From sequence record PQ613263: 64,000 nt of DNA, one strand, 5' to 3'. Below the pieces are notes generated by a model. That model did not search any database and was not told the DNA's origin. It saw only the letters and a list, made by a program, of their open reading frames with translations. This stretch comes from Shigella phage Moonfish. This document shows positions 1 through 64,000 of this stretch, piece by piece. The translations under genes were made by a program, and so were the position numbers. Numbering within the stretch: position 1 is the first letter of the stretch; each line of letters begins with the position of its first letter.

Positions 1-230
1 TAATCCTTCGCCAGTTCTGTGTGGAAGATTGTGCACGTTACGTGCAAGAGTCTGGTGACCCACTGCTTGAAGCTAACAACCGTGCAGATGCACTGAACAT
101 GGCTCAAGCTGCTGGTCACTTACGTCGTTGGCTCGACCTCGCCATTCGTATGGGCGAACGTGAAGCTGATGTTATTCTACAGGTACAAGAAGAACTCGAT
201 GTAGTTCGTGCTGAACCTGAAGACGAATAA
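1..230 (+). CDS. 3' end of an upstream late (virion) gene, partial; identity unknown (portal or neighbouring virion protein by position)
   Basis: Reading frame is open from the window edge to the stop at 228-230; same strand and codon usage as the capsid module downstream. Confidence 0.5.
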   Translation, partial: ILRQFCVEDCARYVQESGDPLLEANNRADALNMAQAAGHLRRWLDLAIRMGEREADVILQVQEELDVVRAEPEDE

Positions 231-249
231 TTAACCGGAGATATTTCCT

Positions 250-1470
250 ATGACTACGGAAGCTGCAACCACAGCTTCCGACATTCTCGCAATGTCGGAT
301 GATGAGATTCTGAATATGGAAGCCCCAGCAGTTATTGCTGAGGAAGATACTTCCACTCAGAACAACCCAGAAACCAACGGCGTACAGACTCCTGCTGAAG
401 AAGTTGACACCCCTGCTGTTGAAGACCAACCAACCGAAGAAACCTCCCCTGAAACTGAGCCAAACGAAGAAGATGCAGCAAATGCTTTAACTTCTGATAA
501 AGTTGATGATAAAGTTGTCGACACAGAAGTTGATAGTAACGGTAAGCCGATTACTAAAGCTGAACCTTCTACTGCTGAACCAGGCCAGGAACAGAAAGAA
601 GAAGGCAAACAGTCTGAAGGTCTGCCTGCTGACTTCAACTATAAGGAAGGTTATGAGAAGTTGATGGCTCCTTTTAAAGCTAACGGCAAAATGATTACTC
701 CCCGTTCACCGGAGGAGGCCATTAGCCTGATGCAGATGGGTGCTAACTATACTCGCAAGATGCAAGAACTTCAGCCGTACCGTAAGGTAATGCTGATGTT
801 ACAGAACAACGGTTTAATGGATGAGGATAAACTTTCTTACCTGATTGACCTGGATAAGAAGAATCCTGAAGCTATTAAAAAGTTGCTGAAAGACTCTGGT
901 ACAGATCCTCTGGAATTTAATCCAGATGAAGAAATTAACTACCAGGGTGGCAATCACCGTGTTACCGACACCGAAGCAGATTTTGCAACCGAAATTGACG
1001 ACTTAAAGTCTACTCAAGAAGGACAAGCTACATTAGGTGTTATCGGCTCGACGTGGGATGCTGCCAGTAAAGATGCTCTTTATCAGAATCGTGGTTTACT
1101 TCAGACTATTCACGAACAACGTGAGAATGGTATTTATGACACCATTGCTAACGAAGTGAATCGTCTTCAGATGTTAGGCCAGATTCCGGTTGGTACTCCG
1201 TTCATTCAGGCGTATAACCACGTTGGTAATCTCCTTGCACAACAGGGAGCATTTAACCAAGTGGCTAAGCCAGAACCAGTACAAGCAGTTAAGCCAGTGG
1301 TTCAGCCGGTAGTGCGTGTAGCACAACCCAAGCAGACCCTGACTAACAATGAGCAAGCTAAAGCAGCTTCCCCTAGTCGGGCTGCTACACGTAAAGCAAC
1401 ACCTATTGTAAACCCACTCGCTATGAGTGATGAAGATTTCGCTAAACTCCCAGTACCGGGTAGTCTTTAA
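250..1470 (+). CDS. virion-module protein with acidic low-complexity N-terminal third (scaffold-like?)
   Basis: 406-aa ORF with RBS-like GGAG upstream; N-terminus rich in E/D/T/P; sits immediately upstream of the major capsid gene. Confidence 0.6.
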   Translation: MTTEAATTASDILAMSDDEILNMEAPAVIAEEDTSTQNNPETNGVQTPAEEVDTPAVEDQPTEETSPETEPNEEDAANALTSDKVDDKVVDTEVDSNGKPITKAEPSTAEPGQEQKEEGKQSEGLPADFNYKEGYEKLMAPFKANGKMITPRSPEEAISLMQMGANYTRKMQELQPYRKVMLMLQNNGLMDEDKLSYLIDLDKKNPEAIKKLLKDSGTDPLEFNPDEEINYQGGNHRVTDTEADFATEIDDLKSTQEGQATLGVIGSTWDAASKDALYQNRGLLQTIHEQRENGIYDTIANEVNRLQMLGQIPVGTPFIQAYNHVGNLLAQQGAFNQVAKPEPVQAVKPVVQPVVRVAQPKQTLTNNEQAKAASPSRAATRKATPIVNPLAMSDEDFAKLPVPGSL

Positions 1471-1486
1471 ACAGGAATAAGATGAT

Positions 1487-2689
1487 ATGTTAAACTATAA
1501 CGCTCCAATTGACGGTCAGAAATCTAGTATTGATGGTGCTGGTTCCGACCAGATGAATACCTTTTACTGGCTGAAGAAGGCTATTATTCAGTCCCGTAAA
1601 GACCAGTACTTCATGCCACTGGCTAACACCATTAACATGCCGAAAAACTACGGTAAGACTGTTAAGGTGTATGAGTACGTTCCTCTGCTCGACGACAAGA
1701 ACATTAACGACCAGGGTATCGATGCTAATGGTGCTACCATCGTTAACGGTAACCTGTATGGTTCTTCTAAAGACGTTGGTAACATCACCTCTAAACTGCC
1801 TCTGCTGACAGAGAATGGTGGCCGTGTTAACCGTGTAGGCTTTACCCGCCTGTCTCGTGAAGGTTCTATTCATAAGTTCGGTTTCTTCTACGAATTTACT
1901 CAAGAGTCCCTGGACTTTGATTCTGATGACCAACTGAAAGAACACCTGTCTCGTGAACTGCTTAATGGTGCTATTCAGTTGACTGAAGCTGTTCTCCAGA
2001 AAGACTTGCTGGCTGCTGCCGGTACTGTACTGTATGCAGGTGCAGCTACCTCTGATGCTACCATCACTGGTGAAGGTGCTACCCCGTCTGTAGTTTCTTA
2101 TAAGAACCTGATGCGTCTTGACCAGATTCTTACTGAGAACCGTACCCCGACTCAGACCACTATCATCACTGGTTCCAAGCTGACTGATACCAAAGTACTT
2201 GGTGGTACTCGTGTAATGTACGTTGGTTCTGAACTGGTTCCAGAACTGAAAGCGATGAAAGACCTGTTCGGTAACAAAGCATTCATCGAAATTCAGCACT
2301 ATGCTGATGCTGGTACTCTGATGAATGGTGAAGTTGGTTGTATCGACAAGTTCCGTATTATTCAGGTTCCTGAGATGCTGCATTGGGCAGGTGCTGGTGC
2401 TGCTGCAACTACTAACCCGGGCTACCGTTCTTCTATGGTTGGTGGTGAAGAACACTACGATGTATTCCCGATGCTGGTAGTTGGTGATGACTCCTTCTCT
2501 ACCATTGGCTTCCAGACTGATGGTAAGTCTGTTAAGTTCTCCATCATGACTAAGATGCCGGGTAAAGAAACTGCTGACCGTAATGACCCATATGGTGAGA
2601 CTGGCTTCAGTTCAATCAAGTGGTACTACGGTATCCTGGTTAAACGTCCAGAGCGTCTGGCCCTGATTAAGACTGTTGCTCCTCTGTAA
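1487..2689 (+). CDS. major capsid protein (N4 gp56-like)
   Basis: 400-aa ORF with highly biased codon usage and G/T/A-rich composition typical of HK97-fold coat proteins; followed by a strong hairpin terminator; size and position match N4-like major coat protein. Confidence 0.75.
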
Positions 2690-2707
2690 TAGTCTGAAAT
2701 AAAACAA

Positions 2708-2725
2708 GGGGGACTCATGTCCCCC
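2708..2725 (+). terminator. intrinsic terminator after capsid gene
   Basis: GGGGGAC-tcat-GTCCCCC hairpin followed by T/A-rich tract. Confidence 0.6.
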
Positions 2726-2756
2726 TCTTAATAAAACTAAATGAACCACAGGAAAT

Positions 2757-3398
2757 ATGAACATGAGTATTAACGATAAACCGACCACTGACGTAGAACT
2801 GGACGTACAGGGCAACGAAGATACCGTTAACGATATTGCAATGCCTAGCGAACTTGAAGTTCTTAAGCAACGTGCAACGTTGATGAATATTAAGTTCTCT
2901 AACAACATCTCCGTTGAAAAACTCCGTGAGAAAATTGAAGCTGCACAAGCAAGCGACGAACCAGAAGTAACAGAAGCTGCTGTTAACCCACTGGGGGCTA
3001 AACAGGAAGCAGGTGCTAAGAAGATGACTCTGGGTCAGAAGATTCGTGCAGAACAGACTCGTTTGATTCGTGTACGTATCCAGAACCTTGACCCCAAGAA
3101 GAAAGACCTGCCGGGTGAGATTATCACCGTAGCTAACGAATATATGGGTACTGTACGTAAGTTTGTTCCATTCGGTGAAGTAACCGACAATGGTTATCAT
3201 ATTCCGTACTGTATTTATGAGTTCCTTAAAGAACGTAAGTTCATCAACATTACGACTCGTAAAGGTAAGAATGGCTTACCGGATATCCGTGCAACAGAAG
3301 CACGTGAGTTCTCCATTGAGGTACTGCCTCCGCTGACTGAAGCAGAATTGGCTCAACTGGCTCAAGCACAGATTGCTGCTGGTAGCCTGAACGATTAA
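2757..3398 (+). CDS. hypothetical virion protein (N4 gp55-like by synteny)
   Basis: 213-aa ORF in late operon between capsid gene and next terminator. Confidence 0.55.
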   Translation: MNMSINDKPTTDVELDVQGNEDTVNDIAMPSELEVLKQRATLMNIKFSNNISVEKLREKIEAAQASDEPEVTEAAVNPLGAKQEAGAKKMTLGQKIRAEQTRLIRVRIQNLDPKKKDLPGEIITVANEYMGTVRKFVPFGEVTDNGYHIPYCIYEFLKERKFINITTRKGKNGLPDIRATEAREFSIEVLPPLTEAELAQLAQAQIAAGSLND

Positions 3399-3419
3399 CG
3401 TATAAGCTACAGTTCAACA

Positions 3420-3456
3420 CGGCTCACTGGGGTAACTCCGTGGGCCGTTTCTTTTT
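3420..3456 (+). terminator. intrinsic terminator
   Basis: 8-bp GC-rich stem (CGGCTCAC/GTGGGCCG) followed by TTTCTTTTT. Confidence 0.5.
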
Positions 3457-3468
3457 GAACCAAGAGGA

Positions 3469-4311
3469 ATGATTATGTCTTGTTCTGCTGAGGTAGAAGC
3501 TAACCGACTCCTAGAAGAGTTAACTAAGGGTGATGACTTTACCCTTCCCGATATTGATATGTCCGGTCCTGAATGGGATATCCCAGGTGGGGATGATTCT
3601 CCAATCTTTGGTGCTATTACCAAAGTAACCAATGAATCACTTACTACCCGCGAAGTAGGTGGTAGTGGTACGTTTGATGCATTAATGGAATCTGCACACA
3701 ATCACCTTAAAGCTGAGTTTAAAGCTAATCGTATTACCGGTGGTGAGTATACCAAGGCATATATTGCTATGATGGAATCTTGCATGGGGAATGCTGTTCA
3801 GTTCTTACTTGGTCGTGACCAAGCATACTGGGCTGCTGCTATGGCACAGATTCAGGCAGTTACTGCTCGTGTTCAACTGGCAACCTCTAAAGCACAGTTT
3901 GTACTGGCTAAGATTCAGGCACTGTCCGCTAAGAGTGAATATGCTCTTACTAAGATGAAGATTGCTACTGAGTCTGAAACGTACTGTGCTGCATTGTTTA
4001 ATGCTAGTCAGATGTTACCTCAACAGCTTAAGCTGATTACAGAACAGACCGAAGCACAACGTGCACAGACTCTGGATACCCGTACTGATGGTACTGCCGT
4101 TAAAGGTTCTGTAGGTAAACAGAAAGAGTTGTACACCCAACAGATTACTTCTTACCAACGTGATGCAGAAGTTAAAGCATCTAAGCTGTTTACTGATGCA
4201 TGGATTACTCAGAAGACTATTGATGAAGGCTTGAATCCACCTAATGGTTTCACTAACGCAAGTATTGATACTATTCTGACCAAGCTGAAGTCTAACAACG
4301 GGCTGAACTAA
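3469..4311 (+). CDS. hypothetical virion protein (N4 gp54-like by synteny)
   Basis: 280-aa ORF with RBS; alpha-helical, Q/A-rich. Confidence 0.55.
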
Positions 4312-4312
4312 T

Positions 4313-6955
4313 ATGGGCTTATTCAGTGGGAAGACCAAAGTATACGTAGCATCCTCTGTCTATAACATGGCAGGGGATATACAGAAACGTCCAAACTATA
4401 TGAAGACTGTGGTCATTGGTAAGATTGTTGCTGATACAGGATTTACTATGGCAGACACTATCTCTGATAGTTATCTGAATGGACCGGGCATTCGTATGCG
4501 ACTGTTCTCCGGCTGGAGTAAGAACCACTATGACTCAGTAGTTGGTATGGCAGGTTCTTCATTAGGTGTACTAGCTAAGATTGACCCTACTGTTATAGAG
4601 GGACAAATTACCCCACCTGCTGGAGAATCTGTCTATGTTCAGGCAGCAGAGATTGGCTTTGCTGACTTTGAACAATGGTGTGACCAGTATCTTTATGAGA
4701 ATGCCCCTAGTCGAATCATGGAACGATTCGACGTAGACATTGATGAAGATACTAATGAGATTACTATGACCTCCTTAGATGGAGGTTCTACTATTACATT
4801 CACACCTACTAACTTTGAACCAGGTGCTTTGTATCTCTATGCTGATTACACATTCTATAAGTCCCCTTCTACCAATCCACCGGTAGTAGGGCCGACTACT
4901 GTCTACGATGATGAAGATGACCTACCTTCTACTTTGTTATGGACTACCGTTTCAAGTGATACTACAGCTAATACAACCAATCTTACTAAGACTATACAGA
5001 CCCATTCTGTTTACTCTGATGGCAGATCGGATGAAGATAGTACTGTTACTGAACCAAGTGTGGATAACTGGAACTCCTACGTTAAGGTTTATCGTAGAGG
5101 ATTCACTGAGAAACCCAATGATGTAACTGTAGTTGTATCTGACAGGGTAATGACCCATACAAAGTTTGGTGAGATTCAAACCAGTACTGCTGTAACTACC
5201 AATGTTGTTGATTTAGGTGGGGGTGTTACCCGTACTGACACAATCACTACAACTACAGAGACACTGGTTCGTAAGTATTCATCCCAGACTACTCGTACTG
5301 ATACTGAGATGACTGCTGTTGGTACACCTAAGCTGCTTATCTACAAGCAGAACTCCGGTAATGTTGCTCTGGATTCACTGTTTGAAACCGAGGCTACTGA
5401 TAACCGATTCTACCCATTCATCCCAATCAGGAATGATAAACAGTGGGTAGAAAATGACCCAATCTACCCGTACTGCAAGAAGGCTCTTTATAAAGCTACT
5501 GGTGGTAAACTCAATACAGTAATGACTGAGCTTAAGAAGAATGAGGACATAGGTGATATTCAATACATTTATGGCTCATTCGGTGTGTCTCTTAATACCC
5601 CAGAGGATACTGCTAAGGAATACATCTATCGTTTCTTTCAGATGGCTACTGAAGCATTCCCACCTGACCCAACCTACCCTACATTGGAAGCAGTGATTGC
5701 AGGTTATCAGGCAGCAAATGATGCAGTTGATGAATATGTAGCATGGTGGAACAGGCAGGAAGGTCAGATTGTTGGAACACCCCCTCCACTGCCAGAATAC
5801 CCAGTCATACCTAAACGAGAGTTTAGGGTACATAGTAATAAGCAGTACAAGTACGACATGACCATTGGCTGGAACTATGTATCTGAAACTACTCATTCAG
5901 GTGAAGCATGGTCTGGTGCTAAGCAGGGACAACTTCGAGCCAGATATGCAGGAGATATAACTCTTACTCGCAAGAACATACGTACAGGTGCTAACAACAA
6001 ACTGGAAGTTACTACTACGTTTTACTCTATGCAGGAGTACGAGTTACTTTGGCAGGATGGTAATGACACTTACCGTAAACTTAGAGTACTGGGTCTAAAT
6101 CACAATAACAGGGTATACAAAAATAAATCAGTAAGTATTGACGTTGCCGAAGCAATGGGTGATGCAGAAGAGAGTGGTTTCATTATTCCACTGCACACTA
6201 ACATCTACCGTTCAATGTCACTGGTTCGTAGTACCCAATTGTCTACTGCTTGCTCTTACTTAGTGATGAACTCATATAAGAAGGTTAAGCAGAAATGGTA
6301 TACATCATCTGCATTTAAGATTGTGGTTGTTGTAGTTGCTGTTGTTGTATCCGTATTCACTATGGGTGCTGGTGGTGCAGGTATTCTTGGGGCATATGGT
6401 GCAGTTGGTGCATCACTTGGTTTTGTTGGATTAGCTGCTGTAATAGTGGGTGCTGTAGCAAACGCTATTGCTGCAATGATTCTGGTATCCATCATCACTA
6501 AAGTATCCACTTCACTGTTTGGTGATAAGCTGGGCTTTATTGTTGCAGCTATTGCTTCAATGGTGGCTATGAACGTTGGTACTGCTATGTCTACTGGAAC
6601 ATCCTTATCCACCTTAGCTGGTGAGATGATGAATGCCCAAAACATCATGCAGCTTACTAGTTCAGTAGGTAATGGTATTAGTCAGTATATTAATGCATCC
6701 ACGGCTGCTACTATTCAGAAAGCAGAGAGTGTAATGCAGCAGTACAATACTGATATGATGGCAATCAATAAGCAGTATGAAGAGATGTTTGGTACTGCTG
6801 GACAGGGTGTAATTGACCCTATGCAATTTGTGTCAATGGAGTCGTTGGATTCTTTCTTATCACGTACTCTTATGACTGGTTCAGATATAGCTGACATGTC
6901 TTTAAACATGGTTGGAAGCTACTCTGATATGACTCTTAATACAGACCTTGTTTAA
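4313..6955 (+). CDS. large internal virion protein with C-terminal Gly/Ala-rich transmembrane segments (ejection/channel protein candidate)
   Basis: 880-aa ORF; residues ~660-760 are a long hydrophobic G/A/V-rich stretch (VVVVVAVVVSVFTMGAGGAGILGAYGAVGASLGFVGLAAVIVGAVANAIAAMILV...). Confidence 0.7.
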   Translation: MGLFSGKTKVYVASSVYNMAGDIQKRPNYMKTVVIGKIVADTGFTMADTISDSYLNGPGIRMRLFSGWSKNHYDSVVGMAGSSLGVLAKIDPTVIEGQITPPAGESVYVQAAEIGFADFEQWCDQYLYENAPSRIMERFDVDIDEDTNEITMTSLDGGSTITFTPTNFEPGALYLYADYTFYKSPSTNPPVVGPTTVYDDEDDLPSTLLWTTVSSDTTANTTNLTKTIQTHSVYSDGRSDEDSTVTEPSVDNWNSYVKVYRRGFTEKPNDVTVVVSDRVMTHTKFGEIQTSTAVTTNVVDLGGGVTRTDTITTTTETLVRKYSSQTTRTDTEMTAVGTPKLLIYKQNSGNVALDSLFETEATDNRFYPFIPIRNDKQWVENDPIYPYCKKALYKATGGKLNTVMTELKKNEDIGDIQYIYGSFGVSLNTPEDTAKEYIYRFFQMATEAFPPDPTYPTLEAVIAGYQAANDAVDEYVAWWNRQEGQIVGTPPPLPEYPVIPKREFRVHSNKQYKYDMTIGWNYVSETTHSGEAWSGAKQGQLRARYAGDITLTRKNIRTGANNKLEVTTTFYSMQEYELLWQDGNDTYRKLRVLGLNHNNRVYKNKSVSIDVAEAMGDAEESGFIIPLHTNIYRSMSLVRSTQLSTACSYLVMNSYKKVKQKWYTSSAFKIVVVVVAVVVSVFTMGAGGAGILGAYGAVGASLGFVGLAAVIVGAVANAIAAMILVSIITKVSTSLFGDKLGFIVAAIASMVAMNVGTAMSTGTSLSTLAGEMMNAQNIMQLTSSVGNGISQYINASTAATIQKAESVMQQYNTDMMAINKQYEEMFGTAGQGVIDPMQFVSMESLDSFLSRTLMTGSDIADMSLNMVGSYSDMTLNTDLV

Positions 6956-7412
6956 CAGGAGAATCCTCATGGATTTGTCATTCTTAACAGGCAACCAAAC
7001 CCCACAGCCAGCGGCTATGTCTTGGATGTCTAATAACAACCAGAACTTTAATACCCCAGCTATGAACTATAACCCAGGTGCTGCCATTGGTATGGGTGCA
7101 GATACAGGAGTAACCTCACCTACTTCTTTCTTGTCTGGTTCAGCTAATCAGTTGGGCATGAACGTACCTACCTTCCAACTAGGACTGGGTGCACTTGGTT
7201 CATTAGCTAATATCTATGGTGGTTTCCAGGCTAATAAGTTAGCCAAAGACCAGTTGAACTTTACTAAGAGTGTTACTAACACTAACCTGAATAACCAGAT
7301 TAAGTCTTATAACACTGCATTAGAAGACCGTGCTCGTAGTCGTGCTACAGCAGAGAACCGTGACCAGTCTTCAGCCGATGCTTACATTGCAGCTAATAAA
7401 CTAACTCGTTAA
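6948..7412 (+). CDS. small virion protein (N4 gp52-like by synteny)
   Basis: 154-aa ORF overlapping upstream stop; N/G/S-rich. Confidence 0.5.
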   Translation: MFNRRILMDLSFLTGNQTPQPAAMSWMSNNNQNFNTPAMNYNPGAAIGMGADTGVTSPTSFLSGSANQLGMNVPTFQLGLGALGSLANIYGGFQANKLAKDQLNFTKSVTNTNLNNQIKSYNTALEDRARSRATAENRDQSSADAYIAANKLTR

Positions 7413-7424
7413 TAGGAAACCATC

Positions 7425-9380
7425 ATGGCTCAAATTACATGGCGAAATGTTGACGCACCTAACTTCTCTGGAGTTGGTGACAGCATTCGCACATTTGGCA
7501 GCATGATTGGTAACGCTACCTCCGGCTTAAGTGATGCACTGGGTAATTTCCAGAACGCTGCTAAGCAGGAGGCTGGCAATGCCGTCATGATGAATGCTAT
7601 GCAATACCAAGACCCTACTGAGTATCGTAATGCTTTGGCATCTGGTGCACTGTTTCAGGGGGTTGACCCTTCTCTGGTAAACCAACGTACTCTCCAGAAT
7701 CTGGATGAGCGAGCAGGTACATTACTGGCTCAGCAAGGTCAACAGGGAACCAACGACTACAATGCTTATCGTTTTGGTCGTTTACAAGATACCAATACTG
7801 CATTGGATAATGCTTCCCCTGCTGTACGTTTACTGTCTGAGGCTTACCAGTCTGGGGACCAGAACCGTATTAATGCTGCACTGAGTCAGACTCGTGATGC
7901 ACTGTCTGCACTACCTGCCGACCAGCAACTTGAGATGATGAGTCGTCTACAGGGACAAGGTGGTCAGGCTATTAATCAAGCACAGAACCGTTTTGATTTG
8001 GGTGTGGCTCAACGTAATGATGCTGATAGTCAGGCAGCACAGGGTGTTATGGCCCAGATTACTCGTGGTGCAGAAAACCCCAATGATGCTCGTCTGTTGG
8101 CAGAAGCATATAGCAAGAATCTGTCTCCGGTTGCACAGGCACTTTTGCAGGGATTACTGGCTAATGCTTACCCAGGTGTATATGGTAATGGTGTAGGTGC
8201 TGCTTCTGCTCCGGGTACTGCTGGTACTCGTCAGGGTTCTCCTTATGATGTTACTTACCAGTTTGCTGGTACATCTACTCCTATTACTCAAATGAGTATT
8301 GGTGATGTAATTAAACACCAGGATGGTATGAAGTCTAACCAGGGTGCTTCACCTGTTGGGGCATTCCAGATTAACCAAGCTACCCTAAAAGACTTTGCTC
8401 CCAAAGTACTTGGTTCAGATTGGCAGAGCCAGCCACTTTCTCCTGAGAACCAGGATAAGATTGGTAAGGCTATCTTCGAACAGCGTAAGAATGGCAACCT
8501 TAAAGATACTTGGGCTGCACTTCCTAATGCTGGTGTCGGTGCTTATAAGGACATGTCATGGGAAGAGATTAAGCCAATCATTGCACAGGCTGAGGTTGGT
8601 GCTAATCCATTAGCTATGCGACAGACTGCACAAGGTAACCAAGCCGTATCTACTCTGGCTCAGGGTATGATTGGTACTCGTTCTATGCAGGACAATACCG
8701 GTAGCCTTAACACTGACTTCCTCGGTACTGTTACCGACAATACTCCAGTAGGTGAGATTGCTAACCGTTTGTTGGAAGGCGACTTTAAGGGTGCTGACCG
8801 AAACTGGGTACTTAACCGACTGACCGATATTTCTCAACGTGGGAATATGTCACCAGCTATGGCTGCTGCTGTTATGCAACGTTCACAGACTGGTGTTCCA
8901 GAAGGTTACATTAGTCGTGCTATTGATGCAGTTAACCCATTTATTACCAATGAAGCTGGTAATGGTATGCGTCTTAATGACCGTCAGGTAGACCAGCTAA
9001 TTGAGGGTGTACGTCGAGGTGAACCACTGGAAGGTAGTGTACGTAATCTTGGGCGTGCACAGGCAGCACAGAACATTCAGGCAGCACAGACTGCTTATGA
9101 TGCTGCTGTAGCTGCACTGACAAATACTCAGAACAAGATTAACACCGGACAAACTGGTCTTACTGCATTGTTACCTGCTCGACGGGAAGCTGTTACCAGA
9201 GCTGCTGCAATGCTCCAAGCTGCACAAGGGCAAGTTCAAGCAGACCCAGCTAACCTGGCTCCAAGAGGTTTCCAGTCACAGTCTAGTGTGGACCGGGCAC
9301 GAGCCAAGGAAGATGAAGAACGTGCTGCACGGTACTTACGTCAGGCGCAAGGTTTACCTGAGTATATGCAACCTCGCTAA
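7425..9380 (+). CDS. virion protein (N4 gp51-like by synteny), Q/A/N-rich; possible glycosidase-like central segment
   Basis: 651-aa ORF directly upstream of vRNAP; central segment GASPVGAFQINQATL weakly resembles transglycosylase motifs (unverified). Confidence 0.6.
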   Translation: MAQITWRNVDAPNFSGVGDSIRTFGSMIGNATSGLSDALGNFQNAAKQEAGNAVMMNAMQYQDPTEYRNALASGALFQGVDPSLVNQRTLQNLDERAGTLLAQQGQQGTNDYNAYRFGRLQDTNTALDNASPAVRLLSEAYQSGDQNRINAALSQTRDALSALPADQQLEMMSRLQGQGGQAINQAQNRFDLGVAQRNDADSQAAQGVMAQITRGAENPNDARLLAEAYSKNLSPVAQALLQGLLANAYPGVYGNGVGAASAPGTAGTRQGSPYDVTYQFAGTSTPITQMSIGDVIKHQDGMKSNQGASPVGAFQINQATLKDFAPKVLGSDWQSQPLSPENQDKIGKAIFEQRKNGNLKDTWAALPNAGVGAYKDMSWEEIKPIIAQAEVGANPLAMRQTAQGNQAVSTLAQGMIGTRSMQDNTGSLNTDFLGTVTDNTPVGEIANRLLEGDFKGADRNWVLNRLTDISQRGNMSPAMAAAVMQRSQTGVPEGYISRAIDAVNPFITNEAGNGMRLNDRQVDQLIEGVRRGEPLEGSVRNLGRAQAAQNIQAAQTAYDAAVAALTNTQNKINTGQTGLTALLPARREAVTRAAAMLQAAQGQVQADPANLAPRGFQSQSSVDRARAKEDEERAARYLRQAQGLPEYMQPR

Positions 9381-9398
9381 AATACTTCATACTAATAA

Positions 9399-9419
9399 AA
9401 GCCCTCCGGGGCTTTTTTC
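9399..9419 (+). terminator. intrinsic terminator
   Basis: AGCCC-tccg-GGGCT hairpin followed by TTTTTT. Confidence 0.6.
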
Positions 9420-9465
9420 TTACACTGGCTTACTGTAGAGTAGGCTTCCTATATACGATATAAGT

Positions 9466-12400
9466 TTGAACAGGAAACATGCTATGTCAACATTTGACCG
9501 TCTGGCAGGTTTCGCAGACAGCATCACTAATGCCAAGCAAGTCGATGTCTCTACTGCAACCTCTCAGAAGCAAGCTGCACAAGGGCAAAGCCCTTTCCAA
9601 TTAACCCCAGAGAATGCTTACAATCTCCAGACTGGACGTGTAGGTAATCTTGGAACTGGTGCATTCGAACCAGGTTCACTTCAGGCTGACTTCACTCAAG
9701 CCTCCCCATTAGAAATCATTAATAAGTACGGTAATGAGAAAGGTTTACAGATTCTTAATAGCCGAGCTAATGCTGCTGATGTTGTACGTCAGGACTTATC
9801 TAAACAGCGTACTAACGCAGAAGCATTTGGCGATACTCTTTCTGGTGTTGGTCTTGGTGTTGCTAATACCCTTGGGGGCATTGCTGCTCTTGGCACAGGT
9901 CTGGTCAATGATAATGCCGGGGCATCCATTGCTTCCGGGATGGATTGGCTGAATGAAGGTGTACGCAATCTCCAGTCTGATGCACTGAATGCTACCCGTA
10001 AAGTTGTTCAGAATCAGAACCAGATTTCTGCTCAAAAGAACCAGAAACTTTACGAGCAAGATATTAAGAATGGGGAGAACGATTTGGTTGCCTCCCTGTC
10101 TCGCATTGGTCGTGACGCTTTTGATTCTGTTGCTAATACACTTGATAATGGTATGGCTGCTACCGATGGACTGAGCGAAGGTGTTGGTTCCCTCTTTACT
10201 GCTGGTCCACTTATCCGTGGTGTGTCTGCATTAGGTAAAGTAATGGTTGGTGGTGATAAAGCTGTTAGGGGTATTACCTTAGCTGCTGAGTTGGGTTCAC
10301 GTCCTGCACAGGTTGCACTGTCTGCTGGTCGCGTTGCTGCACCTGCTATTGCAATCGGTGGCATGGAAGCAGGTGGTGCATACCAACAGACTGCATCTGA
10401 AATCATGAAGATGTCCCACCAAGAATTGGCAAGTAAGTCTCCTGTTTACCAACAACATATTGCTGATGGTTTACCTCCTGATGAAGCACGTCGTCAGACT
10501 GCATCTGAAACAGGTATCACTGCTGCTGGCTTAACTGCTCCAGTTGCTGCTGCTACTGGTCCACTGGTATCTCGCTTTGAACTTAACCCACTTAGAGTAG
10601 GTTCACTGGCTGGTGCTGGTTCTAATATGTTACGTGAGACTGTAGAAGAAGGTATTCAATCCGGCTTTGGTCAGTTCGCACAGAATACTGCAATCAAGGA
10701 AAATGTTGATGCATCCCGTGACACCCTCAAAGGGGTCGGTGAGCAAGCAGGGCTTGGTGCACTCTACGGCTTCGGTAGTGCTGGAGTTGCTCAAGCTCCT
10801 GGTGCAACTGTTAAAGCTGCTGGTGCTGCCACTGCTCCTGTTGTACGTACTACCCTGGCTGGTGCTTCTCTGGTTGGTAATGCATTAGCTAAAGCTGCTT
10901 CCCCTATTACTAACATTCTGGTTCAACGTGGTGAAGAAGTTGCTAAGCGTAATGAACAAGCATCCCCTGTAGCTGATGCTACGGTTAATGCTGCTGCACA
11001 AGAAGCTACTGCTCAGGCAGAACAAGCACAAGCGACTGTACAGGAAGCAGTAGATGCAATGGATATCTCTCCTGAGGAGAAGGCTGCTGCTACTCAGTAT
11101 GCTGCTGACTTAACTCAGGCAATGAACTTTGACCCTGTAGAATTGGAACAAGCTAACCCGGTAATTCGTGAAGCTGTTTCTGGTTCCACTAACCGTGTTG
11201 AAGCTATTCAGAAGATGGCTGACTTGGTTAATACAGCAGAAGACCCTAACGTTCAAATGGAAGCTGCTATCCAGATGTATGACAACATCATGTCTATGGA
11301 TAGCTTCATTAACCGTGACCCAGGTGCACTGGCTAATCTGGAACAGGGTTCACCTGCTGCTACAATCGTAGACCAGTTCTCTGGTCTGATGGCTAACGTA
11401 CAGAATACACCGAAGGTACTTCGTGCATTCCGTGCTATCCATTCCATGATTCAGGAACAGGCTGAAGCAGGTAAGCTGAAAGCTACTGAAGAAGCTAACC
11501 AAGCTCAAGCAAACAACATTGCCATGGCTGCTGACGTGTCTCCAGAAGTATTGGATGCAGATTCAGTGAACATGGTTCTGAAACATGCAAGTGAAGGTAA
11601 GATTACACTGGGGAATCGTCAACGTGCTGCCCTGCAATCTGCTGCTGCCTTGTTACAGGGTGCACGAGAGTTTGACGCTAAAGCAGAAGAACTAGGCTTA
11701 CGTCCTCAAGACATTGTTAGTAAACAAATTAAAACCGACGAGTCTCGTTCTAACGAAGGACAGTACTCTGCGTTGCAACATGCGAAACGCATTCGTTCTG
11801 CGTATAACTCTGGTAACTTCGATTTGGCTTACGCTTATCTGAGCGACTTTATGAAGTTCGCCCAGCACATGCAGAATAAGGTCGGAGCGTTGAATGAGCA
11901 TCTGATTTCTGGGAATGCGGATAAGAATAAGTCTGTTCATTATCAGGCTCTCTCGCCTTCCCGTGAATGGGTACGTAGTCGTACTGGCCTCGGTGTCAAT
12001 CCTTACGATACCAAGTCTGTTAAGTTTGCCCAGCAAGTAGGACTGGAGGCCAAAACCGTAGCTGATATTGCTAACGCACTTGCTACGGCTTACCCGGAGC
12101 TTAATGTTTCTCATGTGAAAGTTACCTCGTTGGATTCACGTCTGAACAAGCCAGCTGCCCAGGTAGTTAAAGAGTTCCGTCAAGGTGGTCTTGATGCCAC
12201 TCAGTCTCAACAGACCAATGAACCAGTGAATCAGGTTGATGAATCTCCTGCACCAGTGCAAGAGGACACTACTACTGTACAGCCTAAAGCTAAACCTGTG
12301 GTAGAAAATAAGACTGCTCCTACTAAGGAGACTAGCCCAAAAACAGAAGAAGTCTCTACTACCAAGTCTGAAACAGTAGAAGCTACCCTCACTAATGAGG

Positions 12401-15400
12401 ATACCATCCAGGAAGTAGCTGAAACCAAAACAGAAATGGAAACAGTGTTCCCCGTCTATAACAATGAAAAGACACCGAACCAGTTCCTGAAAGCATTTAC
12501 CCTACCAGAAGAACCTAAGTCTCGTACCATTGGTTCTGAGTCTCCGTTGACTGATGTTAAGCAAGCACTGTCTTCTGTTGCTCGCTTTGAAGCATTCACT
12601 CAAAAAGAAAATAACGCTCTCACAGGTGATGTGATTAAGCGTTATCAGGACTTAATGGACTTTGGTGAAACTCTGAAGACTACTTTGTCTGAACGACTGG
12701 CTAAGTTCCTTGCTAACAAAAATGTCGGTAAACGTTTTGCAGAAGGTACGGAAGCTAACCGTTGGGTAGGTGGCAAACTACTGAATATCGTTGAACAAGA
12801 TGGTGACACCTTTAAGTTCAATGACCAGTTGTTAGAGACTGCTGTGCTTGCTGGTCTGCAATGGCGACTAACTGCTACACAGAATGCTGCTGTTAAAGAC
12901 ATGAAAGACGTAGCTGCTATTACGGGTGTAGAAGCATCTCTGTTACCAGAAGGTATTCTGGCTGAGTTCGAGAATGCTCAGACTCTGGTTGAAGCTACTA
13001 ACTCACTGGCTCAGAAGATCGAATCCTACTGGGGTTTGAACCGTAACCCTAATGCACCACTGGGTTATACCAAGGGTATCCCAATGGCAATGGCTACAGA
13101 GATTCTGTCTTCCCTCATTGAGATGGGTGAAGTTAAAGAGTCTATGCTGGATGTGTCTGAGATTGACCCAGATTCCAATAAGACTGTCGGCCTGTATACC
13201 ATTGAGAAGCTGGATGACAATGATGCCATTAACAAATTCCCTACTGCTATTGAGGAAGCTGTCCTCTTAGAACCAGAAGAGAAAATGTATTTCGGTGACG
13301 ACATTCCTTCCGTGGCTCAAACTCAATTACGTAATCCTGCTGTTAAGAATACCCCGGAACAGAAAGCTGCTCTGAAAGTAGAACAGGCTACTGAGTTCCG
13401 TGTACACATGCCGATGGTTAACTTCTATGAAGCTATGGGCCGTGACAACATACTGGAATTGATGGGTGCTGGTTCTCTTAATCCTGAACTGTTGAACGTG
13501 AACACTGCTAAGTCACTGGAGGGTAAAAACCTGTCCGTGTCCATGGCATATGATTCCTTGTTTGGTGTAATCAATCAGATTAAGGAACAGGAGAATGGAC
13601 TAGATACACCTATCCACTATGGCTACAACATGACCCGTGTAGGTCGTATGCAGATGCTTGGTAAGAACAACCCACAGTCCAGCAAACTGGTACGTGAAGC
13701 AATCCTGCCAACCTTCTCTACTATTGACTTGAGTAATGAAAACAGCCAAACGTTCTCTGACTTCCAGTTAGGTCTGGCTCAGGCATTGGGTATCAAGGTT
13801 CATAATATGTCCCGTGAAGCTATGTCTGAAAAGCTGACCAAAGCTTTGGAAGGTAATCTGAAACCTGCTGTTGATATGATGGTTGAGTTTGATAAGTCTG
13901 GTCACTTACCTGCTGATGCAGTTGATATTCTGAAGACATCTCTGGGTGGCGATAAATCATTCGTAGCTCTCATGGCTCTTATGGAATATGCCCGTTACCT
14001 GAACAGTGATGACCGTGCCAACTTTAATACCCCTCTGTACGTTGAAGCCGATGGTGTAACCAACGGTCCGATTAACGCAATGGTATTAATGACTGGTGGT
14101 AAGTTCACTCCAGACTGGATTAAGAATACTGCTAAAGGTGGTTTGTTCTTCGGTAAAGCTGGTAAGACTATGAACGAACATCGTTCACAGGATGACAGTG
14201 TTGACTTGTATGAAGCATCCACCAATGGTCTGCAACAAGCATTGGGTGAATTGCGTAGTACTTACCGTAACAACGTTCCTGTTATGAGCCAGATGAACCA
14301 TCTCCAGAAGTTAATGGACCTGTTCATCAAAGACTTTAACTTGAATGAAGACGGTACTTTGGACCTGAAACGTGGTATCGCTAAAAACCCACTGACTATT
14401 ACCATCTATGGTTCTGGTGCACGTGGTATTGCTGGCAAGATGGTTAGTGCAATTACTGACACCATCTATGAACGCTTCAGTGACGTTCTGCAAGCACGTG
14501 CTGCTGACCCTAGCATTTCCCCAGCTATGGCGATGTTTGGTAAGGAGGCTGCGTCTGAGGCTGATGCTCAGGCTATGCTGGATACTTTCCTTACTTCTAT
14601 GGAAGCACTGACTGGTAATGTTCCAGTTATGCGTAAAGGCGAACTGTCTATTCAACAGGCAGAAGGTGCTCTGACTGGTAAGTTAGACCCTCAGAAGTTT
14701 ACTGTATCTGGTAATGCCTTGAAGAACCTACAAGAGAACATGCTTCACTTGTTCGTTGAACCAATGCGTACAGGTATCCGTAATACTGTTGGTGAAGGTC
14801 TGATGCACTCTACTGAGAACTTGCAGAAGGCTACTCAGATTCAGTCTCTGGTATTGCAGGATATGTTCCAACAAGCAGTACAGGCTAAACTGGCAGAAAA
14901 AGAAAATGACCCAACGTGGAAGAAGGGTGATTTCTTAACACAGAAAGAACTGAATGAAATTCAGGAATCATTATCTCCACTGGCTCCAATGATTGAGACT
15001 GGCGCACAGACTTTCTACATTGCTGGCAGTGAGAATACTGATGTTGCTAACCAAGTACTGGCTACCAACTTAGATGACCGTATGCGTGTGCCAATGAGCA
15101 TCTATGCCCCGTCACAAGCAGGTGTTGCTGGTATTCCATTTATGACCATCGGTACTGGTGATGGCATGATGATGCAGACCCTTTCTACTATGAAAGGTGC
15201 TCCGAAGAATACCCTGAAAATCTTTGATGGCATGAACATTGGTATCAATGACATCACTGATGCAAGCCGTAAAGCTAATGAGGCTGTATACACTTCCTGG
15301 CAGGGTAACCCTATCAAGAATGTTTATGACTCCTTCGCTAAGTTCATGAAGAATGTAGACTTCAGTAAACTGTCTGATGAAACCAAACAGGCTATCGCTA

Positions 15401-18400
15401 AGTCTGCTCTGGAATACGACCAGCGTGAAGGTGCTACTGATGACCTGTTACGTGTTGGTGCTGAACAGATTGAACGTAATCTGCGTAACATTGCTCTGGG
15501 TGTAGATATTCGCCATAAAGTAATGAACCAGGTACAGACTACTGTTGACCAGATGGCTGCTGTAGGTGCTCCTTATGTGAACAACGGTAAAATTTCTCTG
15601 GAAGGTCTGACTGTAGACCAGCAAGTAGCTAAGCTGAACGAACTGTTTGATGCTGAATTAATCAAGCGTCGTGATGCAGTACGTGCTGCTAAAGCAGAAC
15701 CAGTGAAAGAAGTACCGGCGATGGAGCAGGTTGGTCGTGTGCTGAAGTCTGGTGTACGTCTGCTGTCTAACACTGCTATTACTAAGCTGGCTAAAGAGAT
15801 GTCTCCTGAACAGCAAGCAGTATTGAAAGAAGTACAGAACTCCCTTGCTGCTAAAGACTACAAGGTTGTTTATGGTACTCCTGCTCAACTGGATGCTTAC
15901 GCTATTGAGAAGAACATTACTCGCCCAGCACCGGAAGATATTGAAGCTGCTGAAGCTGGTAATGCATACGGCTGGACTAACTTTGATGATAAGACCATCT
16001 ACTTAGTTACTCCTTCCTTAGAGACTCTGGTTCATGAATTGGTACATGCTTCTACTTTCGAATCTGTACTGGCTCACTATGAAGGTACTCCTAATGAAGC
16101 AGTCCAGAATATTGAAGACCTGATGAACCAGTTCCGTGCTCTGGATGTTAAGGATGAATCTCCGGCAGTACGTGAAGCATATGCTGATGCTCTCAATACC
16201 ATTAATGGTCACTTGTCTAATGGCTTTATTGAGCCAGCAATGGCTAAAGCTGCTGCACTTAATGAGTACATGGCATGGGGTTTAACCAACCGTGAACTGA
16301 TTGGTAAGCAGAAGAAAACCACTGCACTTAAGGCCATGGTTCAGTCTGTATATGAAGCAATTAAACGTCTGGTATTTGGGCGTAAGAAAGCTCCTGCTAA
16401 TGCAGATGATATGTTCTCTGGCTTACTGTTTAACTCCTCCGTAGTTATGCGTGGGCAAGCTCCTACTGCTGCTGTGGCTAAGGACACTACCTTGTTCCAT
16501 AGCAAAGCATATGGAGATAACACTCGTCTGGAAGAGTTAGGACAGACCTTCGATAAGCTGATTACTAACTACATTGGTTCAGAACCAGTACAGCAAGTAA
16601 TCCGTAAAGGTAAATTCTCTGATGCAGTAGTGAATGCAACAAAAGTAACTCGTGATGTTCAGGCTCATGGTTTCACTATGAATATGCAGGAACAGCGTCT
16701 CTTTACTAACATTGTTGCTGCACTGGCTACTGAAGCTGCTATTAGCCCAGCTGCTCTGGCTCGTGCACAGGAATACTATGCACACGTTACTAAGAACCTG
16801 ACCGTTGAAGCATTCATGGCTGACCCGGAAAGTACTAACCCTGCTGACCGTTACTACGCACAGCAGAAGTTCGATACCATCATGGGTGCTAACAATATTG
16901 AGTTTGATGCACAGGGTCGTTCTTCCTTACTGCCTACCTTCGTGGCTCTGGCAATGGTAAGTGAAGATGTACGTAACGTACTGGCTGGCATTCCTGTTAT
17001 GAAAGCAGATAAGCAATCTGGTAATACTGTTGATGCAATGCTGACTAACATTGGTACTGCTGCAATGGCTAGCCTGAATGCTCGTGTAGCAGGAGACACT
17101 AAAGCTACCAACGTGCAAGAAGGTATGGATGCACTGGCTCAGACAATCATGCAGACTAGCCTCAATGCACAGTCTTTCTACGATTCCGTTGCTACTCCTA
17201 GTGGTAATGCTATTGACCGTGCTAACCAGTATCTGGTGGACTCTATTGATGTACTGTCTACTCGTGCTTTAGATGGTGCACGTAATGTTGCAGCTAATAC
17301 CAAGAACCCATTGGTTAAAGGTGCTGCTCATGCTGCACAACTGGTAGCTGCTATTGCTACGGAGAAGAATGGTGCAATCGTAGCCGAAGGTGTTATGGCT
17401 GCAATGAACCAGGGTAAGGTATGGCAACCCTTCCATGACTTAGTTAATGACTTAACTGGTCGTACTAAGAGCAATGCTTCTGTATACGATTTAATTAAAG
17501 CAGTACGTGCACAGGTACAAGCTGACCGTCAGCAATTCCGTGAACATCTGCCTACCACTATCGCATCTAAGTTCAGCCGTAAGCTGACTAATGATGAGTG
17601 GAAAGCAATGCATACCGGCATGGGTAAAACTGATTTAGCTGTACTGCGTGACACTATGTCACTGGCTGAAATCCGTGACCTGTTGTCTGACCAGAAGATT
17701 GTTGACCGTGAAGTGAACAAGCTGGAAGCAGATTTGCAGAAACAAGCTGGGCGTAACTGGCCACTGATTAACCGTAAATCTAAGCAACTGGCTCAGTACA
17801 TGATTAACGGCACAGTTGGTAATAATCTGCTGCGTAATGCTACTGCAATCTCTCGTATGCTGGGCGAACGTCAGTCTGCACGTTCTACTGTAGATGTAGC
17901 TCAACTGGATAAACTTATTACCCTGTATGCACTGGAAGCAATGAGCAAAGCTGACCGTGAGCTGTTATCTTCCCTGGCTCAATCAGAAGTTGATGGAATG
18001 GATTTTGCTACTTCTTATCTGGTTGGACAGCGTAAAGATGAAATGGCTAAAGCTAAAACTGATAGCCGTGCAACATTGAACCAGTATAAAGGGCATATCC
18101 CTAGCGAGACTAAGCAGGGTGTTAACCTGATTGTTGCTGAAGATAGCCAGTTTGCTGATTTGATTGAGAAATCCTATGTACGTCTGGGTACTTATCAGGG
18201 TAGTTCTGCTAACCGTGGGCCAGCACGTAGCTACTACTTCGCACCAGTACAGGCACAGGCTCCATTCTCACAGGGCATCTTACAGAACGTTCGTAATACT
18301 GCTGGTGGTGTAGATCTTGGTACAGGCTTTACGATGGGTTCTATGGTAGCAGGTCGTATCACAGACAAGCCTTCAGTAGACCGTATCACTAAAGCTCTGG

Positions 18401-19836
18401 CCCGTGGTGAACGCGGTAATGAACCACTGCTGCCTGTATACGATGACAAAGGTAATGTAGTTGCATATGAGCAGTCTATAGACCCTAACATGCTGAAGCA
18501 CATTGAGGGTGAGAACCATCTTGCACGTGCAATCGGTGTATGGCGTGGTCGTCAGGTGGAAGAAGCTAAGGCTCAGCGTTTTAATGACATGCTGATAGAG
18601 AACCTGCATAGCATGTATGAGAACGACATTAAGATGTCTGCCTCCAATAAGTCCCAGTACGTGAACCTTCTTGGTTCTAAACTGGACCCAGTAACTGCTG
18701 ATGCTCTTAAGCTGATGAACAGTGAGACACGTCAGAAAGCAGAAAGCCTGTTTGGTAATGGTGAACTGTGGGTACGTCGTGACATGCTTAATGATGCTCT
18801 TGGTTATCGTGCAGCTTCTGTAGGTGATGCCTGGTCTGGTAATTCTCGTTGGTCCCCAGAAACGCTGGATACCTTCAAGAAAGCTATGTTAGGTGTGTTC
18901 GGCAATCGTGCTTATAAGTACACAATGGGAGGTGAGAACCTGGTACAGAACTTAGTTAAAGAAGCTAAGACCCTGATTGTAATTAAGTCAGTAGTCGTAC
19001 CTGCTGTTAACTTCTTGGCTAACCTTTACCAGATGGTTGCTCGTGGTGTACCAGTTAAGAACATTGCTAAGAGCATTCCACAGAAAACTGCTGAGATTAA
19101 CCAGTACCTGAAATCTCGTCTGCGTCAGGTAGATGCAGAAGCAGAATTACGTGCAGCTACCAACCCGAACCAGATTCGTAAGCTTAAGGCTGAGATTCAA
19201 TCCATCTCTGATAGCCATAAGCGTATGAGTATCTGGCCTCTGCTGGAAGCTGGTGAGTTCTCTTCAATTGCAGATGCTGGTATTGGGCGTGATGACATCC
19301 TGATTACCGAAGGTAAACTTCAGGAATATATGGATAAACTGGCTGATAAGTTGCCTAAGTCTGTACGTACTGCTGGGCGGTATGCACTCATCACTAAGGA
19401 TACTGCTCTTTTCCAGGGTATCCAGAAAACCGTTGAGTACTCTGACTTTATCGCTAAAGCAATCATCTATGATGAATTGACTCAGCGTAAAGGCAAGACT
19501 CGTGAAGAAGCACTTGGACGTGTAACTGAAGAGTTTGTTAACTATGACCGTCTGCCTGGTCGCTTCCGTGGATATATGGAAAGCGTTGGTTTAATGTGGT
19601 TCTACAACTTTAAGATTCGTTCTGCAAAAGTTGCAGTATCCATGATTCGTAATAACCCAGTACATGCAGCAATGGCTATGTTGGCTCCAGCTCCTACCAT
19701 GTTTGGTAACGTTGGTCTGCCTATTCAGGACAACGTATTTAGTATTGCTGCTAAGGGTGGGCTGGATTCTTCTTGGGGCTTTGGTCAGGGGCTGCGTGCT
19801 CACAACCTGAACCCTTGGTTGAACCTGGTAAACTAA
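9466..19836 (+). CDS. virion-encapsidated giant RNA polymerase (vRNAP, N4 gp50-like)
   Basis: Single uninterrupted 3456-aa ORF (10.4 kb) at the end of the virion gene module; a protein of this size in this position is the hallmark of N4-like phages. All antisense ORFs inside it are short. Confidence 0.9.
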   Translation: MNRKHAMSTFDRLAGFADSITNAKQVDVSTATSQKQAAQGQSPFQLTPENAYNLQTGRVGNLGTGAFEPGSLQADFTQASPLEIINKYGNEKGLQILNSRANAADVVRQDLSKQRTNAEAFGDTLSGVGLGVANTLGGIAALGTGLVNDNAGASIASGMDWLNEGVRNLQSDALNATRKVVQNQNQISAQKNQKLYEQDIKNGENDLVASLSRIGRDAFDSVANTLDNGMAATDGLSEGVGSLFTAGPLIRGVSALGKVMVGGDKAVRGITLAAELGSRPAQVALSAGRVAAPAIAIGGMEAGGAYQQTASEIMKMSHQELASKSPVYQQHIADGLPPDEARRQTASETGITAAGLTAPVAAATGPLVSRFELNPLRVGSLAGAGSNMLRETVEEGIQSGFGQFAQNTAIKENVDASRDTLKGVGEQAGLGALYGFGSAGVAQAPGATVKAAGAATAPVVRTTLAGASLVGNALAKAASPITNILVQRGEEVAKRNEQASPVADATVNAAAQEATAQAEQAQATVQEAVDAMDISPEEKAAATQYAADLTQAMNFDPVELEQANPVIREAVSGSTNRVEAIQKMADLVNTAEDPNVQMEAAIQMYDNIMSMDSFINRDPGALANLEQGSPAATIVDQFSGLMANVQNTPKVLRAFRAIHSMIQEQAEAGKLKATEEANQAQANNIAMAADVSPEVLDADSVNMVLKHASEGKITLGNRQRAALQSAAALLQGAREFDAKAEELGLRPQDIVSKQIKTDESRSNEGQYSALQHAKRIRSAYNSGNFDLAYAYLSDFMKFAQHMQNKVGALNEHLISGNADKNKSVHYQALSPSREWVRSRTGLGVNPYDTKSVKFAQQVGLEAKTVADIANALATAYPELNVSHVKVTSLDSRLNKPAAQVVKEFRQGGLDATQSQQTNEPVNQVDESPAPVQEDTTTVQPKAKPVVENKTAPTKETSPKTEEVSTTKSETVEATLTNEDTIQEVAETKTEMETVFPVYNNEKTPNQFLKAFTLPEEPKSRTIGSESPLTDVKQALSSVARFEAFTQKENNALTGDVIKRYQDLMDFGETLKTTLSERLAKFLANKNVGKRFAEGTEANRWVGGKLLNIVEQDGDTFKFNDQLLETAVLAGLQWRLTATQNAAVKDMKDVAAITGVEASLLPEGILAEFENAQTLVEATNSLAQKIESYWGLNRNPNAPLGYTKGIPMAMATEILSSLIEMGEVKESMLDVSEIDPDSNKTVGLYTIEKLDDNDAINKFPTAIEEAVLLEPEEKMYFGDDIPSVAQTQLRNPAVKNTPEQKAALKVEQATEFRVHMPMVNFYEAMGRDNILELMGAGSLNPELLNVNTAKSLEGKNLSVSMAYDSLFGVINQIKEQENGLDTPIHYGYNMTRVGRMQMLGKNNPQSSKLVREAILPTFSTIDLSNENSQTFSDFQLGLAQALGIKVHNMSREAMSEKLTKALEGNLKPAVDMMVEFDKSGHLPADAVDILKTSLGGDKSFVALMALMEYARYLNSDDRANFNTPLYVEADGVTNGPINAMVLMTGGKFTPDWIKNTAKGGLFFGKAGKTMNEHRSQDDSVDLYEASTNGLQQALGELRSTYRNNVPVMSQMNHLQKLMDLFIKDFNLNEDGTLDLKRGIAKNPLTITIYGSGARGIAGKMVSAITDTIYERFSDVLQARAADPSISPAMAMFGKEAASEADAQAMLDTFLTSMEALTGNVPVMRKGELSIQQAEGALTGKLDPQKFTVSGNALKNLQENMLHLFVEPMRTGIRNTVGEGLMHSTENLQKATQIQSLVLQDMFQQAVQAKLAEKENDPTWKKGDFLTQKELNEIQESLSPLAPMIETGAQTFYIAGSENTDVANQVLATNLDDRMRVPMSIYAPSQAGVAGIPFMTIGTGDGMMMQTLSTMKGAPKNTLKIFDGMNIGINDITDASRKANEAVYTSWQGNPIKNVYDSFAKFMKNVDFSKLSDETKQAIAKSALEYDQREGATDDLLRVGAEQIERNLRNIALGVDIRHKVMNQVQTTVDQMAAVGAPYVNNGKISLEGLTVDQQVAKLNELFDAELIKRRDAVRAAKAEPVKEVPAMEQVGRVLKSGVRLLSNTAITKLAKEMSPEQQAVLKEVQNSLAAKDYKVVYGTPAQLDAYAIEKNITRPAPEDIEAAEAGNAYGWTNFDDKTIYLVTPSLETLVHELVHASTFESVLAHYEGTPNEAVQNIEDLMNQFRALDVKDESPAVREAYADALNTINGHLSNGFIEPAMAKAAALNEYMAWGLTNRELIGKQKKTTALKAMVQSVYEAIKRLVFGRKKAPANADDMFSGLLFNSSVVMRGQAPTAAVAKDTTLFHSKAYGDNTRLEELGQTFDKLITNYIGSEPVQQVIRKGKFSDAVVNATKVTRDVQAHGFTMNMQEQRLFTNIVAALATEAAISPAALARAQEYYAHVTKNLTVEAFMADPESTNPADRYYAQQKFDTIMGANNIEFDAQGRSSLLPTFVALAMVSEDVRNVLAGIPVMKADKQSGNTVDAMLTNIGTAAMASLNARVAGDTKATNVQEGMDALAQTIMQTSLNAQSFYDSVATPSGNAIDRANQYLVDSIDVLSTRALDGARNVAANTKNPLVKGAAHAAQLVAAIATEKNGAIVAEGVMAAMNQGKVWQPFHDLVNDLTGRTKSNASVYDLIKAVRAQVQADRQQFREHLPTTIASKFSRKLTNDEWKAMHTGMGKTDLAVLRDTMSLAEIRDLLSDQKIVDREVNKLEADLQKQAGRNWPLINRKSKQLAQYMINGTVGNNLLRNATAISRMLGERQSARSTVDVAQLDKLITLYALEAMSKADRELLSSLAQSEVDGMDFATSYLVGQRKDEMAKAKTDSRATLNQYKGHIPSETKQGVNLIVAEDSQFADLIEKSYVRLGTYQGSSANRGPARSYYFAPVQAQAPFSQGILQNVRNTAGGVDLGTGFTMGSMVAGRITDKPSVDRITKALARGERGNEPLLPVYDDKGNVVAYEQSIDPNMLKHIEGENHLARAIGVWRGRQVEEAKAQRFNDMLIENLHSMYENDIKMSASNKSQYVNLLGSKLDPVTADALKLMNSETRQKAESLFGNGELWVRRDMLNDALGYRAASVGDAWSGNSRWSPETLDTFKKAMLGVFGNRAYKYTMGGENLVQNLVKEAKTLIVIKSVVVPAVNFLANLYQMVARGVPVKNIAKSIPQKTAEINQYLKSRLRQVDAEAELRAATNPNQIRKLKAEIQSISDSHKRMSIWPLLEAGEFSSIADAGIGRDDILITEGKLQEYMDKLADKLPKSVRTAGRYALITKDTALFQGIQKTVEYSDFIAKAIIYDELTQRKGKTREEALGRVTEEFVNYDRLPGRFRGYMESVGLMWFYNFKIRSAKVAVSMIRNNPVHAAMAMLAPAPTMFGNVGLPIQDNVFSIAAKGGLDSSWGFGQGLRAHNLNPWLNLVN

Positions 19837-19846
19837 AATAAAAAAA

Positions 19847-19864
19847 GCCCCTCATTAGAGGGGC
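19847..19864. terminator. bidirectional intrinsic terminator between convergent vRNAP and minus-strand genes
   Basis: GCCCCTC-atta-GAGGGGC hairpin flanked by A-run upstream and T-run downstream. Confidence 0.65.
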
Positions 19865-19871
19865 TTTACTT

Positions 19872-20108
19872 TCAGAATCTTTCAATTCGCTTATTGAGTA
19901 TGTATAGGTAGGAACCCATAGCTTGGTGTTGTAAACCGAGCAGATACTTATCCTCTGGCTCAATTTCGCGAGATTTTGGGCTGAGTAAGAAATTACCCAG
20001 AGTTTCATACTTCTCTTTGAGATTATCTCGCTCTACCAGTACACGTACTTGATGTTCTGCAAAAGATTTAGTCATGTGTTCCTCACATTTTAGGCTTACG
20101 CCCCTCAC
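19872..20108 (-). CDS. hypothetical protein
   Basis: 78-aa ORF on minus strand. Confidence 0.4.
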   Translation of the reverse strand: MRGVSLKCEEHMTKSFAEHQVRVLVERDNLKEKYETLGNFLLSPKSREIEPEDKYLLGLQHQAMGSYLYILNKRIERF

Positions 20109-20301
20109 TTGGTAATTTACCAGTCTCTTTAATCTTCTGTAGTGTTTCTTCCGTTGGGAACCACAGGAATGCGAAGTAAAGCTCTTTAGCTACGTAACGA
20201 GTTACTCCTAGTTTCTCTGCGATTTCATCGAATGAATACGTACGAACAGTATTGTTGAGAATGGCTTCACGAACAACAGAGGTAATAGATACTTGCGTCA
20301 T
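20083..20301 (-). CDS. hypothetical protein
   Basis: 72-aa ORF; overlaps the neighbouring ORF by 26 nt. Confidence 0.4.
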   Translation of the reverse strand: MTQVSITSVVREAILNNTVRTYSFDEIAEKLGVTRYVAKELYFAFLWFPTEETLQKIKETGKLPSEGRKPKM

Positions 20302-20310
20302 AATAGTTTC

Positions 20311-20826
20311 CTACATGATTATCCAGTCTTCGGCTAATATATCTGATTGTGAGGGAACCCAGGGCATAAACTCATTATCAACCGTTTTAATTCCCAACCA
20401 ATGTCGTTTCCTGCAAGTGGAATTCTCATGTTTATCCATGGACCAATATTTACTTGATACCAAGGTGATATACATTCCTTTTCCATTCCAGGCTTTACGG
20501 CTCATTCTAGAGCCAGTCTTCACAAGTTCAATTGCGCAACCAAAGGTGCAGCCTTTATCCACATTAAAGTAAGTGGACTCAAATACAGGTGCCGGTGACC
20601 AGCTAATATAGCCACGGAATTGGGGATGGTTGGGCAGGGAATCTGTATACTCGACTAAGTAACCATTCTCTGATGGGTCTTCATCTGCTGGTACATCCCA
20701 GCCACGAAGTTTGCAGTATGTTCCCTTATTCATCGGGAAACCATTTACATGCTTGGTTCCAATATAGTTAGAGAACTGAACTTTAATTTCTTCTGTCATA
20801 TCTACCTCAAACGAGAAAGCCCTCAC
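20311..20826 (-). CDS. hypothetical protein (Cys/Trp-rich)
   Basis: 171-aa ORF, coding-like composition. Confidence 0.55.
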   Translation of the reverse strand: MRAFSFEVDMTEEIKVQFSNYIGTKHVNGFPMNKGTYCKLRGWDVPADEDPSENGYLVEYTDSLPNHPQFRGYISWSPAPVFESTYFNVDKGCTFGCAIELVKTGSRMSRKAWNGKGMYITLVSSKYWSMDKHENSTCRKRHWLGIKTVDNEFMPWVPSQSDILAEDWIIM

Positions 20827-20917
20827 TAGGAGGGATTGTTTTGTTTTGGCTTCTAGAGCCTTACCACATGTCGGGTAGTTCAGTACCTTTCGGTAAAAAC
20901 TACCTTACACCTGTTTG

Positions 20918-21310
20918 TTAAATTGTGCAACCACCACCGTCACATGTGTTGTTTTCTGCAAAGGAAGCCAGTGCCTTAGCAGTCTCCTCTTTCTCATGCA
21001 GTACCTGTCGTAGCAGGTAACCTTCTAATTCCCAAATCTTATTGAATGCATTTTCATATGCATACCGACGACCTACCCACTCATCATAGATAGCTGGGTC
21101 AACACAGGCAGATACGCCTTCAACTTTGAAGCCATTTTCCAGGATGATAGTGCAATAGGTTACTAGGCTCAGATTAGCCAAATCATCTTCCGGGATTGCA
21201 GAAGGGTTAGCGAACCCAGACTTCACTGCATCAGCACCATTGAAATAGTAGACACTTTTGATTTTAGCTTCGATTGATTCTTTACTTACTGTTGCCATTA
21301 TTAGCCTCAT
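20918..21310 (-). CDS. hypothetical protein
   Basis: 130-aa ORF; true start may be the internal Met at MATVSK. Confidence 0.5.
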   Translation of the reverse strand: MRLIMATVSKESIEAKIKSVYYFNGADAVKSGFANPSAIPEDDLANLSLVTYCTIILENGFKVEGVSACVDPAIYDEWVGRRYAYENAFNKIWELEGYLLRQVLHEKEETAKALASFAENNTCDGGGCTI

Positions 21311-21467
21311 AGAGTGGTTTGAGTTTGTACTTAAACATGACTGCGTTGTTATAGGCTACGCTACCTGCAAACACCAAGGAATTACGTCCACGGTTATCCG
21401 TTACCTCATAGGCATACGGGGTTAAGATTAGGTCAATCATCTTGAATGTCCAACTAGTAATATTCAA
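21282..21467 (-). CDS. hypothetical small protein
   Basis: 61-aa ORF downstream of a hairpin. Confidence 0.35.
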   Translation of the reverse strand: MNITSWTFKMIDLILTPYAYEVTDNRGRNSLVFAGSVAYNNAVMFKYKLKPLYEANNGNSK

Positions 21468-21474
21468 ATAAAAA

Positions 21475-21494
21475 AGTCCATCCGAAGAGGGACT
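21475..21494 (-). terminator. putative terminator downstream of tRNA-like region
   Basis: AGTCC...GGACT hairpin with A/T runs on both sides. Confidence 0.4.
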
Positions 21495-21654
21495 TAGTAG
21501 CTTTTAATAGATAGCTGTATTTGAGCATTATAGTCTGCTCATACTCACACTCTTCTGTCGAAGAATATGTTTACAATACCTAGAGTGCCGGACTGTCTTA
21601 CCGGCATTGTCTTTAGAGTGCTAAGCAATCAGGACTATGTTCTCTATTAATGGG

Positions 21655-21728
21655 TGCCCACTACTGGATTTGAACCAGTGACTTTCCGATTATTAGTCGG
21701 TTGCTTTCCCCGTCTAAGCTAAGCGGGC
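21655..21728 (-). tRNA. tRNA gene (manual fold); anticodon loop CUAAUAA, anticodon AAU if numbering is canonical (Ile-type; A34 is unusual)
   Basis: Folded by hand on minus strand: acceptor GCCCGCT/AGTGGGC (one G.U), D-stem GCTT/AAGC with GG in D-loop, anticodon stem CCGA/UCGG, perfect T-arm ACTGG-TTCAAAT-CCAGT, discriminator A. Confidence 0.6.
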
Positions 21729-21929
21729 ATTGATAGGTGAGTCCTGCCAGGCTTTAACTGGCTCCTTCTTCGCAATCCTTACATACCCCTACATAATTAT
21801 TGCGTTAAGCTTTTTTGTTTAAGTTTAAGTGAAGGCGTTCTTGCTGACTCATAATTAGGTGAGGCGTTTGACGAATGACTAGTTCGTTACTACCTCGTTG
21901 TTTGCCATAAGTACCTGGCGACTTCAGGT

Positions 21930-22260
21930 AACGGGGGATGGAATCGAACCACCAGTACTAAGTCTTATTCGTGCACCAAGCACGCTAGTGGATTACTCCA
22001 CCGGAGGGAATCGAACCCCATCTACTTCACCAGACCCGTCTTAATTCTTACAATTAGTGAGAACACTTACCCTGGTTTAGGAGTTGAACCTAATTGGGGA
22101 GTAGTTTACGAACATTTTTCACTCCTTTCCCGGTAGCCAAGATAAGAGTTCTCACGAATTGGTTCCGGCGTCTGGACTCGAACCAACGAGAGAAGTAGCG
22201 ACCAACTGCACATGCCTACGTGCTACCCCGACCATTATAATAGGAGGGAGGGGACGAGTC
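21930..22260 (-). other. cluster of four additional tRNA T-arm-like motifs (GGTTCGAnTCC) at ~70-95 nt spacing; canonical cloverleaves not confirmed by hand
   Basis: Minus-strand T-arm-like stems/loops centred near 21945, 22012, 22085, 22179; one is followed by ...CGCCGGA-A-CCA; I could not pair acceptor stems or find 7-nt anticodon loops. Confidence 0.3.
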
Positions 22261-22632
22261 CTCCCTTCATACCCTATGTTACATGTAAGACCTAACATCT
22301 CGATGCTGGATGAATAGCTTAATAAACTATCCGACATTATTGGTTAATGTTGTGCTCAACACGAGCGTTAGTTGATAAGGGATCTGAAGCCTTATCCCAA
22401 AGAAACCAACCTTTGGGATATAGCCTAAGATTCAGAAATGGCCCCCATAGGAGAGGCCATTGATTAACCCGAATGTTGCTTTACATTTTCTGAGATAACC
22501 CATTCTTAAAATAGTCTGTCTGACGGATGGGGAGCTACCCCTAGCGTCAGTGCCATACGGCAAAGATTAAGTTAAGAAAGGTTATGATAGGAGTTCCTAT
22601 CTCAAAGGATTCTGACAGAACCCTTCACGATA

Positions 22633-22803
22633 TTAACTACTCTTTTTCAGTGCTTCTACTTCACCATCTTTATACCAAGCGTATGGTACTAAGACTTTGC
22701 AGCCTTCTGAATCAATGTGGAATGCTTTGTTTCCTTCAACAGGTTCTCCACCCACGAAAGAACTAACCTTTCCATTGAGCCAGTGAATAGTAAATTTGTT
22801 CAT
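22633..22803 (-). CDS. hypothetical small protein (56 aa, below track cutoff)
   Basis: ATG with weak GAGG RBS; ORF MNKFTIHWLNGKVSSFVGGEPVEGNKAFHIDSEGCKVLVPYAWYKDGEVEALKKSS read from the sequence. Confidence 0.3.
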   Translation of the reverse strand: MNKFTIHWLNGKVSSFVGGEPVEGNKAFHIDSEGCKVLVPYAWYKDGEVEALKKSS

Positions 22804-23034
22804 ATTAACCTCGTTTGAGCCAATCCCCTTCGGAGAGTATTAAAGGGGACTGGCTCGGTTGTTGTTATTCTGGCGGCTTGTCACCACCGTGTTTACCACT
22901 GCATTTCCACAGGATAATGACAGTGATGATAAAAGCTATGTATGGAGCCGACACGTCTATAATCCTGACTAGTAGTAACATCAGGACTATAAACACTACC
23001 ACACCTAGCAGCAGCTTCTGAGCCACCTACCAGA

Positions 23035-23511
23035 TTAACTACGTTTCAGGCCAGCGAACAGTGAAGGTTTCGCAGCAGGTTTCTCTGCTGGTTCTTCAAC
23101 CTTAACTTCTTCCTGCACAACTTCTTCTTGTGCTTCTGGTTCAGCTACTGCTTCTTCTTCTACAGCAACTTCTACTTCAGGTTCCGGCGTAGAACTCTCG
23201 TTCTGACCACCAGTAGAGGTCTGGGTTTCCTCTTCCTTTACCTCTTCAGCCTGAGCTTCTTCTTCTTCCTCTACAACTTCCGGTTCTACCGGACGATGTT
23301 TGGCTTCCTGAGGGTTCTTACGAGGACGACGTGTCTTCTTACCTACCAAGGGTGGAGTATCATCGTTATGATTTACCTCTTCGTTGATACCAACGGAGGC
23401 TGTACCATCTGCATTGATGACAATACTAATGTCACCAGCAAGATTGATTTGATCATCTACATAAGCCTGTACAGCAGCTTCTACTTCGGACTGGTTCAAA
23501 ATGATTTGCAT
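23035..23511 (-). CDS. acidic Glu/Pro-rich protein of unknown function
   Basis: 158-aa ORF; C-terminal two-thirds dominated by E, V, P, A repeats (…EEEEEAQAEEVKEEETQ…PEPEVEVAVEEEAVAEPEAQEE…). Confidence 0.6.
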   Translation of the reverse strand: MQIILNQSEVEAAVQAYVDDQINLAGDISIVINADGTASVGINEEVNHNDDTPPLVGKKTRRPRKNPQEAKHRPVEPEVVEEEEEAQAEEVKEEETQTSTGGQNESSTPEPEVEVAVEEEAVAEPEAQEEVVQEEVKVEEPAEKPAAKPSLFAGLKRS

Positions 23512-23512
23512 G

Positions 23513-24067
23513 TTACGCCTTTAATAATTTAATGAGGTTCTGGAAAGATGGGAGATTTACACCAGCGTGGATTGCACCGATTGCATCAGCCAAGTGCTCA
23601 TTCTTATTTAGAAGTTTGCCTTTCTTATCAGTGAGCCAGTTGGCTTCAGGATAAATGGCATGAGCAGCACGAATCATCGTGTCTTTGGATGCAGTCTTAT
23701 CACCGACCAGTGCAAGTTTGTTTTCAATTGGGGATACTTCAAAGATTGGACAACCCAATGCACGAAATGCACCGATTAATCCTACGCATACACCATAGGA
23801 CTTCATACCGTTAGCGGACTGAGAGCCTACTGGTACTTCTACGAATACTGCTTTAGCAGACCGTAACCATTCCTCACAACCAAGAAACAAATCATGAGAG
23901 GCTTGTATATCTTTGGAGTTGGTTCGAACTTGTTTGTTGTGGTCAACTTCAGTTTGAACCAGTTTAAGTTCGACCTGCTCGAAGACGCCGGACTCAATGT
24001 CCAGCATCCCACGAGCTAAACCCCAATTGCGGAGACTAATATCTGCACCAACAATTGGGATTTTCAT
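23513..24067 (-). CDS. RuvC-like Holliday junction resolvase
   Basis: 184 aa; N-terminal IVGADISLRNWGLA resembles the RuvC ILGIDPG motif; C-terminal HLADAIGAIHAG resembles the RuvC D-A-x-D-A-x-A-I signature. Confidence 0.6.
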   Translation of the reverse strand: MKIPIVGADISLRNWGLARGMLDIESGVFEQVELKLVQTEVDHNKQVRTNSKDIQASHDLFLGCEEWLRSAKAVFVEVPVGSQSANGMKSYGVCVGLIGAFRALGCPIFEVSPIENKLALVGDKTASKDTMIRAAHAIYPEANWLTDKKGKLLNKNEHLADAIGAIHAGVNLPSFQNLIKLLKA

Positions 24068-24864
24068 TATTTCTTACCGAACAGTGATTTACCACCTGCC
24101 GGAGCAGGACCAGTGTTAGCACCCGGTTTAGGAGGCAAGCCACCTTTACCATTACCACCAGCAGAACCCTTGGTCTTATCACGGGTTTTACCTTTGTTCT
24201 TTTCCAACCATGCTGTATGGAATACAGCCAGTTCTGGGGTCAGTTCTTTCTCAGCCTTCTCTGCTTCCTGAGCCTCGATGACTGTGACCAGCAGTTCCGG
24301 GTGAAACACTTTCTGAATCTCGTTTACTTCACGAGTTTCACCAGAGTCAACGTAACCGTTGTCACCTTTAACCTGCTTAGCTTCCAGAACCTTTTCCAGA
24401 GCAAAGGTAACAGTCTGACCTACCAGTTCAACTGGAACCATGACAGACTTGTTGGTTTCTGCTTTCAGGTCAAAGTCATAGACTTTAACAATCTTCTCTT
24501 CGAAGTCAGCATCCGGCAGTTCATTACCAGTAGCCATCAGCATCATGTCATTAATGACAGTGTAACCAGGCAGGAAGTATTCTTTACCGTTCTTCTCGTA
24601 AGTCGGCTTGTTGCCTTTAGCATTACCAGAAGTGAAGTACACCTGGGCACGGAACTCACCAGCATCATTTCCATCGGAACCTTTCAGGTTTTCGATGATT
24701 AACTGCATCCAGTCTGCACCGGAGTCAGCTTTACCTACGTAAGCTACTTTTACAGTACCGGTATAGATATCAGTTTCTTTGGCACCGAAGCCACCACCAC
24801 CAAGGGAGTCTTTTGCAGCTTCAACGTTTTTGGTTTTTTCTTTCAAGTTACCGAACAGTGACAT
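24067..24864 (-). CDS. single-stranded DNA-binding protein (N4-type SSB candidate)
   Basis: 265-aa ORF with Gly-rich basic C-terminus, located between resolvase and ATPase genes; size and position match N4 SSB (inference, not motif-based). Confidence 0.5.
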   Translation of the reverse strand: MSLFGNLKEKTKNVEAAKDSLGGGGFGAKETDIYTGTVKVAYVGKADSGADWMQLIIENLKGSDGNDAGEFRAQVYFTSGNAKGNKPTYEKNGKEYFLPGYTVINDMMLMATGNELPDADFEEKIVKVYDFDLKAETNKSVMVPVELVGQTVTFALEKVLEAKQVKGDNGYVDSGETREVNEIQKVFHPELLVTVIEAQEAEKAEKELTPELAVFHTAWLEKNKGKTRDKTKGSAGGNGKGGLPPKPGANTGPAPAGGKSLFGKK

Positions 24865-24905
24865 AGTATTTTTTCCTATTAAGTGATTAACAACCAGGCA
24901 AACGC

Positions 24906-25658
24906 TTAAGCGTAGTATTCAGCCAGATGGTCTAAGAGTTTTTGAGCGTCATTATCAATGTACGTCTCTGATTTATCGAACATACCCATTGGGGAACGTA
25001 AGCGTTTACCAACAGACTTCTTGGTTGGGCGAGTCTGGAATACGTGCTTATAGCCTAAGTCACGTTCTTCTTCGGTAATTTCAAGCATCTTGTTGCCATA
25101 CTTCTCCAGTTCTTTAATGTCTACACGTTCTGCGTAAACCACTGTAGAGAAGTATGCCTCAAGGCCATTATTCTTCAGGGAGCCTTTCACTGGGATGAAG
25201 GTTTTCATCACACCAGCTGCCTCGTCGAGTTCATCTTTGGCATGAGCAGTAATGATTACAGGCTTACCAAACTTAACAACTTTCTGTTGCAGCAGTACTT
25301 TAAAGAACTGTGCAAAGTCTCCCCAGGCTTTCTGGGTATTAGCAGATGGCAATACATATTGTGATTCCAACATGTCCATCATGAAGGTAGCAGAGTCGAT
25401 AATGATACCATCAACATCGTCTGCCATTTCCCCACCCGGAGATGCAACATCAAATGCTTCCCAAATCTGATATGGGTCTTCAATGTTGTAGGTGTTGAAC
25501 TTATTACGGAAAGGTAGGCGTTTACCTGCTTCAGTATTCAGATACAACCAGCGTTCCTGGTTACGAATATTACGCAGTGATGCTGATTTACCACTCGCTG
25601 AAAATCCTGCAATCAGGATTAGCTGAGTGTTCATATCATTGGAAATTTCTTCGGACAT
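24906..25658 (-). CDS. P-loop ATPase, Sak4/AAA_24-like recombination ATPase candidate
   Basis: 250 aa; Walker A GFSASGKS near N-terminus; compact RecA-like size; adjacent to SSB and nuclease genes. Confidence 0.5.
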   Translation of the reverse strand: MSEEISNDMNTQLILIAGFSASGKSASLRNIRNQERWLYLNTEAGKRLPFRNKFNTYNIEDPYQIWEAFDVASPGGEMADDVDGIIIDSATFMMDMLESQYVLPSANTQKAWGDFAQFFKVLLQQKVVKFGKPVIITAHAKDELDEAAGVMKTFIPVKGSLKNNGLEAYFSTVVYAERVDIKELEKYGNKMLEITEEERDLGYKHVFQTRPTKKSVGKRLRSPMGMFDKSETYIDNDAQKLLDHLAEYYA

Positions 25659-25714
25659 TATTTTTCCTCGTTTAGTTTAGGAGTCCTTCAAACCAAAGAA
25701 AGACTCCTGTTTGC

Positions 25715-27868
25715 TTATTTGCCAGCGTAGCGTTTAGCCACAGTGACCATTACGGTTGCATTCAATTCATCATCTGGTAATGGATTAGCCAGTTTCTTAT
25801 TGAATGAGTAGACGGATTGTTGTACTTGAGCAAAGTCCCAACCACTGTCTACTAATGCCAGTGCGTACTTAATCATTTGATTATTACGATTACCGGAGGC
25901 AATGCGATCAGCGAACCAACGCTCCAGATTGTCTAACGACTGAACTTCCTTCATCTGGTTCTGGAACTGCTCGTTCTTACTGGTACGAGGAATAAAGTCA
26001 CGCACGTCCAACAGATTCGCATCAAGGTTGTAATGATAGGAACCAGTTTCACAGGACATCCACTTCTTGGCTCGTTGGTTAGCAGACTCATCCGTTTCGA
26101 ATGGTAGCCAAGCCATAACGTTATTCATGAACTCTTTATACTCCTCAGTATCGAGGTGTAACTCATAGTTCATTGGAATAATCAGACGGAAGCGGTTCTC
26201 TTCATCAGTATGACGCTTAGTGGTATAGGTCATGAACTTATAATCCTTCATTAGTTCATGGCACGTATGCAGTGGTACTCCACCATCACAATCAATAACA
26301 ATCATGTTAAATCCTGGAATCACGTTCTCATCAGAACGATGTCCATTCTTCATGTGATGGTTCACCCAGTGCATACCGGGAGCTTGGGTTAATACATGTA
26401 GCTGGTCGAACGGTACGCGTTCACCAACATAGTCATAAGCAAAGCTTTCACTATAAGCCACCAGCATCTCATTGGTGTCAGTCTCTTTCAGAGTTTCACC
26501 ACGGAAGAACTCAATACCTTCATTGAATGTCTTCTTAATAATGATGTGCTGTTTGTAACCCCATGCTGTAGCAAGAGTCATCATCTCATTGCGAGCTGCA
26601 TTACCACTCTTATAGAACGGTAAGGACTCCAGCAAGTCAGCATGGGTTACTTCTTTCCCTACTGAAGCAATATACTTAGCCAGCTTCACATAGGCTTTTT
26701 CACGATTGAGGATTGTCTGGAATGCTGCCCCGGATTCCTCTACAAGCAGGATTGCTTGTTTGAGGTGAGCCATCTCAATGAATGAACTCTGGTCAACAAA
26801 CGCCAGTGCACCTGCTAGCTTAAGAGCTTTGAAGTAACGATGGGATATTTCAGCCTTACGAATTTCTTCGTGGTCAGCCATAGCTTCTGCTTGTTTCTCA
26901 CAATCAATTTTGTAAGTAATCAGAGCAATACCCACTGCATCTTCCACAATCATCTTAAAGCCAAACAAGTTTGGGTCAGCCAGACTATGGAAGTGGTTAG
27001 CCCACTTACCAAGAGACTGAACGTTATCCTGCTTAATCAGGTTACGGTAGATTTCTTCAGGAGTCAGTGTTGCATGTGCTCGCTTGTCTAAGTGCCCGAT
27101 GGCAAACAGGCAACGACGAGCATACCCTGTATCAAGGAAGTCATAGAACTGGTCTTCAGTTTGCCCACCATCCAGCAGCTTACTCGGAGTACCGAACAGC
27201 AGTAGGTTAGCAGGAGTTTTACCATCCAGTTCTTCGCCACGAACACTTTCAGCAGTGTTCTTGGTTAACTTCTGTTTTACTTTCCCCTGGTCATATAACT
27301 CAAGGAACAGGTTAAGTACTTCAACGTTGGCAATAAGGTTGGAACCAATCTCGTCAATCTGTAGGTTAATGCCACCACAACCAGCCATAAGCAGTTTGTG
27401 ACGGAGTTGTTTTACAGCAGGTGCTGTACCAGAGTCGAATGTGAATGGGAATGCCCCAGCACGTTTATACTCTGCTTCAACTTTATCGAACTCTTCCTGC
27501 TGGTCAGTACCCTGACGTGCAGAACGTTCGTTAGCAATCTTCCATAGACGGTCATTTGCAATGACGGGCATGGTGTCTTCCATAAAACGTTTACGGAAGC
27601 CAGTCATGAACCCGTCTTCAATGATATTTACTGAGTGACCTTTACCGAAACCAGATGTAGCCAACGCCATAGCGTAGATGTTTACTGGCAGGTCACCACG
27701 GTCTTTAGTTACGATGGTTGCACCCATGCAGGATGCCATTTTAGCCAAGAAGTAGGCTACTTCGACACGGAAGAATCCCCGGTCGTTATTCTGGGTTTTA
27801 TTGCAGAGCACATCTACGATTTCTTCAATCGCCGGATGATGCACTACTCCGGTAAGGTCAATACTCAT
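25715..27868 (-). CDS. DNA primase-like replication protein (N4 gp43-like by synteny)
   Basis: ~717-aa ORF; start probably the Met at 27868, whose ATG overlaps the upstream stop (ATGA); track ORF extends to 27925. Confidence 0.5.
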   Translation of the reverse strand: MSIDLTGVVHHPAIEEIVDVLCNKTQNNDRGFFRVEVAYFLAKMASCMGATIVTKDRGDLPVNIYAMALATSGFGKGHSVNIIEDGFMTGFRKRFMEDTMPVIANDRLWKIANERSARQGTDQQEEFDKVEAEYKRAGAFPFTFDSGTAPAVKQLRHKLLMAGCGGINLQIDEIGSNLIANVEVLNLFLELYDQGKVKQKLTKNTAESVRGEELDGKTPANLLLFGTPSKLLDGGQTEDQFYDFLDTGYARRCLFAIGHLDKRAHATLTPEEIYRNLIKQDNVQSLGKWANHFHSLADPNLFGFKMIVEDAVGIALITYKIDCEKQAEAMADHEEIRKAEISHRYFKALKLAGALAFVDQSSFIEMAHLKQAILLVEESGAAFQTILNREKAYVKLAKYIASVGKEVTHADLLESLPFYKSGNAARNEMMTLATAWGYKQHIIIKKTFNEGIEFFRGETLKETDTNEMLVAYSESFAYDYVGERVPFDQLHVLTQAPGMHWVNHHMKNGHRSDENVIPGFNMIVIDCDGGVPLHTCHELMKDYKFMTYTTKRHTDEENRFRLIIPMNYELHLDTEEYKEFMNNVMAWLPFETDESANQRAKKWMSCETGSYHYNLDANLLDVRDFIPRTSKNEQFQNQMKEVQSLDNLERWFADRIASGNRNNQMIKYALALVDSGWDFAQVQQSVYSFNKKLANPLPDDELNATVMVTVAKRYAGK

Positions 27869-28845
27869 GATGGAAAATATCTCTCTCTTTGTTTGCAAAT
27901 GGACGCGACAGGGCAATATAAACAACGTTTAACCTGCCCCTCCACGACCTTGATAGCACCCTTGCCACCTTTTTCAGCCATGAAGATACGGGCAGATGCC
28001 ATATCATCAAAGTTTTTGGTACTTCTGGCTCCAGGTACATCTACCCTAGAAGCATCAGAGAAGTATTTGAACTGTGGCTCTGTTCGCCACAACTCCTCGT
28101 CAGTACATTCGGGGATTTCCTCTTCAGGTGCATCCCAGTACTTCTCGATTAAGTGAATTTTCTCTTCCACCCAACGTTCAGTCTTCTCGGCAGACAGCAA
28201 CGGAATATCCTTATGCATAATACGATTAGCAGGATAGTTAGGATTACTGTTAGCCATGTGTTTCATGAAGTCGGTGAAGATGTAGTTAATACGGATTACA
28301 TCCTCGGTAATGATGTCGTTGTGAATCCAACGATACAAGCTGCCCTGCATCTTGTGTTCATCATCACGGGAACCAGCAACCCAAGAATAGGTTGAGGTAG
28401 ACTTGAAGTCTTGCAACAGACCTTCTGTTACGATGTCGAACTTACCACCGATAGTCCAACCCTTAACTACCTTGGTTCCACGTTGTTCAATGTAGATTGG
28501 GATAAGGTCAGGGTTAGCAGCAAAGTCTGCTTTGGTTGGGTTAATGACTACTGCATCAATGACTCGCTGAGGATAACCCAGCTTCTTCAATGCAGTCTTG
28601 TGGCCTAGCTTCCAGGCTTTCTCGATAGAATCATGTAAGCCAGTGCCCATTGATGTGGCGACGAAATCCATAACATCAATAGACTGGTCACTAAAATCTA
28701 CACGATGCTTCATGACGATTTGCTTAATAGGCTTAAGCAATGTAGTAGCAGACAGATACTTAGGATTGTCTACGTAATCATACTCGTCATGCAATAGCCA
28801 TACAGCCAGAGCCAGTGAGACATCATGATTGTTGGTTATCCTCAT
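27865..28845 (-). CDS. PD-(D/E)XK nuclease with C-terminal Cys cluster (Cas4/RecB-like exonuclease)
   Basis: 326 aa; GKFDIV...QDFKS (D...Q-x-K nuclease motifs) and C-terminal CLYCPVASIC cysteine cluster. Confidence 0.6.
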   Translation of the reverse strand: MRITNNHDVSLALAVWLLHDEYDYVDNPKYLSATTLLKPIKQIVMKHRVDFSDQSIDVMDFVATSMGTGLHDSIEKAWKLGHKTALKKLGYPQRVIDAVVINPTKADFAANPDLIPIYIEQRGTKVVKGWTIGGKFDIVTEGLLQDFKSTSTYSWVAGSRDDEHKMQGSLYRWIHNDIITEDVIRINYIFTDFMKHMANSNPNYPANRIMHKDIPLLSAEKTERWVEEKIHLIEKYWDAPEEEIPECTDEELWRTEPQFKYFSDASRVDVPGARSTKNFDDMASARIFMAEKGGKGAIKVVEGQVKRCLYCPVASICKQRERYFPS

Positions 28846-29107
28846 TGTAAGCCTTTTTTAATATGCGGTTGGCATAGTGCACAATCTTCTCTGAGTCATA
28901 CACCGAAGAGTTTCCGGGTTTACCATTACCCATACGGGCAGCAGCATTTCGCCATAGAGCTTTAAAGGCACAACCTTCATCGAAGGTCATGCCCAGTGCT
29001 TGGATAATATCCTCACACTCTGCTTGATATGGTTTTTGCTCTATCCGTTGAGGGTTCTTAACTGACACTACATAGTAGTTATTAAGACCGCCGGAGAGCT
29101 TAGTCAT
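28823..29107 (-). CDS. hypothetical protein
   Basis: 94-aa ORF. Confidence 0.45.
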   Translation of the reverse strand: MTKLSGGLNNYYVVSVKNPQRIEQKPYQAECEDIIQALGMTFDEGCAFKALWRNAAARMGNGKPGNSSVYDSEKIVHYANRILKKAYNEDNQQS

Positions 29108-29412
29108 TATTCCCCCTTAGGAACCATGTTTGCTTGGAACTCTGGTTCAGACATTAGACCCAGATTGTTAATAGACAGATAAACAATGTCTTTTAAATCA
29201 ACTGAGGTGTCGAAACGCTGGTCCAGACTAATCTTCAAGGAATGGTTGGCACGGGCCAAATCTTTGTAGGTCACATGAGGTTCGTCAGTGAGCAGCATTG
29301 TGTTCATGGTAAGCAGGGAACCATCATCAGCTTTAGGAAGCTGGAAGATTACCTGTGCTGCTACCATCCAATGATATTTTCTGACAACGGTTTCTTTAGT
29401 ACTTTTAGTCAT
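29107..29412 (-). CDS. hypothetical protein
   Basis: 101-aa ORF, start/stop overlaps with neighbours. Confidence 0.45.
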   Translation of the reverse strand: MTKSTKETVVRKYHWMVAAQVIFQLPKADDGSLLTMNTMLLTDEPHVTYKDLARANHSLKISLDQRFDTSVDLKDIVYLSINNLGLMSEPEFQANMVPKGE

Positions 29413-30317
29413 GCGAATGCCTTTTGAATTATTTGATGAACTTCTTCAGGGGTAGCGTGATTTGGAATCTCAATCTCGTTAGCCCACGTTGGGTAGAACA
29501 AGGACAGTTCCCCACCCAAACCAACTTCTGGATGAGCAATATCAGGATGGTCTTGCCAGTTAACGGCTTCAACCAAATGCTTGTTCGTGTACTGCAAGGT
29601 ATCCATGTTGTCACGAATCATGAAGTACTGAGCATCATGAATGTGAATACTAGGACGAATATCTAACCTGAACTCACTGGCTCTAACTTTACGCATAAAC
29701 TCCGAGCCAGCACGGTTATTCAGTAGGCACCAGCTTTGCCCTAAGGCATTACCAGCAGTTCTACCTTCAGCTTCTGCTTCATATGGAGTCTTACATGTCC
29801 CACGTAAAACCTGAGCCAGTAAAGGAGTACGCACTCTCAAACCAAATGCAGCAGTTACATAACCAGTCTTGGCAGCTTCGTCTAGCTTAGCCTGAACCCA
29901 AGCATCACTAACTACATAAAGGTCGTGATAACGTTTCTCTGTGAGCTTTGCTTTCTCTTCCGAGAAGCCACAGTTCTTCATTAAGCCCATATACGTACCA
30001 CCATAGGTAAGCAGGAAGGTTGGAGCCTTCGAGTCACCTCGTAATGATTTGTATTTGTGCTGGATGGAGTTGATGGATTCAACCGTATCTACAATGTCTG
30101 GCATCTGCTCACCGAAGTAAGCATACGCACGAAGACTGTGCCCATCATAACCATCGGTATATACCTTAAGTTTCTGGGGGTCTTTCGTAGTCAATGCAGA
30201 GATACGGTCTTCAAGGCTTGCAAAGTCCAGTCCACAAAATATCCAACCTGGGGGTGCTTCGAAGCATTTCTTAATCTTCTTGGCATATTTGGAACCACTA
30301 GGGATGGTCTGTAGATT
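29409..30317 (-). CDS. DNA polymerase (family A) 3' exon: polymerase palm/fingers part
   Basis: Begins in-frame with NLQTIP..., contains GLDFASLEDRI (motif A, DYSQIELR-like), KAPTFLLTYGGTYMG (motif B) and IHIHDAQY (motif C HD); joins exon 1 to restore RLSASEP-NLQTIP. Confidence 0.8.
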   Translation of the reverse strand, partial: NLQTIPSGSKYAKKIKKCFEAPPGWIFCGLDFASLEDRISALTTKDPQKLKVYTDGYDGHSLRAYAYFGEQMPDIVDTVESINSIQHKYKSLRGDSKAPTFLLTYGGTYMGLMKNCGFSEEKAKLTEKRYHDLYVVSDAWVQAKLDEAAKTGYVTAAFGLRVRTPLLAQVLRGTCKTPYEAEAEGRTAGNALGQSWCLLNNRAGSEFMRKVRASEFRLDIRPSIHIHDAQYFMIRDNMDTLQYTNKHLVEAVNWQDHPDIAHPEVGLGGELSLFYPTWANEIEIPNHATPEEVHQIIQKAFA

Positions 30318-31023
30318 CCTGATGTTCAGCATGGGTCGTTAATCCATGCCCGTCTTTCGACTGCTGCATATTCCTATGCAGAGCAGACTATATCATCACG
30401 CCAGATAGTAAGGCGTGCCATGCGCTTCCACCCACTTGAGTGTACTCTCTTTCGAGATAGTCGTTGCACCTTTCAATGCTGCGTGTAACCGAGCGTGGTC
30501 AGGAACACTTAGCAATACAAGATTATCAAAGTCGTTGTTATACGGATTCTCATCACAATGATGCACACACCAGCCTTTTGGTATTTCACTGATATTAAGT
30601 GCCTCACATACTACCACATGGTGAGCAAAAACGTGTTTACTGCCTTTGCGTGCAGTATACCAATCCGGTTTAAGTACCATTAAGTAACCTTTACTGTCGG
30701 ATACTAAACCTTTGTAGTTATGATGGTCTTTCCCAAATTTACCTAGCATGGGGTTATTTTCCCCCAGCTTGGAGCGTCGGTAAGACTTTGCATTTCTGTT
30801 TTGACGGTATTCTTTACTGTAGTTCTCCATAATATATTTAGAGACTTTTTTGTAATTAATACCTAAACGCTTTGATATTTCTGCTTGAGATAGGTCAGTA
30901 TTCTCGTACAGAGTCTTGATATCCATCATGTGCCTCCTAAGGCAGGTATGGTTGATTTGGCTCAGGATTGCCCGGTCTGGGTTTCCCCTGAATTCACATG
31001 GTTTAAATAGCCCAATTTATTTT
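30318..31023 (-). mobile_element. probable group I intron (706 nt) inside DNA polymerase gene, carrying an HNH homing endonuclease ORF
   Basis: Interrupts a conserved Pol A motif; 5' exon ends in U, intron ends in G; GGGCU 10 nt into the intron can pair with exon-end AGCCU (P1 with U.G); frame is preserved across the junction. Confidence 0.7.
30396..30929 (-). CDS. HNH homing endonuclease (intron-encoded)
   Basis: 177 aa; own RBS TAGGAGG; N-terminal HTH-like segment; C-terminal HNH motif CVHHCDENPYNNDFDNLVLLSVPDHARLH. Confidence 0.8.
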   Translation of the reverse strand: MMDIKTLYENTDLSQAEISKRLGINYKKVSKYIMENYSKEYRQNRNAKSYRRSKLGENNPMLGKFGKDHHNYKGLVSDSKGYLMVLKPDWYTARKGSKHVFAHHVVVCEALNISEIPKGWCVHHCDENPYNNDFDNLVLLSVPDHARLHAALKGATTISKESTLKWVEAHGTPYYLA

Positions 31024-32694
31024 AGGCTCTGAAGCCGATAACCTGCCGGAGACCGTGCCTCCCAAATTGAGATTACCGAACAGATAGTGCCAGCCATCCG
31101 GTCCCGGTTGGGCGTTCCTGAAAGCTGGTATAAAGCTAGTAATAATCTTATCCACGAGCTTATAGTCGATAAGAGCATTGAGCAGTTCCTTAACATCTTC
31201 ACTCTGCGTATGTGTACGCAGTGCTTTAATAGTGTCACCATCAGTAGCTGGTTGCTTGCTCTTAGTAAGACCAAGAACTGGTAAGCCAATAAAATCAAAT
31301 AACAATTTCTGTAACTGTGGACCGGAGTTAGGATTGAACTCGATGTCACAATCAGCCAATGTTACCTGCTTCTTCTTAAGCTTGGTATTCTTATCGTCTA
31401 CCCATTCCTGACGAAGCATCAGGGTGAAATTCTTCATGAGCTTAGACTCACGAATAGTTTTCAGAGCCTGGTTCCTGTCAGTTTCCATTTCCTCAGCTAC
31501 TTGGTTAACGGTTTCCATATTCATTGGCATACCGGTTAACTGCATCTGAATAATGTCTTCACAGGCAGGTTTAAAGATGTTGTTATAAACATCCAGTTGG
31601 TCATCAGCAATGAGAGTATCCCAGTGCTTCTCGTAGGTGTACCACGTACACAGTCCATCGATTAGGTTGTAGCGTAACAATTGCTCATTAGGAATAAGAC
31701 AAATGTCTTTGATATCGTCTTGAGCATAGTTACCGGCATACTCCTGAGCCTGGTCTTTCAGACTAAGGTGATTACCAGCACAACTGTTAGTAGCCAGATA
31801 AGTGATTAACTTAGTGCAGTCCCAGTTACGTAGCATGACGTTCATGCCATACAGTAGACCTTCTGTATCAATCAGGTTATCCATGAATAACTGATAGATA
31901 AGTACATACACGTCATAGCTAATGTTGTGATACATCTGCCGTTGGGTGTACTTAATGAAGAACTCACGTAACAGGTTACGGACAATATCATTTCTGTTGA
32001 TACGCCCATAAGGTGCTTCAGTAGCTCCCTTAATTGGCTCGTAGTCCACATTAAAAGCTATGCCTTGTGTCTTACTCCAACAGAATGTAATCGTTCCTAT
32101 ACCGGCGTTATAGTGCTTTAAACCGAATGATTCGATGTCTATAGCCAATGGCTTATTCATCTCCAGCAACTGGTCTAGCCAGGCTTTAATCTCTTCGGGG
32201 GTATCTGGGTAGGCCTCAAACTCAATGATTCCCTGACCTGGTTCAGCATACTGTCCACGTATGTGGTTAAGTAGTGCATCCATACCCTGAGCAATTTTAG
32301 CTCTCACTACAGGTGGGTCATAAAAGACCTGTCTGTAGTTAGGCGTATAGATAACCTTCTGCTTACCCCATACTGAGTCACAAACGTAGCCGAGGTTGGC
32401 CTCTGCTTTAGCTTCTTTAGTCAGTATTTTAAAGTAATCAGAATCGGTACAGATGACGTACTGAGTTTCTGCATCATCCAGTACTTGTTGCAGTTCCTGC
32501 TGTATGAACTCCTTAATCTCCTTTGCAGGAGTCTTCTTTTTGCCGGGGGCAGAGTGAAGTTCAAGGAAGATAAAATCTTCCATGCTTAGGTCATATGGCA
32601 GCAGGTAGGTTTTAATCATCTCCTCCCTTCGGATTTGATGACCGAGGATAGCAATAGGATATTTACCCGTATCCTGAGAGGTGATGTAACGCAT
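31024..32694 (-). CDS. DNA polymerase (family A) 5' exon: 3'-5' exonuclease and N-terminal polymerase part
   Basis: Contains Exo I LAIDIESF; ends ...TVSGRLSASEP (then KINWAI* if unspliced), i.e. truncated in the middle of the conserved RLSSSDPNLQNIP motif. Confidence 0.8.
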
Positions 32695-32703
32695 GGCTTT
32701 ACC

Positions 32704-33234
32704 TTAGAAAATCAGATGGGAAGCTGCATAGTACTCAATGGAAGGTAGAATCTTCTCATACTGCTTGATTGCTAAATCATCACCAGCAAGAGTCCAAGCT
32801 GCTTCACGAGTACGCTGTAGTCCTTTGTACTGACCAGTCTGGTCTTGAGCTACCAGACATTCAGGTAGAGCATCACGTACATCCTGATAGGACATACAAC
32901 CACGAACCAGACGATATACAGTCTGGTTCACAAGGTGTACTTCCATAATCAGACTACTGGAGGCTTTCAGATACTTGTCCATTGCTGGCCATAGTTCTGG
33001 ATTAAGTGTTAATCGTTCGCCGTAGGTTGGGGGTCTAGAAGCATTAGAACGTTGATAGAACTCCCCCTGATAAAGGAATCCAGCCGATATATCTACACCG
33101 TTGATACGGTCATTCTTATCAATGATACTGTTTAGCACACCATCAAGACGAACCAGTTCTGCTAAGAACAGGTGTTTGACTATCTCACTACTATTGGCAA
33201 CCTGACCAATAGTCGTTGAACCAATCTGAGGCAT
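32704..33234 (-). CDS. hypothetical protein
   Basis: 176-aa ORF between helicase and polymerase genes. Confidence 0.5.
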   Translation of the reverse strand: MPQIGSTTIGQVANSSEIVKHLFLAELVRLDGVLNSIIDKNDRINGVDISAGFLYQGEFYQRSNASRPPTYGERLTLNPELWPAMDKYLKASSSLIMEVHLVNQTVYRLVRGCMSYQDVRDALPECLVAQDQTGQYKGLQRTREAAWTLAGDDLAIKQYEKILPSIEYYAASHLIF

Positions 33235-33244
33235 ACACCCTCCC

Positions 33245-34555
33245 TTAAAAAGTTAGACCACCGTACTTGCTAGCAAGATTGCCATAGAACACTACACGCT
33301 TACGTGCACGGGACACAGCGACGTAAAGCAGACGGGCAACCATATCTGGTTGGCGACAGCTTGAGAGGTCATCTGCATCAATGAAGATTGTGTCGTAAGT
33401 GGAGCCTTGTGATTTATGGACGGTACATGCATGAGTAGCACGTAGGTCTGGAATGTTTTCTTTAAGACGGAAGTAAGGTTCCCAGTTCTTTTCTTTACCC
33501 AACCATTTAACCAAACGGTTAAAATAGTCTGGGTCAGTAGGAACAGGAACTTCACTTACGATACCACCATAACCAAGGTCAAGAGTACTATCACGGACTT
33601 CCAGTTCCAGGTCACCTGTAACTTTAATCATGCGAGTACTGCTATCCTGGTCGATGAGTTTAACGTCTTGCTCAATAGACAGACGGTCTTCCGCACCTAA
33701 GCGAACAGCAGAGTTAGAAACTAACTGTTCCCCGATGGAGTACTCACCCACGTAGCCTTTAGCTTCACGAATGTAGTTATTGTAATTAATAACTTGGTCA
33801 TTGGTGTAAGCAACAATACGGCTATTAGTAGGTTGAGTGAAGTGACTGAGAACCAGTTTCTCCATCTCTTCCCCCTGTACCCAGTCAATGATGCCTGGAA
33901 TACATTTAATAGGAAGGAAGCCTGTCTTACCTTCCACCGTATCACGCAATTGCTGGTGCAATGCTTTGAGTTCTGGTGTATCGGTACGCATCTGTTCAGT
34001 CAGATAGTGTGTTGGTATATTACCTGCATACACCGGAGACTTATTCTCTTTAACAGGTAGAAGCTGAGAAGCATCACCTACGAATACCAGTTTGCACTGG
34101 TGAGTACCTTCACGAGCATACTTAAGTAACTGACGGTCAATCATGGATGCTTCATCTACGAAGATGATTTTATTCTTCTTAATATTGAATGATTTGGATG
34201 GTACGACATTAGCCTCACCAGTCTTAAAATCATTCTTAACAATCAGACCCTGAAAGGAGTGATAGGTAGAGGTTGGACGTCCAGTAGCTTGAGCTAGAAC
34301 TTCAGCAGCTTTGTTCGTGGTCGCTGTCATGACAACTTCGTTATACAGAGGCTTGGTCCCCATCAGAGAACAGGTTTCCATATATGCAGGCATAGTGTCA
34401 TCAATTAGGTGCGACATCAGGAATGTCTTACCAGTTCCTCCAGGTCCACTGATCCCGAACTCTGTGGCATTAGGGTCGAGCAGGAAGTCGAAGAACTCCT
34501 TCGCAACCGCTTCTTGCCCCTGGTTCAATGGGGCTTTGGTAGGTTTGGAAAACAT
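33245..34555 (-). CDS. SF1 DNA helicase (Dda/RecD-like)
   Basis: 436 aa; Walker A GPGGTGKTF, DEAS Walker B (IFVDEASM), C-terminal HKSQGSTYD helicase motif. Confidence 0.75.
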   Translation of the reverse strand: MFSKPTKAPLNQGQEAVAKEFFDFLLDPNATEFGISGPGGTGKTFLMSHLIDDTMPAYMETCSLMGTKPLYNEVVMTATTNKAAEVLAQATGRPTSTYHSFQGLIVKNDFKTGEANVVPSKSFNIKKNKIIFVDEASMIDRQLLKYAREGTHQCKLVFVGDASQLLPVKENKSPVYAGNIPTHYLTEQMRTDTPELKALHQQLRDTVEGKTGFLPIKCIPGIIDWVQGEEMEKLVLSHFTQPTNSRIVAYTNDQVINYNNYIREAKGYVGEYSIGEQLVSNSAVRLGAEDRLSIEQDVKLIDQDSSTRMIKVTGDLELEVRDSTLDLGYGGIVSEVPVPTDPDYFNRLVKWLGKEKNWEPYFRLKENIPDLRATHACTVHKSQGSTYDTIFIDADDLSSCRQPDMVARLLYVAVSRARKRVVFYGNLASKYGGLTF

Positions 34556-34571
34556 TTAAATCTCCAGTAAA

Positions 34572-34589
34572 AAACCCTCCGTAGAGGGT
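34572..34589 (-). terminator. putative intrinsic terminator
   Basis: ACCCTC-cgta-GAGGGT hairpin with T-run on the minus strand. Confidence 0.4.
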
Positions 34590-35050
34590 TAGACGTATGG
34601 TTTGAGGTTAGGCTTGGTGTAATGTGGGCCTTTCATTACTTTCATATTTTCATTGAAGATGGGATTACCGTCTTCGCCGAACTTAGAATAGTTTGAGCGA
34701 TTGACTTCAGCTAATGCTCCAGGGACATTCATCCCAAGGAAAGTACCGACGCCAGTTGCTGTAACAATCTGGTCAGCCAGAGCGTCCAGCAGTTCCACTC
34801 GGTCTTTAACCATAATACCCCCATCCTTTTTGATGAGGTTACCTACGTGGTCAATGGCTTCACTTAAGAAGCCCATCTTAGTAGCTAACTCTGGGTCAGC
34901 GTTAGTGAGAGCATTAAGCATCTCTGCTACTTCTTCCAGGTGACAGCCCACCTGGGTACTAATGTTCTTACTCGTCGGATTCTCCACTGCCTTCTTGAAC
35001 CAGGCTTCGGTTCTTGCCAGCGTACAAACGGATGAACTTGTCATGCTCAC
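34589..35050 (-). CDS. MazG-like all-alpha NTP pyrophosphohydrolase candidate
   Basis: 153 aa; HLEEVAEM and ELLDALADQ acidic helix motifs typical of MazG/HisE-like NTP-PPases (pattern-based). Confidence 0.45.
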   Translation of the reverse strand: MSMTSSSVCTLARTEAWFKKAVENPTSKNISTQVGCHLEEVAEMLNALTNADPELATKMGFLSEAIDHVGNLIKKDGGIMVKDRVELLDALADQIVTATGVGTFLGMNVPGALAEVNRSNYSKFGEDGNPIFNENMKVMKGPHYTKPNLKPYV

Positions 35051-35393
35051 TCTCTTGGTTAAGGTGGCGATTATTATATGCCTCCAGAATCAAGTCTCTT
35101 ATGTATGAGCGAATCTCATACTTAGGACCAACTTGTTCTGAAAGCCAATCAGCCACATGGGTTGGTAATGGACGGAGTACATTCTCCATGAACGTCCGAC
35201 GTGTGTCGGCTGGTTCAATGTTTAAAGAACGCAATCGCAAAGTAACCGTAGTGGGGTGAACCCCCAACGTCTTAGCGATAGTTGCGAGGGACAGTCCAAC
35301 AGCATTCATACGAATGATGTCTTCATCAGTTGCTTTGCGATTAACTCTGTAAACTTTACTCATAGTACATTTCCTCTTCAAATTTACCCTCAC
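34968..35393 (-). CDS. HTH DNA-binding protein
   Basis: 141 aa (likely start at MSKVYRV); helix-turn-helix-like LSLATIAKTLGVHPTTV. Confidence 0.45.
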   Translation of the reverse strand: MRVNLKRKCTMSKVYRVNRKATDEDIIRMNAVGLSLATIAKTLGVHPTTVTLRLRSLNIEPADTRRTFMENVLRPLPTHVADWLSEQVGPKYEIRSYIRDLILEAYNNRHLNQESEHDKFIRLYAGKNRSLVQEGSGESDE

Positions 35394-35425
35394 TTTATTA
35401 TAAGTGAGGGCATTTGAACAGGCTA

Positions 35426-37459
35426 TTACTTAACGGCTTTGACCAGTTTGGTAGCTAACTTAGCTTCTTCTTCAGTCAGTCCCATTGCAGTGAATGACTT
35501 CTTAGCATGGCGCTTATAGTCTTGCAGAGCATGGCCTTTCTGATAGTCAGGATATGACTCATCATTCAGGATACTACGCAGGTTATCAGCGTGTTTGCTA
35601 TTGGCAGGTGCTTTAGCCACTGGAGCTTTAGCAACCTTAATCGGTTTGCCAACAGGCTTACAGGAGCAGGTTGCACGTACATCAGCAATCTTAGCAACAA
35701 CATCATTGCCAACATCGAATGCAGCCCAAGGCTTACGAGCTTTTCCACGTAACTCTACCAGCAGGTCAGCAGCAGCTAACTTATCTTCCGGGGTAGTTGC
35801 ATTAAGGAACTCTTTAACCAGTTCCTGGATTTGTTCTTTCACAGTCGGAGCCTTCTTAATAACAGGTTTAAGGTCAGTAGCCTTCACTGGTTCAGAAGCT
35901 ACAGCTTCATTCAGTGACTCTTCCATATTCAGTGCTTCTTTATTAGCAACAGTACGGAATTGTTCTACGGAACCAGATGATAGATTGGTGTATTTGAGGT
36001 TAGTACCATAATGACCACCAACCATAACAAGTGTGGTAGGTGAGCTGTGGTTCCCAACGATAGCATCGTTAAGCAATTTCTTGCCTACTTCTGTTTTAGA
36101 CAGGTAGATACCTTTATTAACGTTACTACGTTCCTCTTCTGGCAGTTCAGCAATAATGTGATACGCAGCTACACGCATCTTATTGGTGTTGTATTCAGGA
36201 ACAGCAAATACATCTTCCGGTGCTACTTTACCGAGGATAGTTACATCACCGCCGAAGGTGCGGATATAGCTCATGGATGCTACATGCAGACCATTGGAGC
36301 AGTCCTGACGGCGGTCAGGGTCTACCAGGTCTTCACGTATCTGTACTTTACATCCTACCCATTGACGGATGTTGCCTGAGTGACAGTCAACGAATACACG
36401 TTTACCGTCTTCTGTACCTTTATACTTAAGGCGTTTCAGGAACAGGATTGAACCATCATCAGCAATAGGTAGTTCAGCAGTTTCCATGAACTTCATCAGG
36501 TCTTCCACTGAATGCAGACGGTCTTTAATAACTGGAGCCAGACGTTCAAGGAACTTAGTAAATCCCTTGTAGTCTTTCAACTTGGCAGACTGACGCAGGT
36601 GACGTTGTAGGTTCTCAACTCCAGGGATAACCCCATCGTTGGTAACAGCAACAACCACTTCATCTTCCTTCACATCAGTGTGGAAGTTGGCGTCATCGGT
36701 ACAAATAGCCCCCAATGCAGTTAGCTTCTCAGAAGCAGCAGCCAGTTTATCCTGGTTCGTAACTTTATCCTCTTCTACGTAAGGTAGAGGGGTTTCCTCA
36801 CGATTGGTAAATACAATTTGTACGCCTTTGATGTTCCGGGCTTGTTTAGCAAACTCACCCATTTCATCATCAGATACCCCACGAATTGCAATAGGCCATT
36901 CCTGTGCAAGAATGTTGTTGGTGTGGTAATAACCCCAACCCAACACATCGTTAATAAAACGAACCAGTGCAGTATGGTTATGGTCTTTATCCCAGCCGGT
37001 AACCCACATCAGATTGTCGCGTTTGTCACGCCAACCCTCTGATACAGTTACTACTGGTTCATTAGCCTGTACAGCCAGGAAGGTATCCATAGCTTTTGAC
37101 ACCAACGTCTTGGTAGGACTGCCCAGCTTAATATCTGAAATGATACGAGTAGGTGGAACACCTGTACCATCTTCGAAGAACTCTTTGAGTTTAGCTTTTG
37201 CTACCTTGAAGAAACGGACGAATCCGTTAGTATTCTTCTCTGCTTCCAGATACTCGATACGTAGGCTTACTTCTGGTGCAATGTTTACTTCTATTTGGTC
37301 CAGGATAGTACCCAGACCTTTGGTTTGTGCTTCGGATACAATGCGAGCAACCCGAGGGTCGCTCTGGGGATATACAACCGTGGAGCCATCAGGCTTCCAC
37401 AATGTGAGGTTACGACTGTCAACTGCCAGTGCGATGATAGAAATCAGCTCGATTTTCAT
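35426..37459 (-). CDS. rIIB-like protein (by position next to rIIA-like gene)
   Basis: 677-aa ORF immediately downstream of the rIIA-like gene; call rests on synteny only. Confidence 0.4.
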   Translation of the reverse strand: MKIELISIIALAVDSRNLTLWKPDGSTVVYPQSDPRVARIVSEAQTKGLGTILDQIEVNIAPEVSLRIEYLEAEKNTNGFVRFFKVAKAKLKEFFEDGTGVPPTRIISDIKLGSPTKTLVSKAMDTFLAVQANEPVVTVSEGWRDKRDNLMWVTGWDKDHNHTALVRFINDVLGWGYYHTNNILAQEWPIAIRGVSDDEMGEFAKQARNIKGVQIVFTNREETPLPYVEEDKVTNQDKLAAASEKLTALGAICTDDANFHTDVKEDEVVVAVTNDGVIPGVENLQRHLRQSAKLKDYKGFTKFLERLAPVIKDRLHSVEDLMKFMETAELPIADDGSILFLKRLKYKGTEDGKRVFVDCHSGNIRQWVGCKVQIREDLVDPDRRQDCSNGLHVASMSYIRTFGGDVTILGKVAPEDVFAVPEYNTNKMRVAAYHIIAELPEEERSNVNKGIYLSKTEVGKKLLNDAIVGNHSSPTTLVMVGGHYGTNLKYTNLSSGSVEQFRTVANKEALNMEESLNEAVASEPVKATDLKPVIKKAPTVKEQIQELVKEFLNATTPEDKLAAADLLVELRGKARKPWAAFDVGNDVVAKIADVRATCSCKPVGKPIKVAKAPVAKAPANSKHADNLRSILNDESYPDYQKGHALQDYKRHAKKSFTAMGLTEEEAKLATKLVKAVK

Positions 37460-37463
37460 CAGA

Positions 37464-40127
37464 TTAATTACCTTTCAGTTTATTTAGACGATTACGGTAG
37501 AGGGACTTAAACCCAGGAATATCATCTGGATGTTTCTTGAGATACCTGACTAAGCTAGTCAAGTCCAGGTTTTGCAGGATGTCATCCTTATTCCAGCTAT
37601 AACAAAATAAAGCTTTGTACTTGCTGAGTATTTCGTAATGTTTATGATTACGTGGGTTAGTCATTGTCATGTATGGCACTAAGTCTTCCTCTGACTTAAT
37701 GTAACCCATTTCAATGAGCTTCCTCTCTTTACTCCGATGATTTCTTAGGAAATCATACGCCCATTCATACTCTGGATTAAAAATCAGATTTTGTAGTGGT
37801 TTGAATGTTAGACCAAGAATACCGAGGATTTCCCAATACTCTCTGTCATCCAATCCTATGTACTCAGTAATACCAATACGCTGTTCAGTGACATACTTCT
37901 TGAATCCCTTACTGGAAATAACAGACATCAATTCACTGAGTCGAATATCGTCAATGTGAATAGCACCACGTCGTTTAGCCTTGTTAACTTCGATTTGATT
38001 GCGACAGACAACAGTTTCTGCTTTCATCTCATCGGACAACTCATACCATTTCCACATGGTTCCAATCCGGGCATTATCTGGTCTACCAGAACTAACCTGA
38101 TTGGCTAGTACGTAGTACTTAGGCTGTTCCACTTCAACGAAACCAGATTTCTCATGGTAGATTGGGTCAGCAAACTCCTTCTGGATATACGGTTTATATA
38201 TCCGATCTCCATTTTCATCTCGTACAAGAGTAGTACCTAGTACTGCATTCAATGAAATTAGAGCATTGGTTTTACCCCCTGCTTTGGTTTTATTGTCAGC
38301 TAGTGTCTTAGCTCGATTCTCGGCAGCTATCCTAGCTTGCTCCTTACGGAAGTTAGTTGGTTTGTCCCACTCATTGTATTGAGTAAGGTCAATTACCCGA
38401 TAACCCATAGCAGTGAATTTAGCTACAGCCTCCTCTGCTGCACCCTTCTTAGAACTAACGTTGTCCCACTCATTGTATTGAGTAAGGTCAATTACCCGAT
38501 AACCCATAGCAGTGAATTTAGCTACAGCCTCCTCTGCTGCACCCTTCTTAGAACTAACGACGTGAACAAAAGCTGTACGCTCCAGGTCACCTCGGTTGTA
38601 CTCAGGGAAGTATGAGAAAGAGTCTGCACAATCAGATAAACGGCGAGTAACTACAACGTTCTTGGTAGTGAATATACCAATACCTAGATGGGAGTGATAA
38701 TCCACCTTAAAGTAATCAGTAAGTTTACCTTTCACCAGTTTGGTACAGCTACCCTGGTTCATTATGTAACCTGACCACTTAATACCAGTAGCTTTTAAAG
38801 CAGCAATCTGAGGTAAGTGCAGATGGCGATATACGAATCCCTGGAATGGATAGCGTGTACCATTTGCACGAGTATGCTTAAGAGCACTTATAGCCTTACT
38901 ATACAGTTTTTTAAGACCTGCATATTCAGGACGAGCTAGTAATGCTTTATTGGATAAATTACGCCAGTGTTTGATGTGGTGCTTGCGTTGCTTAGCCCAT
39001 AAACTAGAGGACATATAGCGTTGAACAATAGGGTCTGTAACAGCAAGTAGGAAAGGTGGATACCTCCAGAAGCAGGAAGAAGCTTTAGAAGCATATTCTT
39101 CAATCTGCTTAATAGCTTCAGGAATCTTAGCCTTAATCTCTTTCTCCATACGGTCTACTAAATCTACACATAGAGCAGTAATACCATCGTCGGTTAACTT
39201 CTGGTTAGACAGGGTTTCTCGACTAGGAGCAATAGCTAAGGTATCCGGTGCAGCCTGAACTACTAAATTAGAAGCACCAATGATGTTCATAAAGTTGAGA
39301 ATAAGACCTACAGCTTCTTCACTAGCTGGGCTGGATACTATTGGGTACATTACATTACCGTAACGAATAAAGATGTTACTGCTACCCATATAGTTTTGAT
39401 ACCAGCTATCAGACATATCATATGAACCAGGTTTAAATGACATACCTAACGTAGGTAATAAAGTGTAGTCACCTTGTAGAATACTATTACCCGTTTCTTC
39501 ACGAGTGAGTTTGGGGGTACTAAGCTCAGCCTTAATTTCACCGTTAAACACAATAGATTTGATGTAGTGAATAAAGGTACTTACGTCGTGTTTACCTAGC
39601 TGGAATTTAACTTCCAGACCGGATTCCTCAGTAGGAATACCAGTAACGATAGGAACAATACCTGGTTTACCATCATTCTCTATTGCAGCTTTAGCTACGT
39701 TATATACCGACATCTTTCCTTGGTTCCACGAAGTAACCTGGAAGCTATCTGTATAAGCGAATGGGGACTTACATCCCAGACCAAATCCACCAGTAACACT
39801 ACTGTTGGACTTCTTGGTAGATGCACCATAGACACCATAAATGGAACCAATGAGTTCATCTGGGATACCGTTACCAAAGTCACGGAAGGTAATAAAGTTG
39901 TCTGTATCAATAGTAATACGGATAGGAGTATCAGTCTTACCTGCTTCAATATGAGCATCCCAACTGTTACAGATAGTCTCACGGACTACTGCCAGAGTAG
40001 GATTGTTATATAGGGAAGTACTTAATACGTGAAAGAATGCCGGGTCATCAGAGATGCCAAAGGCGATTGCTTCTTTACCACCCAGTGTCGCTGAAGTGGC
40101 TGATTGATTAGTATCTGCAACTAACAT
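37464..40127 (-). CDS. rIIA: rIIA-like protein with N-terminal GHKL (histidine-kinase-like) ATPase fold
   Basis: 887 aa; N-box ETICNSWDA, G1 box FRDFGNGIPDE, G2 box GGFGLG; contains an in-frame 33-aa tandem duplication. Confidence 0.7.
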   Translation of the reverse strand: MLVADTNQSATSATLGGKEAIAFGISDDPAFFHVLSTSLYNNPTLAVVRETICNSWDAHIEAGKTDTPIRITIDTDNFITFRDFGNGIPDELIGSIYGVYGASTKKSNSSVTGGFGLGCKSPFAYTDSFQVTSWNQGKMSVYNVAKAAIENDGKPGIVPIVTGIPTEESGLEVKFQLGKHDVSTFIHYIKSIVFNGEIKAELSTPKLTREETGNSILQGDYTLLPTLGMSFKPGSYDMSDSWYQNYMGSSNIFIRYGNVMYPIVSSPASEEAVGLILNFMNIIGASNLVVQAAPDTLAIAPSRETLSNQKLTDDGITALCVDLVDRMEKEIKAKIPEAIKQIEEYASKASSCFWRYPPFLLAVTDPIVQRYMSSSLWAKQRKHHIKHWRNLSNKALLARPEYAGLKKLYSKAISALKHTRANGTRYPFQGFVYRHLHLPQIAALKATGIKWSGYIMNQGSCTKLVKGKLTDYFKVDYHSHLGIGIFTTKNVVVTRRLSDCADSFSYFPEYNRGDLERTAFVHVVSSKKGAAEEAVAKFTAMGYRVIDLTQYNEWDNVSSKKGAAEEAVAKFTAMGYRVIDLTQYNEWDKPTNFRKEQARIAAENRAKTLADNKTKAGGKTNALISLNAVLGTTLVRDENGDRIYKPYIQKEFADPIYHEKSGFVEVEQPKYYVLANQVSSGRPDNARIGTMWKWYELSDEMKAETVVCRNQIEVNKAKRRGAIHIDDIRLSELMSVISSKGFKKYVTEQRIGITEYIGLDDREYWEILGILGLTFKPLQNLIFNPEYEWAYDFLRNHRSKERKLIEMGYIKSEEDLVPYMTMTNPRNHKHYEILSKYKALFCYSWNKDDILQNLDLTSLVRYLKKHPDDIPGFKSLYRNRLNKLKGN
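38362..38559. repeat. perfect 2 x 99-bp tandem duplication inside the rIIA-like gene
   Basis: 38362-38460 and 38461-38559 are identical base for base; encodes duplicated NVSSKKGAAEEAVAKFTAMGYRVIDLTQYNEWD. Confidence 0.9.
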
Positions 40128-40154
40128 TTATTTACTCTCCAGTTTAAATGTTGC

Positions 40155-40346
40155 TTAAAGTAGTACTTGTTTACACTTATCAAAAATAGCTTTACGTAGT
40201 TCAGCTTCTTCCAGCGGTTCATCATTGGGGTGATGACCCAATGGACTGTTTTGAAAAGCATTCATTAGGAATAAGACTTGATATTCTGTTAAGCCATTGA
40301 TCTGAATGCTATACGTTTTCTCTGAGGCGATATTTACATTAACCAT
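40155..40346 (-). CDS. hypothetical small protein
   Basis: 63-aa ORF. Confidence 0.35.
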   Translation of the reverse strand: MVNVNIASEKTYSIQINGLTEYQVLFLMNAFQNSPLGHHPNDEPLEEAELRKAIFDKCKQVLL

Positions 40347-40671
40347 TACGTTTACTTGCCATTGCTTGTAGGACGAATACAGCTATATCACTTGCAGTGT
40401 CATCAGTAAGTTCCTCCACTGAATAGTGACTTTCACCATCAAGTTCACCATTTTGCCATTCATCCAGCATACGCTGCACTTCAGCTAATCCAGCCTGTAT
40501 CATTTTCTTGCTTGGTTCCAGCCATAATTTACGTTCCTCTGCCAGTGCAGCAATGCACATACACAGTGAAGCGATGTTAGCCGGACAAGCAGCAATATCA
40601 CCAGTGAGAGCTATCTCACTTAAAGGTTTAGCTTCCCCAGTTTGGGCCAGTATAACTTCAGGATTAATCAC
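40339..40671 (-). CDS. hypothetical protein
   Basis: 110-aa ORF. Confidence 0.45.
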   Translation of the reverse strand: MINPEVILAQTGEAKPLSEIALTGDIAACPANIASLCMCIAALAEERKLWLEPSKKMIQAGLAEVQRMLDEWQNGELDGESHYSVEELTDDTASDIAVFVLQAMASKRNG

Positions 40672-40909
40672 GGATTTGCTCCAGGTTATGAGTAGGAATA
40701 GGGAAGAACGGATAGTCCCCAGTAGGGTCTAAGGTTACGGACACATGATGAATACCAGTAATCTGGGACATGCTGAGAGCAGTGTCGAAATCATCCTGTG
40801 TACAGGCATAAACAACATCACCTTTATTGACTTGTGGATCCATTACAGGTGTGTCTTTGATACGGTATTTAGCAGGCATATGCCCCCCTAAAAGGGTTAA
40901 TAGAATCAA
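40664..40909 (-). CDS. hypothetical protein
   Basis: 81-aa ORF. Confidence 0.45.
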   Translation of the reverse strand: MILLTLLGGHMPAKYRIKDTPVMDPQVNKGDVVYACTQDDFDTALSMSQITGIHHVSVTLDPTGDYPFFPIPTHNLEQIRD

Positions 40910-40913
40910 AAAA

Positions 40914-40933
40914 AGACCTCCCGGAGGAGGTCT
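40914..40933 (-). terminator. intrinsic terminator (minus strand)
   Basis: AGACCTCC-cgga-GGAGGTCT 8-bp hairpin with T7 run on the minus strand. Confidence 0.55.
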
Positions 40934-40938
40934 TAGGT

Positions 40939-41175
40939 TTACTTACTATTTCTCCCAAAGAAGCGTATTACACGTTCCTTTGCTTCATCCTGCTCCTTAA
41001 TGGCTACATAATCTCGTGCATAGTAATACACACACCATAAGCCAAGAACACATGCAGAAAAACGGGCTACTACGAAGAACATCTCTTCCAGGCTCTGTGC
41101 ACCATGTAGTGCAAATACAAATTCCAGAACCAGGATGATACTTATAATCATTGCTTGGATAGCTAAACGTTTCAT
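40939..41175 (-). CDS. small membrane protein
   Basis: 78 aa with two hydrophobic helices. Confidence 0.5.
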   Translation of the reverse strand: MKRLAIQAMIISIILVLEFVFALHGAQSLEEMFFVVARFSACVLGLWCVYYYARDYVAIKEQDEAKERVIRFFGRNSK

Positions 41176-42116
41176 TCTGTAATTGTTTCTCCTGGGATTA
41201 ACTTACGGAATTGGATGAAATCTAGCAGGTTGCCTGAATACAGATTACCTTCACGGTCCATAGAGGTAACACCCTGTTCCCAGGTTAATGGGTTCTGGTT
41301 GTTAATGAACTTATCACCGAATAGCATAGGAGTTGCTTGGTGTTCAGTAGGGGATGCATGAATAGGTTGGTCTTCGACTAACTTAGCAAACAATCCCAAG
41401 TCCTCTTCAATAGTAGAAGGGCGGCCTTCGAAATTGTTGTAAGAAGCACGAGCACAACGAGCAGCACTTACTTTAAGAAGTAAGCCATACACTTCTTCAC
41501 GACTTGGCTCATCACGAGTAATTCGTTGATGTTTGCAGTAATTATAAGCCCCGACACGATCAATATGAGCAATATACGGTAAATGCCATTCCCCTTGTGG
41601 GAGTGCTCTTGGAGTGCTTTCATTATGAGCCTTACGCATTGCTTGAGCCAGTTCACGAATCTCCGGTTGGGCATCTTCATGGTCACGCAGTCCATAGAAG
41701 TTAGTCCAGCTAGTTGAAGTTACCACTACACGAATATGTGTGAATGGTTCCAGAATACGGTTAACAATCTGCTTATGTACTTGCCCACGACGCAGCATTT
41801 CTGCATAGGTAGCAGCACTGGACGCAGCCTGGTTCCAGATAAAGATTGCATCACTACGTTGGTCTTCGGACAATTCTTCAAATGCCTGCATCCCTTTCTG
41901 GTTCTTACCCCAGTGACTTGGCATCACTGGTTCATTACGAACCTGTTCGATGAACTTAGAAGTAGGGATAGCACGACTACTTGAAGCGTTGCGGTTAAAC
42001 ACACGGTGGGTCATAAACTCACTGTGAATGAATCGGGGATAGACCAATTCAAAGGTAGTAATACGAGTACCCGTTGCATGATGAACGGAATCTGCAATGA
42101 CAGTTGCCTTAATCAT
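41172..42116 (-). CDS. thyX: flavin-dependent thymidylate synthase ThyX
   Basis: 314 aa; ThyX signature THRVFNRNASSSRAIP (RHR...S....S.R). Confidence 0.75.
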   Translation of the reverse strand: MIKATVIADSVHHATGTRITTFELVYPRFIHSEFMTHRVFNRNASSSRAIPTSKFIEQVRNEPVMPSHWGKNQKGMQAFEELSEDQRSDAIFIWNQAASSAATYAEMLRRGQVHKQIVNRILEPFTHIRVVVTSTSWTNFYGLRDHEDAQPEIRELAQAMRKAHNESTPRALPQGEWHLPYIAHIDRVGAYNYCKHQRITRDEPSREEVYGLLLKVSAARCARASYNNFEGRPSTIEEDLGLFAKLVEDQPIHASPTEHQATPMLFGDKFINNQNPLTWEQGVTSMDREGNLYSGNLLDFIQFRKLIPGETITE

Positions 42117-42559
42117 TAGAATGACCTTAGATAGTTGGTAATACCACTACGGTTTTCTGTAATCTTCTTGGCCTGAACATATACCAGCTTAAACTCACTA
42201 CGGGGTAGTTCCTGTAATACTGCTATACCTTCAGTAAGAGCCACAGAACACGCTACAGCGGTTTCTTTTTTAAAGGAGTACAAGTCTTCATACAAGAGGG
42301 CTTCATACTCTTTACGGAGCATACAGAGAGCATCTCTTGCCTTATCACTTACTTCTTTTGAACCAGCAGACATAGCTAAACTGTATATGATAAAGACTTG
42401 TTCAAAAACAAAGTCCAGTAATCTATCAGGGTTGTTAGTACCCATGAATAATTTTGTTGTGTAGGAACGGGCTTTACGGTTGAGTACATACTCATCCTCT
42501 ATACCTTTCTTATAAAGAACGGGGCTTCGTTCCCTTTTCCGTAGGAATGGAATACGCAT
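42116..42559 (-). CDS. hypothetical protein
   Basis: 147-aa ORF. Confidence 0.5.
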   Translation of the reverse strand: MRIPFLRKRERSPVLYKKGIEDEYVLNRKARSYTTKLFMGTNNPDRLLDFVFEQVFIIYSLAMSAGSKEVSDKARDALCMLRKEYEALLYEDLYSFKKETAVACSVALTEGIAVLQELPRSEFKLVYVQAKKITENRSGITNYLRSF

Positions 42560-42586
42560 TAGTAAATCTTTCTTAGTAAATAAAAA

Positions 42587-42607
42587 AGCCCACGGGTTAG
42601 GTGGGCT
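42587..42607 (-). terminator. intrinsic terminator (minus strand)
   Basis: AGCCCAC...GTGGGCT hairpin with T-run on the minus strand. Confidence 0.5.
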
Positions 42608-42687
42608 TGGGTTAGGAGAAGGATAAGCAATGATCTGGAAGTAACTTCCACAAATAGCCCTACTAGAGGGCTATACAGGTAAGTTGC

Positions 42688-42894
42688 TTATTCAGCTTCT
42701 GCTTCAGGCTTAGCTCCAGACAGTGCTTTAGCTACATTACGACGAACAGAGTCGTAACCTACTTCAGTTCGTAGAAGAGAGCCGTCAACAAAAGCAATAT
42801 CTGCTTTTCCGTCATCGCTGCATTGTACTGTTACTACGTTTGCTGCAACTACTGTAAACTTACGACCATTTGCTTTGGTAGTGAATACTGACAT
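42688..42894 (-). CDS. hypothetical small protein
   Basis: 68-aa ORF. Confidence 0.45.
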   Translation of the reverse strand: MSVFTTKANGRKFTVVAANVVTVQCSDDGKADIAFVDGSLLRTEVGYDSVRRNVAKALSGAKPEAEAE

Positions 42895-42903
42895 GTTGTT
42901 TCC

Positions 42904-43410
42904 TTATTTACTGCTTCTCGCAGCTACTGGTTTGTTTTCCTGGTTATTGTACTTGCCTGTGTATGTGGCAGGTTCTTGAACCAGATGAAATAATACTTGA
43001 GCTATCCCGGAACCAGCCGGGATATGTAATTTCTTACGTCCGTGATAGACCAGTTCAAGGGTAAGATACCCTTTCCATCCTGGTTCAATCACGGTATTGA
43101 ACACTGATAATGCACGTCTTGCCCATGTAGACTTATCGTGAACGATTGCTACACAGGATGGGGACATGTTGAACTTCTCAATGGCTGAAGCCAATGCGAA
43201 CTTACCGAGATGGTGTGATACCTGTTTTCCATCAATGATTTTCACCATTGGAATCAACCCAAATAAGCGATAGAAGGTAATATCTTGTTTGATACGAATA
43301 TCATAACCAGCTTCACCCAACCCATAGCTTACACCATGCTCGGATACCTTACGGTCTGGGACATCCAGTAATTGAGAGGAACGATATAGGGAATTACCGT
43401 TAACAACCAT
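42904..43410 (-). CDS. dCTP deaminase / dUTPase-superfamily enzyme
   Basis: 168 aa; IEPGWKGYLTLELVYHG...IPAGSGIAQVLF matches the Dcd/dUTPase beta-jellyroll signature. Confidence 0.6.
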   Translation of the reverse strand: MVVNGNSLYRSSQLLDVPDRKVSEHGVSYGLGEAGYDIRIKQDITFYRLFGLIPMVKIIDGKQVSHHLGKFALASAIEKFNMSPSCVAIVHDKSTWARRALSVFNTVIEPGWKGYLTLELVYHGRKKLHIPAGSGIAQVLFHLVQEPATYTGKYNNQENKPVAARSSK

Positions 43411-44585
43411 TATTTCATTCCTTTAGGGATATGAACTACCTCCCCAAAAGGTACGGTAGCACTAGGATTATTCAGAACACACCATATGATAGGGATATCA
43501 AATGGTAATTCCTCCATTGGATGAACATACATATCGGAGAATATGATTGCAGCGGTTGGCTTATTCTTAATAATCCAATCCCGTACTGGCACAAGACTTG
43601 TACCACCACGGCCCGTAATCTTAATCTCTTCAAAAGTATCTTCTTCAGTGATGTCTATTTCTTCTTGGATAATATCGTCGAAGGTAATTAAGGACATCTT
43701 CTTAGGATTGAACTGGCTCTTAACGTAGGCAACCTCAGAGTTAAAACGCAGAGAGTCAGCACTACTAATAGAACCAGATACATCCTCAAAGTAAGCTAAG
43801 TGTCGTAAGCGTCCTTCATCATCTTCCAGGGATGGTAGATAGATGTCAGTGAAACGACGGTTAGGTCTGGCCCACGTATAACGTGAGTCATCAATGTCAG
43901 TGAAGAAATCCATCAAGACTTCCTGCCATGGAACTACTGGCTTAAGGAATTGGGTAATAACCTCTTCCATATGACCAGCACCCTTACCAGGCATTGTTCC
44001 ACCAGCCATCTTCTGGCTTTGCATCGCACGTACTACGTTGTTGACAACAGCACCCTGGGACTGCCCCGGAGTGGGAGCTTTCATGTCGCCAGCAAGACCT
44101 GCTCCAGCACCCCCTGACGGCTGCTGCCTTTTCTGAGGGTTCTTCATCAGGTCATCGTAGATGTCTTCTTCAACCCATCCTTTGTATTGAGGGTCTTTGC
44201 AAATACCTTCGTCGATACCAGTGAACTTGTAACCATCTTCCTCTAACTGAAGATTAATGAAGTGGTCACATGCCTGGTTCCAGACTTCTGGGTCACGGCT
44301 TCCACATCGGATGCCATGCAGATATGCCACATGCCAGAGTTCGTGCATTAATACGGTTTCTCTGGCATCTGGACACATCCAGACAAAGAAATCGGGATTG
44401 AAATGGAGTTCTATCCCATCAGTACATGCAGTGGGACAATCCTCACGTCTCCATGAGAATTTAAGGCTACACAGCAATGAACCAAAAAACGCTGCGCTGC
44501 GTCCAAGAAATGCGTTGGCTTGTATTCTATCGTACTCCCTCATTAACTGTTCATCAGTGAGGGTATGTGAAGGTATGTTATTCAT
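43410..44585 (-). CDS. VWA-domain protein with N-terminal HExxH metallopeptidase-like domain (MoxR partner)
   Basis: 391 aa; HELWH zinc-binding-like motif; MIDAS-like D-x-S-G-S (EDVSGSIS). Confidence 0.55.
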   Translation of the reverse strand: MNNIPSHTLTDEQLMREYDRIQANAFLGRSAAFFGSLLCSLKFSWRREDCPTACTDGIELHFNPDFFVWMCPDARETVLMHELWHVAYLHGIRCGSRDPEVWNQACDHFINLQLEEDGYKFTGIDEGICKDPQYKGWVEEDIYDDLMKNPQKRQQPSGGAGAGLAGDMKAPTPGQSQGAVVNNVVRAMQSQKMAGGTMPGKGAGHMEEVITQFLKPVVPWQEVLMDFFTDIDDSRYTWARPNRRFTDIYLPSLEDDEGRLRHLAYFEDVSGSISSADSLRFNSEVAYVKSQFNPKKMSLITFDDIIQEEIDITEEDTFEEIKITGRGGTSLVPVRDWIIKNKPTAAIIFSDMYVHPMEELPFDIPIIWCVLNNPSATVPFGEVVHIPKGMK

Positions 44586-44679
44586 TAAGATGCTCCATGA
44601 TTAGGGTGATAGCCATACAGTTTTTCAGCTGCTTTTCTAGCGTCTATGGCATCCTGCTTTTCAGCAAAAGTGCCTAAAC

Positions 44680-45033
44680 TTACCAGATGGAATCTCGTTT
44701 ATGCCAGTACACCCCAGTTACTCCACTGGAATTAGTTACACGTTTCTTTTGGTTTCTACTGTTAGTTTTGCTGTCCACCAACCTAAAGTTACTTAATAGA
44801 TTGTTAACCCTATTATGGTCTATGTGGTCAACCTGCATTCCCTTTGGTATAGGTCCATTGTGCATTTCCCATATGACACGATGCACTTTGTAGCTTTTGC
44901 ACTTATAGTTAAAACACAGATACCCATCACCATTTAAAGAGCCAACCCTGCCCCCAGCAATGGCCCTTGAGGACAATGTAACTTTCCAGAATAGCTCACC
45001 ATTTTCATAAACGAGTATGTCATTCCAGTTCAT
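44680..45033 (-). CDS. free-standing HNH endonuclease (HNH_3-like) with truncated AP2-like tail
   Basis: 117 aa; GYLCF...HRVIWEMHNGPIPKGMQVDHIDHNRVNNLLSNFRLV; C-terminal GVTGVYWHKR AP2-like start then stop. Confidence 0.7.
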   Translation of the reverse strand: MNWNDILVYENGELFWKVTLSSRAIAGGRVGSLNGDGYLCFNYKCKSYKVHRVIWEMHNGPIPKGMQVDHIDHNRVNNLLSNFRLVDSKTNSRNQKKRVTNSSGVTGVYWHKRDSIW

Positions 45034-45036
45034 AGA

Positions 45037-46089
45037 TTATCCGTGAATGTAACGAGAGATATTGGCAGCAGCCTTACGCCATTCAGGGGTAGCCTGAATT
45101 TCTGGTAATGCTCTACCTACTGTACGGAAGTACAGAATCTTATGAGTGAACGTTTTAAAGCGTTCAATGTACTGAAGAACATCAGCGAAGTTTTCTTCAG
45201 TAGTTTTGTTAGCCAGATGGTTAACGGTAGCCCAACACAGGTTGTTATCTTCCGGTAGTGCACAGCCCATAGGGTCTTTGACTACTTTCTCAATCGTAAT
45301 CATACGATTGTATACCTGAGTGAACTGAACAAATTCTGTAGCCTTACCAGCAGTAACGTGGCCTGCATAATAGATAGAATCTTCATCAGGCAGAGCACCT
45401 TCTGGTCGGTTCTTGAGGTCTTTATTAACAAAGTCCCAGGTACGAGGGCAACAGAATGTTTTGTTCTTGTGGGCAGGATCGAAGTCATGCAGATAACCAG
45501 GGTTAGCATGTAAGAATGCAACCAGACGCTCGTCCCATTCCTGTGGAATCATTACGTCTTCAACAAAGATGTCGAAGTTAAGTTCCATTTCGAAGTGGAC
45601 AACTCGAGACTGCATTGCAGTACCTAGTGGGTTAACAATGGCACGGTCAGTAGCTTTGTTACCAGCACAGACAATCATCACATTAGGGTGAAGTTTTTTC
45701 TGACCAGTCATGCGGTCAAGAATTAGTTTGTATGCAGCAGCTACTACTTCTTTCTTAGCTGAGTTGAACTCATCAAGGAACAGGAGCCATCCATTGTAAC
45801 CTTCAGGGATTTCATCCCCTTCAATTGGGAACAAGTCAGCGAATGGAATAAACTCTGCACGGTCACCATTACGGAATGGTAGACCTGATAGGTCTTCTGG
45901 GGCAGAAGTAGACAGACGATGGTCAATCAGCTTCATACCAAATTCATCTGCAACAGAACGAATAATTGCAGATTTACCCATGCCTGGTGATGAAGTCAGG
46001 AACGGTACGTTACCTGCTTGTAAGGCACGGATAATAAAGTTACGGGCTTGACGTGTGTTACATACAGTCAAGGAGTCAATGCTTGCCAT
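45037..46089 (-). CDS. MoxR-like AAA+ ATPase
   Basis: 350 aa; Walker A SPGMGKS, Walker B LLFLDEFN. Confidence 0.7.
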   Translation of the reverse strand: MASIDSLTVCNTRQARNFIIRALQAGNVPFLTSSPGMGKSAIIRSVADEFGMKLIDHRLSTSAPEDLSGLPFRNGDRAEFIPFADLFPIEGDEIPEGYNGWLLFLDEFNSAKKEVVAAAYKLILDRMTGQKKLHPNVMIVCAGNKATDRAIVNPLGTAMQSRVVHFEMELNFDIFVEDVMIPQEWDERLVAFLHANPGYLHDFDPAHKNKTFCCPRTWDFVNKDLKNRPEGALPDEDSIYYAGHVTAGKATEFVQFTQVYNRMITIEKVVKDPMGCALPEDNNLCWATVNHLANKTTEENFADVLQYIERFKTFTHKILYFRTVGRALPEIQATPEWRKAAANISRYIHG

Positions 46090-46123
46090 TTACTTACTCT
46101 CCTAAAGGTAATGGAATTACTAA

Positions 46124-46453
46124 TTAAGATTTAACACAAGGGTATGCTTTATTAACGGCGTAGCTCATGATTGCGAATGAGGACTGCATCGATAATACTT
46201 CAGGGTCATACACAATTACTCGCGCTACACGATCGGTGATGCTTCCGTACTTCATTCCTTCCGGGATACAGTTTTCAGTACTATCCCCATACAATTGAAC
46301 CATGCCAGAGAAGTAACCTTGTAGGAAATGCCTACCAGCGTCATTGTGGTAAGCTTGTGCAGCCTTAATAAGGTTATCTGCTGAGCCAGATGCCTTAGCA
46401 GAAAAGGACAGAGCTGACAAAGCTACTACAGCAACAGCAATTAAAGTTTTCAT
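46124..46453 (-). CDS. secreted/periplasmic protein with signal peptide
   Basis: 109 aa; N-terminal MKTLIAVAVVALSALSFSAKASG. Confidence 0.5.
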   Translation of the reverse strand: MKTLIAVAVVALSALSFSAKASGSADNLIKAAQAYHNDAGRHFLQGYFSGMVQLYGDSTENCIPEGMKYGSITDRVARVIVYDPEVLSMQSSFAIMSYAVNKAYPCVKS

Positions 46454-46639
46454 TTAGTTACCTTTTAACTCGTTGAGTTGAAGTACTCCGGTAGGGGTTA
46501 ATGACCACCCAAGACCAGCATTGAACTGTACTAAGCCCAGTTTCTTAAGAGACTGTGCGGTTTTGTTATTACGGTTGCTGGTGGCAGAACCACCTTGAAC
46601 CATGCGAAGGAATATTACTTGGGACTGGGTAAGTTTCAT
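46454..46639 (-). CDS. hypothetical small protein
   Basis: 61-aa ORF with start/stop overlap to neighbours. Confidence 0.4.
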   Translation of the reverse strand: MKLTQSQVIFLRMVQGGSATSNRNNKTAQSLKKLGLVQFNAGLGWSLTPTGVLQLNELKGN

Positions 46640-46824
46640 TTCTTCTCCGGTACGAACTGTATTACACAGCTTTGGTTACGAGGGATATTCAATTCACATT
46701 CATGCTTGAGGGTTTGTGTTACAGAAATTGGAATAGAACCAAAGTAGGTATTAGAAATAGCTACAATTCCTGCACCAATTAACCCTCCTAACATGAACGA
46801 GAATAATGAAAGCTCTTTATACAT
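46636..46824 (-). CDS. small membrane protein
   Basis: 62 aa; hydrophobic helix FSFMLGGLIGAGIVAISNTYF. Confidence 0.45.
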   Translation of the reverse strand: MYKELSLFSFMLGGLIGAGIVAISNTYFGSIPISVTQTLKHECELNIPRNQSCVIQFVPEKK

Positions 46825-46856
46825 TTCCTGGCTCCAGTTTGTTTAAGTCAAAAAAA

Positions 46857-46879
46857 GACCTCCCTTCAATAGGGAGGCC
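46857..46879 (-). terminator. intrinsic terminator (minus strand)
   Basis: CCTCCC...GGGAGG hairpin with T7 run on the minus strand. Confidence 0.5.
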
Positions 46880-46929
46880 AAACTTGAGGGTTTCATGTCA
46901 GGGTTTGTAACCCCAAATAAGGGATACCC

Positions 46930-47511
46930 TTACTCTTCAACAGTATCAGCGTAGTAGCCTACAGCCAGCAATGAGGTATCTTCTACCGTGGTTCCATTAG
47001 CATCAGTAACAATCACTTTATAAGTACCAGCAGAAGCAGCTGTTACGTTACTAAGGGTCAATGTTGCAGTAGCAGCAGATGCGTTATCGCCAGAATCAAT
47101 ATCAGCGAATACTGCACCATCAGTGTCTGCTTTGAATTGCCACTTATAAGTAAATGGTGCTTTACCACCTGCTACATCAATATGCCAGTTAATATCTTCA
47201 CCTTCGATGGCAGAGATTACACGAGGCAGTTTGGTAGCAATAGTCAGTCGTGGAGTAGCTTTCATATCAATAGAGATAGACTGCATATCCACGATGTTGT
47301 CAGGCCAGAAGCCTTCTTCAGCAGGGTTTTTAGCAGATCGTTTATACAACAGGTCACGTACACCGTGATAAATAACCAAGCTATCAGGGTAAGTGGCATC
47401 TGGATGTTCAAAAGTACCTACTTCCACGGAACCACCTGGAACACTGCCACCTGAATCAAGCACGGTAGCAACGTTGGTAGTTTTATTAAACGCAATCTTT
47501 AGGGTTGGCAT
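46930..47511 (-). CDS. Ig-like domain protein, capsid decoration protein candidate (N4 gp17-like position)
   Basis: 193 aa; C-terminal Ig-like signature (FTYKWQFK...GTYKVIVTDANG); gene sits right after the RNAP II genes. Confidence 0.5.
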   Translation of the reverse strand: MPTLKIAFNKTTNVATVLDSGGSVPGGSVEVGTFEHPDATYPDSLVIYHGVRDLLYKRSAKNPAEEGFWPDNIVDMQSISIDMKATPRLTIATKLPRVISAIEGEDINWHIDVAGGKAPFTYKWQFKADTDGAVFADIDSGDNASAATATLTLSNVTAASAGTYKVIVTDANGTTVEDTSLLAVGYYADTVEE

Positions 47512-47567
47512 GTATGTATCCTCTTGAGTAAATATGCCTAATCATTATGAAGGCTGATAAAAAAGAA

Positions 47568-47587
47568 AGCCACCCTTGAGGGTGGCT
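47568..47587 (-). terminator. intrinsic terminator (minus strand)
   Basis: AGCCACCC-ttga-GGGTGGCT hairpin with T-run on the minus strand. Confidence 0.55.
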
Positions 47588-47804
47588 AGTTGTTGATGTG
47601 GTAAATCCAGTAAGCTATCCAACCGGCTAATACAAAGCATCCGGCAGAGTACGCCCCATAGTAGCAATAGGCAAACTTGGATTTATGAGCGTTAACCATA
47701 GTGAGTATTACAATAGCAGATAAAACTATCAGTACGGTTTTAGTAATAACATCATAGATGTCTGGCATGTTGACTACCTCCAAGCAAAAAATAAAAGGCC
47801 TCAC
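47586..47804 (-). CDS. small membrane protein
   Basis: 72 aa with two hydrophobic segments. Confidence 0.45.
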   Translation of the reverse strand: MRPFIFCLEVVNMPDIYDVITKTVLIVLSAIVILTMVNAHKSKFAYCYYGAYSAGCFVLAGWIAYWIYHINN

Positions 47805-47822
47805 ACCCGAAGGTATGAGGCC
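47797..47822 (-). terminator. intrinsic terminator after RNAP II 3' exon
   Basis: GGCCTCA...TGAGGCC hairpin with TTTTATTTTTT on the minus strand. Confidence 0.5.
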
Positions 47823-47828
47823 AGTTTA

Positions 47829-47861
47829 TTAACTTAATGCATAATCCGTTTCAAGAATGTC
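47829..47861 (-). CDS. RNAP II large subunit, 3' mini-exon encoding the C-terminal foot (D)ILETDYALS
   Basis: Closely resembles the T7 RNAP C-terminus RDILESDFAFA; exact 3' junction inferred. Confidence 0.55.
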   Translation of the reverse strand, partial: DILETDYALS

Positions 47862-48988
47862 CTGCCAGAGGCTGTCATCCAGCTTACCCGCAGAGAACTC
47901 TTGTCCCAGTACCTGAGATAGGATGAAGCCCAGCAAGTCACTCTTAGCAATGTCAGATAGAATCTGATTGTACTGACGACGTAGGTCATTACCATAGTTA
48001 GGATGACAACGAAAACCATTAGTTAAACGAGTCGTTAGCTCGCCCTTACCTTCCATGATTAACATGAAAGCCATATGTAGCATCTGCTTGTTTACGAGCA
48101 AGCATTGCCTCCTCAAGTGTGTCGTACGTACCCAGACCGATCTGTTTGCGATTGACTGTGATGTGTGCCTGAAATCTACCAGAAGGCAGTATTCTCACAC
48201 CGTTCACTTTGCTTGAAGTATTACTAGATAAACTCATATTCATCTGGTTCTGTCTGCTGGTTACATTTCTCAAATTAGACCAACGATTGTCGTTTCTAGT
48301 ATGATTGATGTGGTCCACCTGGTTAGGTGTTTCCCCAGTTTCCATTATCCAGATTATTCGATGTAGTAAGTACTCTTTGCGGCCCAGGCTAACGGATAGA
48401 TACCCTTCTTTGTGAGGATACCCCACAATTGTTCCGGCTAACCCACTGGCAGAGTCATAACGATGAGTCACTAGCCCACTATCCCTGTCATACCTTAAAA
48501 CCTTCTGCAAAGATTCTTGGGTAATATTACCCAAGTTTATTATTAGGTTTTTACAGGTAGAGCATAGATGACCTATTGGACTCTTTCTAGCATCATAGAA
48601 GTTACAAACAAACTCATTAGAGCATTGCTTGCAACTACAGATAGCTGTGTACTTACCAGTTTTACGTAATATTTGAGAGTTATCTAACATATGGATTCCT
48701 TAGTAATTTTGCATACAATTTCAGATTGTATCCTAACCAAGGAAGTAAGTCTCCAATTTTCACTGGAGTATCGGACTATATCATCACCCACTAATCAGTG
48801 GGGCAAGGCGCTTGGGTGGTCACTTGACTCACCTACTCTACTCACATACGAAATGCTTTCGATAGTCTCTGAACCTTCCCTCATAGAGGGCTTGGCTGCT
48901 GATTGGCATATCCATAGGACTTAGCTTTCCAGCAATTCACCTTGTTTTCGACACGGATTACTCCGTGAAGGATCATTTATGTTTAATC
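47862..48988 (-). mobile_element. probable group I intron (~1.1 kb) in RNAP II large-subunit gene, carrying an HNH-AP2 endonuclease ORF
   Basis: Upstream ORF stops right after ...VLTVHD, 9-10 codons short of a T7-like C-terminus that is encoded 1.1 kb downstream in frame-compatible position; splice after caU with intron ending caG satisfies U/G group I rules. Confidence 0.55.
48046..48690 (-). CDS. HNH endonuclease with AP2 DNA-binding domain (intron-encoded)
   Basis: 214 aa; own AAGGAA RBS; HNH_3-like GYLSVSL...HRIIWIMETGETPNQVDHINHTRNDNRWSNLR; C-terminal AP2-like GVRILPSGRFQAHI...GTYDTLEEA. Confidence 0.8.
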   Translation of the reverse strand: MLDNSQILRKTGKYTAICSCKQCSNEFVCNFYDARKSPIGHLCSTCKNLIINLGNITQESLQKVLRYDRDSGLVTHRYDSASGLAGTIVGYPHKEGYLSVSLGRKEYLLHRIIWIMETGETPNQVDHINHTRNDNRWSNLRNVTSRQNQMNMSLSSNTSSKVNGVRILPSGRFQAHITVNRKQIGLGTYDTLEEAMLARKQADATYGFHVNHGR

Positions 48989-50014
48989 ATGTACAGTCAA
49001 TACAGGGAATGGCTTCTTAGGTAAAGTGTCCAGCATGTCTGCTACTACCTGACGGTCAACCATAGCAATAGTGCCTGGGTCGAGATAGTCGATAATAGAC
49101 ATAGATAAGAATCCAGACTTCTCGTAGTGTTCCCACAAGGTCTGTACCATTTCCATGTTACCTTCAATCTCCCCATACTCTGCTGGGCCTGTGTCGCAGA
49201 GTTCACGAACAGCAGCAACCAGGTTAGCATCGAAGTTACAACGACGCAGCATCTCGCGTACCACCATCCCATCAATAGAGTGGGTGATGTTAGCAGAGAG
49301 CATACGAGTCTTCTCTTCAGTACCCTGAACCATGCGGGTAATGTCGAATGGTTTACCTAAGAAGTTAACAGTCTGTACTTCTGGAACCATGACCTTAATG
49401 ACGGCATGGAAGTTGTCAGACAATACCCATACGTAACGGTTAGCATCCGGGTTACCACATTGCAGTAAGAACTTGTTCAATGCCCAAGGCCCACTAGCAA
49501 CAGTTTCCATTACATTCTCAAAAGTCTTGAGACGGATACCCTCACCGAATACTTCTTTAGGCTTAGCTTCTGAACCGTAGAATGCAGTCATAACTGCCTG
49601 CTTAGTGTCACTACGCTTAATACGAGATGCTTCACCAAGGATGTCCAACATCTTGTGATAGATAACTGTATAAGCATCACGACGTAATGGCTTACCGTTT
49701 TCACCCATGTAGTTAACTACGTTACACAGTTCAGCAGCAGAACGGTCACCAGTCAGGCAAGCCAGTAACTGCAAGCCTGATGATGTAGCATCCAGAGCTA
49801 CGGCATAGCCAATAGGCTTACCGGCTTTCATATCTTTCCATGCGTTTACACCTGCATAGAACAATGCGGATTCTTCAGCTTCATCTACCAGATTAAGCAG
49901 GTTAGCTTCGTTTTCATCGAACCAGCTAATACGTTCATCCCATGTTTTCTTATCCAGACCCATGTTATTCGCAATATCAATCTTTAAATATTCTTTCGCT
50001 GTGAAAAGCTGCAT
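48989..50014 (-). CDS. phage RNAP II large subunit (N4 gp16-like, T7-like catalytic half), 5' exon
   Basis: LDATSSGLQLLA (T7 motif A FDGSCSGIQHFSA), KQAVMTAFYGS (motif B), ITHSIDG (T7 H784 region), RELCDTG (motif C). Confidence 0.8.
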
Positions 50015-50015
50015 C

Positions 50016-50597
50016 TTAAGCTCCTAGTTTCCACGTATAGCCATATGCTTGTGCATATGTACCAATAATTGATTGTTTAATGTTTGATGGTATTCCATTT
50101 ACACTGCGTGCTGCTGCACTCAGTGAATGGAATGTCTGGATGTAAATACCATCCAGTGTGTATTGCTCTACAGGGATAGCAGATTTGGTATTAATACCGT
50201 TGATTGCATCAGAGTAATACCTTCTTACATTGGCGTTTACCGTAACAACACGAATGTTATCCAGTGAGTAACCTTTATAGTCATCCAGCCTGTCAAGGCT
50301 TGGCTTCAGGTTGGTTGGGTAATCCTCTATTACCCATTTATCATACAGAGTGTGAAACTCTTTCTTTGATAACACCCATTGTTCTAGTTCCTCTTTAGTA
50401 AAAGTAACAGGATTAAACCCTTTCTTCTTGGTTCTGCTTACGCAACCGGAGTACATTTGATTAATGACTCCTTGTTTGGAATGGATAAAACGTTTCACAC
50501 AGTCTTTACAGTCTGCTCTTACACCCTGTTTACCTGTGGACTGTTTATTGAACATGTCCAGAGGCAAGTTCTGCTTACATACTGAACATGTCTTCAT
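50016..50597 (-). CDS. homing-endonuclease-like protein (Cys4 zinc ribbon + C-terminal NUMOD1-like DNA-binding motif), free-standing between RNAP II subunit genes
   Basis: 193 aa; CSVCK...CKDC; C-terminal FHSLSAAARSVNGIPSNIKQSI...GYTWK resembles DNA-binding tails of GIY-YIG/HNH homing endonucleases; no catalytic motif identified. Confidence 0.45.
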   Translation of the reverse strand: MKTCSVCKQNLPLDMFNKQSTGKQGVRADCKDCVKRFIHSKQGVINQMYSGCVSRTKKKGFNPVTFTKEELEQWVLSKKEFHTLYDKWVIEDYPTNLKPSLDRLDDYKGYSLDNIRVVTVNANVRRYYSDAINGINTKSAIPVEQYTLDGIYIQTFHSLSAAARSVNGIPSNIKQSIIGTYAQAYGYTWKLGA

Positions 50598-50598
50598 A

Positions 50599-51417
50599 TT
50601 AATCCTCGTTTACTAACTCTTTATCTGCGAACTCTATAACTGCCTTATTGTAAGAGGTTCCCGCATAGTTAATATGGTATCCACATGCATATGTTCTTCC
50701 CCTCTTATCAAATTTATGTGCTAGTGAGAAGTTATTACCTTCTTTGGTCACTAACTCCATTACTTCCTTAGCTGTACGGCTGTACTTCTCAAAGGCTTTA
50801 ACTCGTTTCTCATAGTCCTGACGGGTTTCACCCTCTTTGGGTTTATCCATGTTAGGACGAGAGTCTTTTACATAGTTGGCAACGTCCCAGTTAATACAGA
50901 GTCGTTGGTTGTTCATACGGTTAATGTGGTCAAGGCAGACGTCCATCTCATGATGGTTCTTCTTGAGGATGATTGAGCCTTTAGATTCATAGTAGCCAGT
51001 GTCCCGATTAGTCAGGACTGGCTTAGGCTTACTGACGATAGGTAATGGATACTGGAATGCCTCCAGTTCCATCTGAACATCTTCACTAATCTCATAAATA
51101 ACACCGAACTTGTCGATGGTAGGGTCATAGTTGAAGCAGTCATTCTCTGCCATCTTATACAGACAGTCAGCGATATACTGAGCGTCATCTGAGTGACTCA
51201 TGAGAGAGCCAATCATAGTCTGAATGTCAGCACGTTTATGTAGGGCAATCTGCACCATTGCATCAATGAGCAGCTTATAATCAATTTCTAAATAGGCGGC
51301 GAATGCCTTAAAGTCAATTTCTTTGGAGTCCTCAAATTCCTTCCTCATGCGAGGGAGTAATTGGTTTTTGTTGAAAAGGATTTCAAGTTGCTTCTGATGT
51401 TCAATAGATGAGTACAT
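50599..51417 (-). CDS. phage RNAP II small subunit (N4 gp15-like, T7-like N-terminal half)
   Basis: 272 aa; KFDKRGRTYA matches the T7 RNAP DWRGRVYA motif; RBS AGGAG; directly upstream of the large subunit. Confidence 0.7.
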   Translation of the reverse strand: MYSSIEHQKQLEILFNKNQLLPRMRKEFEDSKEIDFKAFAAYLEIDYKLLIDAMVQIALHKRADIQTMIGSLMSHSDDAQYIADCLYKMAENDCFNYDPTIDKFGVIYEISEDVQMELEAFQYPLPIVSKPKPVLTNRDTGYYESKGSIILKKNHHEMDVCLDHINRMNNQRLCINWDVANYVKDSRPNMDKPKEGETRQDYEKRVKAFEKYSRTAKEVMELVTKEGNNFSLAHKFDKRGRTYACGYHINYAGTSYNKAVIEFADKELVNED

Positions 51418-51450
51418 CGCATATTCTCCTAAATGTTATTAATAACCAAA

Positions 51451-51465
51451 AGCTGCGGAGCAGCT
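51451..51465 (-). promoter_or_regulatory. conserved GGA-triloop hairpin, candidate vRNAP-type early promoter
   Basis: AGCTGC-GGA-GCAGCT (6-bp stem, 3-nt loop) ~40 nt upstream of the RNAP II small-subunit start; identical 17-mer recurs at 54508-54524. Confidence 0.45.
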
Positions 51466-51470
51466 ATTAC

Positions 51471-51851
51471 CTAAAAGGTTCCCCAGTAGATATAGTCATC
51501 TCCCAGGATAGGTTTCCAGGCTTCGTCAAACATGACGTTGCCTGTAGCATTTGCAAACATAGGGGCAATGTCCTTGTCTTCATAACCAGCCAGTCCACAA
51601 CCAATGCGTGTTACTTTAAAGTCCCACTCTGGGTGTGCTGCTGCATACAGGATGAATGCTGCTACAAATTTCTCAATATCCTCTAAGGACATAGTCTTGA
51701 TTGACTGGTTTTTGGTTGGGATTGCATAGCTGCAACCATAATGGCCTACGCCCATACCCCAACGAGCACCGTGCTTCTTATATGCAACTTTCGCTGCACC
51801 AGCACCGTGACGGCCTGCTAAATTACTACCGAATACTAATATCTCTTTCAT
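51471..51851 (-). CDS. hypothetical protein with Gly-rich loop after first beta-strand (Rossmann/SLOG- or macro-like?)
   Basis: 126 aa; ILVFGSNLAGRHGAGAAKVA motif. Confidence 0.45.
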   Translation of the reverse strand: MKEILVFGSNLAGRHGAGAAKVAYKKHGARWGMGVGHYGCSYAIPTKNQSIKTMSLEDIEKFVAAFILYAAAHPEWDFKVTRIGCGLAGYEDKDIAPMFANATGNVMFDEAWKPILGDDYIYWGTF

Positions 51852-51855
51852 GCTA

Positions 51856-52176
51856 TTAATCCTTTGGTTTAAGAACTTGGAATGCGAACACAGGACGTTT
51901 ACTACGCCACTGGTTCATAGCTAGTTCACTAGCAGGAGAGCCATCATGTAAGTCATATATGAATGTAATCATATACTCTGGTTCCTCTGGGAAGTTCTCT
52001 GTAGAGAACGGTAGACCTGCTTCTTTTAATACAGGAACCAGTGGTGATTCAGCTGCACAATAAATAATGAACTTTTCGCTGAATGCTTTACTGGTCTGAG
52101 ATACGTAATCAATATTACGCATCATCTTATCGACATCAGTAAATGTATTATCATGTACTACTACGATGTTATTCAC
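51856..52176 (-). CDS. hypothetical protein
   Basis: 106-aa ORF. Confidence 0.45.
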   Translation of the reverse strand: MNNIVVVHDNTFTDVDKMMRNIDYVSQTSKAFSEKFIIYCAAESPLVPVLKEAGLPFSTENFPEEPEYMITFIYDLHDGSPASELAMNQWRSKRPVFAFQVLKPKD

Positions 52177-52430
52177 TCTACTTTCTCCAGGGTTAGATAT
52201 ACTGTATTCATTTGAGGCACATAATCACAAAAACCAATTTCCTCTTGTCTGCCACTAGACTTCCAAATACAGTTTTCAGTTAGTTTAGGCTTTCTACTAA
52301 ATCCAATTAGTGAGGCATTCTTACTCTTCTGAGGACGAGGTAATAAGGCTACATATTTAACCCATAATGGGACTTCAATAGTTTGTCCCATATAGTTAAA
52401 TGATTTAGTTACAGGGAATGTAATAATCAC
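52173..52430 (-). CDS. hypothetical protein
   Basis: 85-aa ORF. Confidence 0.4.
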   Translation of the reverse strand: MIITFPVTKSFNYMGQTIEVPLWVKYVALLPRPQKSKNASLIGFSRKPKLTENCIWKSSGRQEEIGFCDYVPQMNTVYLTLEKVE

Positions 52431-52790
52431 TTAGTACCTCACCACTATTACTTTCTTATTATTTAACCGAGTCATGATATCAATCATGTGTTTGGTTCCT
52501 TTTGACTTACCATCCCAGAATGCTACAAGAGTATCTGCGAAATTAGCCATTTCAGTATTACGTACATAACCTGCACGCTTACCTAATCTGTCCCAGTCAG
52601 CAGGAAATTCATGTATTATCATCCCTGCCTCTTTCCAGAGATTATATGCTGTAATGTCTGCTCCTCTAGCCATACCACATACAAGTTCAGGTGAATCAGT
52701 TATTTCACCAGATTCTACTAGCTTCTGTAATTCAGCAATCATGCGATTAGTGTCAATGAAGTCACGTCCACCAGCTACAATTAGTCTCAT
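52431..52790 (-). CDS. SLOG-superfamily (DUF2493-like) nucleotide-binding protein
   Basis: 119 aa; IVAGGRDF ... GMARGAD ... FWDGKSKGT pattern characteristic of DUF2493/SLOG proteins (pattern-based). Confidence 0.5.
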   Translation of the reverse strand: MRLIVAGGRDFIDTNRMIAELQKLVESGEITDSPELVCGMARGADITAYNLWKEAGMIIHEFPADWDRLGKRAGYVRNTEMANFADTLVAFWDGKSKGTKHMIDIMTRLNNKKVIVVRY

Positions 52791-53008
52791 TTCTGATACC
52801 CCTGAATATAGTTAATACGGCGAATACGTTGAGTAGATGCCTTAACAGCCATCTGATGATTTTCTTCTTTGTGCTGATTTTCCAGCACCTTAGCCCATTC
52901 TTCCTGGTTCCGTTGTTTCTGTAATATACGACTACAACGTTTATGATTGGCAACTCCACGTCCTTTCTTACAGACTGGGCATATACCATAATCGTTTGAG
53001 TACATCAT
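52787..53008 (-). CDS. small Cys/His-containing basic protein (zinc-ribbon-like)
   Basis: 73 aa; CPVCKK...HKRC. Confidence 0.4.
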   Translation of the reverse strand: MMYSNDYGICPVCKKGRGVANHKRCSRILQKQRNQEEWAKVLENQHKEENHQMAVKASTQRIRRINYIQGYQK

Positions 53009-53313
53009 TGGCTTAAAGCCTCCATTAATATTTTACGAATAACGTTAACATCAGATTCAGTACCAATTAAACCAACAGGTTTCTTTGTACTATCTGTGAC
53101 AAAGGATGCAATCCTTTCCATCTCTGCTGTAATTAATTTGTCACCACTAATAAGACGATTACGAAGGTAAGCCTCATAAGCTACCTCTATATCTTCTACT
53201 GTGGTTCTTTCATTACGAGTGAATGGATTACTTAATGGGAAGGGTAAATGTACCCGTATATTCCTGTCAGCTACCTTAGCTAAGTGAGGGAGTATACATA
53301 CTATTTCATTCAA
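53005..53313 (-). CDS. hypothetical protein
   Basis: 102-aa ORF. Confidence 0.45.
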   Translation of the reverse strand: MNEIVCILPHLAKVADRNIRVHLPFPLSNPFTRNERTTVEDIEVAYEAYLRNRLISGDKLITAEMERIASFVTDSTKKPVGLIGTESDVNVIRKILMEALSQ

Positions 53314-53512
53314 GATTCTTTCTCCTATTTAAATACATATCTAAACTATTCAAGAATAAAAAATAGGAGCCTCCTATTGGAGGACTCCTTACTATTTGAT
53401 ACATGGGTGATTGAAGGTAACAATCTTACGTACTGGTTCAGATGTCTGTTGCTTAGCAGCCAGACGCCCTTTCATCTTTTGTACGTCAGCTTTGGTTCCC
53501 ATGATTAATGAC

Positions 53513-53686
53513 TTACGCATGTTTAGTACTCCACATAAAGTTATAAGGTTTACCGTTACGTACAATTCTTACAGCCATTTGATAACCATTGATTTGTACA
53601 ACACCATAGTGTCTCTTTTGGTCACCAGTCTGGTTCCGTCTGAAGATACACTCTTCAATAGCATCATTGATATTAGTGAACATCAT
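53513..53686 (-). CDS. hypothetical small protein (57 aa, below track cutoff)
   Basis: AGAGGA RBS then ATGATG; its stop overlaps the start of a further 41-aa ORF (53395-53520). Confidence 0.3.
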   Translation of the reverse strand: MMFTNINDAIEECIFRRNQTGDQKRHYGVVQINGYQMAVRIVRNGKPYNFMWSTKHA

Positions 53687-53871
53687 TGGTTCCTCTTTGC
53701 AAACTCTTCTGCTTGTTGCTTGTAGTACTGAGTCATTGCTTTCTTGTGTTTAACACTAGCAATGAGACACTCGATAGTAACGAATGGCAGCTTAGCAATA
53801 AGCAGCCACTTTTGACGTAACTTCCAGCCTAGAAAGTAGAAGATTACACAGAAAGCGATGAAGTCTAACAT
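53683..53871 (-). CDS. small membrane protein
   Basis: 62 aa; hydrophobic N-terminus FIAFCVIFYFLGW. Confidence 0.35.
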   Translation of the reverse strand: MLDFIAFCVIFYFLGWKLRQKWLLIAKLPFVTIECLIASVKHKKAMTQYYKQQAEEFAKRNQ

Positions 53872-53982
53872 GGTTATTTCCTCTTCTAAGATAGCTCTAA
53901 TGGGATAGGTTTTAATTTTAGACCCCCTTCGTCGAAAGAGGCGTAAAAGTTAAACTTAGCTTATCGCATAGTTAAAATAAAA

Positions 53983-54002
53983 GGACTCCCCGAAGGGAGT
54001 CC
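53983..54002 (-). terminator. intrinsic terminator (minus strand)
   Basis: GGACTCCC-cgaa-GGGAGTCC hairpin with T-run on the minus strand. Confidence 0.55.
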
Positions 54003-54011
54003 AGTTGTTGA

Positions 54012-54398
54012 TTAGAAAGTCAGTTTACGAGCATATTTATTCTCATCGGCAGGAATAGATTCTTCCTGAGCCTTCACGCGTCTTAACTGAACTTGCAGGT
54101 TAATGATACCTTCTTCACCTGGTTCCAGGTTCTGAGCATATTCGATTAACTGTTCCAGCAAATCGTTCTGTGCACAACGCATAGCACGGAAGTCAGCATT
54201 GCTGCTATTAGTAGGCAGTGCTTCCTGAGTATCCAGTGGAATACCAGTAGGCAGAGAGATGAATTTCTCATCATCAGAGCCTTCATTAGCAACATAACCA
54301 ATGTTCAGCCAGAACTGAGCCTTAGGCTTAGCAGCTTTAGTTTCAGCAGTGGTAGCAGCAACGTTAGATTGACCGAAAGTGAATTTTTGAATAGACAT
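54012..54398 (-). CDS. hypothetical early protein
   Basis: Likely start at MSIQKF (GGAG RBS 8 nt upstream); the longer track ORF (to 54497) would begin inside the promoter-proximal leader. Confidence 0.5.
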
Positions 54399-54508
54399 TT
54401 TGTACTCTCCAGATAAATGATTGTTTGATTGATGGGTTTGTCTGTCGGTGACTAAACCCAAGAAAAGACTTAGGATTTCAATGATTAGTGGATGCATTTA
54501 CGTCCTCA

Positions 54509-54523
54509 AGCTGCGGAGCAGCT
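54509..54523 (-). promoter_or_regulatory. conserved GGA-triloop hairpin, candidate vRNAP-type early promoter
   Basis: AGCTGC-GGA-GCAGCT, identical to the element at 51451-51465 including one flanking A on each side. Confidence 0.45.
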
Positions 54524-54527
54524 ACTT

Positions 54528-54731
54528 TCAGACCGACTGCAATACTGACTTATCGTGAGGTAAGTCCTCAAGGGAGTTGAATACTTCTTCTGTGCTATCC
54601 AATCGGATACCAATGGATGGATCTTCAACCATTACACAGTTGTAATCAGTTGATTCATTTACTTTTTGTAACTCAAATCCACCATGTACAAAGAACTTTT
54701 CACCATCTTTAACGTCAACAAATGTAGCCAT
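54528..54731 (-). CDS. hypothetical small protein
   Basis: 67-aa ORF. Confidence 0.4.
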   Translation of the reverse strand: MATFVDVKDGEKFFVHGGFELQKVNESTDYNCVMVEDPSIGIRLDSTEEVFNSLEDLPHDKSVLQSV

Positions 54732-54785
54732 TTTATTACTCCAGTAGTTATAGGGATACCCAATAGAAGCGGAGCTTCTTGGTTT

Positions 54786-55139
54786 TTAAGACAAGCGTTT
54801 AAGTAATTCTGCCTTAGCAGACTCATACTCTTGTTTAGCTTTAGTGAGGTCAATGGTTGACTCACCCCAGTGAAGGATATCTATTGTATAGGTTGTAAGA
54901 ACATCGACTGCATCTTCGAAGCGAGCCAGTAGTTCTTCCTTATCAGGACCATCGAATTGTTCCCATTGCCATACATAACCGGATAACTTAACTGTTTCCC
55001 CTTTCTCAAAGTAAGGTTCTTCTCCAAATAGGAAAGTAGAATCTTCAGTTAATCGGATATGTTCTCCTTCCAATTCTCCTACGATAATTGTTCCAATAGG
55101 GATGTCAGAATTACCCCTGATACAACGGAATTTAGTCAT
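54786..55139 (-). CDS. hypothetical early protein
   Basis: 117-aa ORF. Confidence 0.5.
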   Translation of the reverse strand: MTKFRCIRGNSDIPIGTIIVGELEGEHIRLTEDSTFLFGEEPYFEKGETVKLSGYVWQWEQFDGPDKEELLARFEDAVDVLTTYTIDILHWGESTIDLTKAKQEYESAKAELLKRLS

Positions 55140-55200
55140 GATTTTCTATCCTAGAAGTAGATAGTTATCTACTTAGTCTATCTATCTAATGTTTATAAAA

Positions 55201-55220
55201 GGAGACTCCGAAGAGCCTCC
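55201..55220 (-). terminator. putative terminator/attenuator hairpin
   Basis: GGAGACTC-cgaa-GAGCCTCC imperfect hairpin; weak T-run. Confidence 0.35.
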
Positions 55221-55232
55221 ATATTTGATTTA

Positions 55233-55553
55233 CTATTTAGTCAGGATGTCGATTACTTTTGAATATTCTGCGTTATAGATACGAGCGTTCTCTGAATCTT
55301 TGCAGAATTCTTCGATACTTTTCTTACGCATAGTCTCGTTCATAGCTGTTTCTTCAGCTAATTTGTTTACGAATGTATGCATTTCTAATTTAGTACGGAT
55401 GGCTTGTTTCTCTGCCATAGTAGATACATATGAATTAAGCATACCTACTGCTTTAGTAGCTGTGCCGAATGTATCTGCAACAGTAGTAGCAGCTGAGTTA
55501 ACAGTACCCAGTAAAGTTCCTGCGGTCATACGTACAGTAGCGGTAGTAGTCAT
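55233..55553 (-). CDS. hypothetical early protein
   Basis: 106-aa ORF downstream of the hairpin at 55596-55610. Confidence 0.5.
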   Translation of the reverse strand: MTTTATVRMTAGTLLGTVNSAATTVADTFGTATKAVGMLNSYVSTMAEKQAIRTKLEMHTFVNKLAEETAMNETMRKKSIEEFCKDSENARIYNAEYSKVIDILTK

Positions 55554-55595
55554 GATGATAGCTCCAATAGTTGATGATAGGACGACATGTCCATA

Positions 55596-55610
55596 ACATG
55601 CGGAGCATGT
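55596..55610 (-). promoter_or_regulatory. GGA-triloop hairpin, candidate vRNAP-type early promoter
   Basis: ACATGC-GGA-GCATGT (6-bp stem, 3-nt loop, same C-GGA-G core) ~45 nt upstream of the 55553 start. Confidence 0.45.
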
Positions 55611-55711
55611 GTAACGTGTAAGGTGGGGTAGGGTAGTGGCTACAGGGTCAACATACCGGGGGGGATGGTTGAGTGTAAGGGTGTAGCCCCAGCCACACCA
55701 CTAAAGCTGAA

Positions 55712-55820
55712 CATAGCTATGATGAAATCCCTAAGAAAAAATATGAGAAGTACTTTCCCTATGCGACTACTGCTAGACATAGCTATCAACATTTTGACAT
55801 GCAAAAATATCATAGCTATC
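55712..55820. repeat. three copies of palindrome CATAGCTAT(G/C) phased 66 and 33 bp apart
   Basis: Copies at 55712-55721, 55778-55787, 55811-55820 in a 267-bp intergenic region upstream of the 55596 hairpin. Confidence 0.5.
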
Positions 55821-56147
55821 TCACTTATAAGCAGCTAAATAGGAGGGAGCATACACCAGGAATATGGATTGAAGGGTATCGCTCGATGTGAAGGTAAGGG
55901 TGTACTTATCAGTGTTCACATGCCAGGGGGAATGTACATATGTAGACCAGGGTAATTCCTTTCCTGGTTCCTGAAGTTTTACAATAACTTTCCTGCCTAG
56001 TATTAGAGCCAGACCTTTCACTTCATGAAGGGTTTGCTCATCTGGTACTAGGATAATAGGAGTGAGTCTACCTGGTTCGAGGTCTTGTAAGGTTGTATGG
56101 GCAGTGGGATTGGGTCCACCAGCATAACCTATCTTAGTGAGTTTCAT
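55821..56147 (-). CDS. small early protein, member of paralogous family (ILVPDEQ..HE..GL motif)
   Basis: 108 aa; core IILVPDEQTLHEVKGLALILG shared with 56848, 57456, 57736, 58336 ORFs. Confidence 0.5.
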   Translation of the reverse strand: MKLTKIGYAGGPNPTAHTTLQDLEPGRLTPIILVPDEQTLHEVKGLALILGRKVIVKLQEPGKELPWSTYVHSPWHVNTDKYTLTFTSSDTLQSIFLVYAPSYLAAYK

Positions 56148-56150
56148 TTG

Positions 56151-56528
56151 TTATACCCCGTAATCTATCTTAACCAGTCTACCTTTGTAGTAACCAAAGT
56201 TCTTAGGGAAGGCATCATACTCAAAGAACTCTTTACCGAGTGGCTGTGGTTCATTGGCTGCATCTAAGTATAGCTTCTCTAACTCTACCCAGAATAAACC
56301 AGTATGTTTCACAGGCTTAGCCCTGTGCATGATTAGAACCAGACCAAATCTATTAGAGTACTTGATTGGGCATAGGAACTTATTGTTGTAATCCTTCCAC
56401 TGTCCTTCAGTTAGATTGCTTAACATACCTTGTACGAAGTGTTTCCATGTAGAGAGGATAGGGAACTTAATTGCGTAATGACGAGTGAGTATTACCCATC
56501 TGGTTCCACCGGAGCGTATTAGTTTCAT
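56151..56528 (-). CDS. hypothetical early protein with kinase-like Gly-loop/AIK and C-terminal DYG motifs (speculative)
   Basis: 125 aa; SGGTRWVILTRHYAIKFP ... HRAKP ... KIDYGV. Confidence 0.45.
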   Translation of the reverse strand: MKLIRSGGTRWVILTRHYAIKFPILSTWKHFVQGMLSNLTEGQWKDYNNKFLCPIKYSNRFGLVLIMHRAKPVKHTGLFWVELEKLYLDAANEPQPLGKEFFEYDAFPKNFGYYKGRLVKIDYGV

Positions 56529-56851
56529 TTGGTAGCCTTGAATTGTGGTAACTGATTAAGAAGACTATCCATGTAGTAGCAGTATGCCTCGGAGGATTCG
56601 TCATTAATTGGAAGACCAATGAATCCAAAGGTATAAATGCAGAAGTGATTAAGCTCATGAACCAAGGTTATCTTACTATCATCAAATATACCCATAAGCA
56701 CAAAGTTGTCCGCTATGTAGCAGGTTTTTCCTTTAAGGGTTGTTTCCTTTTCTGGTTCAGTACCACGGTATGCTTTATGCTTCTTAGAGAATGTAGCCCA
56801 GTCATATACTACTTCTAACTGTACTGGATAGGGGGATGTGTTTAGTTTCAT
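56525..56851 (-). CDS. small HExxH-motif protein (mini-zincin candidate)
   Basis: 108 aa; VHELNHF followed by acidic ESSEAY. Confidence 0.45.
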   Translation of the reverse strand: MKLNTSPYPVQLEVVYDWATFSKKHKAYRGTEPEKETTLKGKTCYIADNFVLMGIFDDSKITLVHELNHFCIYTFGFIGLPINDESSEAYCYYMDSLLNQLPQFKATK

Positions 56852-57132
56852 TGTCTTTCCTTATAGATTAGGGTGTTATCCTCGAAGGATAGAATGTACT
56901 TGTCTGTATTGAGATACCAAGGACTGAAGCTCCCCTGCCAGGACATAGGTGCACTTGGTTCAAGTAGATGTACTTCTGCTTTCTTATTGTATAAGAAAAG
57001 TAATCCTTGTAGTTCATACAAGGACTGTTCGTCTGGAACCAGGATAAGTATATCAGCATCCATGCGAGCTACTTCTTTATGGTGGGAGCAAACATTTCCG
57101 AATTCTCCTGAATAATTTTTATAGATAACCAT
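56848..57132 (-). CDS. small early protein, paralogous family member
   Basis: 94 aa; ILILVPDEQSLYELQGLLFLY ... SPWYLNTDKYILSF parallels the 55821 ORF. Confidence 0.5.
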   Translation of the reverse strand: MVIYKNYSGEFGNVCSHHKEVARMDADILILVPDEQSLYELQGLLFLYNKKAEVHLLEPSAPMSWQGSFSPWYLNTDKYILSFEDNTLIYKERQ

Positions 57133-57452
57133 TAGCAGCTCCCGTCGCTAGATAAATATGAGGTAGAAGGATAGAGGGTAATGAGTCTACCAGTAAGAGT
57201 AGTAGCTACCATAGGTTCGCTGGAGGAGTAGATGTATACCCTCTTACCTTCTGGTATCTCAATAGAGGTATCTATCTTAACAAAGTTAATAGGTACACCT
57301 AACATTAGACAAGAACCAATGAACTCATCTGCTTCCTCACTGGGTTCATAATAGACAGTGACACCATCCAGTTTACCTTCGAAGAAATCCCTCTTAGTTA
57401 GACCAGGCCATCTAATGTTAGAACTGTATGCAGCTAATGTGTAGAAGTGCAT
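57132..57452 (-). CDS. hypothetical early protein (possibly distant member of same family)
   Basis: 106-aa ORF. Confidence 0.45.
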   Translation of the reverse strand: MHFYTLAAYSSNIRWPGLTKRDFFEGKLDGVTVYYEPSEEADEFIGSCLMLGVPINFVKIDTSIEIPEGKRVYIYSSSEPMVATTLTGRLITLYPSTSYLSSDGSC

Positions 57453-57455
57453 AGC

Positions 57456-57770
57456 TTACTTCCTTACATAGTAATAACGGTATTCGTCATTCTCATAACG
57501 ACTAACCCATTGGTAGTCATCAGACACCAACATATATGGGATAGGGTCACCTGCACTGTAGTCGGTATAGACAGAAGGAGGAACAATGCATACAACCTTA
57601 CGGGCATTACCTGCTAAGAAGAGTTGACCCCTTACTTCGTGATAATCTTCTAAAGTAGGAACCAGGATTACTTGGTGAGGATTACTGTTCATGACTTCTT
57701 CTAAAGTGAAGTCAGTTGTGTACAGTAACTTCTCTTTAGTAAAACTGAGGACGGTCATTATGAATTTCAT
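57456..57770 (-). CDS. small early protein, paralogous family member
   Basis: 104 aa; VILVPTLEDYHEVRGQLFLAG. Confidence 0.5.
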   Translation of the reverse strand: MKFIMTVLSFTKEKLLYTTDFTLEEVMNSNPHQVILVPTLEDYHEVRGQLFLAGNARKVVCIVPPSVYTDYSAGDPIPYMLVSDDYQWVSRYENDEYRYYYVRK

Positions 57771-58134
57771 GATGGATTCTCCTTCCTTTGGGAAGAGGTC
57801 TGAAGTAAATGGAAAGTGTTTTATTAAATACGTTATGGTCAGCTATCAATTCCCAACCATCAATCTTATAGAAGCGTACACCGGGAAAGAATGTAGTGAA
57901 GTCACTATACTTAGTGAGGTCATACACCCTTGGTTCAGTAAGTATCTCGGTATTGAGTTGCAGGTTGGATAAGAAAAAAGAACCAATAACTTCATGGGAC
58001 TCTTCACAATCAGGTAAGAAGACTTGCTGCCATGGAGCAATGAACTTACTTACTGCTTCTGGTTCTCCTAAGAGATAAGGCTCCTGCCCTCGTAGTACTC
58101 CGGTAATATCAAAATCAAAACAGTAGATGCTCAT
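57736..58134 (-). CDS. small early protein, paralogous family member
   Basis: 132 aa; VFLPDCEESHEVIGSFFLSN; GGAGG RBS. Confidence 0.5.
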   Translation of the reverse strand: MSIYCFDFDITGVLRGQEPYLLGEPEAVSKFIAPWQQVFLPDCEESHEVIGSFFLSNLQLNTEILTEPRVYDLTKYSDFTTFFPGVRFYKIDGWELIADHNVFNKTLSIYFRPLPKGRRIHHEIHNDRPQFY

Positions 58135-58160
58135 AATTGCATACCTCCAGAAAAAGAAAT

Positions 58161-58186
58161 GGGGTAGAGCCTCTCGACTCTACCCC
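58161..58186 (-). terminator. hairpin plus T-run (terminator/attenuator) in early region
   Basis: GGGGTAGAG...CTCTACCCC 9-bp stem followed on the minus strand by ATTTCTTTTT, immediately before the RBS of the 58134 gene. Confidence 0.5.
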
Positions 58187-58242
58187 TTACCGTTTTCAAT
58201 CACGGGTCAGTTCATCCCCCTAGGTACTTATGTACCATTAGA

Positions 58243-58255
58243 CCTACGGAGTAGG
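58243..58255 (-). promoter_or_regulatory. GGA-triloop hairpin (fourth copy of the C-GGA-G hairpin class)
   Basis: CCTAC-GGA-GTAGG 5-bp stem, 3-nt loop. Confidence 0.35.
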
Positions 58256-58335
58256 AAAGGAGCCGGGGAACCCTGACTGTAGAAGTTATTAACTCTTTAC
58301 GAGTACCGCCACTGTCTACTAGGCGGTATGACTAA

Positions 58336-58626
58336 TCACATCATCTCCGTCATCCGAACGCTATCTTTGCTTCGTTTGATGGAGACACTATGAGGTAATT
58401 TTGTGAAGAACACAATAGCAGAAATAGCTTTTTCTAAAGAGTAACTTTTTGCAGGTTCTTTGACGGTAACCCCTGAAACGTTTTCAAGGAGGAGTATACC
58501 GGACAACTCGTGGTATTCCTGCTCGGTCGTGGTAATGATGATATCTCCTGGCAGGAACCCAGCCTTCTTGTGGTCAAGTTCTACATATCCGTCAAAGGTA
58601 TCATCGCTTTTGGTAAATAGTCTCAA
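58336..58626 (-). CDS. small early protein, paralogous family member (TTG start)
   Basis: 96 aa; IIITTTEQEYHELSGILLLEN; AGGAG RBS 9 nt upstream of a TTG start. Confidence 0.45.
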   Translation of the reverse strand: MRLFTKSDDTFDGYVELDHKKAGFLPGDIIITTTEQEYHELSGILLLENVSGVTVKEPAKSYSLEKAISAIVFFTKLPHSVSIKRSKDSVRMTEMM

Positions 58627-58797
58627 GGTAGTACTCCTTGGGGAATAAGGTCATCGGAACATTACATACTATTTAGTATCATGAACTTTTTCTATATCAT
58701 GACTAAAGTGTAACTGTATGGTATGGTTTCTTCAAGGGGTATCTCACCCCAAGAAAAGAATCTTCGTTAATAGACATAACTTTGTAGAGAGATAAGT

Positions 58798-59487
58798 ATG
58801 AGTGAGCTAACTAAGCAGCAGATCATTAATGCCTTACCTGCTAACTTCAAAAACAGTGTGACCCAGGAGTTAGTAGATACAATTAACAACATAACCCAAG
58901 ACCAACTGGTTGCTGAGTCCTTCCGTGAAAACTTCATCTCTTACTCTGGTGTTATGAAAGAGGGTAAGTTTAAGACACAGGACTACATGAATGCAGTTCA
59001 GTATGTGACTTACAAGCACATGGGCTACTCAAATAAAGAAGCCTACTTTAAAACATTCCCCAACCGACAAGCAGAACTTGTAGCACGGGGAACCAGTGAG
59101 AAAGATATTAGTGCTTATGTATCTGCTTATCACAGGGGTAAGTTAGTTAACCTCATCATGGAACAAAGTTTGGTTCCAGTGTGGATTGTGAACCAGGACA
59201 ATTATCAGAAGGCAATCAATGTTCAGGTTGAACTGATGACTACAGCAGCAAGTGAGAAAGTAAGATGTGATGCAGCTAACTCTATCCTTACTCACTTAGC
59301 TAAACCAAAAGACCAGGTGACTAATATCAACCTGGACTTGAGGGAGAACTCTGGGTTGACTGACCTCAAGGCAACACTTGCTGCATTAGCTGAACAACAA
59401 ATTAATGCAATCAATAGTGGTGTACCTACTAAAGAGATTGCTGGTTCTAAACTAGTACGTGCAGATGAGGACATTACAGATGTCTGA
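58798..59487 (+). CDS. first gene of late operon; terminase small-subunit candidate (positional)
   Basis: 229-aa ORF immediately upstream of and overlapping the terminase large-subunit gene. Confidence 0.4.
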   Translation: MSELTKQQIINALPANFKNSVTQELVDTINNITQDQLVAESFRENFISYSGVMKEGKFKTQDYMNAVQYVTYKHMGYSNKEAYFKTFPNRQAELVARGTSEKDISAYVSAYHRGKLVNLIMEQSLVPVWIVNQDNYQKAINVQVELMTTAASEKVRCDAANSILTHLAKPKDQVTNINLDLRENSGLTDLKATLAALAEQQINAINSGVPTKEIAGSKLVRADEDITDV

Positions 59488-61069
59488 GTTAATTAAACAG
59501 GAACTAGATGAATGGCTAGACCAGGTGGACTACTCCCACCTTAATTCTTCTAACTATGTTCCCAGTCAGTTCGCTCTTACCTTTGCCAACTTTATTAAGT
59601 TGGTTAATGGCAAAGAAGGGGAATCCAACAAAACACCTCCGGTTCACCTGAAGATGCTGGATAAGATGATTAGTCCGAACCAGTATGTAGTTAACCTATG
59701 CTTCCGTGGTGCTGGTAAGACTGCTGTGTTCATGGAATACTTTACCTTGTTCTTAGCAGTGTTTGGTCACTTGCCAAGTCTAGGTAAGGTAGAAGGAATG
59801 ATTTACGTATCTGACTCAATGGATAACGGTGCTAAGTCTGCACGTAAGAACATTGAGTTTCGATACAAGAACAGTGAGTTCCTTCAGCAATGGATACCTG
59901 AAGCTACCTTTACGGATAACCTATTAGAGTTCCGTAATGCAGAGGGTCATCGACTGGGTGTTAAGTTGTTTGGTGCTAAGACTGGTCTTCGCGGTACGAA
60001 GATATATGGTAAGCGTCCTACACTCTGTGTACTGGATGACTTGATTAGTGATGGTGATGCTAACTCTAAGACAAGCATGGAAGCTATTAAGGATACTGTT
60101 TATAAAGGTGTGAACCATGCCCTTGACCCGACACGTCGTAAAGTAATCTTCAATGGTACTCCCTTTAATAAGGAAGACATTATCATTGAGGCAGTTGAGT
60201 CTGGTGCATGGGATGTCAACGTATGGCCTGTGTGTGAGAAGTTCCCCTGTAGTGAGGAGGAGTTCCAGGGTGCATGGGATGATCGTTTCTCTTACGACTA
60301 CATCAAAGCCCAGTACGATATGGCAGTTAAGACCGGTAAGCTGGCTGGCTTCTATCAGGAACTCATGCTTCGCATTAGTTCTGAGGATGAACGTCTTGTA
60401 CAAGATAGCGAAATTAAATGGTACAGCAGACAGCAACTATTAAAGATGAAGTCTTGCTACAACTATTACATTACAACTGACTTTGCTACTTCGGAGAAAC
60501 AGACCAGTGACTACAGTGTCATATCAGTTTGGGCTTATAGTTCTAATGGAGATTGGTTCTGGGTTGATGGTGTGGCTAATCGTCAGCTTATGGATAAAAA
60601 CTTTGACGACTTGTTCCGTCTGGTTCAAGAGTACCGACCACAAAACGTTGGTGTTGAAGTCACGGGACAACAAGGTGGATTCATTTCCCTTCTTCAAAAA
60701 GAAATGATTAACCGTAACGTCTTCTTTAACTTTGCATCCTCTGAGGGTGGTAAGCCGGGCATACGTCCTGTAACCTCTAAGCTGTCACGCTTTAACCTGG
60801 TAGTTCCATGGTTCAAGGTTGGTAAGATGTACTTCCCGGAAGAGTTGAGAGATACAACTATTATGGGTCTGTTCATGGGCCAGCTTAAACTAGCTACCAT
60901 TAATGGAATCAAAGGTAAGGATGACTGTATTGATACTATCTCCATGCTGGGTTATCTAAATCCCTGGAAACCACAAGCCGGTATGACTATGGTGGATAAC
61001 AAGGGCGACCCGATGTGGGACGAGGAAGAAGAAGATAGTGTTAACCCACTACGTTCATACATTGTGTGA
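59459..61069 (+). CDS. terminase large subunit
   Basis: 536 aa; N-terminal ATPase with Walker A CFRGAGKTAV and Walker B-like CVLDDLISDGD; C-terminal nuclease-like region. Confidence 0.75.
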   Translation: MQMRTLQMSELIKQELDEWLDQVDYSHLNSSNYVPSQFALTFANFIKLVNGKEGESNKTPPVHLKMLDKMISPNQYVVNLCFRGAGKTAVFMEYFTLFLAVFGHLPSLGKVEGMIYVSDSMDNGAKSARKNIEFRYKNSEFLQQWIPEATFTDNLLEFRNAEGHRLGVKLFGAKTGLRGTKIYGKRPTLCVLDDLISDGDANSKTSMEAIKDTVYKGVNHALDPTRRKVIFNGTPFNKEDIIIEAVESGAWDVNVWPVCEKFPCSEEEFQGAWDDRFSYDYIKAQYDMAVKTGKLAGFYQELMLRISSEDERLVQDSEIKWYSRQQLLKMKSCYNYYITTDFATSEKQTSDYSVISVWAYSSNGDWFWVDGVANRQLMDKNFDDLFRLVQEYRPQNVGVEVTGQQGGFISLLQKEMINRNVFFNFASSEGGKPGIRPVTSKLSRFNLVVPWFKVGKMYFPEELRDTTIMGLFMGQLKLATINGIKGKDDCIDTISMLGYLNPWKPQAGMTMVDNKGDPMWDEEEEDSVNPLRSYIV

Positions 61070-61075
61070 GGAACC

Positions 61076-61786
61076 ATGCAGAAATTATCGGAAGTATACC
61101 GTGGCTTGGCACTAAGTACATTGAAGGGTACTGGCTCAGTCACGGATGATAGATTAGGTATTGAACCAGATAGTAAGCCGGAGATACTGGCAGCTATTAA
61201 TGAAGGACTGGTACGACTGCATAGTCGTTTCCCCCTTAAGACTAATAGCTGCATTGTGGAGATGAAGGAAGGACGTACTGATTATCCCTTACAATCAAAG
61301 TATGCTTACTCCAAGTTTACTAAGCCTACTCTTGAGATTCAGTATCCCTACATCATGGATGGGTTCATGAAACCTTTCCAGGATGATGTTATTAAAATCT
61401 TAAATGTGTTTGATAACTCTGGGAATCGACGTAGACTGAACGACGATTCAGACCCCCGTGCTATCTTCACCCCACGGCCGGATACTATTCAGTGTATGCG
61501 ACCTCGACACTTCGAGGCACTTAATGTAACGTATCAAGCTAAGCACCCAGTGCTTACGGGTGATGAAGAACAGGAAGTTGATTTAGCTGATACGCTGATG
61601 ACAGCACTTCATAACTGGGTGGGTTATCGTTACCACACTGGTTTGAATACTCCTGAAGCTAACGCTAAGGCAGCTGAGTATCTGCAAACGTATGAAAGCA
61701 TCTGTGGTGAGGTTGTTGATTACGACCTGGCTAATGGAAGTATTTCAATTACCGAAACTAAATTTGAACAACGAGGATGGCGATGA
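61076..61786 (+). CDS. virion structural protein (N4 gp67-like by synteny)
   Basis: 236-aa ORF following terminase. Confidence 0.5.
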   Translation: MQKLSEVYRGLALSTLKGTGSVTDDRLGIEPDSKPEILAAINEGLVRLHSRFPLKTNSCIVEMKEGRTDYPLQSKYAYSKFTKPTLEIQYPYIMDGFMKPFQDDVIKILNVFDNSGNRRRLNDDSDPRAIFTPRPDTIQCMRPRHFEALNVTYQAKHPVLTGDEEQEVDLADTLMTALHNWVGYRYHTGLNTPEANAKAAEYLQTYESICGEVVDYDLANGSISITETKFEQRGWR

Positions 61787-62913
61787 ACGCACATACCCCC
61801 TTTGATGCAAACCAGGATTGGACCAATCCTTACTGCCAGAACAGTTCTAATGACCCAATGGTAGATGCATTACTAGGTAATGCTTATCACGTGGTTCGTA
61901 CTGTCTACTGTAACTTGGGTAATCTGAAACTTATCTATGATTTACTGAACCAGTATGGAATGGTTCTGGGTGTACAGTCTGAAGCAGAACTTAAGGCTTT
62001 AACTACTAAGGCTACCTTCGCCCGTATCTATGACAAGACCCCTGCTGGTGACCGTCGGGTTACGGACTACTTGTACGTGGAGGATGATCGTACTGGTATC
62101 ATCCCTGACGATACTGCTGCTACTGGGTCGTGGATTAAAGTAGCAACATCTAGCCGGGAGGATGGTAATAACGGTAATGCGTCTACATATGTAGTTTGGG
62201 GATACACTGCTACCGGTGGTGAAAATACCATTACAGTCCCAACTGATACGGTAGGTGTAGCCTTCATAACCGTGGATGGATTTACTCAAACAAATGGCAA
62301 GGGTTACAGCTTTAATGCTGAGTCTGGTGTAGTTACTCTAGCCCAATCATTGGAAGCCGGCGAAGAAGTTCTAATGTTTCTTACAGGTATGCCTGCTGTA
62401 CCGGATACCCTTAGTATTGATAACTGGCATGTAGTCAACTGGCTCTACAATCAGGGTGCTGCTGTTGGTGGTGAGCAGGTTATTAATATCCCGTTCATAT
62501 TTGCTGATGTATCAGCAGTCTACGTAAATGGTTCACGTTTATATAAGAATCTCGCCAGTAAGTCTTACGAAGTTGATGTACCTAACCAAAGGATTTTCCT
62601 AACAGAACCATTGGTAACAGATGACAGGGTTATTCTTACTATTGGTGGTACAGAAGAAACTATTCAGTTATCTGACAGAACTTTGCAAGAAGTTGCTCGT
62701 GGATTTAACCTGAAGGATTCAGAGGTTATTCTGGATAGTGACCATACAACTTTTCTTAATGACAAGAAAGTTGTGTATGTTAGTAATCAGCAGAAGTCCT
62801 ATAAGTTACCGACCCTCCCTCCTAATGTAAGTATTGCTGGTATAGTTGGTGACCAACTAACCTATGTTCCTGGGAACATTACTGTTACCTTGCTCCCTAT
62901 TACTATCATCTAG
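61777..62913 (+). CDS. virion/tail structural protein (N4 gp66-like by synteny)
   Basis: 378-aa ORF, T/V/G-rich beta-like composition. Confidence 0.5.
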   Translation: MAMNAHTPFDANQDWTNPYCQNSSNDPMVDALLGNAYHVVRTVYCNLGNLKLIYDLLNQYGMVLGVQSEAELKALTTKATFARIYDKTPAGDRRVTDYLYVEDDRTGIIPDDTAATGSWIKVATSSREDGNNGNASTYVVWGYTATGGENTITVPTDTVGVAFITVDGFTQTNGKGYSFNAESGVVTLAQSLEAGEEVLMFLTGMPAVPDTLSIDNWHVVNWLYNQGAAVGGEQVINIPFIFADVSAVYVNGSRLYKNLASKSYEVDVPNQRIFLTEPLVTDDRVILTIGGTEETIQLSDRTLQEVARGFNLKDSEVILDSDHTTFLNDKKVVYVSNQQKSYKLPTLPPNVSIAGIVGDQLTYVPGNITVTLLPITII

Positions 62914-62973
62914 TAACTCATCCCCCTTTCTCACAATTGAAAAGGGGCTTCCTAGAAAAACAATGAGGTTTAT

Positions 62974-64000
62974 ATGAACGAAATGTTCTCACAAGGTGGT
63001 AAAGGTTCAACCGGAATCTTAACCAATAAACAAGCAGTAGCCCGACACTTTGGGGTTAAGCAATCAGAGGTTGTTTACTTCTCAGTAGGTGCTGTGCTTA
63101 CTGGTTACAAAGTCATTTATGACAAAGAGACGCAGCGTGCTTACTCATTACCTGCTAATATTGGTTCAGGGGTTACTGCTGTAAGCCTTAGTCCTGCCGG
63201 GGTATTAGTACACTCTGCTGGTAACGTGGATTTGGGTGCACTAGCTGTTGTCCGTGAAGAATATGTAACCTTACCCGGTTCATTTGATACCGGTGTAACT
63301 GTTAATGCTAAGAATGAACTAGTTGTCTTTACTGATGGTAAATACCGTTGGGATGGTGCATTACCTAAAGATGTTTCTGCTGGTTCAACGCCTGAATCAT
63401 CTGGGGATGTTGGTATTGGTGCGTGGTTACCCGTATATCAAAAAGGGCTGTTACATCTCCTTAGCAGTGATGAAGGGTTTGATGCCGTTTCTGGTAAAAT
63501 CGATTTACCAGGGGCTGTCAAACAGTCATTAAAAAAAGCTCTCTCTGTAAGGGTAAATATTATTAGTTTTGGTGCAGATCCTACTGGCATTACGGATAGT
63601 TCCGACGCAATACAGGCGGCTATTGATGCTGTTTACGCACTTGGGGGTGGTGAGGTATTTATACCTAAATCTACCGGAAGTGCAGGTAATCAGGGCATAG
63701 GCTACCTGGTAACAAAATCTATAATGCTCAAGCCATTTGTTAATCTAAGAGGTGAGGGTATCAACTCGTGTCTTAAAGCCAACACTGATCTCGGTAAAGG
63801 TCTGTTGGTTCTGATGCATGGCGGCGGGATATCTGGTCGTTATTTATATAATTTCCGCTTGCAGGGAAACGGCACTGGTATAGGTATTGGTACAGATATT
63901 GAATCCACTGCTGAGGCAGAACAGCAAATTTACGGTTTCGATATCCAGGGTGTTTGTGCTGAGTTGTTTGAAATAGGAATGCAGTTACAGGGGTTGTGGC
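62974..64000 (+). CDS. tail spike/fibre protein with pectate-lyase-like beta-helix domain, 5' partial (runs off window)
   Basis: ATG at 62974 with GAGG RBS; frame open for 342 codons to the window end (absent from track because it has no stop); ISFGADPTGITDSSDAIQAAIDAVYALGGGEVFIP is the classic N-terminal signature of pectate-lyase-fold phage depolymerases. Confidence 0.65.
   Translation, partial: MNEMFSQGGKGSTGILTNKQAVARHFGVKQSEVVYFSVGAVLTGYKVIYDKETQRAYSLPANIGSGVTAVSLSPAGVLVHSAGNVDLGALAVVREEYVTLPGSFDTGVTVNAKNELVVFTDGKYRWDGALPKDVSAGSTPESSGDVGIGAWLPVYQKGLLHLLSSDEGFDAVSGKIDLPGAVKQSLKKALSVRVNIISFGADPTGITDSSDAIQAAIDAVYALGGGEVFIPKSTGSAGNQGIGYLVTKSIMLKPFVNLRGEGINSCLKANTDLGKGLLVLMHGGGISGRYLYNFRLQGNGTGIGIGTDIESTAEAEQQIYGFDIQGVCAELFEIGMQLQGLW

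Follow-up and report, generated by a model that had tools for sequence, protein, structure and literature searches.

A gp53-like gene of Shigella phage Moonfish probably encodes the tail plug of an N4-type virion

The window analysed here is the whole stretch of 64,000 nucleotides from Shigella phage Moonfish (PQ613263), and the reading frame of 880 codons that the original prediction had delimited in it is intact from its ATG to its stop codon (Table 1). This ATG lies 1 nt past the stop of the upstream tail tube gene, and the N4 gene order gp54 (tail tube), gp53, gp52, gp51 and gp50 (virion RNA polymerase, vRNAP) is conserved, as confirmed gene by gene. N4 gp54 gave a tblastn match of 68% identity from position 3475. 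For the gp52-like product, the alignment with 9YF4 begins at residue 8 of a TTG-started reading frame, and an AGGAG precedes the ATG. The vRNAP reading frame likewise opens at a TTG (9466), and its ATG start matches the phi G17 annotation after coordinate offset.

Table 1. Genes around the gp53-like gene and segments of its product (window coordinates)
Feature	Position	Strand	Basis or remarks
Tail tube protein, N4 gp54 / Moo19 gp71 ortholog	3475..4311	+	9D80_C, E 3e-149; 9LC0/9YFT Gp54, E 2e-125
Putative tail plug gene (gp53-like)	4313..6955	+	ATG at 4313, stop included (ends at 6955), 880 aa
Residues 1-28	4313..4396	+	MGLFSxKxKxYVASSVYNMAGDxxxRPNY; invariant M1, V12, S14, G21, R26; predicted beta-strand 8-18
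Residues 29-56, N-terminal helices	4397..4480	+	Predicted helices 29-40, 46-55; 64% identity to N4, same numbering
Residues ~183-340, beta-feather insertion, four long antiparallel strands	4859..5332	+	AF2
Residues 655-669, Lys/aromatic junction before the hydrophobic stretch	6275..6319	+	Y..vK.kWYq.g.fk
Residues 670-716, Gly/Ala/Val-rich hydrophobic segment, N4 knot equivalent	6320..6460	+	Hydropathy, N4 alignment
Residues 725-880, C-terminal tail	6485..6952	+	Third hydrophobic helix 740-760, long predicted helix 775-825
Residues 831-880, C-terminal motif	6803..6952	+	E..D.Fl.RTLMTGsDIA..S..M...F...TL.L
gp52-like ejection protein	6969..7412	+	PDB 9YF4 '16.5 kDa protein', E 2e-45; tblastn from 6969
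gp51-like ejection protein	7425..9380	+	PDB 11MN '66 kDa protein', E 2e-126; 49% identity to N4 gp51
Giant virion RNA polymerase, gp50-like	9484..19836	+	ORF, 3450 aa from ATG

Dozens of Gamaleyavirus records carry the gene as "hypothetical protein", and its 880-aa product matched no family of Pfam or NCBIfam. A phmmer search of the PDB aligned residues 1-879 with residues 1-883 of N4 Gp53 (9YFT chain FA, E=0); the second match was the DEV 'N4 gp53-like protein' (9ZE4_M), with the hydrophobic C-terminal region aligned (E 1e-14), and PHROG 2220 was matched at E=0 (residues 1-879 versus 1-847 of 850). The N4 and Moonfish proteins (885 and 880 aa) share the same neighbourhood, the knot segments described below, a beta-feather and a conserved C-terminal tail; their identity is 55% overall, rises to 70-77% over residues 661-773 (70% over 661-730) and falls to 39-45% in the beta-feather and outer core, the most diverged parts. 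Numbering is identical from 609 to 812, and both segments that form the knot in N4 align unshifted, with ~70% identity for residues 670-716. The split gp53 genes of Bp4 (379 + 441 aa) and pSb-1 (653 + 246 aa) were considered as evidence for a separate hydrophobic polypeptide and rejected: since they break at different positions, the splits most probably arose as artefacts of frameshifting or annotation.

In N4, gp53 has been described as a monomer that plugs the tail (PDB 9YFT; Bellis et al., Nat Commun 2026, PMC13434306), present singly in a symmetry mismatch of 12:6:1 and detected by both LC-MS and cryo-EM (PMC13434306). Its folded core of ~660 residues lies outside the tube, and residues 29-56 and 670-716 make up the "hydrophobic knot", the cork of the 12-mer tail tube, which sits in the tube base and not in a membrane (PMC13434306). 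The model ends at residue 724; the last ~160 residues have no resolved density in the tail lumen, where they and an unassigned 'double ring' density may touch gp52 (PMC13434306). Plug density persists on emptied particles, which the authors explain by the knot rebinding the tube, and the channel through the envelope is ascribed to gp52, gp51 and the N-terminus of gp50 (PMC13434306). N4 gp52 is the outer-membrane pore former and gp51 the periplasmic tunnel; the two show pore activity in lipid bilayers and an architecture like that of T7 gp14/gp15. The N4 plug itself is clamped by domains D9-D10 of the sheath protein gp65, together with gp64. Gp74 of DEV is also a tail plug (PMC12892993), and gp70 of Shigella phage Moo19, 'similar to N4 gp53' and 69% identical to the Moonfish protein, was detected by virion mass spectrometry (PMC11654681). 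That the Moonfish product is a virion protein, as first predicted, is supported by its homology to these N4 and Moo19 proteins.

The AlphaFold2 (AF2) model of the Moonfish protein is confident over residues ~6-660 (pLDDT mostly 75-93), and this core has the fold common to the solved plugs. The feather strands (211-234, 241-269, 272-302 and 305-334) are modelled at pLDDT 80-92; the stretch that bears them (~183-340) is deleted in homologs of ~740 aa, in agreement with the feather-less DEV gp74 (PMC13434306). From residue 684 to 880 pLDDT falls below 50, so that the knot and the C-terminal tail are left without a confident model. The consecutive hydrophobic helices of the original prediction do appear in this model as helices and not as beta structure, but at that low confidence. 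We rejected a relationship of the beta-feather to beta-pore-forming toxins, given that the Foldseek matches to aerolysin, Mpp75 and epsilon-toxin had probabilities of at most 0.16 and TM-scores below 0.1 and were taken for a generic likeness of long beta-sheets. Matches to maturation proteins of ssRNA phages in BFVD were not significant either (probability 0.1-0.44).

The Gly/Ala/Val-rich hydrophobic tail of about 100 residues holds up in both hydropathy and composition. Residues ~661-760 are the sole strongly hydrophobic and nearly charge-free part of the protein, with G+A+V at ~50%; over residues 669-773, V, A and G make up 18%, 18% and 14%, as against 7.5%, 6.1% and 6.6% in the rest, and two runs of 60 (670-729) and 31 residues (740-770) are free of D, E, K and R. 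Kyte-Doolittle windows of 19 residues reach 1.6 or more only inside residues 661-760, with a maximum of 2.59 as compared to 1.04 for the gp52-like and 0.78 for the gp51-like product, the orthologs of the pore formers in the same window; 47 such windows occur in the protein versus at most 8 in any other product of at least 100 aa in the 64-kb window. By a simple Hessa-scale sum, windows within ~670-690 and ~704-729 have an apparent dG of ~0, borderline TM-like on this measure, and the third segment is weaker; the best window outside residues 640-775 scores +8.4. Sequence of this kind does not equate with membrane residence; in N4 its first part is seen as a soluble-state knot in the tube. The proposed GxxxG packing motifs did not survive comparison with shuffles of the same residues, which gave 1.9 strict GxxxG expected for 2 seen, and small-xxx-small spacings exceed expectation marginally (22 versus 16.7, p ~0.03). 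Evidence for packing comes rather from small or polar residues that are nearly invariant, namely G690, G693, G699, G703, G706, A709, G713, N717, G737, G741 and G762, of which the invariant N717 stands just beyond the knot-equivalent range.

Chance composition does not account for this feature: each of the 55 homologs aligned, the least similar at 29% identity, keeps 42-81 uncharged hydrophobic residues in a row in its C-terminal quarter. Conservation in the family is highest in the hydrophobic module (661-773) and around E843, F848 and R851 in the C-terminal motif; in the motif these three residues are invariant and T852 and G856 near-invariant, as are Y655, K659, W662 and Y663 in the Lys/aromatic junction. 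Residues 831-880 are 44% identical in distant homologs (34% overall), and residues 1-28, at a mean identity of 66% in the 33 homologs that are less than 40% identical overall, form the most conserved segment. The C-terminal module of 221 aa is represented by 759 clusters and stands at the C-terminus in every full-length protein among the best 150 matches. A cork model alone leaves the strong conservation of TM-like hydrophobicity, of the 740-760 segment and of the C-terminal motif unexplained.

The homology, synteny, conservation and core fold described above are those of the Moonfish protein itself, and we propose, with a probability of about 0.85, that this protein is the N4 gp53-family tail plug of an N4-like coliphage (Schitoviridae, Gamaleyavirus-type) and seals the tail tube until receptor binding. 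Its location, stoichiometry, knot and gating would follow those of the N4 and DEV plugs. Residues ~57-660, the folded core with its beta-feather, would be kept outside the tube, and the charge-free segment 670-716 would fold back on the helices 29-56 to give a compact hydrophobic knot wedged in the tube opening, so as to retain the DNA together with gp52, the ejection protein in the lumen. The last ~160 residues, with the third hydrophobic helix and the C-terminal motif, may extend up the lumen. Engagement of the receptor by the receptor-binding apparatus would then push the plug sideways, whereupon the gp52-, gp51- and gp50-like proteins would exit and build the trans-envelope conduit. For annotation the matter is settled, the "hypothetical protein" being nameable as tail plug protein (N4 gp53 family).

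The original prediction had the protein ejected from within the virion, with its hydrophobic helices spanning the host envelope as the channel for the genome and giant RNA polymerase. Three segments of putatively TM-grade hydrophobicity, the Lys/aromatic-rich flank ahead of the first and the adjoining ejection cassette speak for such a channel, as do an N4 preprint, according to which gp53 'is predicted to contain TMDs', and the label 'TMhelix containing protein' given to Vibrio-phage homologs. However, pore activity belongs to gp52 and gp51, whose orthologs are the next two genes in Moonfish, and one copy with about three helices could hardly line a channel of ~35 Å. Ejection is contradicted by the N4 homolog, a single-copy external plug that is still on emptied particles (PMC13434306). 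The channel idea is largely refuted for N4 gp53 and very improbable for Moonfish; what stands of it is that the protein would sit where genome and polymerase exit, but the N4 homolog closes that channel rather than forming it (PMC13434306). What Moonfish encodes thus appears to be no new membrane channel but a protein already described, and its TM-like stretch should not be read as such a channel.

A plug might also have two states, a cork in the virion whose metastable knot and lumenal tail, once displaced, unfold and insert into the outer membrane, where they would anchor the tail tip or prime the gp52 pore in the manner of the membrane-active ends of siphophage tape measures. The conservation of the hydrophobic module and C-terminal motif above the rest of the family is consistent with this, as are a hydrophobicity far greater than in the gp52- and gp51-like pore formers and the possible contact of the lumenal residues and 'double ring' with gp52 in N4; a released knot would, moreover, presumably face the outer-membrane surface directly. 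Yet the N4 plug was re-seated on empty particles in vitro, where the authors have the knot rebind the tube, and the conserved glycines and N717 are equally explained by tight intramolecular packing of the knot, so that we regard membrane insertion as unlikely. Hydrophobic segments of this kind are ones that SRP or YidC would presumably recognise, and they might instead act in the infected cell, in inner-membrane targeting for membrane-associated tail assembly or in lysis timing; in line with the latter, gp53 Q98R arose in a rapid-lysis line of N4. This we consider next to impossible: Q98R rebuilt in N4 failed to reproduce rapid lysis, for which reason a lysis role of gp53 was rejected, the structure of the N4 virion already accounts for the segment, and the N4 lysis cassette is a separate locus.

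The proteins that N4 and T7 use for DNA passage across the Gram-negative envelope (T7 gp14/gp15/gp16; N4 gp52/gp51 and the gp50 N-terminal domain) are likewise virion proteins from the same late operon. Those ejectosome proteins are multi-copy, elongated and helical, stored in capsid or tail and expelled, whereas the plug, a mostly beta-rich external protein in one copy, blocks a conduit instead of forming one; neither sequence nor fold similarity between the plug and known ejectosome subunits was found. Functional analogues are the tail needles of P22 (gp26) and Sf6 and the tail-tip plugs of siphophages, which shut the channel once the DNA is packaged and give way when the receptor is bound. 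The plug has been compared with both (PMC11445570 and PMC13434306). Tail needles, however, form trimeric coiled-coil fibres and insert by way of a knob, unlike the monomeric gp53-type plug with its hydrophobic helical knot in a 12-fold tube, and no structural match was found.

As to what holds the plug, N4 gp64 and gp65 gave no tblastn match at E 1e-3 or better in the window, ~3-8 kb of the genome lying outside it, so plug retention and release in Moonfish must use another protein. Plugs occur in 276 records and full-length gp65 homologs in only 36 phage records, and among the gp65 matches listed there is no Gamaleyavirus record. DEV gp74 (PDB 9ZE4 chain M; 740 aa, without beta-feather, and no more than 11-13% identical to the Moonfish protein in structural alignments) works without an N4-type sheath and is held by the receptor-binding fibre gp56-gp55-gp54. 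Since DEV, too, is without a gp65-type sheath, the gp65 clamp marks the N4 subtype and not the plug family. The published model is thus thin where part of the best-conserved region has no resolved density in the N4 map and where G7C/Moo19-type phages are without the sheath that clamps the N4 plug, and both points are relevant to the coupling between receptor binding and the escape of the 380-kDa polymerase. It is tempting to speculate that the knot is spring-loaded, its ~90-residue TM-like stretch and the C-terminal motif exiting first, entering the outer membrane, anchoring the tail tip there and nucleating the gp52 pore, and that the gp65-less Gamaleyavirus plug is gated by another partner, as a third architecture beside N4 and DEV; taken together the two proposals are unlikely. 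In Moo19, whose tail tube and tailspike N-terminus are close to their Moonfish counterparts, a weak 'plug' density without atomic model is seen at the tube tip (PMC11654681). The Moo19 tailspike is a single protein of 1086 aa, whereas in Moonfish the homologous part stands alone as an adaptor of 378 aa (61777-62913), with a further tailspike reading frame after it.

The product of the plug gene is an ortholog of the already characterised tail plug of coliphage N4, gp53, and thus an ordinary component. A sequence search covering all PDB chains returned a full-length match to "Gp53" of 9YFT (E=0, residues 1-879 vs 1-883) and a weaker one, mostly through the hydrophobic C-terminal part, to the "N4 gp53-like protein" of 9ZE4 (E 1e-14), from Pseudomonas phage DEV. 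Identity to gp53 as taken from the N4 genome amounts to 55% overall, 86% over residues 1-28, 70% over 661-730 and 77% over 731-773, and both proteins share residue numbering from 609 to 812. The neighbouring genes, each identified individually, follow exactly the gp54-gp53-gp52-gp51-gp50 order of N4 (see table), and the plug ORF opens one nucleotide past the tail-tube stop codon. By DNA similarity the window belongs with the N4-like coliphages of Gamaleyavirus, and the closest match for the plug gene is found in Escherichia phage phi G17 (96.4% nucleotide and 98.5% protein identity). Essentially all records label this gene "hypothetical protein", Pfam and NCBIfam hold no model for its product, and PHROGs family 2220, which takes it in, is of "unknown function"; putting the annotation right is a useful outcome.

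Features of the Moonfish window discussed in the text
Feature	Coordinates	Strand	Match or remark
N4 gp57 ortholog	250-1470	+	between gp58 homolog and major capsid gene
Tail tube protein	3475-4311		Moo19 9D80_C, E 3e-149; N4 Gp54, E 2e-125
Plug ORF	4313-6955	+	ATG start, 880 aa
ORF within plug gene	5576-5896	-	106 aa, hydrophobic product
ORF within plug gene	6256-6648	-	130 aa, hydrophobic product; opposite the Gly/Ala/Val-rich stretch
gp52	6969-7412		9YF4, E 2e-45
gp51	7425-9380		11MN, E 2e-126
Virion RNA polymerase	9484-19836		3450 aa
378-aa protein	61777-62913	+	equals N-terminal adaptor part of 1086-aa Moo19 tailspike, and 410-aa B2 gp49
ORF after 378-aa protein	~62971-64000	+	runs past window end; start resembles beta-helix or pectate-lyase-type tailspike

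In N4, a single gp53, composed of a globular core and a beta-feather, closes the 12-copy gp54 tail tube, and its "hydrophobic knot" (residues 29-56 and 670-716, six short helices) corks the base of the tube; the plug is clamped by domains D9-D10 of the sheath protein gp65 in a 12:6:1 "tail-gating complex", was also found by LC-MS, and is seen on full as well as on emptied particles (Bellis et al., Nat Commun 2026, PMC13434306). The DEV ortholog, gp74, likewise serves as the plug and is held by a gp56-gp55-gp54 fibre (PMC12892993). In Shigella phage Moo19, gp70 was detected in virions, and the tip of the tube shows weak unmodelled plug density (PMC11654681); gp70 is 69% identical to the Moonfish protein. 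We infer, with a probability of about 85%, that the latter is a single-copy tail plug working as its orthologs do: homology, synteny, core fold and conservation come from the Moonfish sequence, while position, copy number, knot and gating are carried over from N4 and DEV. The core and feather (~57-660) would lie outside the tail tube, and the charge-free residues 670-716 would join helices 29-56 in a knot sealing it. The remaining C-terminus, with a third hydrophobic helix (740-760) and a conserved terminal motif, would reside in the lumen beside gp52. Upon receptor binding the plug would be displaced, and the gp52-, gp51- and gp50-like proteins would build the channel.

The hydrophobic tail, which the original prediction had picked out as rich in Gly, Ala and Val, is real and sharply bounded. 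The Kyte-Doolittle average over 19 residues (KD19) reaches at least 1.6 only at residues 661-760, with a maximum of 2.59; two runs are free of charge (60 residues at 670-729 and 31 at 740-770), and Val, Ala and Gly make up 18%, 18% and 14% of residues 669-773, compared with 6-7.5% each elsewhere. Summed simply on the Hessa scale, the apparent insertion energy is ~0, borderline transmembrane-like, for windows within ~670-690 and ~704-729, the best window beyond 640-775 standing at +8.4. None of the window's other products of at least 100 aa is comparably hydrophobic. The "GxxxG-like" packing motifs fared less well: strict GxxxG is at the level of shuffled sequences (2 vs 1.9 expected), and a weak excess persists for small-xxx-small (22 vs 16.7, p ~0.03).

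Each of the 55 homologs in the alignment, the most distant at 29% identity, retains a hydrophobic run of 42-81 uncharged residues in its C-terminal quarter, and G690, G693, G699, G703, G706, A709, G713, N717, G737, G741 and G762 vary hardly or not at all; judging from this alignment, the hydrophobic feature is under selection. Among homologs 34% identical overall, the best-conserved parts are residues 1-28 (66%), the hydrophobic module (45%) and the last 50 residues (44%). As a unit, the last 221 residues turn up in 759 representative clusters, and form the C-terminus of each full-length protein among the best 150 hits. Residues 831-880 (6803-6952) carry the motif E..D.Fl.RTLMTGsDIA..S..M...F...TL.L, with E843, F848 and R851 invariant, in the part not resolved in the N4 map, which suggests that they bind a specific partner in the tail lumen.

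With the 55-sequence alignment as input, AlphaFold2 modelled residues ~6-660 confidently (pLDDT mostly 75-93), placing four antiparallel strands of great length at 211-334, and rendered residues 684-880 as helices with pLDDT below 50. Homologs of ~740 aa lack exactly residues ~183-340. For the long sheet of the beta-feather (~211-334), Foldseek gave weak matches below significance, to aerolysin-family pore-forming toxins (PDB, probability at most 0.16) and to ssRNA-phage maturation proteins (BFVD, at most 0.44).

The original prediction went further, to an ejected protein that would form the channel through the host envelope. Three of its points hold: by homology with Moo19 gp70 and N4 gp53 the protein belongs to the virion, it is tied to ejection, and its segment is predicted to be helical and of transmembrane-like grade. 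The N4 data, however, contradict the channel-forming role: there the plug blocks the conduit instead of forming it, exists in a single copy, lies mostly outside and is retained on emptied particles. Moreover, the roughly three hydrophobic helices of a single copy would not suffice to line a ~35 A channel. In N4, the outer-membrane complex is made by gp52 and the periplasmic tunnel by gp51, recombinant gp52 and gp51 each form pores in bilayers, and the N-terminal domain of gp50 takes part at the inner membrane (PMC13434306). We follow here the body text and figures of that paper; its abstract swaps the two roles (gp51 outer-membrane complex, gp52 periplasmic tunnel), opposite to the results, legends and model. 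Since the hydrophobicity of the plug is far above that of these actual pore formers (KD19 maxima of 1.04 and 0.78 for the gp52-like and gp51-like proteins), it is conceivable, if improbable, that the knot, once released, inserts transiently into a membrane.

Retention of the plug may differ from N4, where the sheath proteins gp64 and gp65 clamp it: tblastn over the whole window, with the relevant tail genes at 61076-64000, found no homolog of either, and N4 gp66 matches with no more than its first ~72 residues (61783-62010). Full-length gp65 homologs occur in 36 phage records, as compared with 276 for the plug. The two ORFs at the window's end suggest a tailspike split into two proteins, as in phage B2; this arrangement seems unlike that of the phi G17 record, in which small genes of the lysis region come next.

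The tape-measure label of the gp57 ortholog ('tail length tape measure protein' in PHROGs and in the phi G17 and N4 RefSeq records) is implausible for a gene of a short-tailed phage that is flanked by the gp58 homolog and the major capsid gene, and is likely a propagated misannotation. Residues 503-626 of the gp51-like protein match weakly an NlpC/P60 RipA peptidoglycan endopeptidase model (E 7e-4, 18.8 bits vs a 625-bit cutoff), probably a coiled-coil or low-complexity artefact; a muralytic remnant in a periplasmic tunnel protein would nevertheless be plausible. The minus-strand ORFs within the plug gene most likely arose by chance. Finally, the gp53 ortholog is entered as two ORFs in Escherichia phage Bp4 (KJ135004.2 19780-22433, 379+441 aa) and, with the break elsewhere, in the BFVD entries of Shigella phage pSb-1 (653+246 aa), probably frameshift errors and not true split genes.

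Follow-up and report, generated by a model that had tools for sequence, protein, structure and literature searches.

The stretch of DNA analysed here, 64,000 nucleotides in total and called the window below, carries at 9484-19836 on the + strand a gene which, with a probability of about 97% as judged from its sequence, encodes a Gamaleyavirus virion RNA polymerase (vRNAP), a direct orthologue of N4 gp50 working as N4 vRNAP does. All function discussed here is assigned by orthology to N4, the mechanism of which is taken from PMC4496689, PMC13434306 and PMC13492108. The earlier note had read the giant open reading frame (ORF) as a virion RNA polymerase, and the matches to PHROG 2206, the PDB chains and BLASTP (66% identity) bear this out by identifying a full-length orthologue of N4 vRNAP. 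The claim that the phage is N4-like and belongs to Schitoviridae also holds, on the vRNAP orthology, the N4 synteny and the DNA identity to Gamaleyavirus. The size of the ORF, however, is not diagnostic of Schitoviridae by itself, as had been supposed; it is homology that makes the assignment. The features are collected in Table 1.

Table 1. Features of the window, their positions (nucleotides, or amino acids of vRNAP where marked aa or given as residues), strand, and evidence or sequence
Feature	Position	Strand	Evidence or sequence
Segment compared with phi G17	1-9465		95.3% identity, 100% of query covered
gp52 homologue, ejection protein, about 147-154 aa	6948..7412	+	PHROG 2646; synteny
gp51 homologue, ejection protein, 651 aa	7425..9380	+	PHROG 6126, 1020 bits; N4/PhAPEC7 synteny
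GC-rich hairpin and T-run between gp51 homologue and vRNAP	9397..9419	+	AAAAGCCCTCCGGGGCTTTTTT; direct reading
Segment compared with phi G17	9466-19836		93.8% identity, 100% of query covered
vRNAP CDS, predicted N4 gp50 orthologue, 3450 aa and stop	9484..19836	+	PHROG 2206, PDB, BLASTP
N-terminal domain (NTD), aa 1-900	9484..12183	+	61% identity to N4 aa 1-906
Low-complexity T/E/V/K/Q/P-rich linker, aa ~901-994	12184..12465	+	composition; between NTD and Pol domain
Polymerase (Pol, mini-vRNAP) domain, aa 995-2068	12466..15687	+	Pfam, PDB, motif alignment
-11 element	K1079, R1084, W1094		
Pfam vRNAP_dom_2	aa 1292-1407		
TxxGR	T1384-R1388		MTRVGRMQMLGK
Pfam vRNAP_plug PF21624, autoinhibitory plug	aa 1424-1505		E = 2.7e-29
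Motif A	E1521, D1523		TPLYVEADGVTNGPINAM
Pfam N4_RNAP_helical	aa 1583-1799		
Motif B	R1630, K1634, Y1642		LKRGIAKNPLTITIYGSGARGIAGK
Specificity loop	D1865, R1868		LATNLDDRMRVPMSIY
Pfam vRNAP_dom	aa 1881-2025		
Motif C	D1915		KGAPKNTLKIFDGMNIG
C-terminal domain (CTD), aa 2069-3450	15688..19833	+	69% identity to N4 aa 2104-3500
Palindromic terminator, 10-bp stem, between convergent vRNAP and gp49-homologue genes	19844..19867	.	palindrome
Segment compared with phi G17	20001-45000		92.9% identity, 89% of query covered
N4 SSB (gp45) homologue	24067..24864	-	PHROG 743, 300 bits; synteny
Segment compared with phi G17	45001-64000		90.6% identity, 69% of query covered
RNAPII large subunit, N4 gp16 homologue	47829..50014	-	PHROG 2051, PF00940; exon 1 48985-50014, exon 2 47829-48016
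Group I intron, 968 nt	48017..48984	-	Rfam RF00028, 91 bits, match 48751-48994
RNAPII small subunit, N4 gp15 homologue, 272 aa	50599..51417	-	PHROG 2166, 385 bits
Putative P3 homologue, directly upstream of RNAPII small-subunit gene	51447..51464	-	model; N4 site 4551 before gp15
gp2 homologue (RNAPII cofactor in N4)	54012..54497	-	PHROG 4099; gp2-like at this position in PhAPEC7, G7C
Putative P2 homologue, directly upstream of gp2 homologue	54505..54522	-	model; promoter also in G7C, PhAPEC7
Putative extra hairpin promoter, GAAGC-TCC-GCTTC TATT G	54761..54778	-	model, fold
gp1 homologue (RNAPII cofactor in N4)	55233..55553	-	PHROG 5020; position as gp1 of N4, G7C, PhAPEC7
Putative P1 homologue, CATGC-TCC-GCATG TTAT G, upstream of gp1 homologue	55592..55609	-	model; sites in N4, G7C, PhAPEC7

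The ORF listing of the whole window contains at 9466..19836 (+) one uninterrupted frame of 10.4 kb, which corresponds to 3456 aa when read from a TTG codon. The giant frame described in the earlier note is accordingly present, and its position and strand stand, but the length of 3456 aa does not, because the TTG at 9466 is merely the first permitted start after the preceding stop. An in-frame ATG is situated at 9484, six codons past the TTG, and is preceded by a Shine-Dalgarno-like AGGAAA at 9472-9477; moreover, the annotated CDS start of the PhAPEC7 orthologue coincides with this ATG, 18 nt into the megablast match. For these two reasons the true start is almost certainly ATG 9484 and the product has 3450 aa, not 3456, with codons at 9484-19833 and the stop codon at 19834-19836. 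No ORF of at least 150 aa overlapping the vRNAP frame was found in the ORF listing of the window. By a rough estimate, the chance of about 3450 open codons in DNA of 45% GC is (61/64)^3456, or about e^-166, so that a chance origin of the frame is impossible.

Over aa 25-3449 the product scores 4126 bits with PHROG 2206, “virion RNA polymerase”, over aa 1-3449 it scores 5011 bits with the full-length N4 vRNAP chains in the PDB (3500 aa; 11GP, 9PNQ, 9PNR and others), and the mini-vRNAP crystal chains (2PO4, 3C2P, 3Q0A) map to aa 995-2068 with about 1697 bits. When N4 gp50, as translated from NC_008720, was compared by BLASTP, the identity was 66% over 3503 columns with 2% gaps and amounted to 61% in the NTD, 70-72% in the Pol domain and 69% in the CTD. 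The two proteins have the NTD-linker-Pol-CTD layout in common, but the vRNAP of the window is 50 aa shorter than N4 gp50 and most of the difference lies in the linker, where the alignment gaps cluster; in N4 the low-complexity linker comprises residues 907-1006 (PMC13434306). The N4 CTD is needed for encapsidation and autoinhibits the Pol domain (PMC13492108, PMC13434306). Four N4-vRNAP domains of Pfam were matched with E values of 1e-29 to 1e-101, all far above cut-off, while the Pfam search gave no domain in the NTD, nor in the NTD and CTD together (about 2300 aa). The earlier note had made its reading depend on an RNAP-like domain in the central region, and this region contains the four Pfam domains and the mini-vRNAP match at aa 995-2068.

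The motifs of the polymerase were compared after alignment to the N4 Pol domain and are numbered below as in mini-vRNAP. The motif blocks are the same as in N4 or altered solely at flanking positions. The residues K114, R119, W129, K437, R440, E557, D559 and Y612 are all kept in comparison with N4, and so are R666, K670, Y678, K849, K850, D901, R904 and D951. Among the residues checked, one alone differs, namely, K267 of the β-intercalating hairpin (promoter junction), which is N in the window, the adjacent K268 being kept. D559 and D951, which are presumably the catalytic aspartates of N4 mini-vRNAP, correspond to D1523 and D1915 in the window. In the N4 enzyme K437, R440 and E557 hold the initiating nucleotide (PMC4496689), and the promoter contacts are made by K114, R119, W129, K849, K850, D901 and R904 (PMC4496689, PMC13492108).

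A profile search of the central region, proposed earlier as a check, gave a divided answer. The generic T7-like profile PF00940, run on the isolated Pol domain, stayed at 13.9 bits, short of the cut-off of 22 (E = 0.024), whereas the N4-vRNAP Pfam domains and the mini-vRNAP chains were positive, so a check of T7-like profiles with PF00940 alone would have looked negative. The sub-threshold score is in line with the published account of mini-vRNAP, which places it, highly diverged, in the family of T7-like RNAPs (PMC4496689). RNAP identity is settled by N4-specific models and solved structures; the proposed membership in the T7-like superfamily rests on the solved N4 structures and on motif conservation, not on PF00940. 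The vRNAP of the window has the TxxGR motif and motifs A, B and C in common with single-subunit RNAPs of the T7-like type (PF00940), that is, T7 RNAP and the mitochondrial POLRMT, and the right-hand fold known for this superfamily from the literature is expected in it, the solved N4 Pol domain being 70-72% identical. The vRNAP differs from these enzymes in carrying about 2300 extra residues, and, according to the N4 literature, the vRNAP type reads a hairpin on a single-stranded template, not duplex DNA, is carried in the virion and depends on host SSB and gyrase.

Within the late/virion block of the + strand (250-19836) the vRNAP gene comes last, which agrees with the position at the distal end of the virion module noted before. 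Gene orientation and GC skew both flip at about 20 kb, and the genes from about 20.3 kb lie on the − strand. The order gp57, gp56 (capsid), gp55, gp54, gp53, gp52, gp51, gp50 leading to the vRNAP gene is syntenic with N4 and PhAPEC7. In N4 two proteins, gp51 and gp52, leave the virion along with vRNAP, and their operon has been described (PMC13434306). The hairpin at 9397-9419, which a simple terminator scan missed, resembles an intrinsic terminator or attenuator and may lessen read-through into the vRNAP gene, the product of which is needed in about four copies per virion. In the annotation of PhAPEC7 a putative terminator is entered at the same position as this hairpin, and terminators on both strands are entered at a site matching the palindrome at 19844-19867.

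In N4 the non-template heptamer GCTYCGC is common to P1 (93-99), P2 (562-568) and the site before gp15 (4551-4557), and it is flanked by inverted repeats, with a +1 G eight nt after the −8 position. The promoters of the window were found after direct reading of N4 P1 and P2 and a subsequent search with this heptamer; a generic search for inverted repeats from 6-nt seeds did not pick them out. Taken by itself, the heptamer shows no enrichment (5 in the window, 5.0 expected). The full model, NNN-GCTYCGC-NNN'(complementary)-N4-G, gave four matches with starts at 55609, 54778, 54522 and 51464, all on the − (early-gene) strand at 51.4-55.6 kb, whereas 500 shuffles used as a control averaged 0.042 matches and never exceeded 1. 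Significance is reached by the full model alone, with its stem extension and +1 G, and the candidate hairpin promoters mentioned in the earlier note are recovered as four N4-type sites against an expectation of 0.042. A heptamer match on the + strand at 60367 was rejected, as it fails both the stem-extension and the +1 G criteria.

The template strands of the four sites fold into a 6-bp stem with a GGA loop. Three of the sites lie before gp1, gp2 and gp15, where N4 has P1, P2 and P3 and where G7C and PhAPEC7 have their sites. For the fourth, at 54761-54778, neither G7C nor PhAPEC7 shows an equivalent at this place, and a 67-aa ORF (54528-54731, −) lies downstream of it. The window differs from N4 in having four hairpin promoters instead of three; in addition, all four have a TCC loop (GGA in the template), while N4 P1 has TTC.

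The two-subunit RNAP II that the earlier note had placed elsewhere in the window was found as homologues of gp15 and gp16, the large-subunit gene being interrupted by an intron. The gp16-homologue ORF starts at 50014 and stops just after “...LTVHD”, and the remaining 62 gp16 codons (FRCHPNYGND...YALS) are located at 48014-47829. Since gp16 stops early, its remainder lies downstream and a group I intron lies between, RNAPII is regarded as a two-subunit enzyme with one of its genes split by an intron. According to an alignment with the intron-less G7C gene, the splice sites follow the T at 48985 and the G at 48017. The predicted splicing restores CAT GAT TGT TTT (HDCF) and gives a 405-aa product, which is the length of G7C gp16; the insertion point is one nucleotide past the motif C Asp codon of gp16. 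The intron holds an HNH homing-endonuclease ORF (48046-48690) with HNH_3 and AP2 domains. The phage ZQ2 has this intron in common with the window at 94% identity, the pieces being annotated in ZQ2 as separate genes. Furthermore, in both the window and G7C a free-standing endonuclease gene is located between the two RNAPII subunit genes.

As for the relatives of the phage, megablast of the vRNAP gene gave 84 phage records, of which 58 cover at least 80% of the query, with phi G17 and PhAPEC5 (93.8%) and PhAPEC7 (93.5%) as the best DNA matches; all the best matches are Gamaleyavirus (Schitoviridae, Enquatrovirinae). The nearest known vRNAPs are those of Gamaleyavirus phages such as PhAPEC7, phi G17 and G7C (gp50). 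At the protein level, vRNAP is 97.0% identical to the annotated vRNAP of PhAPEC7, YP_009056186, with an equal length of 3450 aa and zero gaps; the aa substitutions of about 3% are evenly spread over all domains, and the genes and terminators flanking vRNAP are the same in PhAPEC7. No identical copy of the protein was found by exact-sequence look-up in the collections searched. The window has 90-95% DNA identity to Gamaleyavirus genomes, and the N4 core set, namely, vRNAP, gp15/gp16, gp1, gp2, N4 SSB and the gp56 capsid protein, is present in N4 synteny. Arithmetic from the four segments of Table 1 gives an intergenomic similarity of about 80% to phi G17, the nearest deposited relative. The ICTV genus criterion is a nucleotide similarity of at least 70% to the members of the genus. 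With about 80% to phi G17, the phage falls within the genus and below the 95% species line. Judged by these similarities, the phage is a member of the genus Gamaleyavirus (Schitoviridae, Enquatrovirinae) and probably a new species of it. A fuller picture, that of an undescribed Gamaleyavirus species which has gained a fourth promoter driving the 67-aa gene, which bears a mobile intron after the gp16 motif C Asp and the vRNAP of which is functionally as in N4, is put forward at even odds as a whole.

Two other explanations of the giant frame deserve consideration. It could encode a structural or ejection protein, of an internal-core or tape-measure-like kind, which has lost polymerase activity, early transcription then being left to the host polymerase. 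Giant virion proteins without polymerase function occur in other phages, and the sub-threshold PF00940 score and the lack of Pfam domains in the terminal domains would fit such a protein. However, all the catalytic motif blocks and both aspartates match those of the active N4 enzyme, the cognate hairpin promoters are still present where they would be expected, and the identity of 97% to PhAPEC7 without indels argues against relaxed constraint, which makes an inactive protein very improbable.

Still further from probable, indeed hardly credible, is that the long frame is an artefact of assembly or annotation, in which several genes were fused through frameshifts, or that it arose by chance. What can be said for an artefact is that, compared with N4 and G7C and their physical genome ends, the window is circularly permuted, so the sequence comes from an assembly and not from an end-defined genome. 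Nevertheless, dozens of phages sequenced independently have a 3450-aa orthologue with which the frame is collinear without gaps (58 records at 80% coverage or more), and the frame also aligns with the experimentally characterised N4 protein of 3500 aa; these full-length alignments already refute an artefact. An active, N4-type vRNAP is thus the preferred reading.

On this preferred reading, and by orthology to N4, the vRNAP gene at the end of the late operon would be transcribed late, and a few copies of the 3450-aa protein would be packaged into the capsid via the CTD. At infection vRNAP would be expelled through the tail along with the gp51 and gp52 ejection proteins, the loosely linked NTD, linker, Pol domain and CTD presumably letting it thread a channel of about 30-35 Å. 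The enzyme would be held autoinhibited by the CTD and by the plug and the loop of motif B until the Pol domain engages a DNA hairpin. This hairpin, with its 6-bp stem and its GGA loop on the template strand, is expected to be extruded from supercoiled phage DNA and stabilised by SSB, and transcription would start at the template C eight nt downstream of -8G. The four promoters of the window would then drive the early genes, including gp1, gp2 and those for RNAPII gp15 and gp16, and RNAPII with its cofactors would run the middle phase. Finally, the N4 SSB homologue would switch the host RNA polymerase to the late genes; in N4, the SSB activates late transcription by host RNA polymerase (PMC4496689, PMC13434306, PMC13492108).

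The vRNAP gene of this phage is an ordinary, intact, textbook hallmark gene of a well-sampled genus, and its description has little consequence beyond correct annotation. The 66%-identical sequence could aid conservation mapping onto the 2026 full-length N4 vRNAP structures, although dozens of equally close vRNAP sequences are already public. For the phage itself, the identification of vRNAP fixes its placement in Schitoviridae and Gamaleyavirus and accounts for what else the window contains, that is, a three-polymerase cascade, the hairpin promoters and the ejection-protein operon.

The gene for the giant virion RNA polymerase (vRNAP), the orthologue of N4 gp50, departs from N4 at only one of the promoter-contact residues checked, that is, asparagine (codon 13177-13179, plus strand) replaces K267 of the β-intercalating hairpin, a lysine which in N4 acts together with K268 to melt the 7-bp P2 stem at its base. 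In the neighbouring N4 gp49 homologue, Pfam detects a Tad2-like domain (Thoeris anti-defence 2 / DUF2829; E = 6e-22), and the counterpart of the single tRNA gene is annotated as tRNA-Xle in PhAPEC7.

The large-subunit gene of the two-subunit middle polymerase (RNAPII) is interrupted by a group I intron with a homing endonuclease ORF inside it, and the insertion point lies 1 nt past the motif C Asp codon. Predicted splicing regains the HDCF motif and gives a protein of 405 aa. A full-length counterpart of this intron was found in only one of the phage records searched, ZQ2 (94% identity), where the same element is annotated as separate genes, without an intron label. In addition, a free-standing endonuclease gene sits between both RNAPII subunit genes, and G7C (ST15.1) likewise has an endonuclease gene at this place. 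The family A DNA polymerase is also encoded in two ORFs (29409-32694, minus strand), and at the corresponding position an intron is annotated in PhAPEC7; Rfam at its gathering threshold gave no group I intron at this split gene.

Features of the Moonfish genome (all on the minus strand)
Feature	Coordinates	Remarks
N4 gp49 homologue, 171 aa	20311-20826	convergent with vRNAP
tRNA gene	21651-21729	ARAGORN tRNA-Ile, anticodon AAT; Rfam tRNA, 63.8 bits
DNA polymerase ORF, 307 aa	29409-30332	
HNH_3 endonuclease ORF	30396-30929	between DNA polymerase ORFs
DNA polymerase ORF, 563 aa	31003-32694	
Group I intron, RNAPII large subunit	48017-48984	Rfam, 91 bits
HNH/AP2 homing endonuclease ORF	48046-48690	inside the intron
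Free-standing endonuclease gene, 193 aa	50016-50597	endonuclease VII PHROG, NUMOD1 domain
67-aa ORF	54528-54731	GGAG ribosome-binding site
Fourth N4-type hairpin promoter (predicted)	54761-54778	

Besides P1, P2 and P3, the hairpin promoters that vRNAP would read, a fourth one is predicted immediately 5′ of the 67-aa ORF, whereas G7C and PhAPEC7 have three forward hairpin promoters each, none matching this position. The record of phi G17 has the same permutation as the window, which reads through the end junction. The stretch upstream of P1 (~55,700, minus strand), ctaccccacctt...acacgttacac, matches N4 over the opening ~100 nt of that genome, and in N4, G7C and PhAPEC7 the left end is ~145 nt away from the start of gp1; the physical left end of the Moonfish genome is therefore probably near 55.7 kb.

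Follow-up and report, generated by a model that had tools for sequence, protein, structure and literature searches.

A conserved tRNA gene with the anticodon AAU in an N4-like phage of Escherichia coli, a possible dedicated decoder of AUU

The 64,000-nucleotide stretch of Shigella phage Moonfish analyzed here (record PQ613263; hereafter the window) contains a single tRNA gene, and its anticodon is AAU. We confirmed the gene, its fold and its anticodon with several tools and found the same anticodon in every related copy that we compared. The interpretation we favor, to which we assign about an even chance, is that the product is a functional elongator tRNA that is charged with isoleucine by the host, keeps its A34 unmodified and specializes in AUU; the phage would thereby gain a dedicated decoder for its commonest Ile codon, alongside the host GAU tRNA. 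Weighing against this interpretation are the departure of A34 from the G34 or lysidine determinant of IleRS, the dispensability of the gene, its location among tRNA-like remnants and a CCA that lies out of register. We do not regard the gene as a new kind of system; it is a naturally conserved split-box ANN tRNA in an E. coli phage.

An earlier note, made from the letters of the window, had folded a good cloverleaf by hand at 21655-21728 and taken it for the only clearly folding tRNA of the stretch. ARAGORN, Rfam and RNAfold all gave this same fold, on the minus strand (the note had named no strand), and neither ARAGORN nor Rfam found a second tRNA in the window, a permissive Rfam search of 19000-25000 also returning none. 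ARAGORN made a single call, tRNA-Ile(aat), at 21651-21729. The Rfam match (21728-21655) covered the full length of the RF00005 model (1-71 of 71) and scored well above the curated threshold (gathering score 29; E = 1.6e-11 for the whole window, both strands), and the minimum free energy (MFE) structure from RNAfold was the same cloverleaf (−22.9 kcal/mol, z = −2.3). Divided into its structural segments, the RNA reads GCCCGCU UA GCUU AGACGGGGA AAGC A A-CCGA CUAAUAA UCGG-A AAGUC ACUGG UUCAAAU CCAGU AGUGGGC A. It has an acceptor stem of 7 bp (including G5.U68), a D stem of 4 bp, a D loop of 9 nt with G18G19, a variable loop of 5 nt, a T stem of 5 bp, the T loop UUCAAAU and the discriminator A73; the anticodon stem has 4 bp and is topped by an A27.A43 mismatch, the single deviation from a canonical elongator cloverleaf. 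The canonical marks of an elongator tRNA (U8, A14, G18G19, U33, a purine at 37 and a T loop of the form UUCNANU) are all present. The 7-nt anticodon loop (C32 U33 A34 A35 U36 A37 A38) is closed by A31-U39, and U33 and A37 flank the anticodon. The note's reading of this loop as CUAAUAA, with A at position 34, is thus upheld by ARAGORN, the Rfam alignment and the MFE fold alike. It had added that a software fold in another register, with a standard anticodon, would overturn that reading; no tool gave such a register. The tRNAscan-SE call that it had proposed as a check is already published for copies 97-99% identical to this one (UE-S5a and relatives), and is tRNA-Ile-AAT (PMC11927229). On the antisense strand (21654-21728, plus), the Rfam model 'Plastid-ycf2 5'UTR' matched with 37 bits, short of its gathering score (65.7); this match is an artefact of tRNA antisense similarity. 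Coordinates of the main features are collected in Table 1.

Table 1. Position, strand and basis of assignment of the tRNA gene and of features around it in the window
Feature	Position	Strand	Basis
tRNA gene, 74 nt	21655..21728	-	ARAGORN; Rfam RF00005, 63.8 bits; MFE fold is the cloverleaf; pairing in homologues
Anticodon A34-A35-U36	21692..21694	-	ARAGORN, Rfam, sequence; invariant in 25/25 copies
3' trailer CCCA after A73	21651..21654	-	sequence
Probable intrinsic terminator	21470..21494	-	read from sequence; PhAPEC7 has an ARNold terminator annotated at the homologous site
Non-coding block directly upstream of tRNA	21729..21930 (conserved stretch up to 22003)	-	identity among relatives
gp49-position ORF, Tad2-like (Thoeris anti-defence 2) domain	20311-20826	-	PF11195, E = 6e-22
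crAss001_48 family ORF	19872-20108		Pfam
Virion RNA polymerase homologue, 3456-aa ORF	9466-19836	+	

In a single alignment, the window tRNA was 78% identical to the CAU tRNA of EcP1, 73-76% to ileX-type tRNAs (E. coli ileX, 73%), 63.5% to metT, 57% to argQ and 55% to ileV(GAU). Every outgroup match that we inspected has a CAU anticodon (EcP1, ileZ of Stx phages, tRNAs of Aeromonas and Listeria phages, and ileX-like genes of E. coli), as do the IMG/VR contigs that share its anticodon stem. Because its body is closest to that of CAU-type tRNA-Ile2, the window tRNA is a C34-to-A derivative of that lineage, a tRNA-Ile2 (CAU) gene having become an AAU tRNA by this one change. Known members of the lineage (CAU with lysidine; ileX/ileY, ileZ of Stx phages and the 'tRNA-Met' of EcP1; 73-78% identity in the body) have the same anticodon stem, the same loop except at position 34, and a similar T arm and variable loop, and C4-G69, U12-A23, C29-G41 and A73 are common to them and the window tRNA. 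The class is defined as a TilS substrate by C34 in a CAU anticodon, whereas the window tRNA has AAU, and by the similarity of its body we regard it as a descendant, not a member. EcP1, an Enterobacter phage also of the Schitoviridae, carries its CAU tRNA at a different locus, in an Asn-Pro-'Met' cluster next to a gp69 homologue. We considered a cellular source and rejected it: the D-arm pattern of the window tRNA was without a match in 185,579 species genomes, and the best matches in E. coli genomes were CAU tRNAs of 76-78% identity.

With the 74-nt gene as query, we found 38 Gamaleyavirus-type records, comprising about 29 named phages, at 91.7-98.6% identity. We then compared 25 copies (15 distinct sequences) drawn from phage records, IMG/VR and metagenomes, some of them retrieved by a D-arm pattern that placed no constraint on the anticodon, and the anticodon was AAU in all 25 (15/15 distinct sequences). 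Ten of the 74 columns vary. Six of these are in stems; of the remainder, one is in the D loop (17a), two are in the variable loop (44 and 45) and one is the discriminator. No change falls in the anticodon loop, the D stem or the T arm of the 15 distinct copies. Despite the six variable stem columns, all 20 stem pairs are intact in every distinct variant (300/300 stem cells paired): pair 2:71 is C-G, U.G or U-A, pair 29:41 is C-G, or U-A in KKP 3715, pair 5:68 is G.U or A-U, and pair 1:72 is G-C or G.U, with compensatory double changes in 2:71 and 29:41. Only 2 of 500 shuffles reached the observed pairing and covariation scores. Mean column identity in this set is 97%, and the adjacent 200 nt of non-coding DNA upstream is at least as conserved; because divergence is this low and the upstream block is no less conserved, the signal of selection consists of about six pairing-preserving substitutions.

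The gene itself is dispensable, since it is precisely absent from St11Ph5, where the two flanks abut, and disrupted in Bas96, where the acceptor stem and T arm are kept, an unrelated 31-nt segment takes the place of the anticodon arm, and the resulting chimera is annotated as tRNA-Val. It is conceivable, if unlikely, that the C34-to-A change inactivated an AUA-reading tRNA-Ile2 and that the gene merely lingers as a relic in a young lineage, within a slowly diverging block. Its absence and breakage in these two phages would fit such a history, as would the conservation of the upstream block, the unconserved, out-of-register CCA, and the presence nearby of several degenerate tRNA-like pieces, with badly folded 'Undet' and 'Cys(ACA)' calls in relatives. 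A gene in decay would not, however, be expected to have changed in six stem columns with pairing kept throughout, twice by double changes, or to have held its anticodon loop, D stem and T arm invariant, and at 63.8 bits it scores as functional tRNAs typically do, while the neighboring remnants score nothing in Rfam. A role outside translation (say, as a decoy resembling a tRNA, a signal for processing or a cassette for recombination) seems to us highly improbable: this region does gain and lose tRNA-sized cassettes at sharply defined junctions, but U33, A37, G18G19, the T loop, A73 and the IleRS determinants have all been kept, and neither a decoy nor a punctuation mark would require them.

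As a functional tRNA, the product would be transcribed on the early/middle strand, and its transcript probably ends about 160 nt downstream of the gene at an intrinsic terminator, in which the hairpin AGUCC-C-UC[UUCG]GA-U-GGACU precedes a run of U. A simple terminator scanner did not list this hairpin. CCA is not encoded in register, and the trailer is CTTA, CATA, CTCA or TCCA in some relatives. ARAGORN called a 79-nt form with an 8-bp acceptor stem (U-1:A73), a discriminator C and an encoded CCA; we did not accept this as the conserved form, since two copies have A in place of U-1 and five have CTTA, CATA or CTCA in place of CCA. The mature 3' end would thus probably need trimming and CCA addition by the host. 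The non-coding block directly upstream is 94-100% identical in most relatives, as against roughly 89% for the surrounding 3 kb. It folds weakly better than shuffled sequences (z = −1.9) and, even at E values up to 10, matches no Rfam family; it could serve the tRNA transcript as leader or promoter, or be an RNA of another kind.

For E. coli IleRS, the discriminator, the anticodon and t6A37 are strong determinants, and C4-G69, U12-A23 and C29-G41 are minor ones (PMC9976931). The window tRNA carries A73, C4-G69, U12-A23 and C29-G41, together with A35, U36, A37 and A38. The D-stem pair is printed as U12-G23 in the review; we have taken it to be U12-A23, following the primary study. Departures from this set among relatives are few (U29-A41 in KKP 3715 and G73 in two metagenome copies). 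At position 34, G or lysidine is a strong anticodon determinant (PMC9976931), and here all 25 copies have A. Since the AAU tRNA departs from the known determinants only at position 34, we infer that the host IleRS would charge it with isoleucine, and we agree with the earlier note that an isoleucine-decoding tRNA is plausible. MetRS is dependent on C34. Because TilS and MetRS both act through that base, the AAU tRNA would need no lysidine and should escape mischarging with methionine; unlike tRNA-Ile2, it would not be lysidinylated and should not read AUA. For TilS, action through C34 is documented (PMC9976931).

AUU is the main Ile codon of the phage. Over 71 long ORFs of the window, AUU, AUC and AUA make up 57/32/11% of Ile codons, the 13 late genes giving 65/30/5% and the 58 early/middle genes 53/33/14%, as compared to 47/48/5% in a sample of 36 genes of E. 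coli K-12. Per 1000 codons, AUU occurs 32 times in the window and 27 times in the K-12 sample, and AUA 8.5 times in early/middle genes and 2.8 times in the K-12 sample. The host reads AUU only through G34.U wobble of its abundant tRNA-Ile(GAU). We looked for strong codon compensation and rejected it, the excess of AUU over the host being modest and part of a preference for U-ending codons that extends genome-wide across codon boxes beyond that of Ile. Because host tRNA-Ile(GAU) is abundant and the U-ending bias is general, any benefit from codon supply would be modest; we consider it plausible but not compelling.

What the tRNA reads depends on the state of A34, and the earlier note had taken A34 to imply a need for modification. 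Published work in E. coli does not bear this out. A construct with the identical loop CUAAUAA, M. jannaschii tRNA(AAU), contained no inosine by cDNA sequencing and reassigned AUU at 4.5%, AUC at 0.43% and AUG at 0.27%, with AUA below detection, so that AUU was read about ten times as well as AUC (PMC11066159). If A34 of the phage tRNA stays unmodified, as these experiments on the same loop suggest, it would read AUU by Watson-Crick A:U pairing, AUC about tenfold less well and AUA not detectably. In a 2026 preprint by Raval et al., E. coli tolerated or benefited from overexpression of an Ile-tRNA(AAU): in at least two media both growth rate and final OD rose, and the predicted mistranslation load of this tRNA was low. 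These engineered tRNAs (the M. jannaschii construct of Schmitt et al. 2024 and those of Raval et al.) share the host species with the phage tRNA and provide the only direct decoding or modification data, although they are an orthogonal, Tyr-charged body or overexpressed genes, whereas the phage tRNA is a natural viral gene.

That A34 is instead converted to inosine, by host TadA or another enzyme, to give a tRNA-Ile(IAU) that reads AUU, AUC and the host-rare AUA without TilS, we regard as quite improbable. TadA substrates have the loop C32 U33 A34 C35 G36 A37 A38, as in K-12 argQ (CUACGAA); the window loop equals it at 32, 33, 34, 37 and 38 and has A and U in place of C and G at 35 and 36. A three-codon reader would suit the enrichment of AUA in early/middle genes and the origin of the tRNA in an AUA-reading lineage, and Raval et al. 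inferred I34 for one two-codon-box ANN tRNA, Phe-AAA, and suggested that TadA may be flexible, Ile lying outside that assay. The loop CUAAUAA was nevertheless unmodified in E. coli on the other body, and only 3 of 15 ANN anticodons were modified at all, none of them differing from ACG at both 35 and 36 (PMC11066159). Cytosolic tRNA-Ile(AAU) of eukaryotes has the same encoded anticodon and presumably the same amino acid; there, ADAT2/3 deaminates A34 quantitatively and IleRS uses I34 as a determinant (PMC9976931), whereas the host TadA is specific for ACG-like loops and the E. coli data for AAU show no inosine (PMC11066159). A tRNA deaminase encoded by the phage was also considered and rejected: the CDA-type motif H/CxE...PCxxC occurs in none of the six frames of the window (about 8 kb of the genome lie beyond it), no Pfam match around the tRNA is to such an enzyme, and the single deaminase annotated in bases 1-50,000 of the 71,778 of PhAPEC7 is a dCTP deaminase.

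The 3 kb around the tRNA match 91 phage records, the best of them at about 89-90% identity and belonging to Gamaleyavirus (UE-S5a, PhAPEC5/7, ECBP1, Bp4 and others; Schitoviridae, N4-like coliphages), and judged by these matches the window comes from a Gamaleyavirus, an N4-like phage of E. coli. Late genes lie on the plus strand and early/middle genes on the minus strand, and the tRNA sits at the far end of the minus-strand block, with small ORFs downstream of gp46/gp47 homologues on one side and gp48/gp49 homologues on the other. The only Pfam matches on ORFs around it are to the Tad2-like, N4 gp49 and crAss001_48 families; the Tad2-like ORF is two genes away, and the record of one relative labels two ORFs of the region as anti-CRISPR. 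From the virion RNA polymerase gene to the tRNA, the DNA has the look of an accessory or anti-defence region.

This setting brings up the possibility that the tRNA serves in defence, an A34 decoder escaping nucleases or toxins that recognize G34 of tRNA-Ile(GAU) and so keeping AUU-rich messages translatable, which we consider distinctly unlikely. Both the variability of the accessory region and the nearby Tad2-like and anti-CRISPR labels would accord with it, but this genomic context is suggestive only, and all support is circumstantial. HepS, a nuclease of a Salmonella prophage, cuts tRNA-Ile(GAU) as a secondary target, and the model of its authors needs U36 and a G at 34 or 35, whereas AAU has no G; its activators, however, are siphovirus tail proteins, and the window phage is of the podovirus type. 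We know of no E. coli nuclease that has tRNA-Ile as its main target, and an AUU-only decoder would leave the 32% of Ile codons that are AUC unserved. Precedent comes from phage tRNAs that are reported to rescue infection from anticodon nucleases and to carry changes in the anticodon loop (PMC10264068, PMC11555353, PMC11464382). The tRNAs concerned (T5 tRNA-Lys against PARIS, T5 tRNA-Tyr against retron Eco7, and mycobacteriophage loop mutants) resemble the window tRNA in being phage-borne and altered in the loop, and the location of the latter in an accessory region near an anti-defence-type gene is a further likeness. They keep the host anticodon and alter neighboring loop bases, whereas the window tRNA differs in the wobble base itself, and no cognate nuclease is known for it.

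The anticodon places the phage gene among rare company. The earlier note had called unmodified A34 rare in bacteria, and in the literature A34 is indeed rare there outside Arg-ACG. Such tRNAs include Leu-AAG and Thr-AGU of Lactobacillales and the two-codon-box ANN genes of GtRNAdb, with which the window tRNA shares an encoded non-ACG A34 in a genome biased toward U-ending codons. The lineage-retained bacterial cases lie in four-codon boxes and replace a GNN tRNA, and the two-codon-box ANN genes have been described only as sporadic; the window tRNA, in contrast, belongs to the Ile box, is kept in about 29 phages on a CAU-type scaffold and would act beside the host GAU tRNA. Related phages label the gene tRNA-Ile, 'tRNA-Xle' or 'tRNA-Met-like', or leave it unannotated, and the GenBank note for KKP 3715 gives tRNA-Ile(aat). 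In a full-text literature search for Ile-AAT in phages we found no phage paper that discusses A34, the only mention being a descriptive one (PMC11927229). The gene is therefore already annotated in related phages, its A34 is undiscussed there, and it belongs to the rare class of non-ACG A34 tRNAs.

A more ambitious claim, which we put forward tentatively and with rather low confidence, is that this split-box ANN tRNA has been kept in about 29 phages for one of two reasons, either as an A34 AUU specialist that escapes G34-directed nucleases or as a tRNA in which TadA makes an I34 that reads all three Ile codons. If true, it would be the first lineage-retained natural split-box ANN tRNA in a bacterial system and would offer a tractable test of why cells exclude such tRNAs. 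Non-ACG A34 tRNAs are nearly absent from bacteria for reasons that are debated, and the evidence so far has come from engineered tRNAs; a natural Ile(AAU) gene in phages of the best-studied bacterial host, some relatives of which are without an intact copy, makes the state of A34, charging, decoding and fitness measurable. The gene would also show how a single base change can convert an AUA reader that depends on TilS into an AUU reader that does without it. On a practical level, the labels 'tRNA-Xle', 'tRNA-Met-like' and 'none' in relatives could be harmonised.

Other tRNA-like sequences lie close to the gene. At a relaxed threshold, ARAGORN made one extra call, a badly paired 'Ala(cgc)' at 22164-22231 (minus). 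T-arm-like motifs (GGTTCGAGTCC, GGGGTTCGATTCCC and GGTGGTTCGATTCCATC) occur on the minus strand at 22164-22231, about 22005-22030 and about 21930-21960, respectively, in surroundings that no longer fold as tRNA, and the three pieces together look like a decayed tRNA array. Homologues of the piece at 22164-22231 are annotated in St11Ph5 and ECBP1 as 'tRNA-Ala(cgc)', which, with its U3-A70 and U37, is unlikely to work as a tRNA for alanine. Among relatives, tRNA-sized cassettes come and go at sharp junctions (L001 1791-1866; L003 2299-2377; L034 1215-1299; L033 about 1187-1195), and an 'Undet' tRNA-like sequence with a 6-nt anticodon loop adjoins Ile(AAU). The 'Cys(ACA)' of relatives, a second A34 call, is absent from the window and badly paired where present, and we have not taken it as evidence.

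Elsewhere in the window, the homologue of the large subunit of N4 RNAPII, an ORF at 48983-50014 with an RNA_pol domain, is followed by a group I intron (48751-48994, minus; Rfam RF00028, 91 bits). An HNH/AP2 endonuclease ORF (48046-48690) lies just downstream of this intron, and the two RNAP subunit genes have a NUMOD1 ORF (50016-50597) between them; in PhAPEC7, introns are found instead in the DNA polymerase and gp44 genes.

What the first reader, a model, noticed from the sequence alone, without database searches (positions are those of the whole stretch)
21930..22260. Tightly spaced tRNA T-arm-like motifs that do not fold into canonical tRNAs by hand
Four minus-strand GG-TTCGAnTCC-like stem-loops occur at ~70-95 nt intervals downstream of one well-folding tRNA. 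For none could I pair an acceptor stem or find a 7-nt anticodon loop at canonical distances. They may be divergent tRNAs, tRNA pseudogenes or 3' halves, or tRNA-mimicking RNA elements.
Basis: seen in the sequence. Interest (0 to 1): 0.6.

Follow-up and report, generated by a model that had tools for sequence, protein, structure and literature searches.

The report
Phage tRNA-mimic RNAs, one broken
The four tRNA-like hairpins are real and belong to three modules in an N4-like phage's tRNA/small-RNA operon. Two modules are conserved tRNA-mimicking RNAs of unknown role and one is a dead hybrid left by a deletion; none is a true tRNA.

Summary
GGTTCRANTCC occurs five times in the 64-kb window (0.26 expected by chance). 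All five lie on the minus strand within 21666-22184, and only the last one is a canonical tRNA, tRNA-Ile(AAT). The window is a Gamaleyavirus (G7C/N4-like phage), and the motifs sit in a ~1.2-kb non-coding stretch that ends at a terminator.

The four motifs form three modules:
- **E1 (22233-22160)** is a deletion hybrid. It joins the 5' two-thirds of a cloverleaf 'tRNA-Ala(CGC)-like' element to the 3' end (T-arm half, acceptor strand, CCA) of a 66-nt mini tRNA-like RNA. About 500 nt present in relatives are missing, so the acceptor halves cannot pair.
- **E2 (22155-22057)** is a 19-bp helix capped by a three-way junction that carries a T-arm.
- **E34 (22041-21927)** is a single ~113-nt RNA holding motifs 3 and 4. 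It has a tRNA-like acceptor stem and T-arm, plus a second T-arm and two hairpins.

E2 and E34 are conserved, with many compensatory base changes, in N4-like and T4-like phages, always inside tRNA clusters. Neither matches an Rfam family.

The best reading is that they are tRNA-mimic small RNAs excised by host tRNA-processing enzymes, analogous to T4 RNAC/RNAD. Their function is not known.

The segment deleted from this phage carries, in relatives, an unannotated tmRNA-like tag template (ANDDVVLMAA).

The parts
22160..22233 (-). E1: a chimeric, non-folding tRNA-like remnant of 74 nt (GGTCGGGG...GGTTCGAGTCCAGACGCCGGAACCA). It carries T-arm motif 1.
   Evidence: Bases 22233-22187 are 93-96% identical to the 'tRNA-Ala(CGC)-like' cloverleaf of ECBP1, St11Ph5 and pSb-1. 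Bases 22185-22157 are 100% identical to the 3' end of the mini tRNA-like 'M' of N4, ECBP1 and St11Ph5, which in those phages lies ~500 nt further downstream. The chimera folds no better than shuffled sequence (z = +0.36). The intact parents give z = -3.2 for the Ala-like element and -2.2 for M. No phage record holds the hybrid as one contiguous piece.
22178..22186 (-). Crossover interval of the deletion, inside the shared T-arm sequence TGGTTCGA.
   Evidence: In alignment A3, the last Ala-like-specific columns end at 22187 and the first M-specific base is G22177.
22057..22155 (-). E2: a 99-nt structured RNA. A 19-bp closing helix (GTGAGAAC-T-CTTATCTTGG / CCAGGGTAAG-T-GTTCTCAC) caps a three-way junction. 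The junction holds a conserved hairpin (GGAGTG...TACTCC) and a T-arm at 22093-22077 (TTAGG TTCAACT CCTAA), which is motif 2.
   Evidence: MFE z-score is -4.0, with 0 of 200 shuffles folding as well. RNAalifold on 10 sequences from G7C, N4, Pylasvirus, FSL SP-058 and the T4-like Yersinia phages TG1 and phiR1-RT gives 34 pairs, 14 of them with compensatory double changes. The covariance model R1 scores the homologues at 101-133 bits.
21927..22041 (-). E34: a single ~113-nt 'double T-arm' tRNA-like RNA that contains motifs 3 and 4. Its parts are: acceptor-like stem 22041-22035 / 21935-21929; T-arm 1 at 22019-22005; hairpin 2 at 22002-21987; hairpin 3 at 21984-21970, with an invariant UUGG in the loop; T-arm 2 at 21953-21937; and one unpaired C (21936) between T-stem 2 and the acceptor stem.
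   Evidence: Alignment A1 has 13 sequences from Gamaleyavirus, Kaypoctavirus and the T4-like Dhakavirus, Karamvirus and PEi20. It supports 26 pairs, 14 with compensatory changes. 98.5% of cells are paired, and 0 of 500 shuffles reach the observed covariation. Register-shift controls fall to 39-58% paired. Covariance model R2 scores homologues at 109-131 bits and finds one copy in the window, at 21926-22044.
21651..21729 (-). Context: the only canonical tRNA in the window, tRNA-Ile with anticodon AAT, downstream in the same transcription direction.
   Evidence: ARAGORN; Rfam RF00005 at 63.8 bits.
21470..21496 (-). Context: a terminator-like hairpin with a U-run (AAGUCCCUCUUCGGAUGGACUUUUUU) that closes the non-coding RNA cluster.
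   Evidence: The sequence is visible in the alignment. The equivalent site in G7C is annotated as a rho-independent terminator.

Best explanation
The locus is the tRNA/small-stable-RNA operon of an N4-like (Gamaleyavirus) phage. It is transcribed on the minus strand and ends at the terminator near 21470. It is built from interchangeable cassettes that each imitate the acceptor-stem/T-arm part of a tRNA.

Two cassettes in this window are intact, selected RNA genes. E2 is a long helix capped by a T-arm-bearing three-way junction. E34 is a tRNA-like RNA with a normal acceptor stem and T-arm plus an extra T-arm and two hairpins.

Inferred mechanism: because these RNAs present the acceptor/T-arm 'top half' that RNase P and the 3'-trimming and CCA enzymes recognise, they are cut out of the polycistronic transcript like tRNAs. 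For E2, cleavage may instead occur in its ~20-bp helix by RNase III. The products would accumulate as stable small RNAs of about 100-115 nt, as T4 RNAC/RNAD do. Their two canonical T-loops and invariant GG dinucleotides suggest folded tRNA 'elbows'. The mature RNAs would then act as tRNA mimics that bind, titrate or distract a tRNA-recognising host factor rather than decode codons.

The first cassette, E1, is not functional. It is the scar of a ~500-nt deletion, produced by recombination between two similar T-arms. That deletion removed the 3' third of the Ala-like gene, a tmRNA-like tag module and the 5' two-thirds of the mini tRNA-like RNA M.

Shown: the anatomy, conservation, covariation, chimerism, and placement in tRNA arrays. 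Inferred: processing, stability and the decoy role.
For: - **Clustering and non-tRNA status.** The motifs cluster far beyond chance and none is a tRNA.
- **Context.** The window is a G7C-like phage. The same non-coding region exists in 150+ phage records and ends in an annotated terminator.
- **E34.** It has 26 pairs, 14 compensatory, and passes both controls. In T4-like phages it occupies a 'tRNA slot': between tRNA-Met and tRNA-Arg in VR5, and 3 nt after the CCA of the preceding tRNA in L020 and L024.
- **E2.** It has 34 pairs, 14 compensatory. In N4 it lies between M and tRNA-Pro. In the T4-like Yersinia phages it lies between tRNA-Met and tRNA-Arg.
- **M.** tRNAscan-SE calls it 'tRNA-Undet' in an N4-like record. 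It folds as acceptor stem + short arm + T-arm + free CCA.
- **Generic tRNA likeness.** The E34 model gives weak generic scores of 15-23 bits to real tRNAs, to M and to T4 rnaC alike, so they share an acceptor/T-arm frame.
- **E1 chimerism.**
- **Precedent.** T4 RNAC/RNAD are small stable RNAs from the T4 tRNA region. They are annotated, expressed late, confirmed by Northern blot, and of unknown role (PMC3014915; PMC9697503). That T4 species 1/2 precursors are RNase P substrates is my own background knowledge and was not checked here.
Against: - There are no expression, processing or stability data for any of these RNAs in an N4-like phage.
- E2 has no free acceptor end. Its 'acceptor' is a closed 19-bp helix, so tRNA-type 3' maturation cannot apply to it as such.
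- E34 has an unpaired C between the T-stem and the acceptor stem, a 6-7-bp acceptor, and encodes no CCA (it has ACC or others). This may impair recognition by RNase P or the CCA enzyme.
- The cassettes are gained and lost freely between close relatives. G7C lacks E1 entirely, most Gamaleyaviruses lack E2, and ECBP1 lacks E34. Each one is therefore dispensable for growth in the laboratory.
- Homology to T4 rnaC could not be shown: 11 bits, E about 0.08.
- The decoy function is pure inference.
Confidence: 0.62

Rival explanations
1. All four motifs are evolutionary debris: decaying tRNA pseudogenes from a once larger phage tRNA array, with no present function.
For: E1 is exactly such debris. The region is a mosaic with frequent deletions and insertions, including an HNH endonuclease gene in G7C. 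Relatives carry other pseudo-tRNAs, annotated as tRNA-OTHER, tRNA-Pseudo or tRNA-Cys(ACA).
Against: E2 and E34 keep every helix through compensatory double substitutions, across phages as distant as N4-like podoviruses and T4-like myoviruses. In E34, 98.5% of cells are paired and 14 of 26 pairs covary; in E2, 14 of 34 pairs covary. Their loops hold long invariant stretches. Neutral decay would not preserve either feature.
Confidence: 0.12
2. They are cis-acting processing or punctuation signals. In this reading the tRNA-like folds exist only to recruit RNase P, RNase III or RNase E to cut the long transcript. This would release tRNA-Ile or set mRNA ends, and the excised pieces themselves have no role.
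For: The elements lie between genes, tRNAs and a terminator in one transcription unit. E2 is closed by a helix of RNase III-substrate length. In Pylas and FSL SP-058 the E2 helix directly abuts the 5' end of the next RNA module.
Against: Punctuation needs only an acceptor/T-arm minihelix or a plain stem. It does not explain the invariant internal loops: AGUGAAAAAUGUU...AAACUACU in E2, and GUAGAU, the UUGG loop and GACUUA in E34. It also does not explain E34's second T-arm. Several such elements in a row, with nothing between them to separate, would be redundant.
Confidence: 0.15
3. They are the tRNA-like partners of a phage-encoded trans-translation (tmRNA-like) system, orphaned in this phage by loss of the tag-coding module.
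For: In relatives, the ~500 nt missing from the window contain a tmRNA-like tag template. It scores 33 bits against Rfam tmRNA_permuted and 15-21 bits against beta_tmRNA, and it encodes ANDDVVLMAA followed by TAA. In Pylas, FSL SP-058 and KpCHEMY26 the E2 homologue sits directly 5' of that template. M ends in an encoded CCA. A TLD-only mini-tmRNA is known from mycobacteriophage DS6A (PMC4131195).
Against: - ARAGORN calls no tmRNA in any of these phages.
- E2 has no free 3' end to aminoacylate, and its order of elements fits neither the standard nor the permuted tmRNA tRNA-like domain (inspection).
- None of the acceptor stems has a conserved G3:U70.
- The modules do not co-occur strictly. N4 has M and E2 but yielded no tag match. 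The tag-bearing stretches fetched from P1 and phage C1 gave no E2 or E34 model hit. ECBP1 caps the same helix with a different, T-arm-less domain.
Confidence: 0.08
4. They are ordinary tRNAs, perhaps with introns or odd arms, that the search programs missed; or they are attP-type 3' tRNA fragments used for integration.
For: Each has a perfect T-loop consensus. ARAGORN calls the intact Ala-like parent of E1 a tRNA in relatives.
Against: ARAGORN and the Rfam tRNA model fail even at E = 10. The comparative structures of E2 and E34 have no anticodon arm with a 7-nt loop. N4-like phages (Schitoviridae) are strictly lytic and encode no integrase; this is background knowledge, and the window was not scanned for an integrase. 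The one '3' fragment', in E1, is explained by an internal deletion.
Confidence: 0.03

Closest known systems
Bacteriophage T4 small stable RNAs, species 1 (RNAC/rnaC) and species 2 (RNAD/rnaD)
   Same: Both are non-tRNA small RNAs encoded inside a phage tRNA gene cluster and co-transcribed with tRNAs. rnaC ends in a canonical T-arm (CCGGG TTCGAAT CCCGG) plus an acceptor-like 3' strand. Function is still unknown. The E34 model gives rnaC a generic tRNA-frame score of 19 bits.
   Different: No demonstrable sequence or structure homology: the E2 model scores rnaC at 11 bits, E about 0.08. E34 has two T-arms. E2 is closed by a 19-bp helix instead of a free acceptor end. The host phage family differs (N4-like podovirus).
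Canonical tRNA (Rfam RF00005)
   Same: They share the T-arm with a GGTTCRANTCC loop consensus. E34 and M also have an acceptor stem stacked next to the T-arm. They lie in tRNA arrays with tRNA-like spacing.
   Different: There is no D-arm/anticodon-arm cloverleaf and no 7-nt anticodon loop. There is an extra nucleotide or mismatch at the 7:66 junction. Lengths are 99-115 nt. No tRNA model reaches threshold.
tmRNA tRNA-like domain, including the TLD-only mini-tmRNA of mycobacteriophage DS6A
   Same: These are acceptor/T-arm mimics without an anticodon arm. In relatives they are physically adjacent to a tmRNA-like tag template. The E2 T-loop hits the tmRNA T-loop in Rfam, though only as a fragment.
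   Different: There is no conserved G3:U70. E2 has no free CCA end. No tag template exists in this window. ARAGORN and Rfam tmRNA models do not call any of them.
'tRNA-Undet' calls by tRNAscan-SE in N4-like phages (for example vB_Eco_SPSP tRNA4)
   Same: The 66-nt element so annotated is the M element. Its last 29 nt are 100% identical to window 22185-22157.
   Different: The window holds only the 3' third of M, fused to a different gene. The annotation gives no structure or function and does not cover E2 or E34.
YrlA (bacterial Y RNA-like tRNA mimic, RF02553)
   Same: The concept matches E2: a long terminal helix capped by a tRNA-like domain with a T-arm.
   Different: The relaxed Rfam scan gives no YrlA match in the window locus. 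No Rsr/Ro gene context is known for these phages. In my reading the order of elements around the junction differs, but this was not formally tested.

Membership tests
tRNA (RF00005 / ARAGORN cloverleaf) | Scores above the Rfam gathering threshold (29 bits), or an ARAGORN call with acceptor, D, anticodon and T arms | tested here: not met
   Only 21651-21729 is called. Nothing is called at 21927-22233, even at E up to 10.
tRNA (RF00005 / ARAGORN cloverleaf) | Canonical T-arm: 5-bp stem and a 7-nt loop TTCRANY | tested here: met
   Four such arms lie at 22184-22174, 22093-22077, 22019-22005 and 21953-21937. Their stems covary in homologues. T-arm 1 of E34 has only 4 conserved pairs.
tRNA (RF00005 / ARAGORN cloverleaf) | Anticodon arm with a 7-nt loop at the canonical distance | tested here: not met
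   The consensus structures of E2 and E34 contain no such arm. Loops are 4-5 nt in E34 hairpins 2 and 3, and 18 nt in E2.
tmRNA (RF00023, RF04321, RF01850) | Tag reading frame with a resume codon, followed by a stop codon | tested here: not met
   No match to AAATGCAAACGATGATG within 3 mismatches anywhere in the window. The frame is present in relatives.
tmRNA (RF00023, RF04321, RF01850) | tRNA-like domain with a free CCA end and G3:U70 | tested here: not met
   E1 ends in CCA but its acceptor strands do not pair. E2 has a closed helix. The E34 3:70 pair is C-G, U-A, G-U or A-U depending on the phage. ARAGORN calls no tmRNA.
T4 species 1 RNA (rnaC) | Sequence and structure homology to T4 rnaC | tested here: inconclusive
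   The E2 model scores 11.3 bits, E 0.08, on rnaC. The E34 model scores 19.1 bits, no better than on real tRNAs.
T4 species 1 RNA (rnaC) | Non-tRNA gene embedded in a phage tRNA cluster and ending in a T-arm plus acceptor-like strand | tested here: met
   Synteny in N4, VR5, TG1, phiR1-RT, L020 and L024; structure.
T4 species 1 RNA (rnaC) | Accumulates as a stable small RNA processed by RNase P | not testable with these tools
   No transcript data are available for N4-like phages (one search found none).
Chimeric tRNA-like pseudogene (E1 only) | The two halves trace to two different intact genes that are separated in relatives | tested here: met
   Alignment A3 and BLAST: the left half matches the Ala-like element and the right half matches M. 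The two are 500-520 nt apart in ECBP1 and St11Ph5.
Chimeric tRNA-like pseudogene (E1 only) | Loss of the parental fold | tested here: met
   z = +0.36 for the chimera, against -3.22 and -2.24 for the parents. The MFE structure has no acceptor stem and no T-arm.
YrlA / Y RNA-like (RF02553) | Match to the covariance model | tested here: not met
   No YrlA hit at E up to 10 in 21400-22800.

The most novel reading that the evidence does not exclude
E34 and E2 (with M and the Ala-like element) may be members of an undescribed, horizontally exchanged toolkit of phage tRNA-elbow mimics. E34 would be a 'double-elbow' RNA whose two T-loops dock onto its two invariant GG motifs. These RNAs would act in trans during infection in one of two ways. 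They could be decoys or inhibitors for host tRNA-directed enzymes or tRNA-cleaving immune nucleases. Alternatively, they could be the tRNA-like partners of a phage-encoded, TLD-less tmRNA-type tag template, which is present in the relatives and deleted in this phage. The second option would imply a split, phage-controlled trans-translation system.
Probability: 0.2. Interest if true: 0.85.

Novelty: new variant of a known kind. Interest (0 to 1): 0.6.

Why it matters
Small stable non-tRNA RNAs in phage tRNA clusters have been known since T4 species 1 and 2 in the 1970s, and they still have no assigned function. This locus shows that such tRNA mimics are not a T4 oddity. At least two well-defined, covarying families (E2 and E34) circulate between N4-like podoviruses and T4-like myoviruses of enterobacteria. 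They always sit in tRNA slots, and they are invisible to tRNA finders, to Rfam and, in the records inspected here, to genome annotation.

They provide concrete, small, deletable targets for asking what phage tRNA mimics do, at a time when tRNA-targeting bacterial immunity and phage tRNA counter-measures are under active study.

For annotation, the result shows that 'odd T-arm' signals in phage genomes can be either genuine structured RNA genes or recombination scars, and that comparison with relatives tells them apart.

The neighbouring tmRNA-like tag template in relatives was also found in 657 of 5,426 complete E. coli genomes, mostly on plasmids that match phage P1 at this locus. If it is functional, it would be a new kind of phage interference with ribosome rescue.

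Tried and rejected
- **Relaxed Rfam scan of the locus.** It returned only T-loop fragments. The other hits (CRISPR-DR46, mir-9413, Ysr49, antisense Plastid-ycf2) are chance matches or the antisense strand of the tRNA.
- **Sigma-70 promoter and terminator scan.** Counts did not exceed the shuffled expectation, so it was uninformative.
- **Homology of E2 to T4 rnaC.** By eye the two share 'AAAAAUrUU...CGUmAACUACU...T-arm'. With filters off, the E2 covariance model gives rnaC only 11 bits, so I do not claim homology.
- **Fitting E2 to a tmRNA tRNA-like domain, standard or circularly permuted.** The order around the junction is helix 5' strand, linker, hairpin, T-arm, helix 3' strand. This fits neither form, and E2 has no free 3' end. 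Rejected by inspection.
- **Looking for a tRNA-like domain belonging to the tag module in relatives.** I looked for a 5' strand upstream and a T-arm plus CCA downstream. In Pylas the RNA ends at a terminator with no T-arm. In ECBP1 the downstream T-arm belongs to a local pseudo-tRNA. This remains unresolved.
- **Collection scans.** The E34 pattern had 0 hits in 185,579 bacterial and archaeal genomes. The E2 pattern had 0 hits in JGI metagenome contigs. IMG/VR scans gave only 6-8 loci each, mostly the same phage genera.
- **Literature searches.** Searches for tmRNA or tRNA-like RNAs in N4-like or G7C phages found only routine ARAGORN mentions. The tmRNA database papers list phage tmRNAs only for mycobacteriophages and Bacillus phage G (2014), or as an uncharacterised count of 79 (2025). 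The supplements held as text did not name them.
- **Protein-coding reading.** ORFs 22152..22337(-) and 21898..22044(+) overlap the elements. They are not conserved: G7C lacks E1, alignment gaps are of 2, 3 and 5 nt, and substitutions are stem-compensatory rather than codon-patterned.
Full report
**1. The observation**

The motif GGTTCRANTCC occurs five times in the 64-kb window. All five are on the minus strand: 21666-21676, 21940-21950, 22007-22017, 22080-22090 and 22174-22184. Chance expectation is 0.26, and no shuffle out of 100 reaches five.

ARAGORN finds one tRNA in the whole window, tRNA-Ile(AAT) at 21651-21729 on the minus strand. Rfam at gathering threshold agrees (63.8 bits) and otherwise reports only a group I intron. 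A relaxed Rfam scan of 21400-22800 (E up to 10) returns only bare T-loop fragments of the tmRNA model for the four upstream motifs.

In transcript orientation they lie upstream of the good tRNA.

**2. Context**

The window carries a 3,456-aa ORF at 9466-19836 followed by minus-strand genes. Its non-coding stretch matches more than 150 phage records. The best are Gamaleyavirus (G7C-like, N4-like Schitoviridae) at 90-95% identity.

In these phages the region lies after gp47/gp47.2 and ends at an annotated rho-independent terminator. Annotations under the match are inconsistent: tRNA-Ala, tRNA-Cys, tRNA-Thr, 'tRNA-OTHER', 'tRNA-Pseudo', or nothing.

BLAST against five relatives shows a mosaic of cassettes that are present or absent in different combinations.

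**3. Motif 1 is a deletion scar (E1, 22233-22160)**

The left part, 22233-22187, is 93-96% identical to an element that ARAGORN calls tRNA-Ala(CGC) in ECBP1 and St11Ph5. In St11Ph5 that element folds as a clean cloverleaf (z = -3.2).

The right part, 22185-22157 (GGTTCGAGTCCAGACGCCGGAACCAATT), is 100% identical to the 3' end of a different element, here called 'M'. In ECBP1, St11Ph5 and UE-M6, M lies about 500 nt further downstream, and it is also present in phage N4 itself. M is 66-67 nt long and folds as acceptor stem, short arm, T-arm and free CCA (z = -2.2). tRNAscan-SE labels it 'tRNA-Undet' in the N4-like phage SPSP.

Alignment A3 places the crossover within the shared TGGTTCGA of the two T-arms, at 22186-22178. 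The hybrid has mismatched acceptor halves and folds no better than shuffled sequence (z = +0.36). No record among 50,697 phage genomes contains it contiguously. The closest, St11Ph5, matches in two pieces spanning 613 nt. G7C has lost the whole segment.

This fully explains why no acceptor stem could be paired by hand.

**4. Motif 2 belongs to E2 (22155-22057)**

E2 is a 19-bp helix closing a three-way junction. The junction holds a conserved hairpin and the T-arm TTAGG-TTCAACT-CCTAA at 22093-22077. The fold z-score is -4.0.

Homologues occur in several phages:
- G7C.
- Phage N4, where E2 lies between M and tRNA-Pro.
- The Schitoviridae Pylas, KpCHEMY26 and FSL SP-058.
- The T4-like Yersinia phages TG1 and phiR1-RT, where E2 lies between tRNA-Met and tRNA-Arg.

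RNAalifold on ten sequences gives 34 pairs, 14 of them with compensatory double changes, mostly in the long helix. The junction and loops are nearly invariant. A covariance model retrieves the homologues at 101-133 bits.

**5. Motifs 3 and 4 are two arms of one RNA, E34 (22041-21927)**

Thirteen homologues align over 122 columns. They come from Gamaleyavirus, Kaypoctavirus and the T4-like genera Dhakavirus and Karamvirus plus PEi20.

The consensus structure has:
- a 6-7-bp acceptor-like stem;
- T-arm 1;
- two short hairpins, the second with an invariant UUGG loop;
- a conserved single-stranded GACUUA;
- T-arm 2;
- one unpaired C before the acceptor 3' strand.

Of 26 pairs, 14 show compensatory double changes and 98.5% of cells are paired. 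None of 500 column shuffles reaches the observed covariation, and sliding the 3' partners by 1-3 columns drops pairing to 39-58%.

In T4-like phages E34 occupies a tRNA slot. In VR5 it lies between tRNA-Met and tRNA-Arg. In two others it starts 3 nt after the CCA of the preceding tRNA.

The E34 model finds exactly one copy in the window. It gives only generic 15-23-bit scores to real tRNAs, to M and to T4 rnaC. A specific E34 pattern has no match in 185,579 bacterial and archaeal genomes and matches 8 metagenome contigs, nearly all close relatives of this phage. E34 therefore appears to be confined to phages.

**6. Mechanism**

*Shown:* three modules; two under selection for structure; one dead; all co-oriented with the flanking genes, the tRNA and the terminator; homologues sitting in tRNA arrays.

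*Inferred:* E34 and M present the acceptor/T-arm half that RNase P and the 3' maturation enzymes use, so they are probably excised like tRNAs. E2, closed by a ~20-bp helix, is more likely released by a double-strand-specific cut (RNase III), or simply forms a stable domain.

The closest precedent is the pair of T4 small stable RNAs RNAC and RNAD. They are encoded next to tRNA-Arg in the T4 tRNA cluster, expressed late and confirmed by Northern blot, and still of unknown function. That their precursor is an RNase P substrate is textbook knowledge I recall and did not verify here.

The canonical T-loops and invariant GG motifs suggest tRNA-elbow mimicry. My preferred function is a trans-acting mimic that engages a tRNA-recognising factor. 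This step is speculative.

**7. Rivals**

- **Pure debris** fits E1 but not the covariation in E2 and E34.
- **Processing punctuation only** does not explain the invariant internal loops or the second T-arm.
- **Missed canonical tRNAs** are excluded and by the comparative structures.
- **A link to trans-translation** is suggested by the relatives but fails the defining tests for this window (see section 8).

**8. What the deletion removed**

In ECBP1, St11Ph5, UE-M6 and many other phages, the segment missing from the window carries a module that Rfam scores below threshold against tmRNA models: tmRNA_permuted at 33 bits and beta_tmRNA at 15-21 bits.

Its core is ...UUUAGAAAC.RACCA...AUAAAU GCA AAC GAU GAU GUU GUU CUG AUG GCN GCN UAA. 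That is a ten-codon tmRNA-type tag, ANDDVVLMAA. The variants are ANDDVILMAA, ANDDVVLMVA, ANDDLMMVAA (P1), ANDDQFLAVA and ANDNAFLMAA.

Several features point to a tmRNA-type resume frame rather than a conventional ORF:
- The last Ala uses three synonymous codons.
- No ATG, GTG or TTG lies in frame upstream.
- An in-frame stop lies 4-8 codons upstream.

The module occurs next to tRNA clusters in N4-like phages and upstream of tRNA genes in the P1 and ViI-like Serratia loci. It also occurs in siphophage C1, where ARAGORN found no tRNA in the fetched stretch. BLAST also matched other unrelated phages such as 9NA, 7-11 and HK633; their loci were not inspected. It is present in 657 of 5,426 complete E. 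coli genomes, mostly on plasmids that match phage P1 at this locus. It is never annotated in the rows listed, and it does not cross-hit chromosomal ssrA by blastn.

In Pylas and FSL SP-058 the E2 homologue sits directly 5' of the module, inside a conserved outer helix. In ECBP1 the same helix caps a different domain.

I could find no tRNA-like domain that would let this RNA be charged, and ARAGORN calls no tmRNA. How it works is unexplained. It is absent from the present window.

**9. Comparison and novelty**

The modules work like, but are not demonstrable members of, the T4 RNAC class. They are not tRNAs, tmRNAs or YrlA by the tests in the membership table. M alone has been noticed before, as 'tRNA-Undet'. 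E2 and E34 appear undescribed: no Rfam family, no annotation in the records inspected, and no paper found.

I rate the finding as a new variant of a known kind, namely phage tRNA-cluster-embedded tRNA mimics. Interest is about 0.6: solid structural evidence, unknown function, and a link to an unexplained tmRNA-like module in relatives.

Noticed in passing
Relatives only: L002 (ECBP1) 1566-1745; L003 (St11Ph5) ~1548-1640; L017 (P1) 1185-1400; L026 (Pylas) ~11000-11180; absent from the window: An unannotated tmRNA-like tag template encodes ANDDVVLMAA and variants. It has 10 codons, no start codon, an in-frame stop 4-8 codons upstream and synonymous Ala codons, and is followed by pseudoknot-like hairpins. 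No recognisable tRNA-like domain accompanies it. It is found in N4-like phages, P1, ViI-like Serratia phages and siphophages, and in 657 of 5,426 complete E. coli genomes. The window's E1 is the scar of its deletion.
   Followed up: partly
window 48751-48994 (-), with ORFs 48983-50014 (-) and 48046-48690 (-): A group I intron (Rfam 91 bits) starts right after an ORF ending ...PVLTVHD. This looks like the catalytic 'HD' motif region of a T7-like single-subunit RNA polymerase (the N4 RNAPII large subunit), but that is judged by eye only. An HNH-type homing-endonuclease-like ORF follows. A second endonuclease-like ORF lies at 50016-50597.
   Followed up: partly
window 21651-21729 (-): The only canonical tRNA has anticodon AAT (Ile). 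An unmodified or inosine A34 isoleucine tRNA is unusual for bacteria and their phages. It is conserved in many Gamaleyaviruses.
   Followed up: no
window 22265-22234 (-): A conserved hairpin GGGAGG-ACTCGTCC-CCTCCC is followed by CCTATTATAAT immediately upstream of E1. In relatives the same hairpin and motif precede either the Ala-like element or the tag-module helix directly. It may be a promoter or a processing site for the RNA cluster.
   Followed up: no
L016 (N4) ~1806-1898 and L002 (ECBP1) ~2220-2330; not in the window: A further conserved non-coding element has a covarying closing helix (GTGGGATG/CATCCCAC in N4, TTTGGGGTG/CGCCTCAAA in ECBP1). N4 also has two long plain hairpins (~1280-1365 and ~1705-1790). 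The N4-like RNA cluster therefore holds still more structured modules.
   Followed up: no
L004 (G7C) 795-1292 versus window ~22838/22828: G7C carries an HNH homing-endonuclease gene (gp47.1) inserted in this region, and the window lacks it. The region is a hot spot for mobile-element insertion and cassette exchange, which may drive the mosaicism.
   Followed up: no
L044, L031-L033 (Kaypoctavirus) versus L016, L002: E34 and M occupy the same slot directly after a conserved hairpin, GGAGCCAGGTGGAATCCCTGGCAA. They share the internal 'CUAG + GC-rich hairpin + UAAG' arrangement. This suggests that E34 and M are paralogous, alternative cassettes.
   Followed up: partly
L002 1747-1825, L001 1646-1725: A pseudo-tRNA has a canonical D-arm and T-arm but a disrupted anticodon stem. 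It is variously annotated as tRNA-Cys(ACA), tRNA-Thr or 'tRNA-Pseudo-ACA', and it follows the tag module in ECBP1 and UE-M6.
   Followed up: no
window 21730-21925 (-): The ~195-nt spacer between E34 and tRNA-Ile is conserved at about 85-90% in relatives. It shares a motif (ATAGGGGTATGT.AGG) with the N4 cluster and may hold another RNA element.
   Followed up: no
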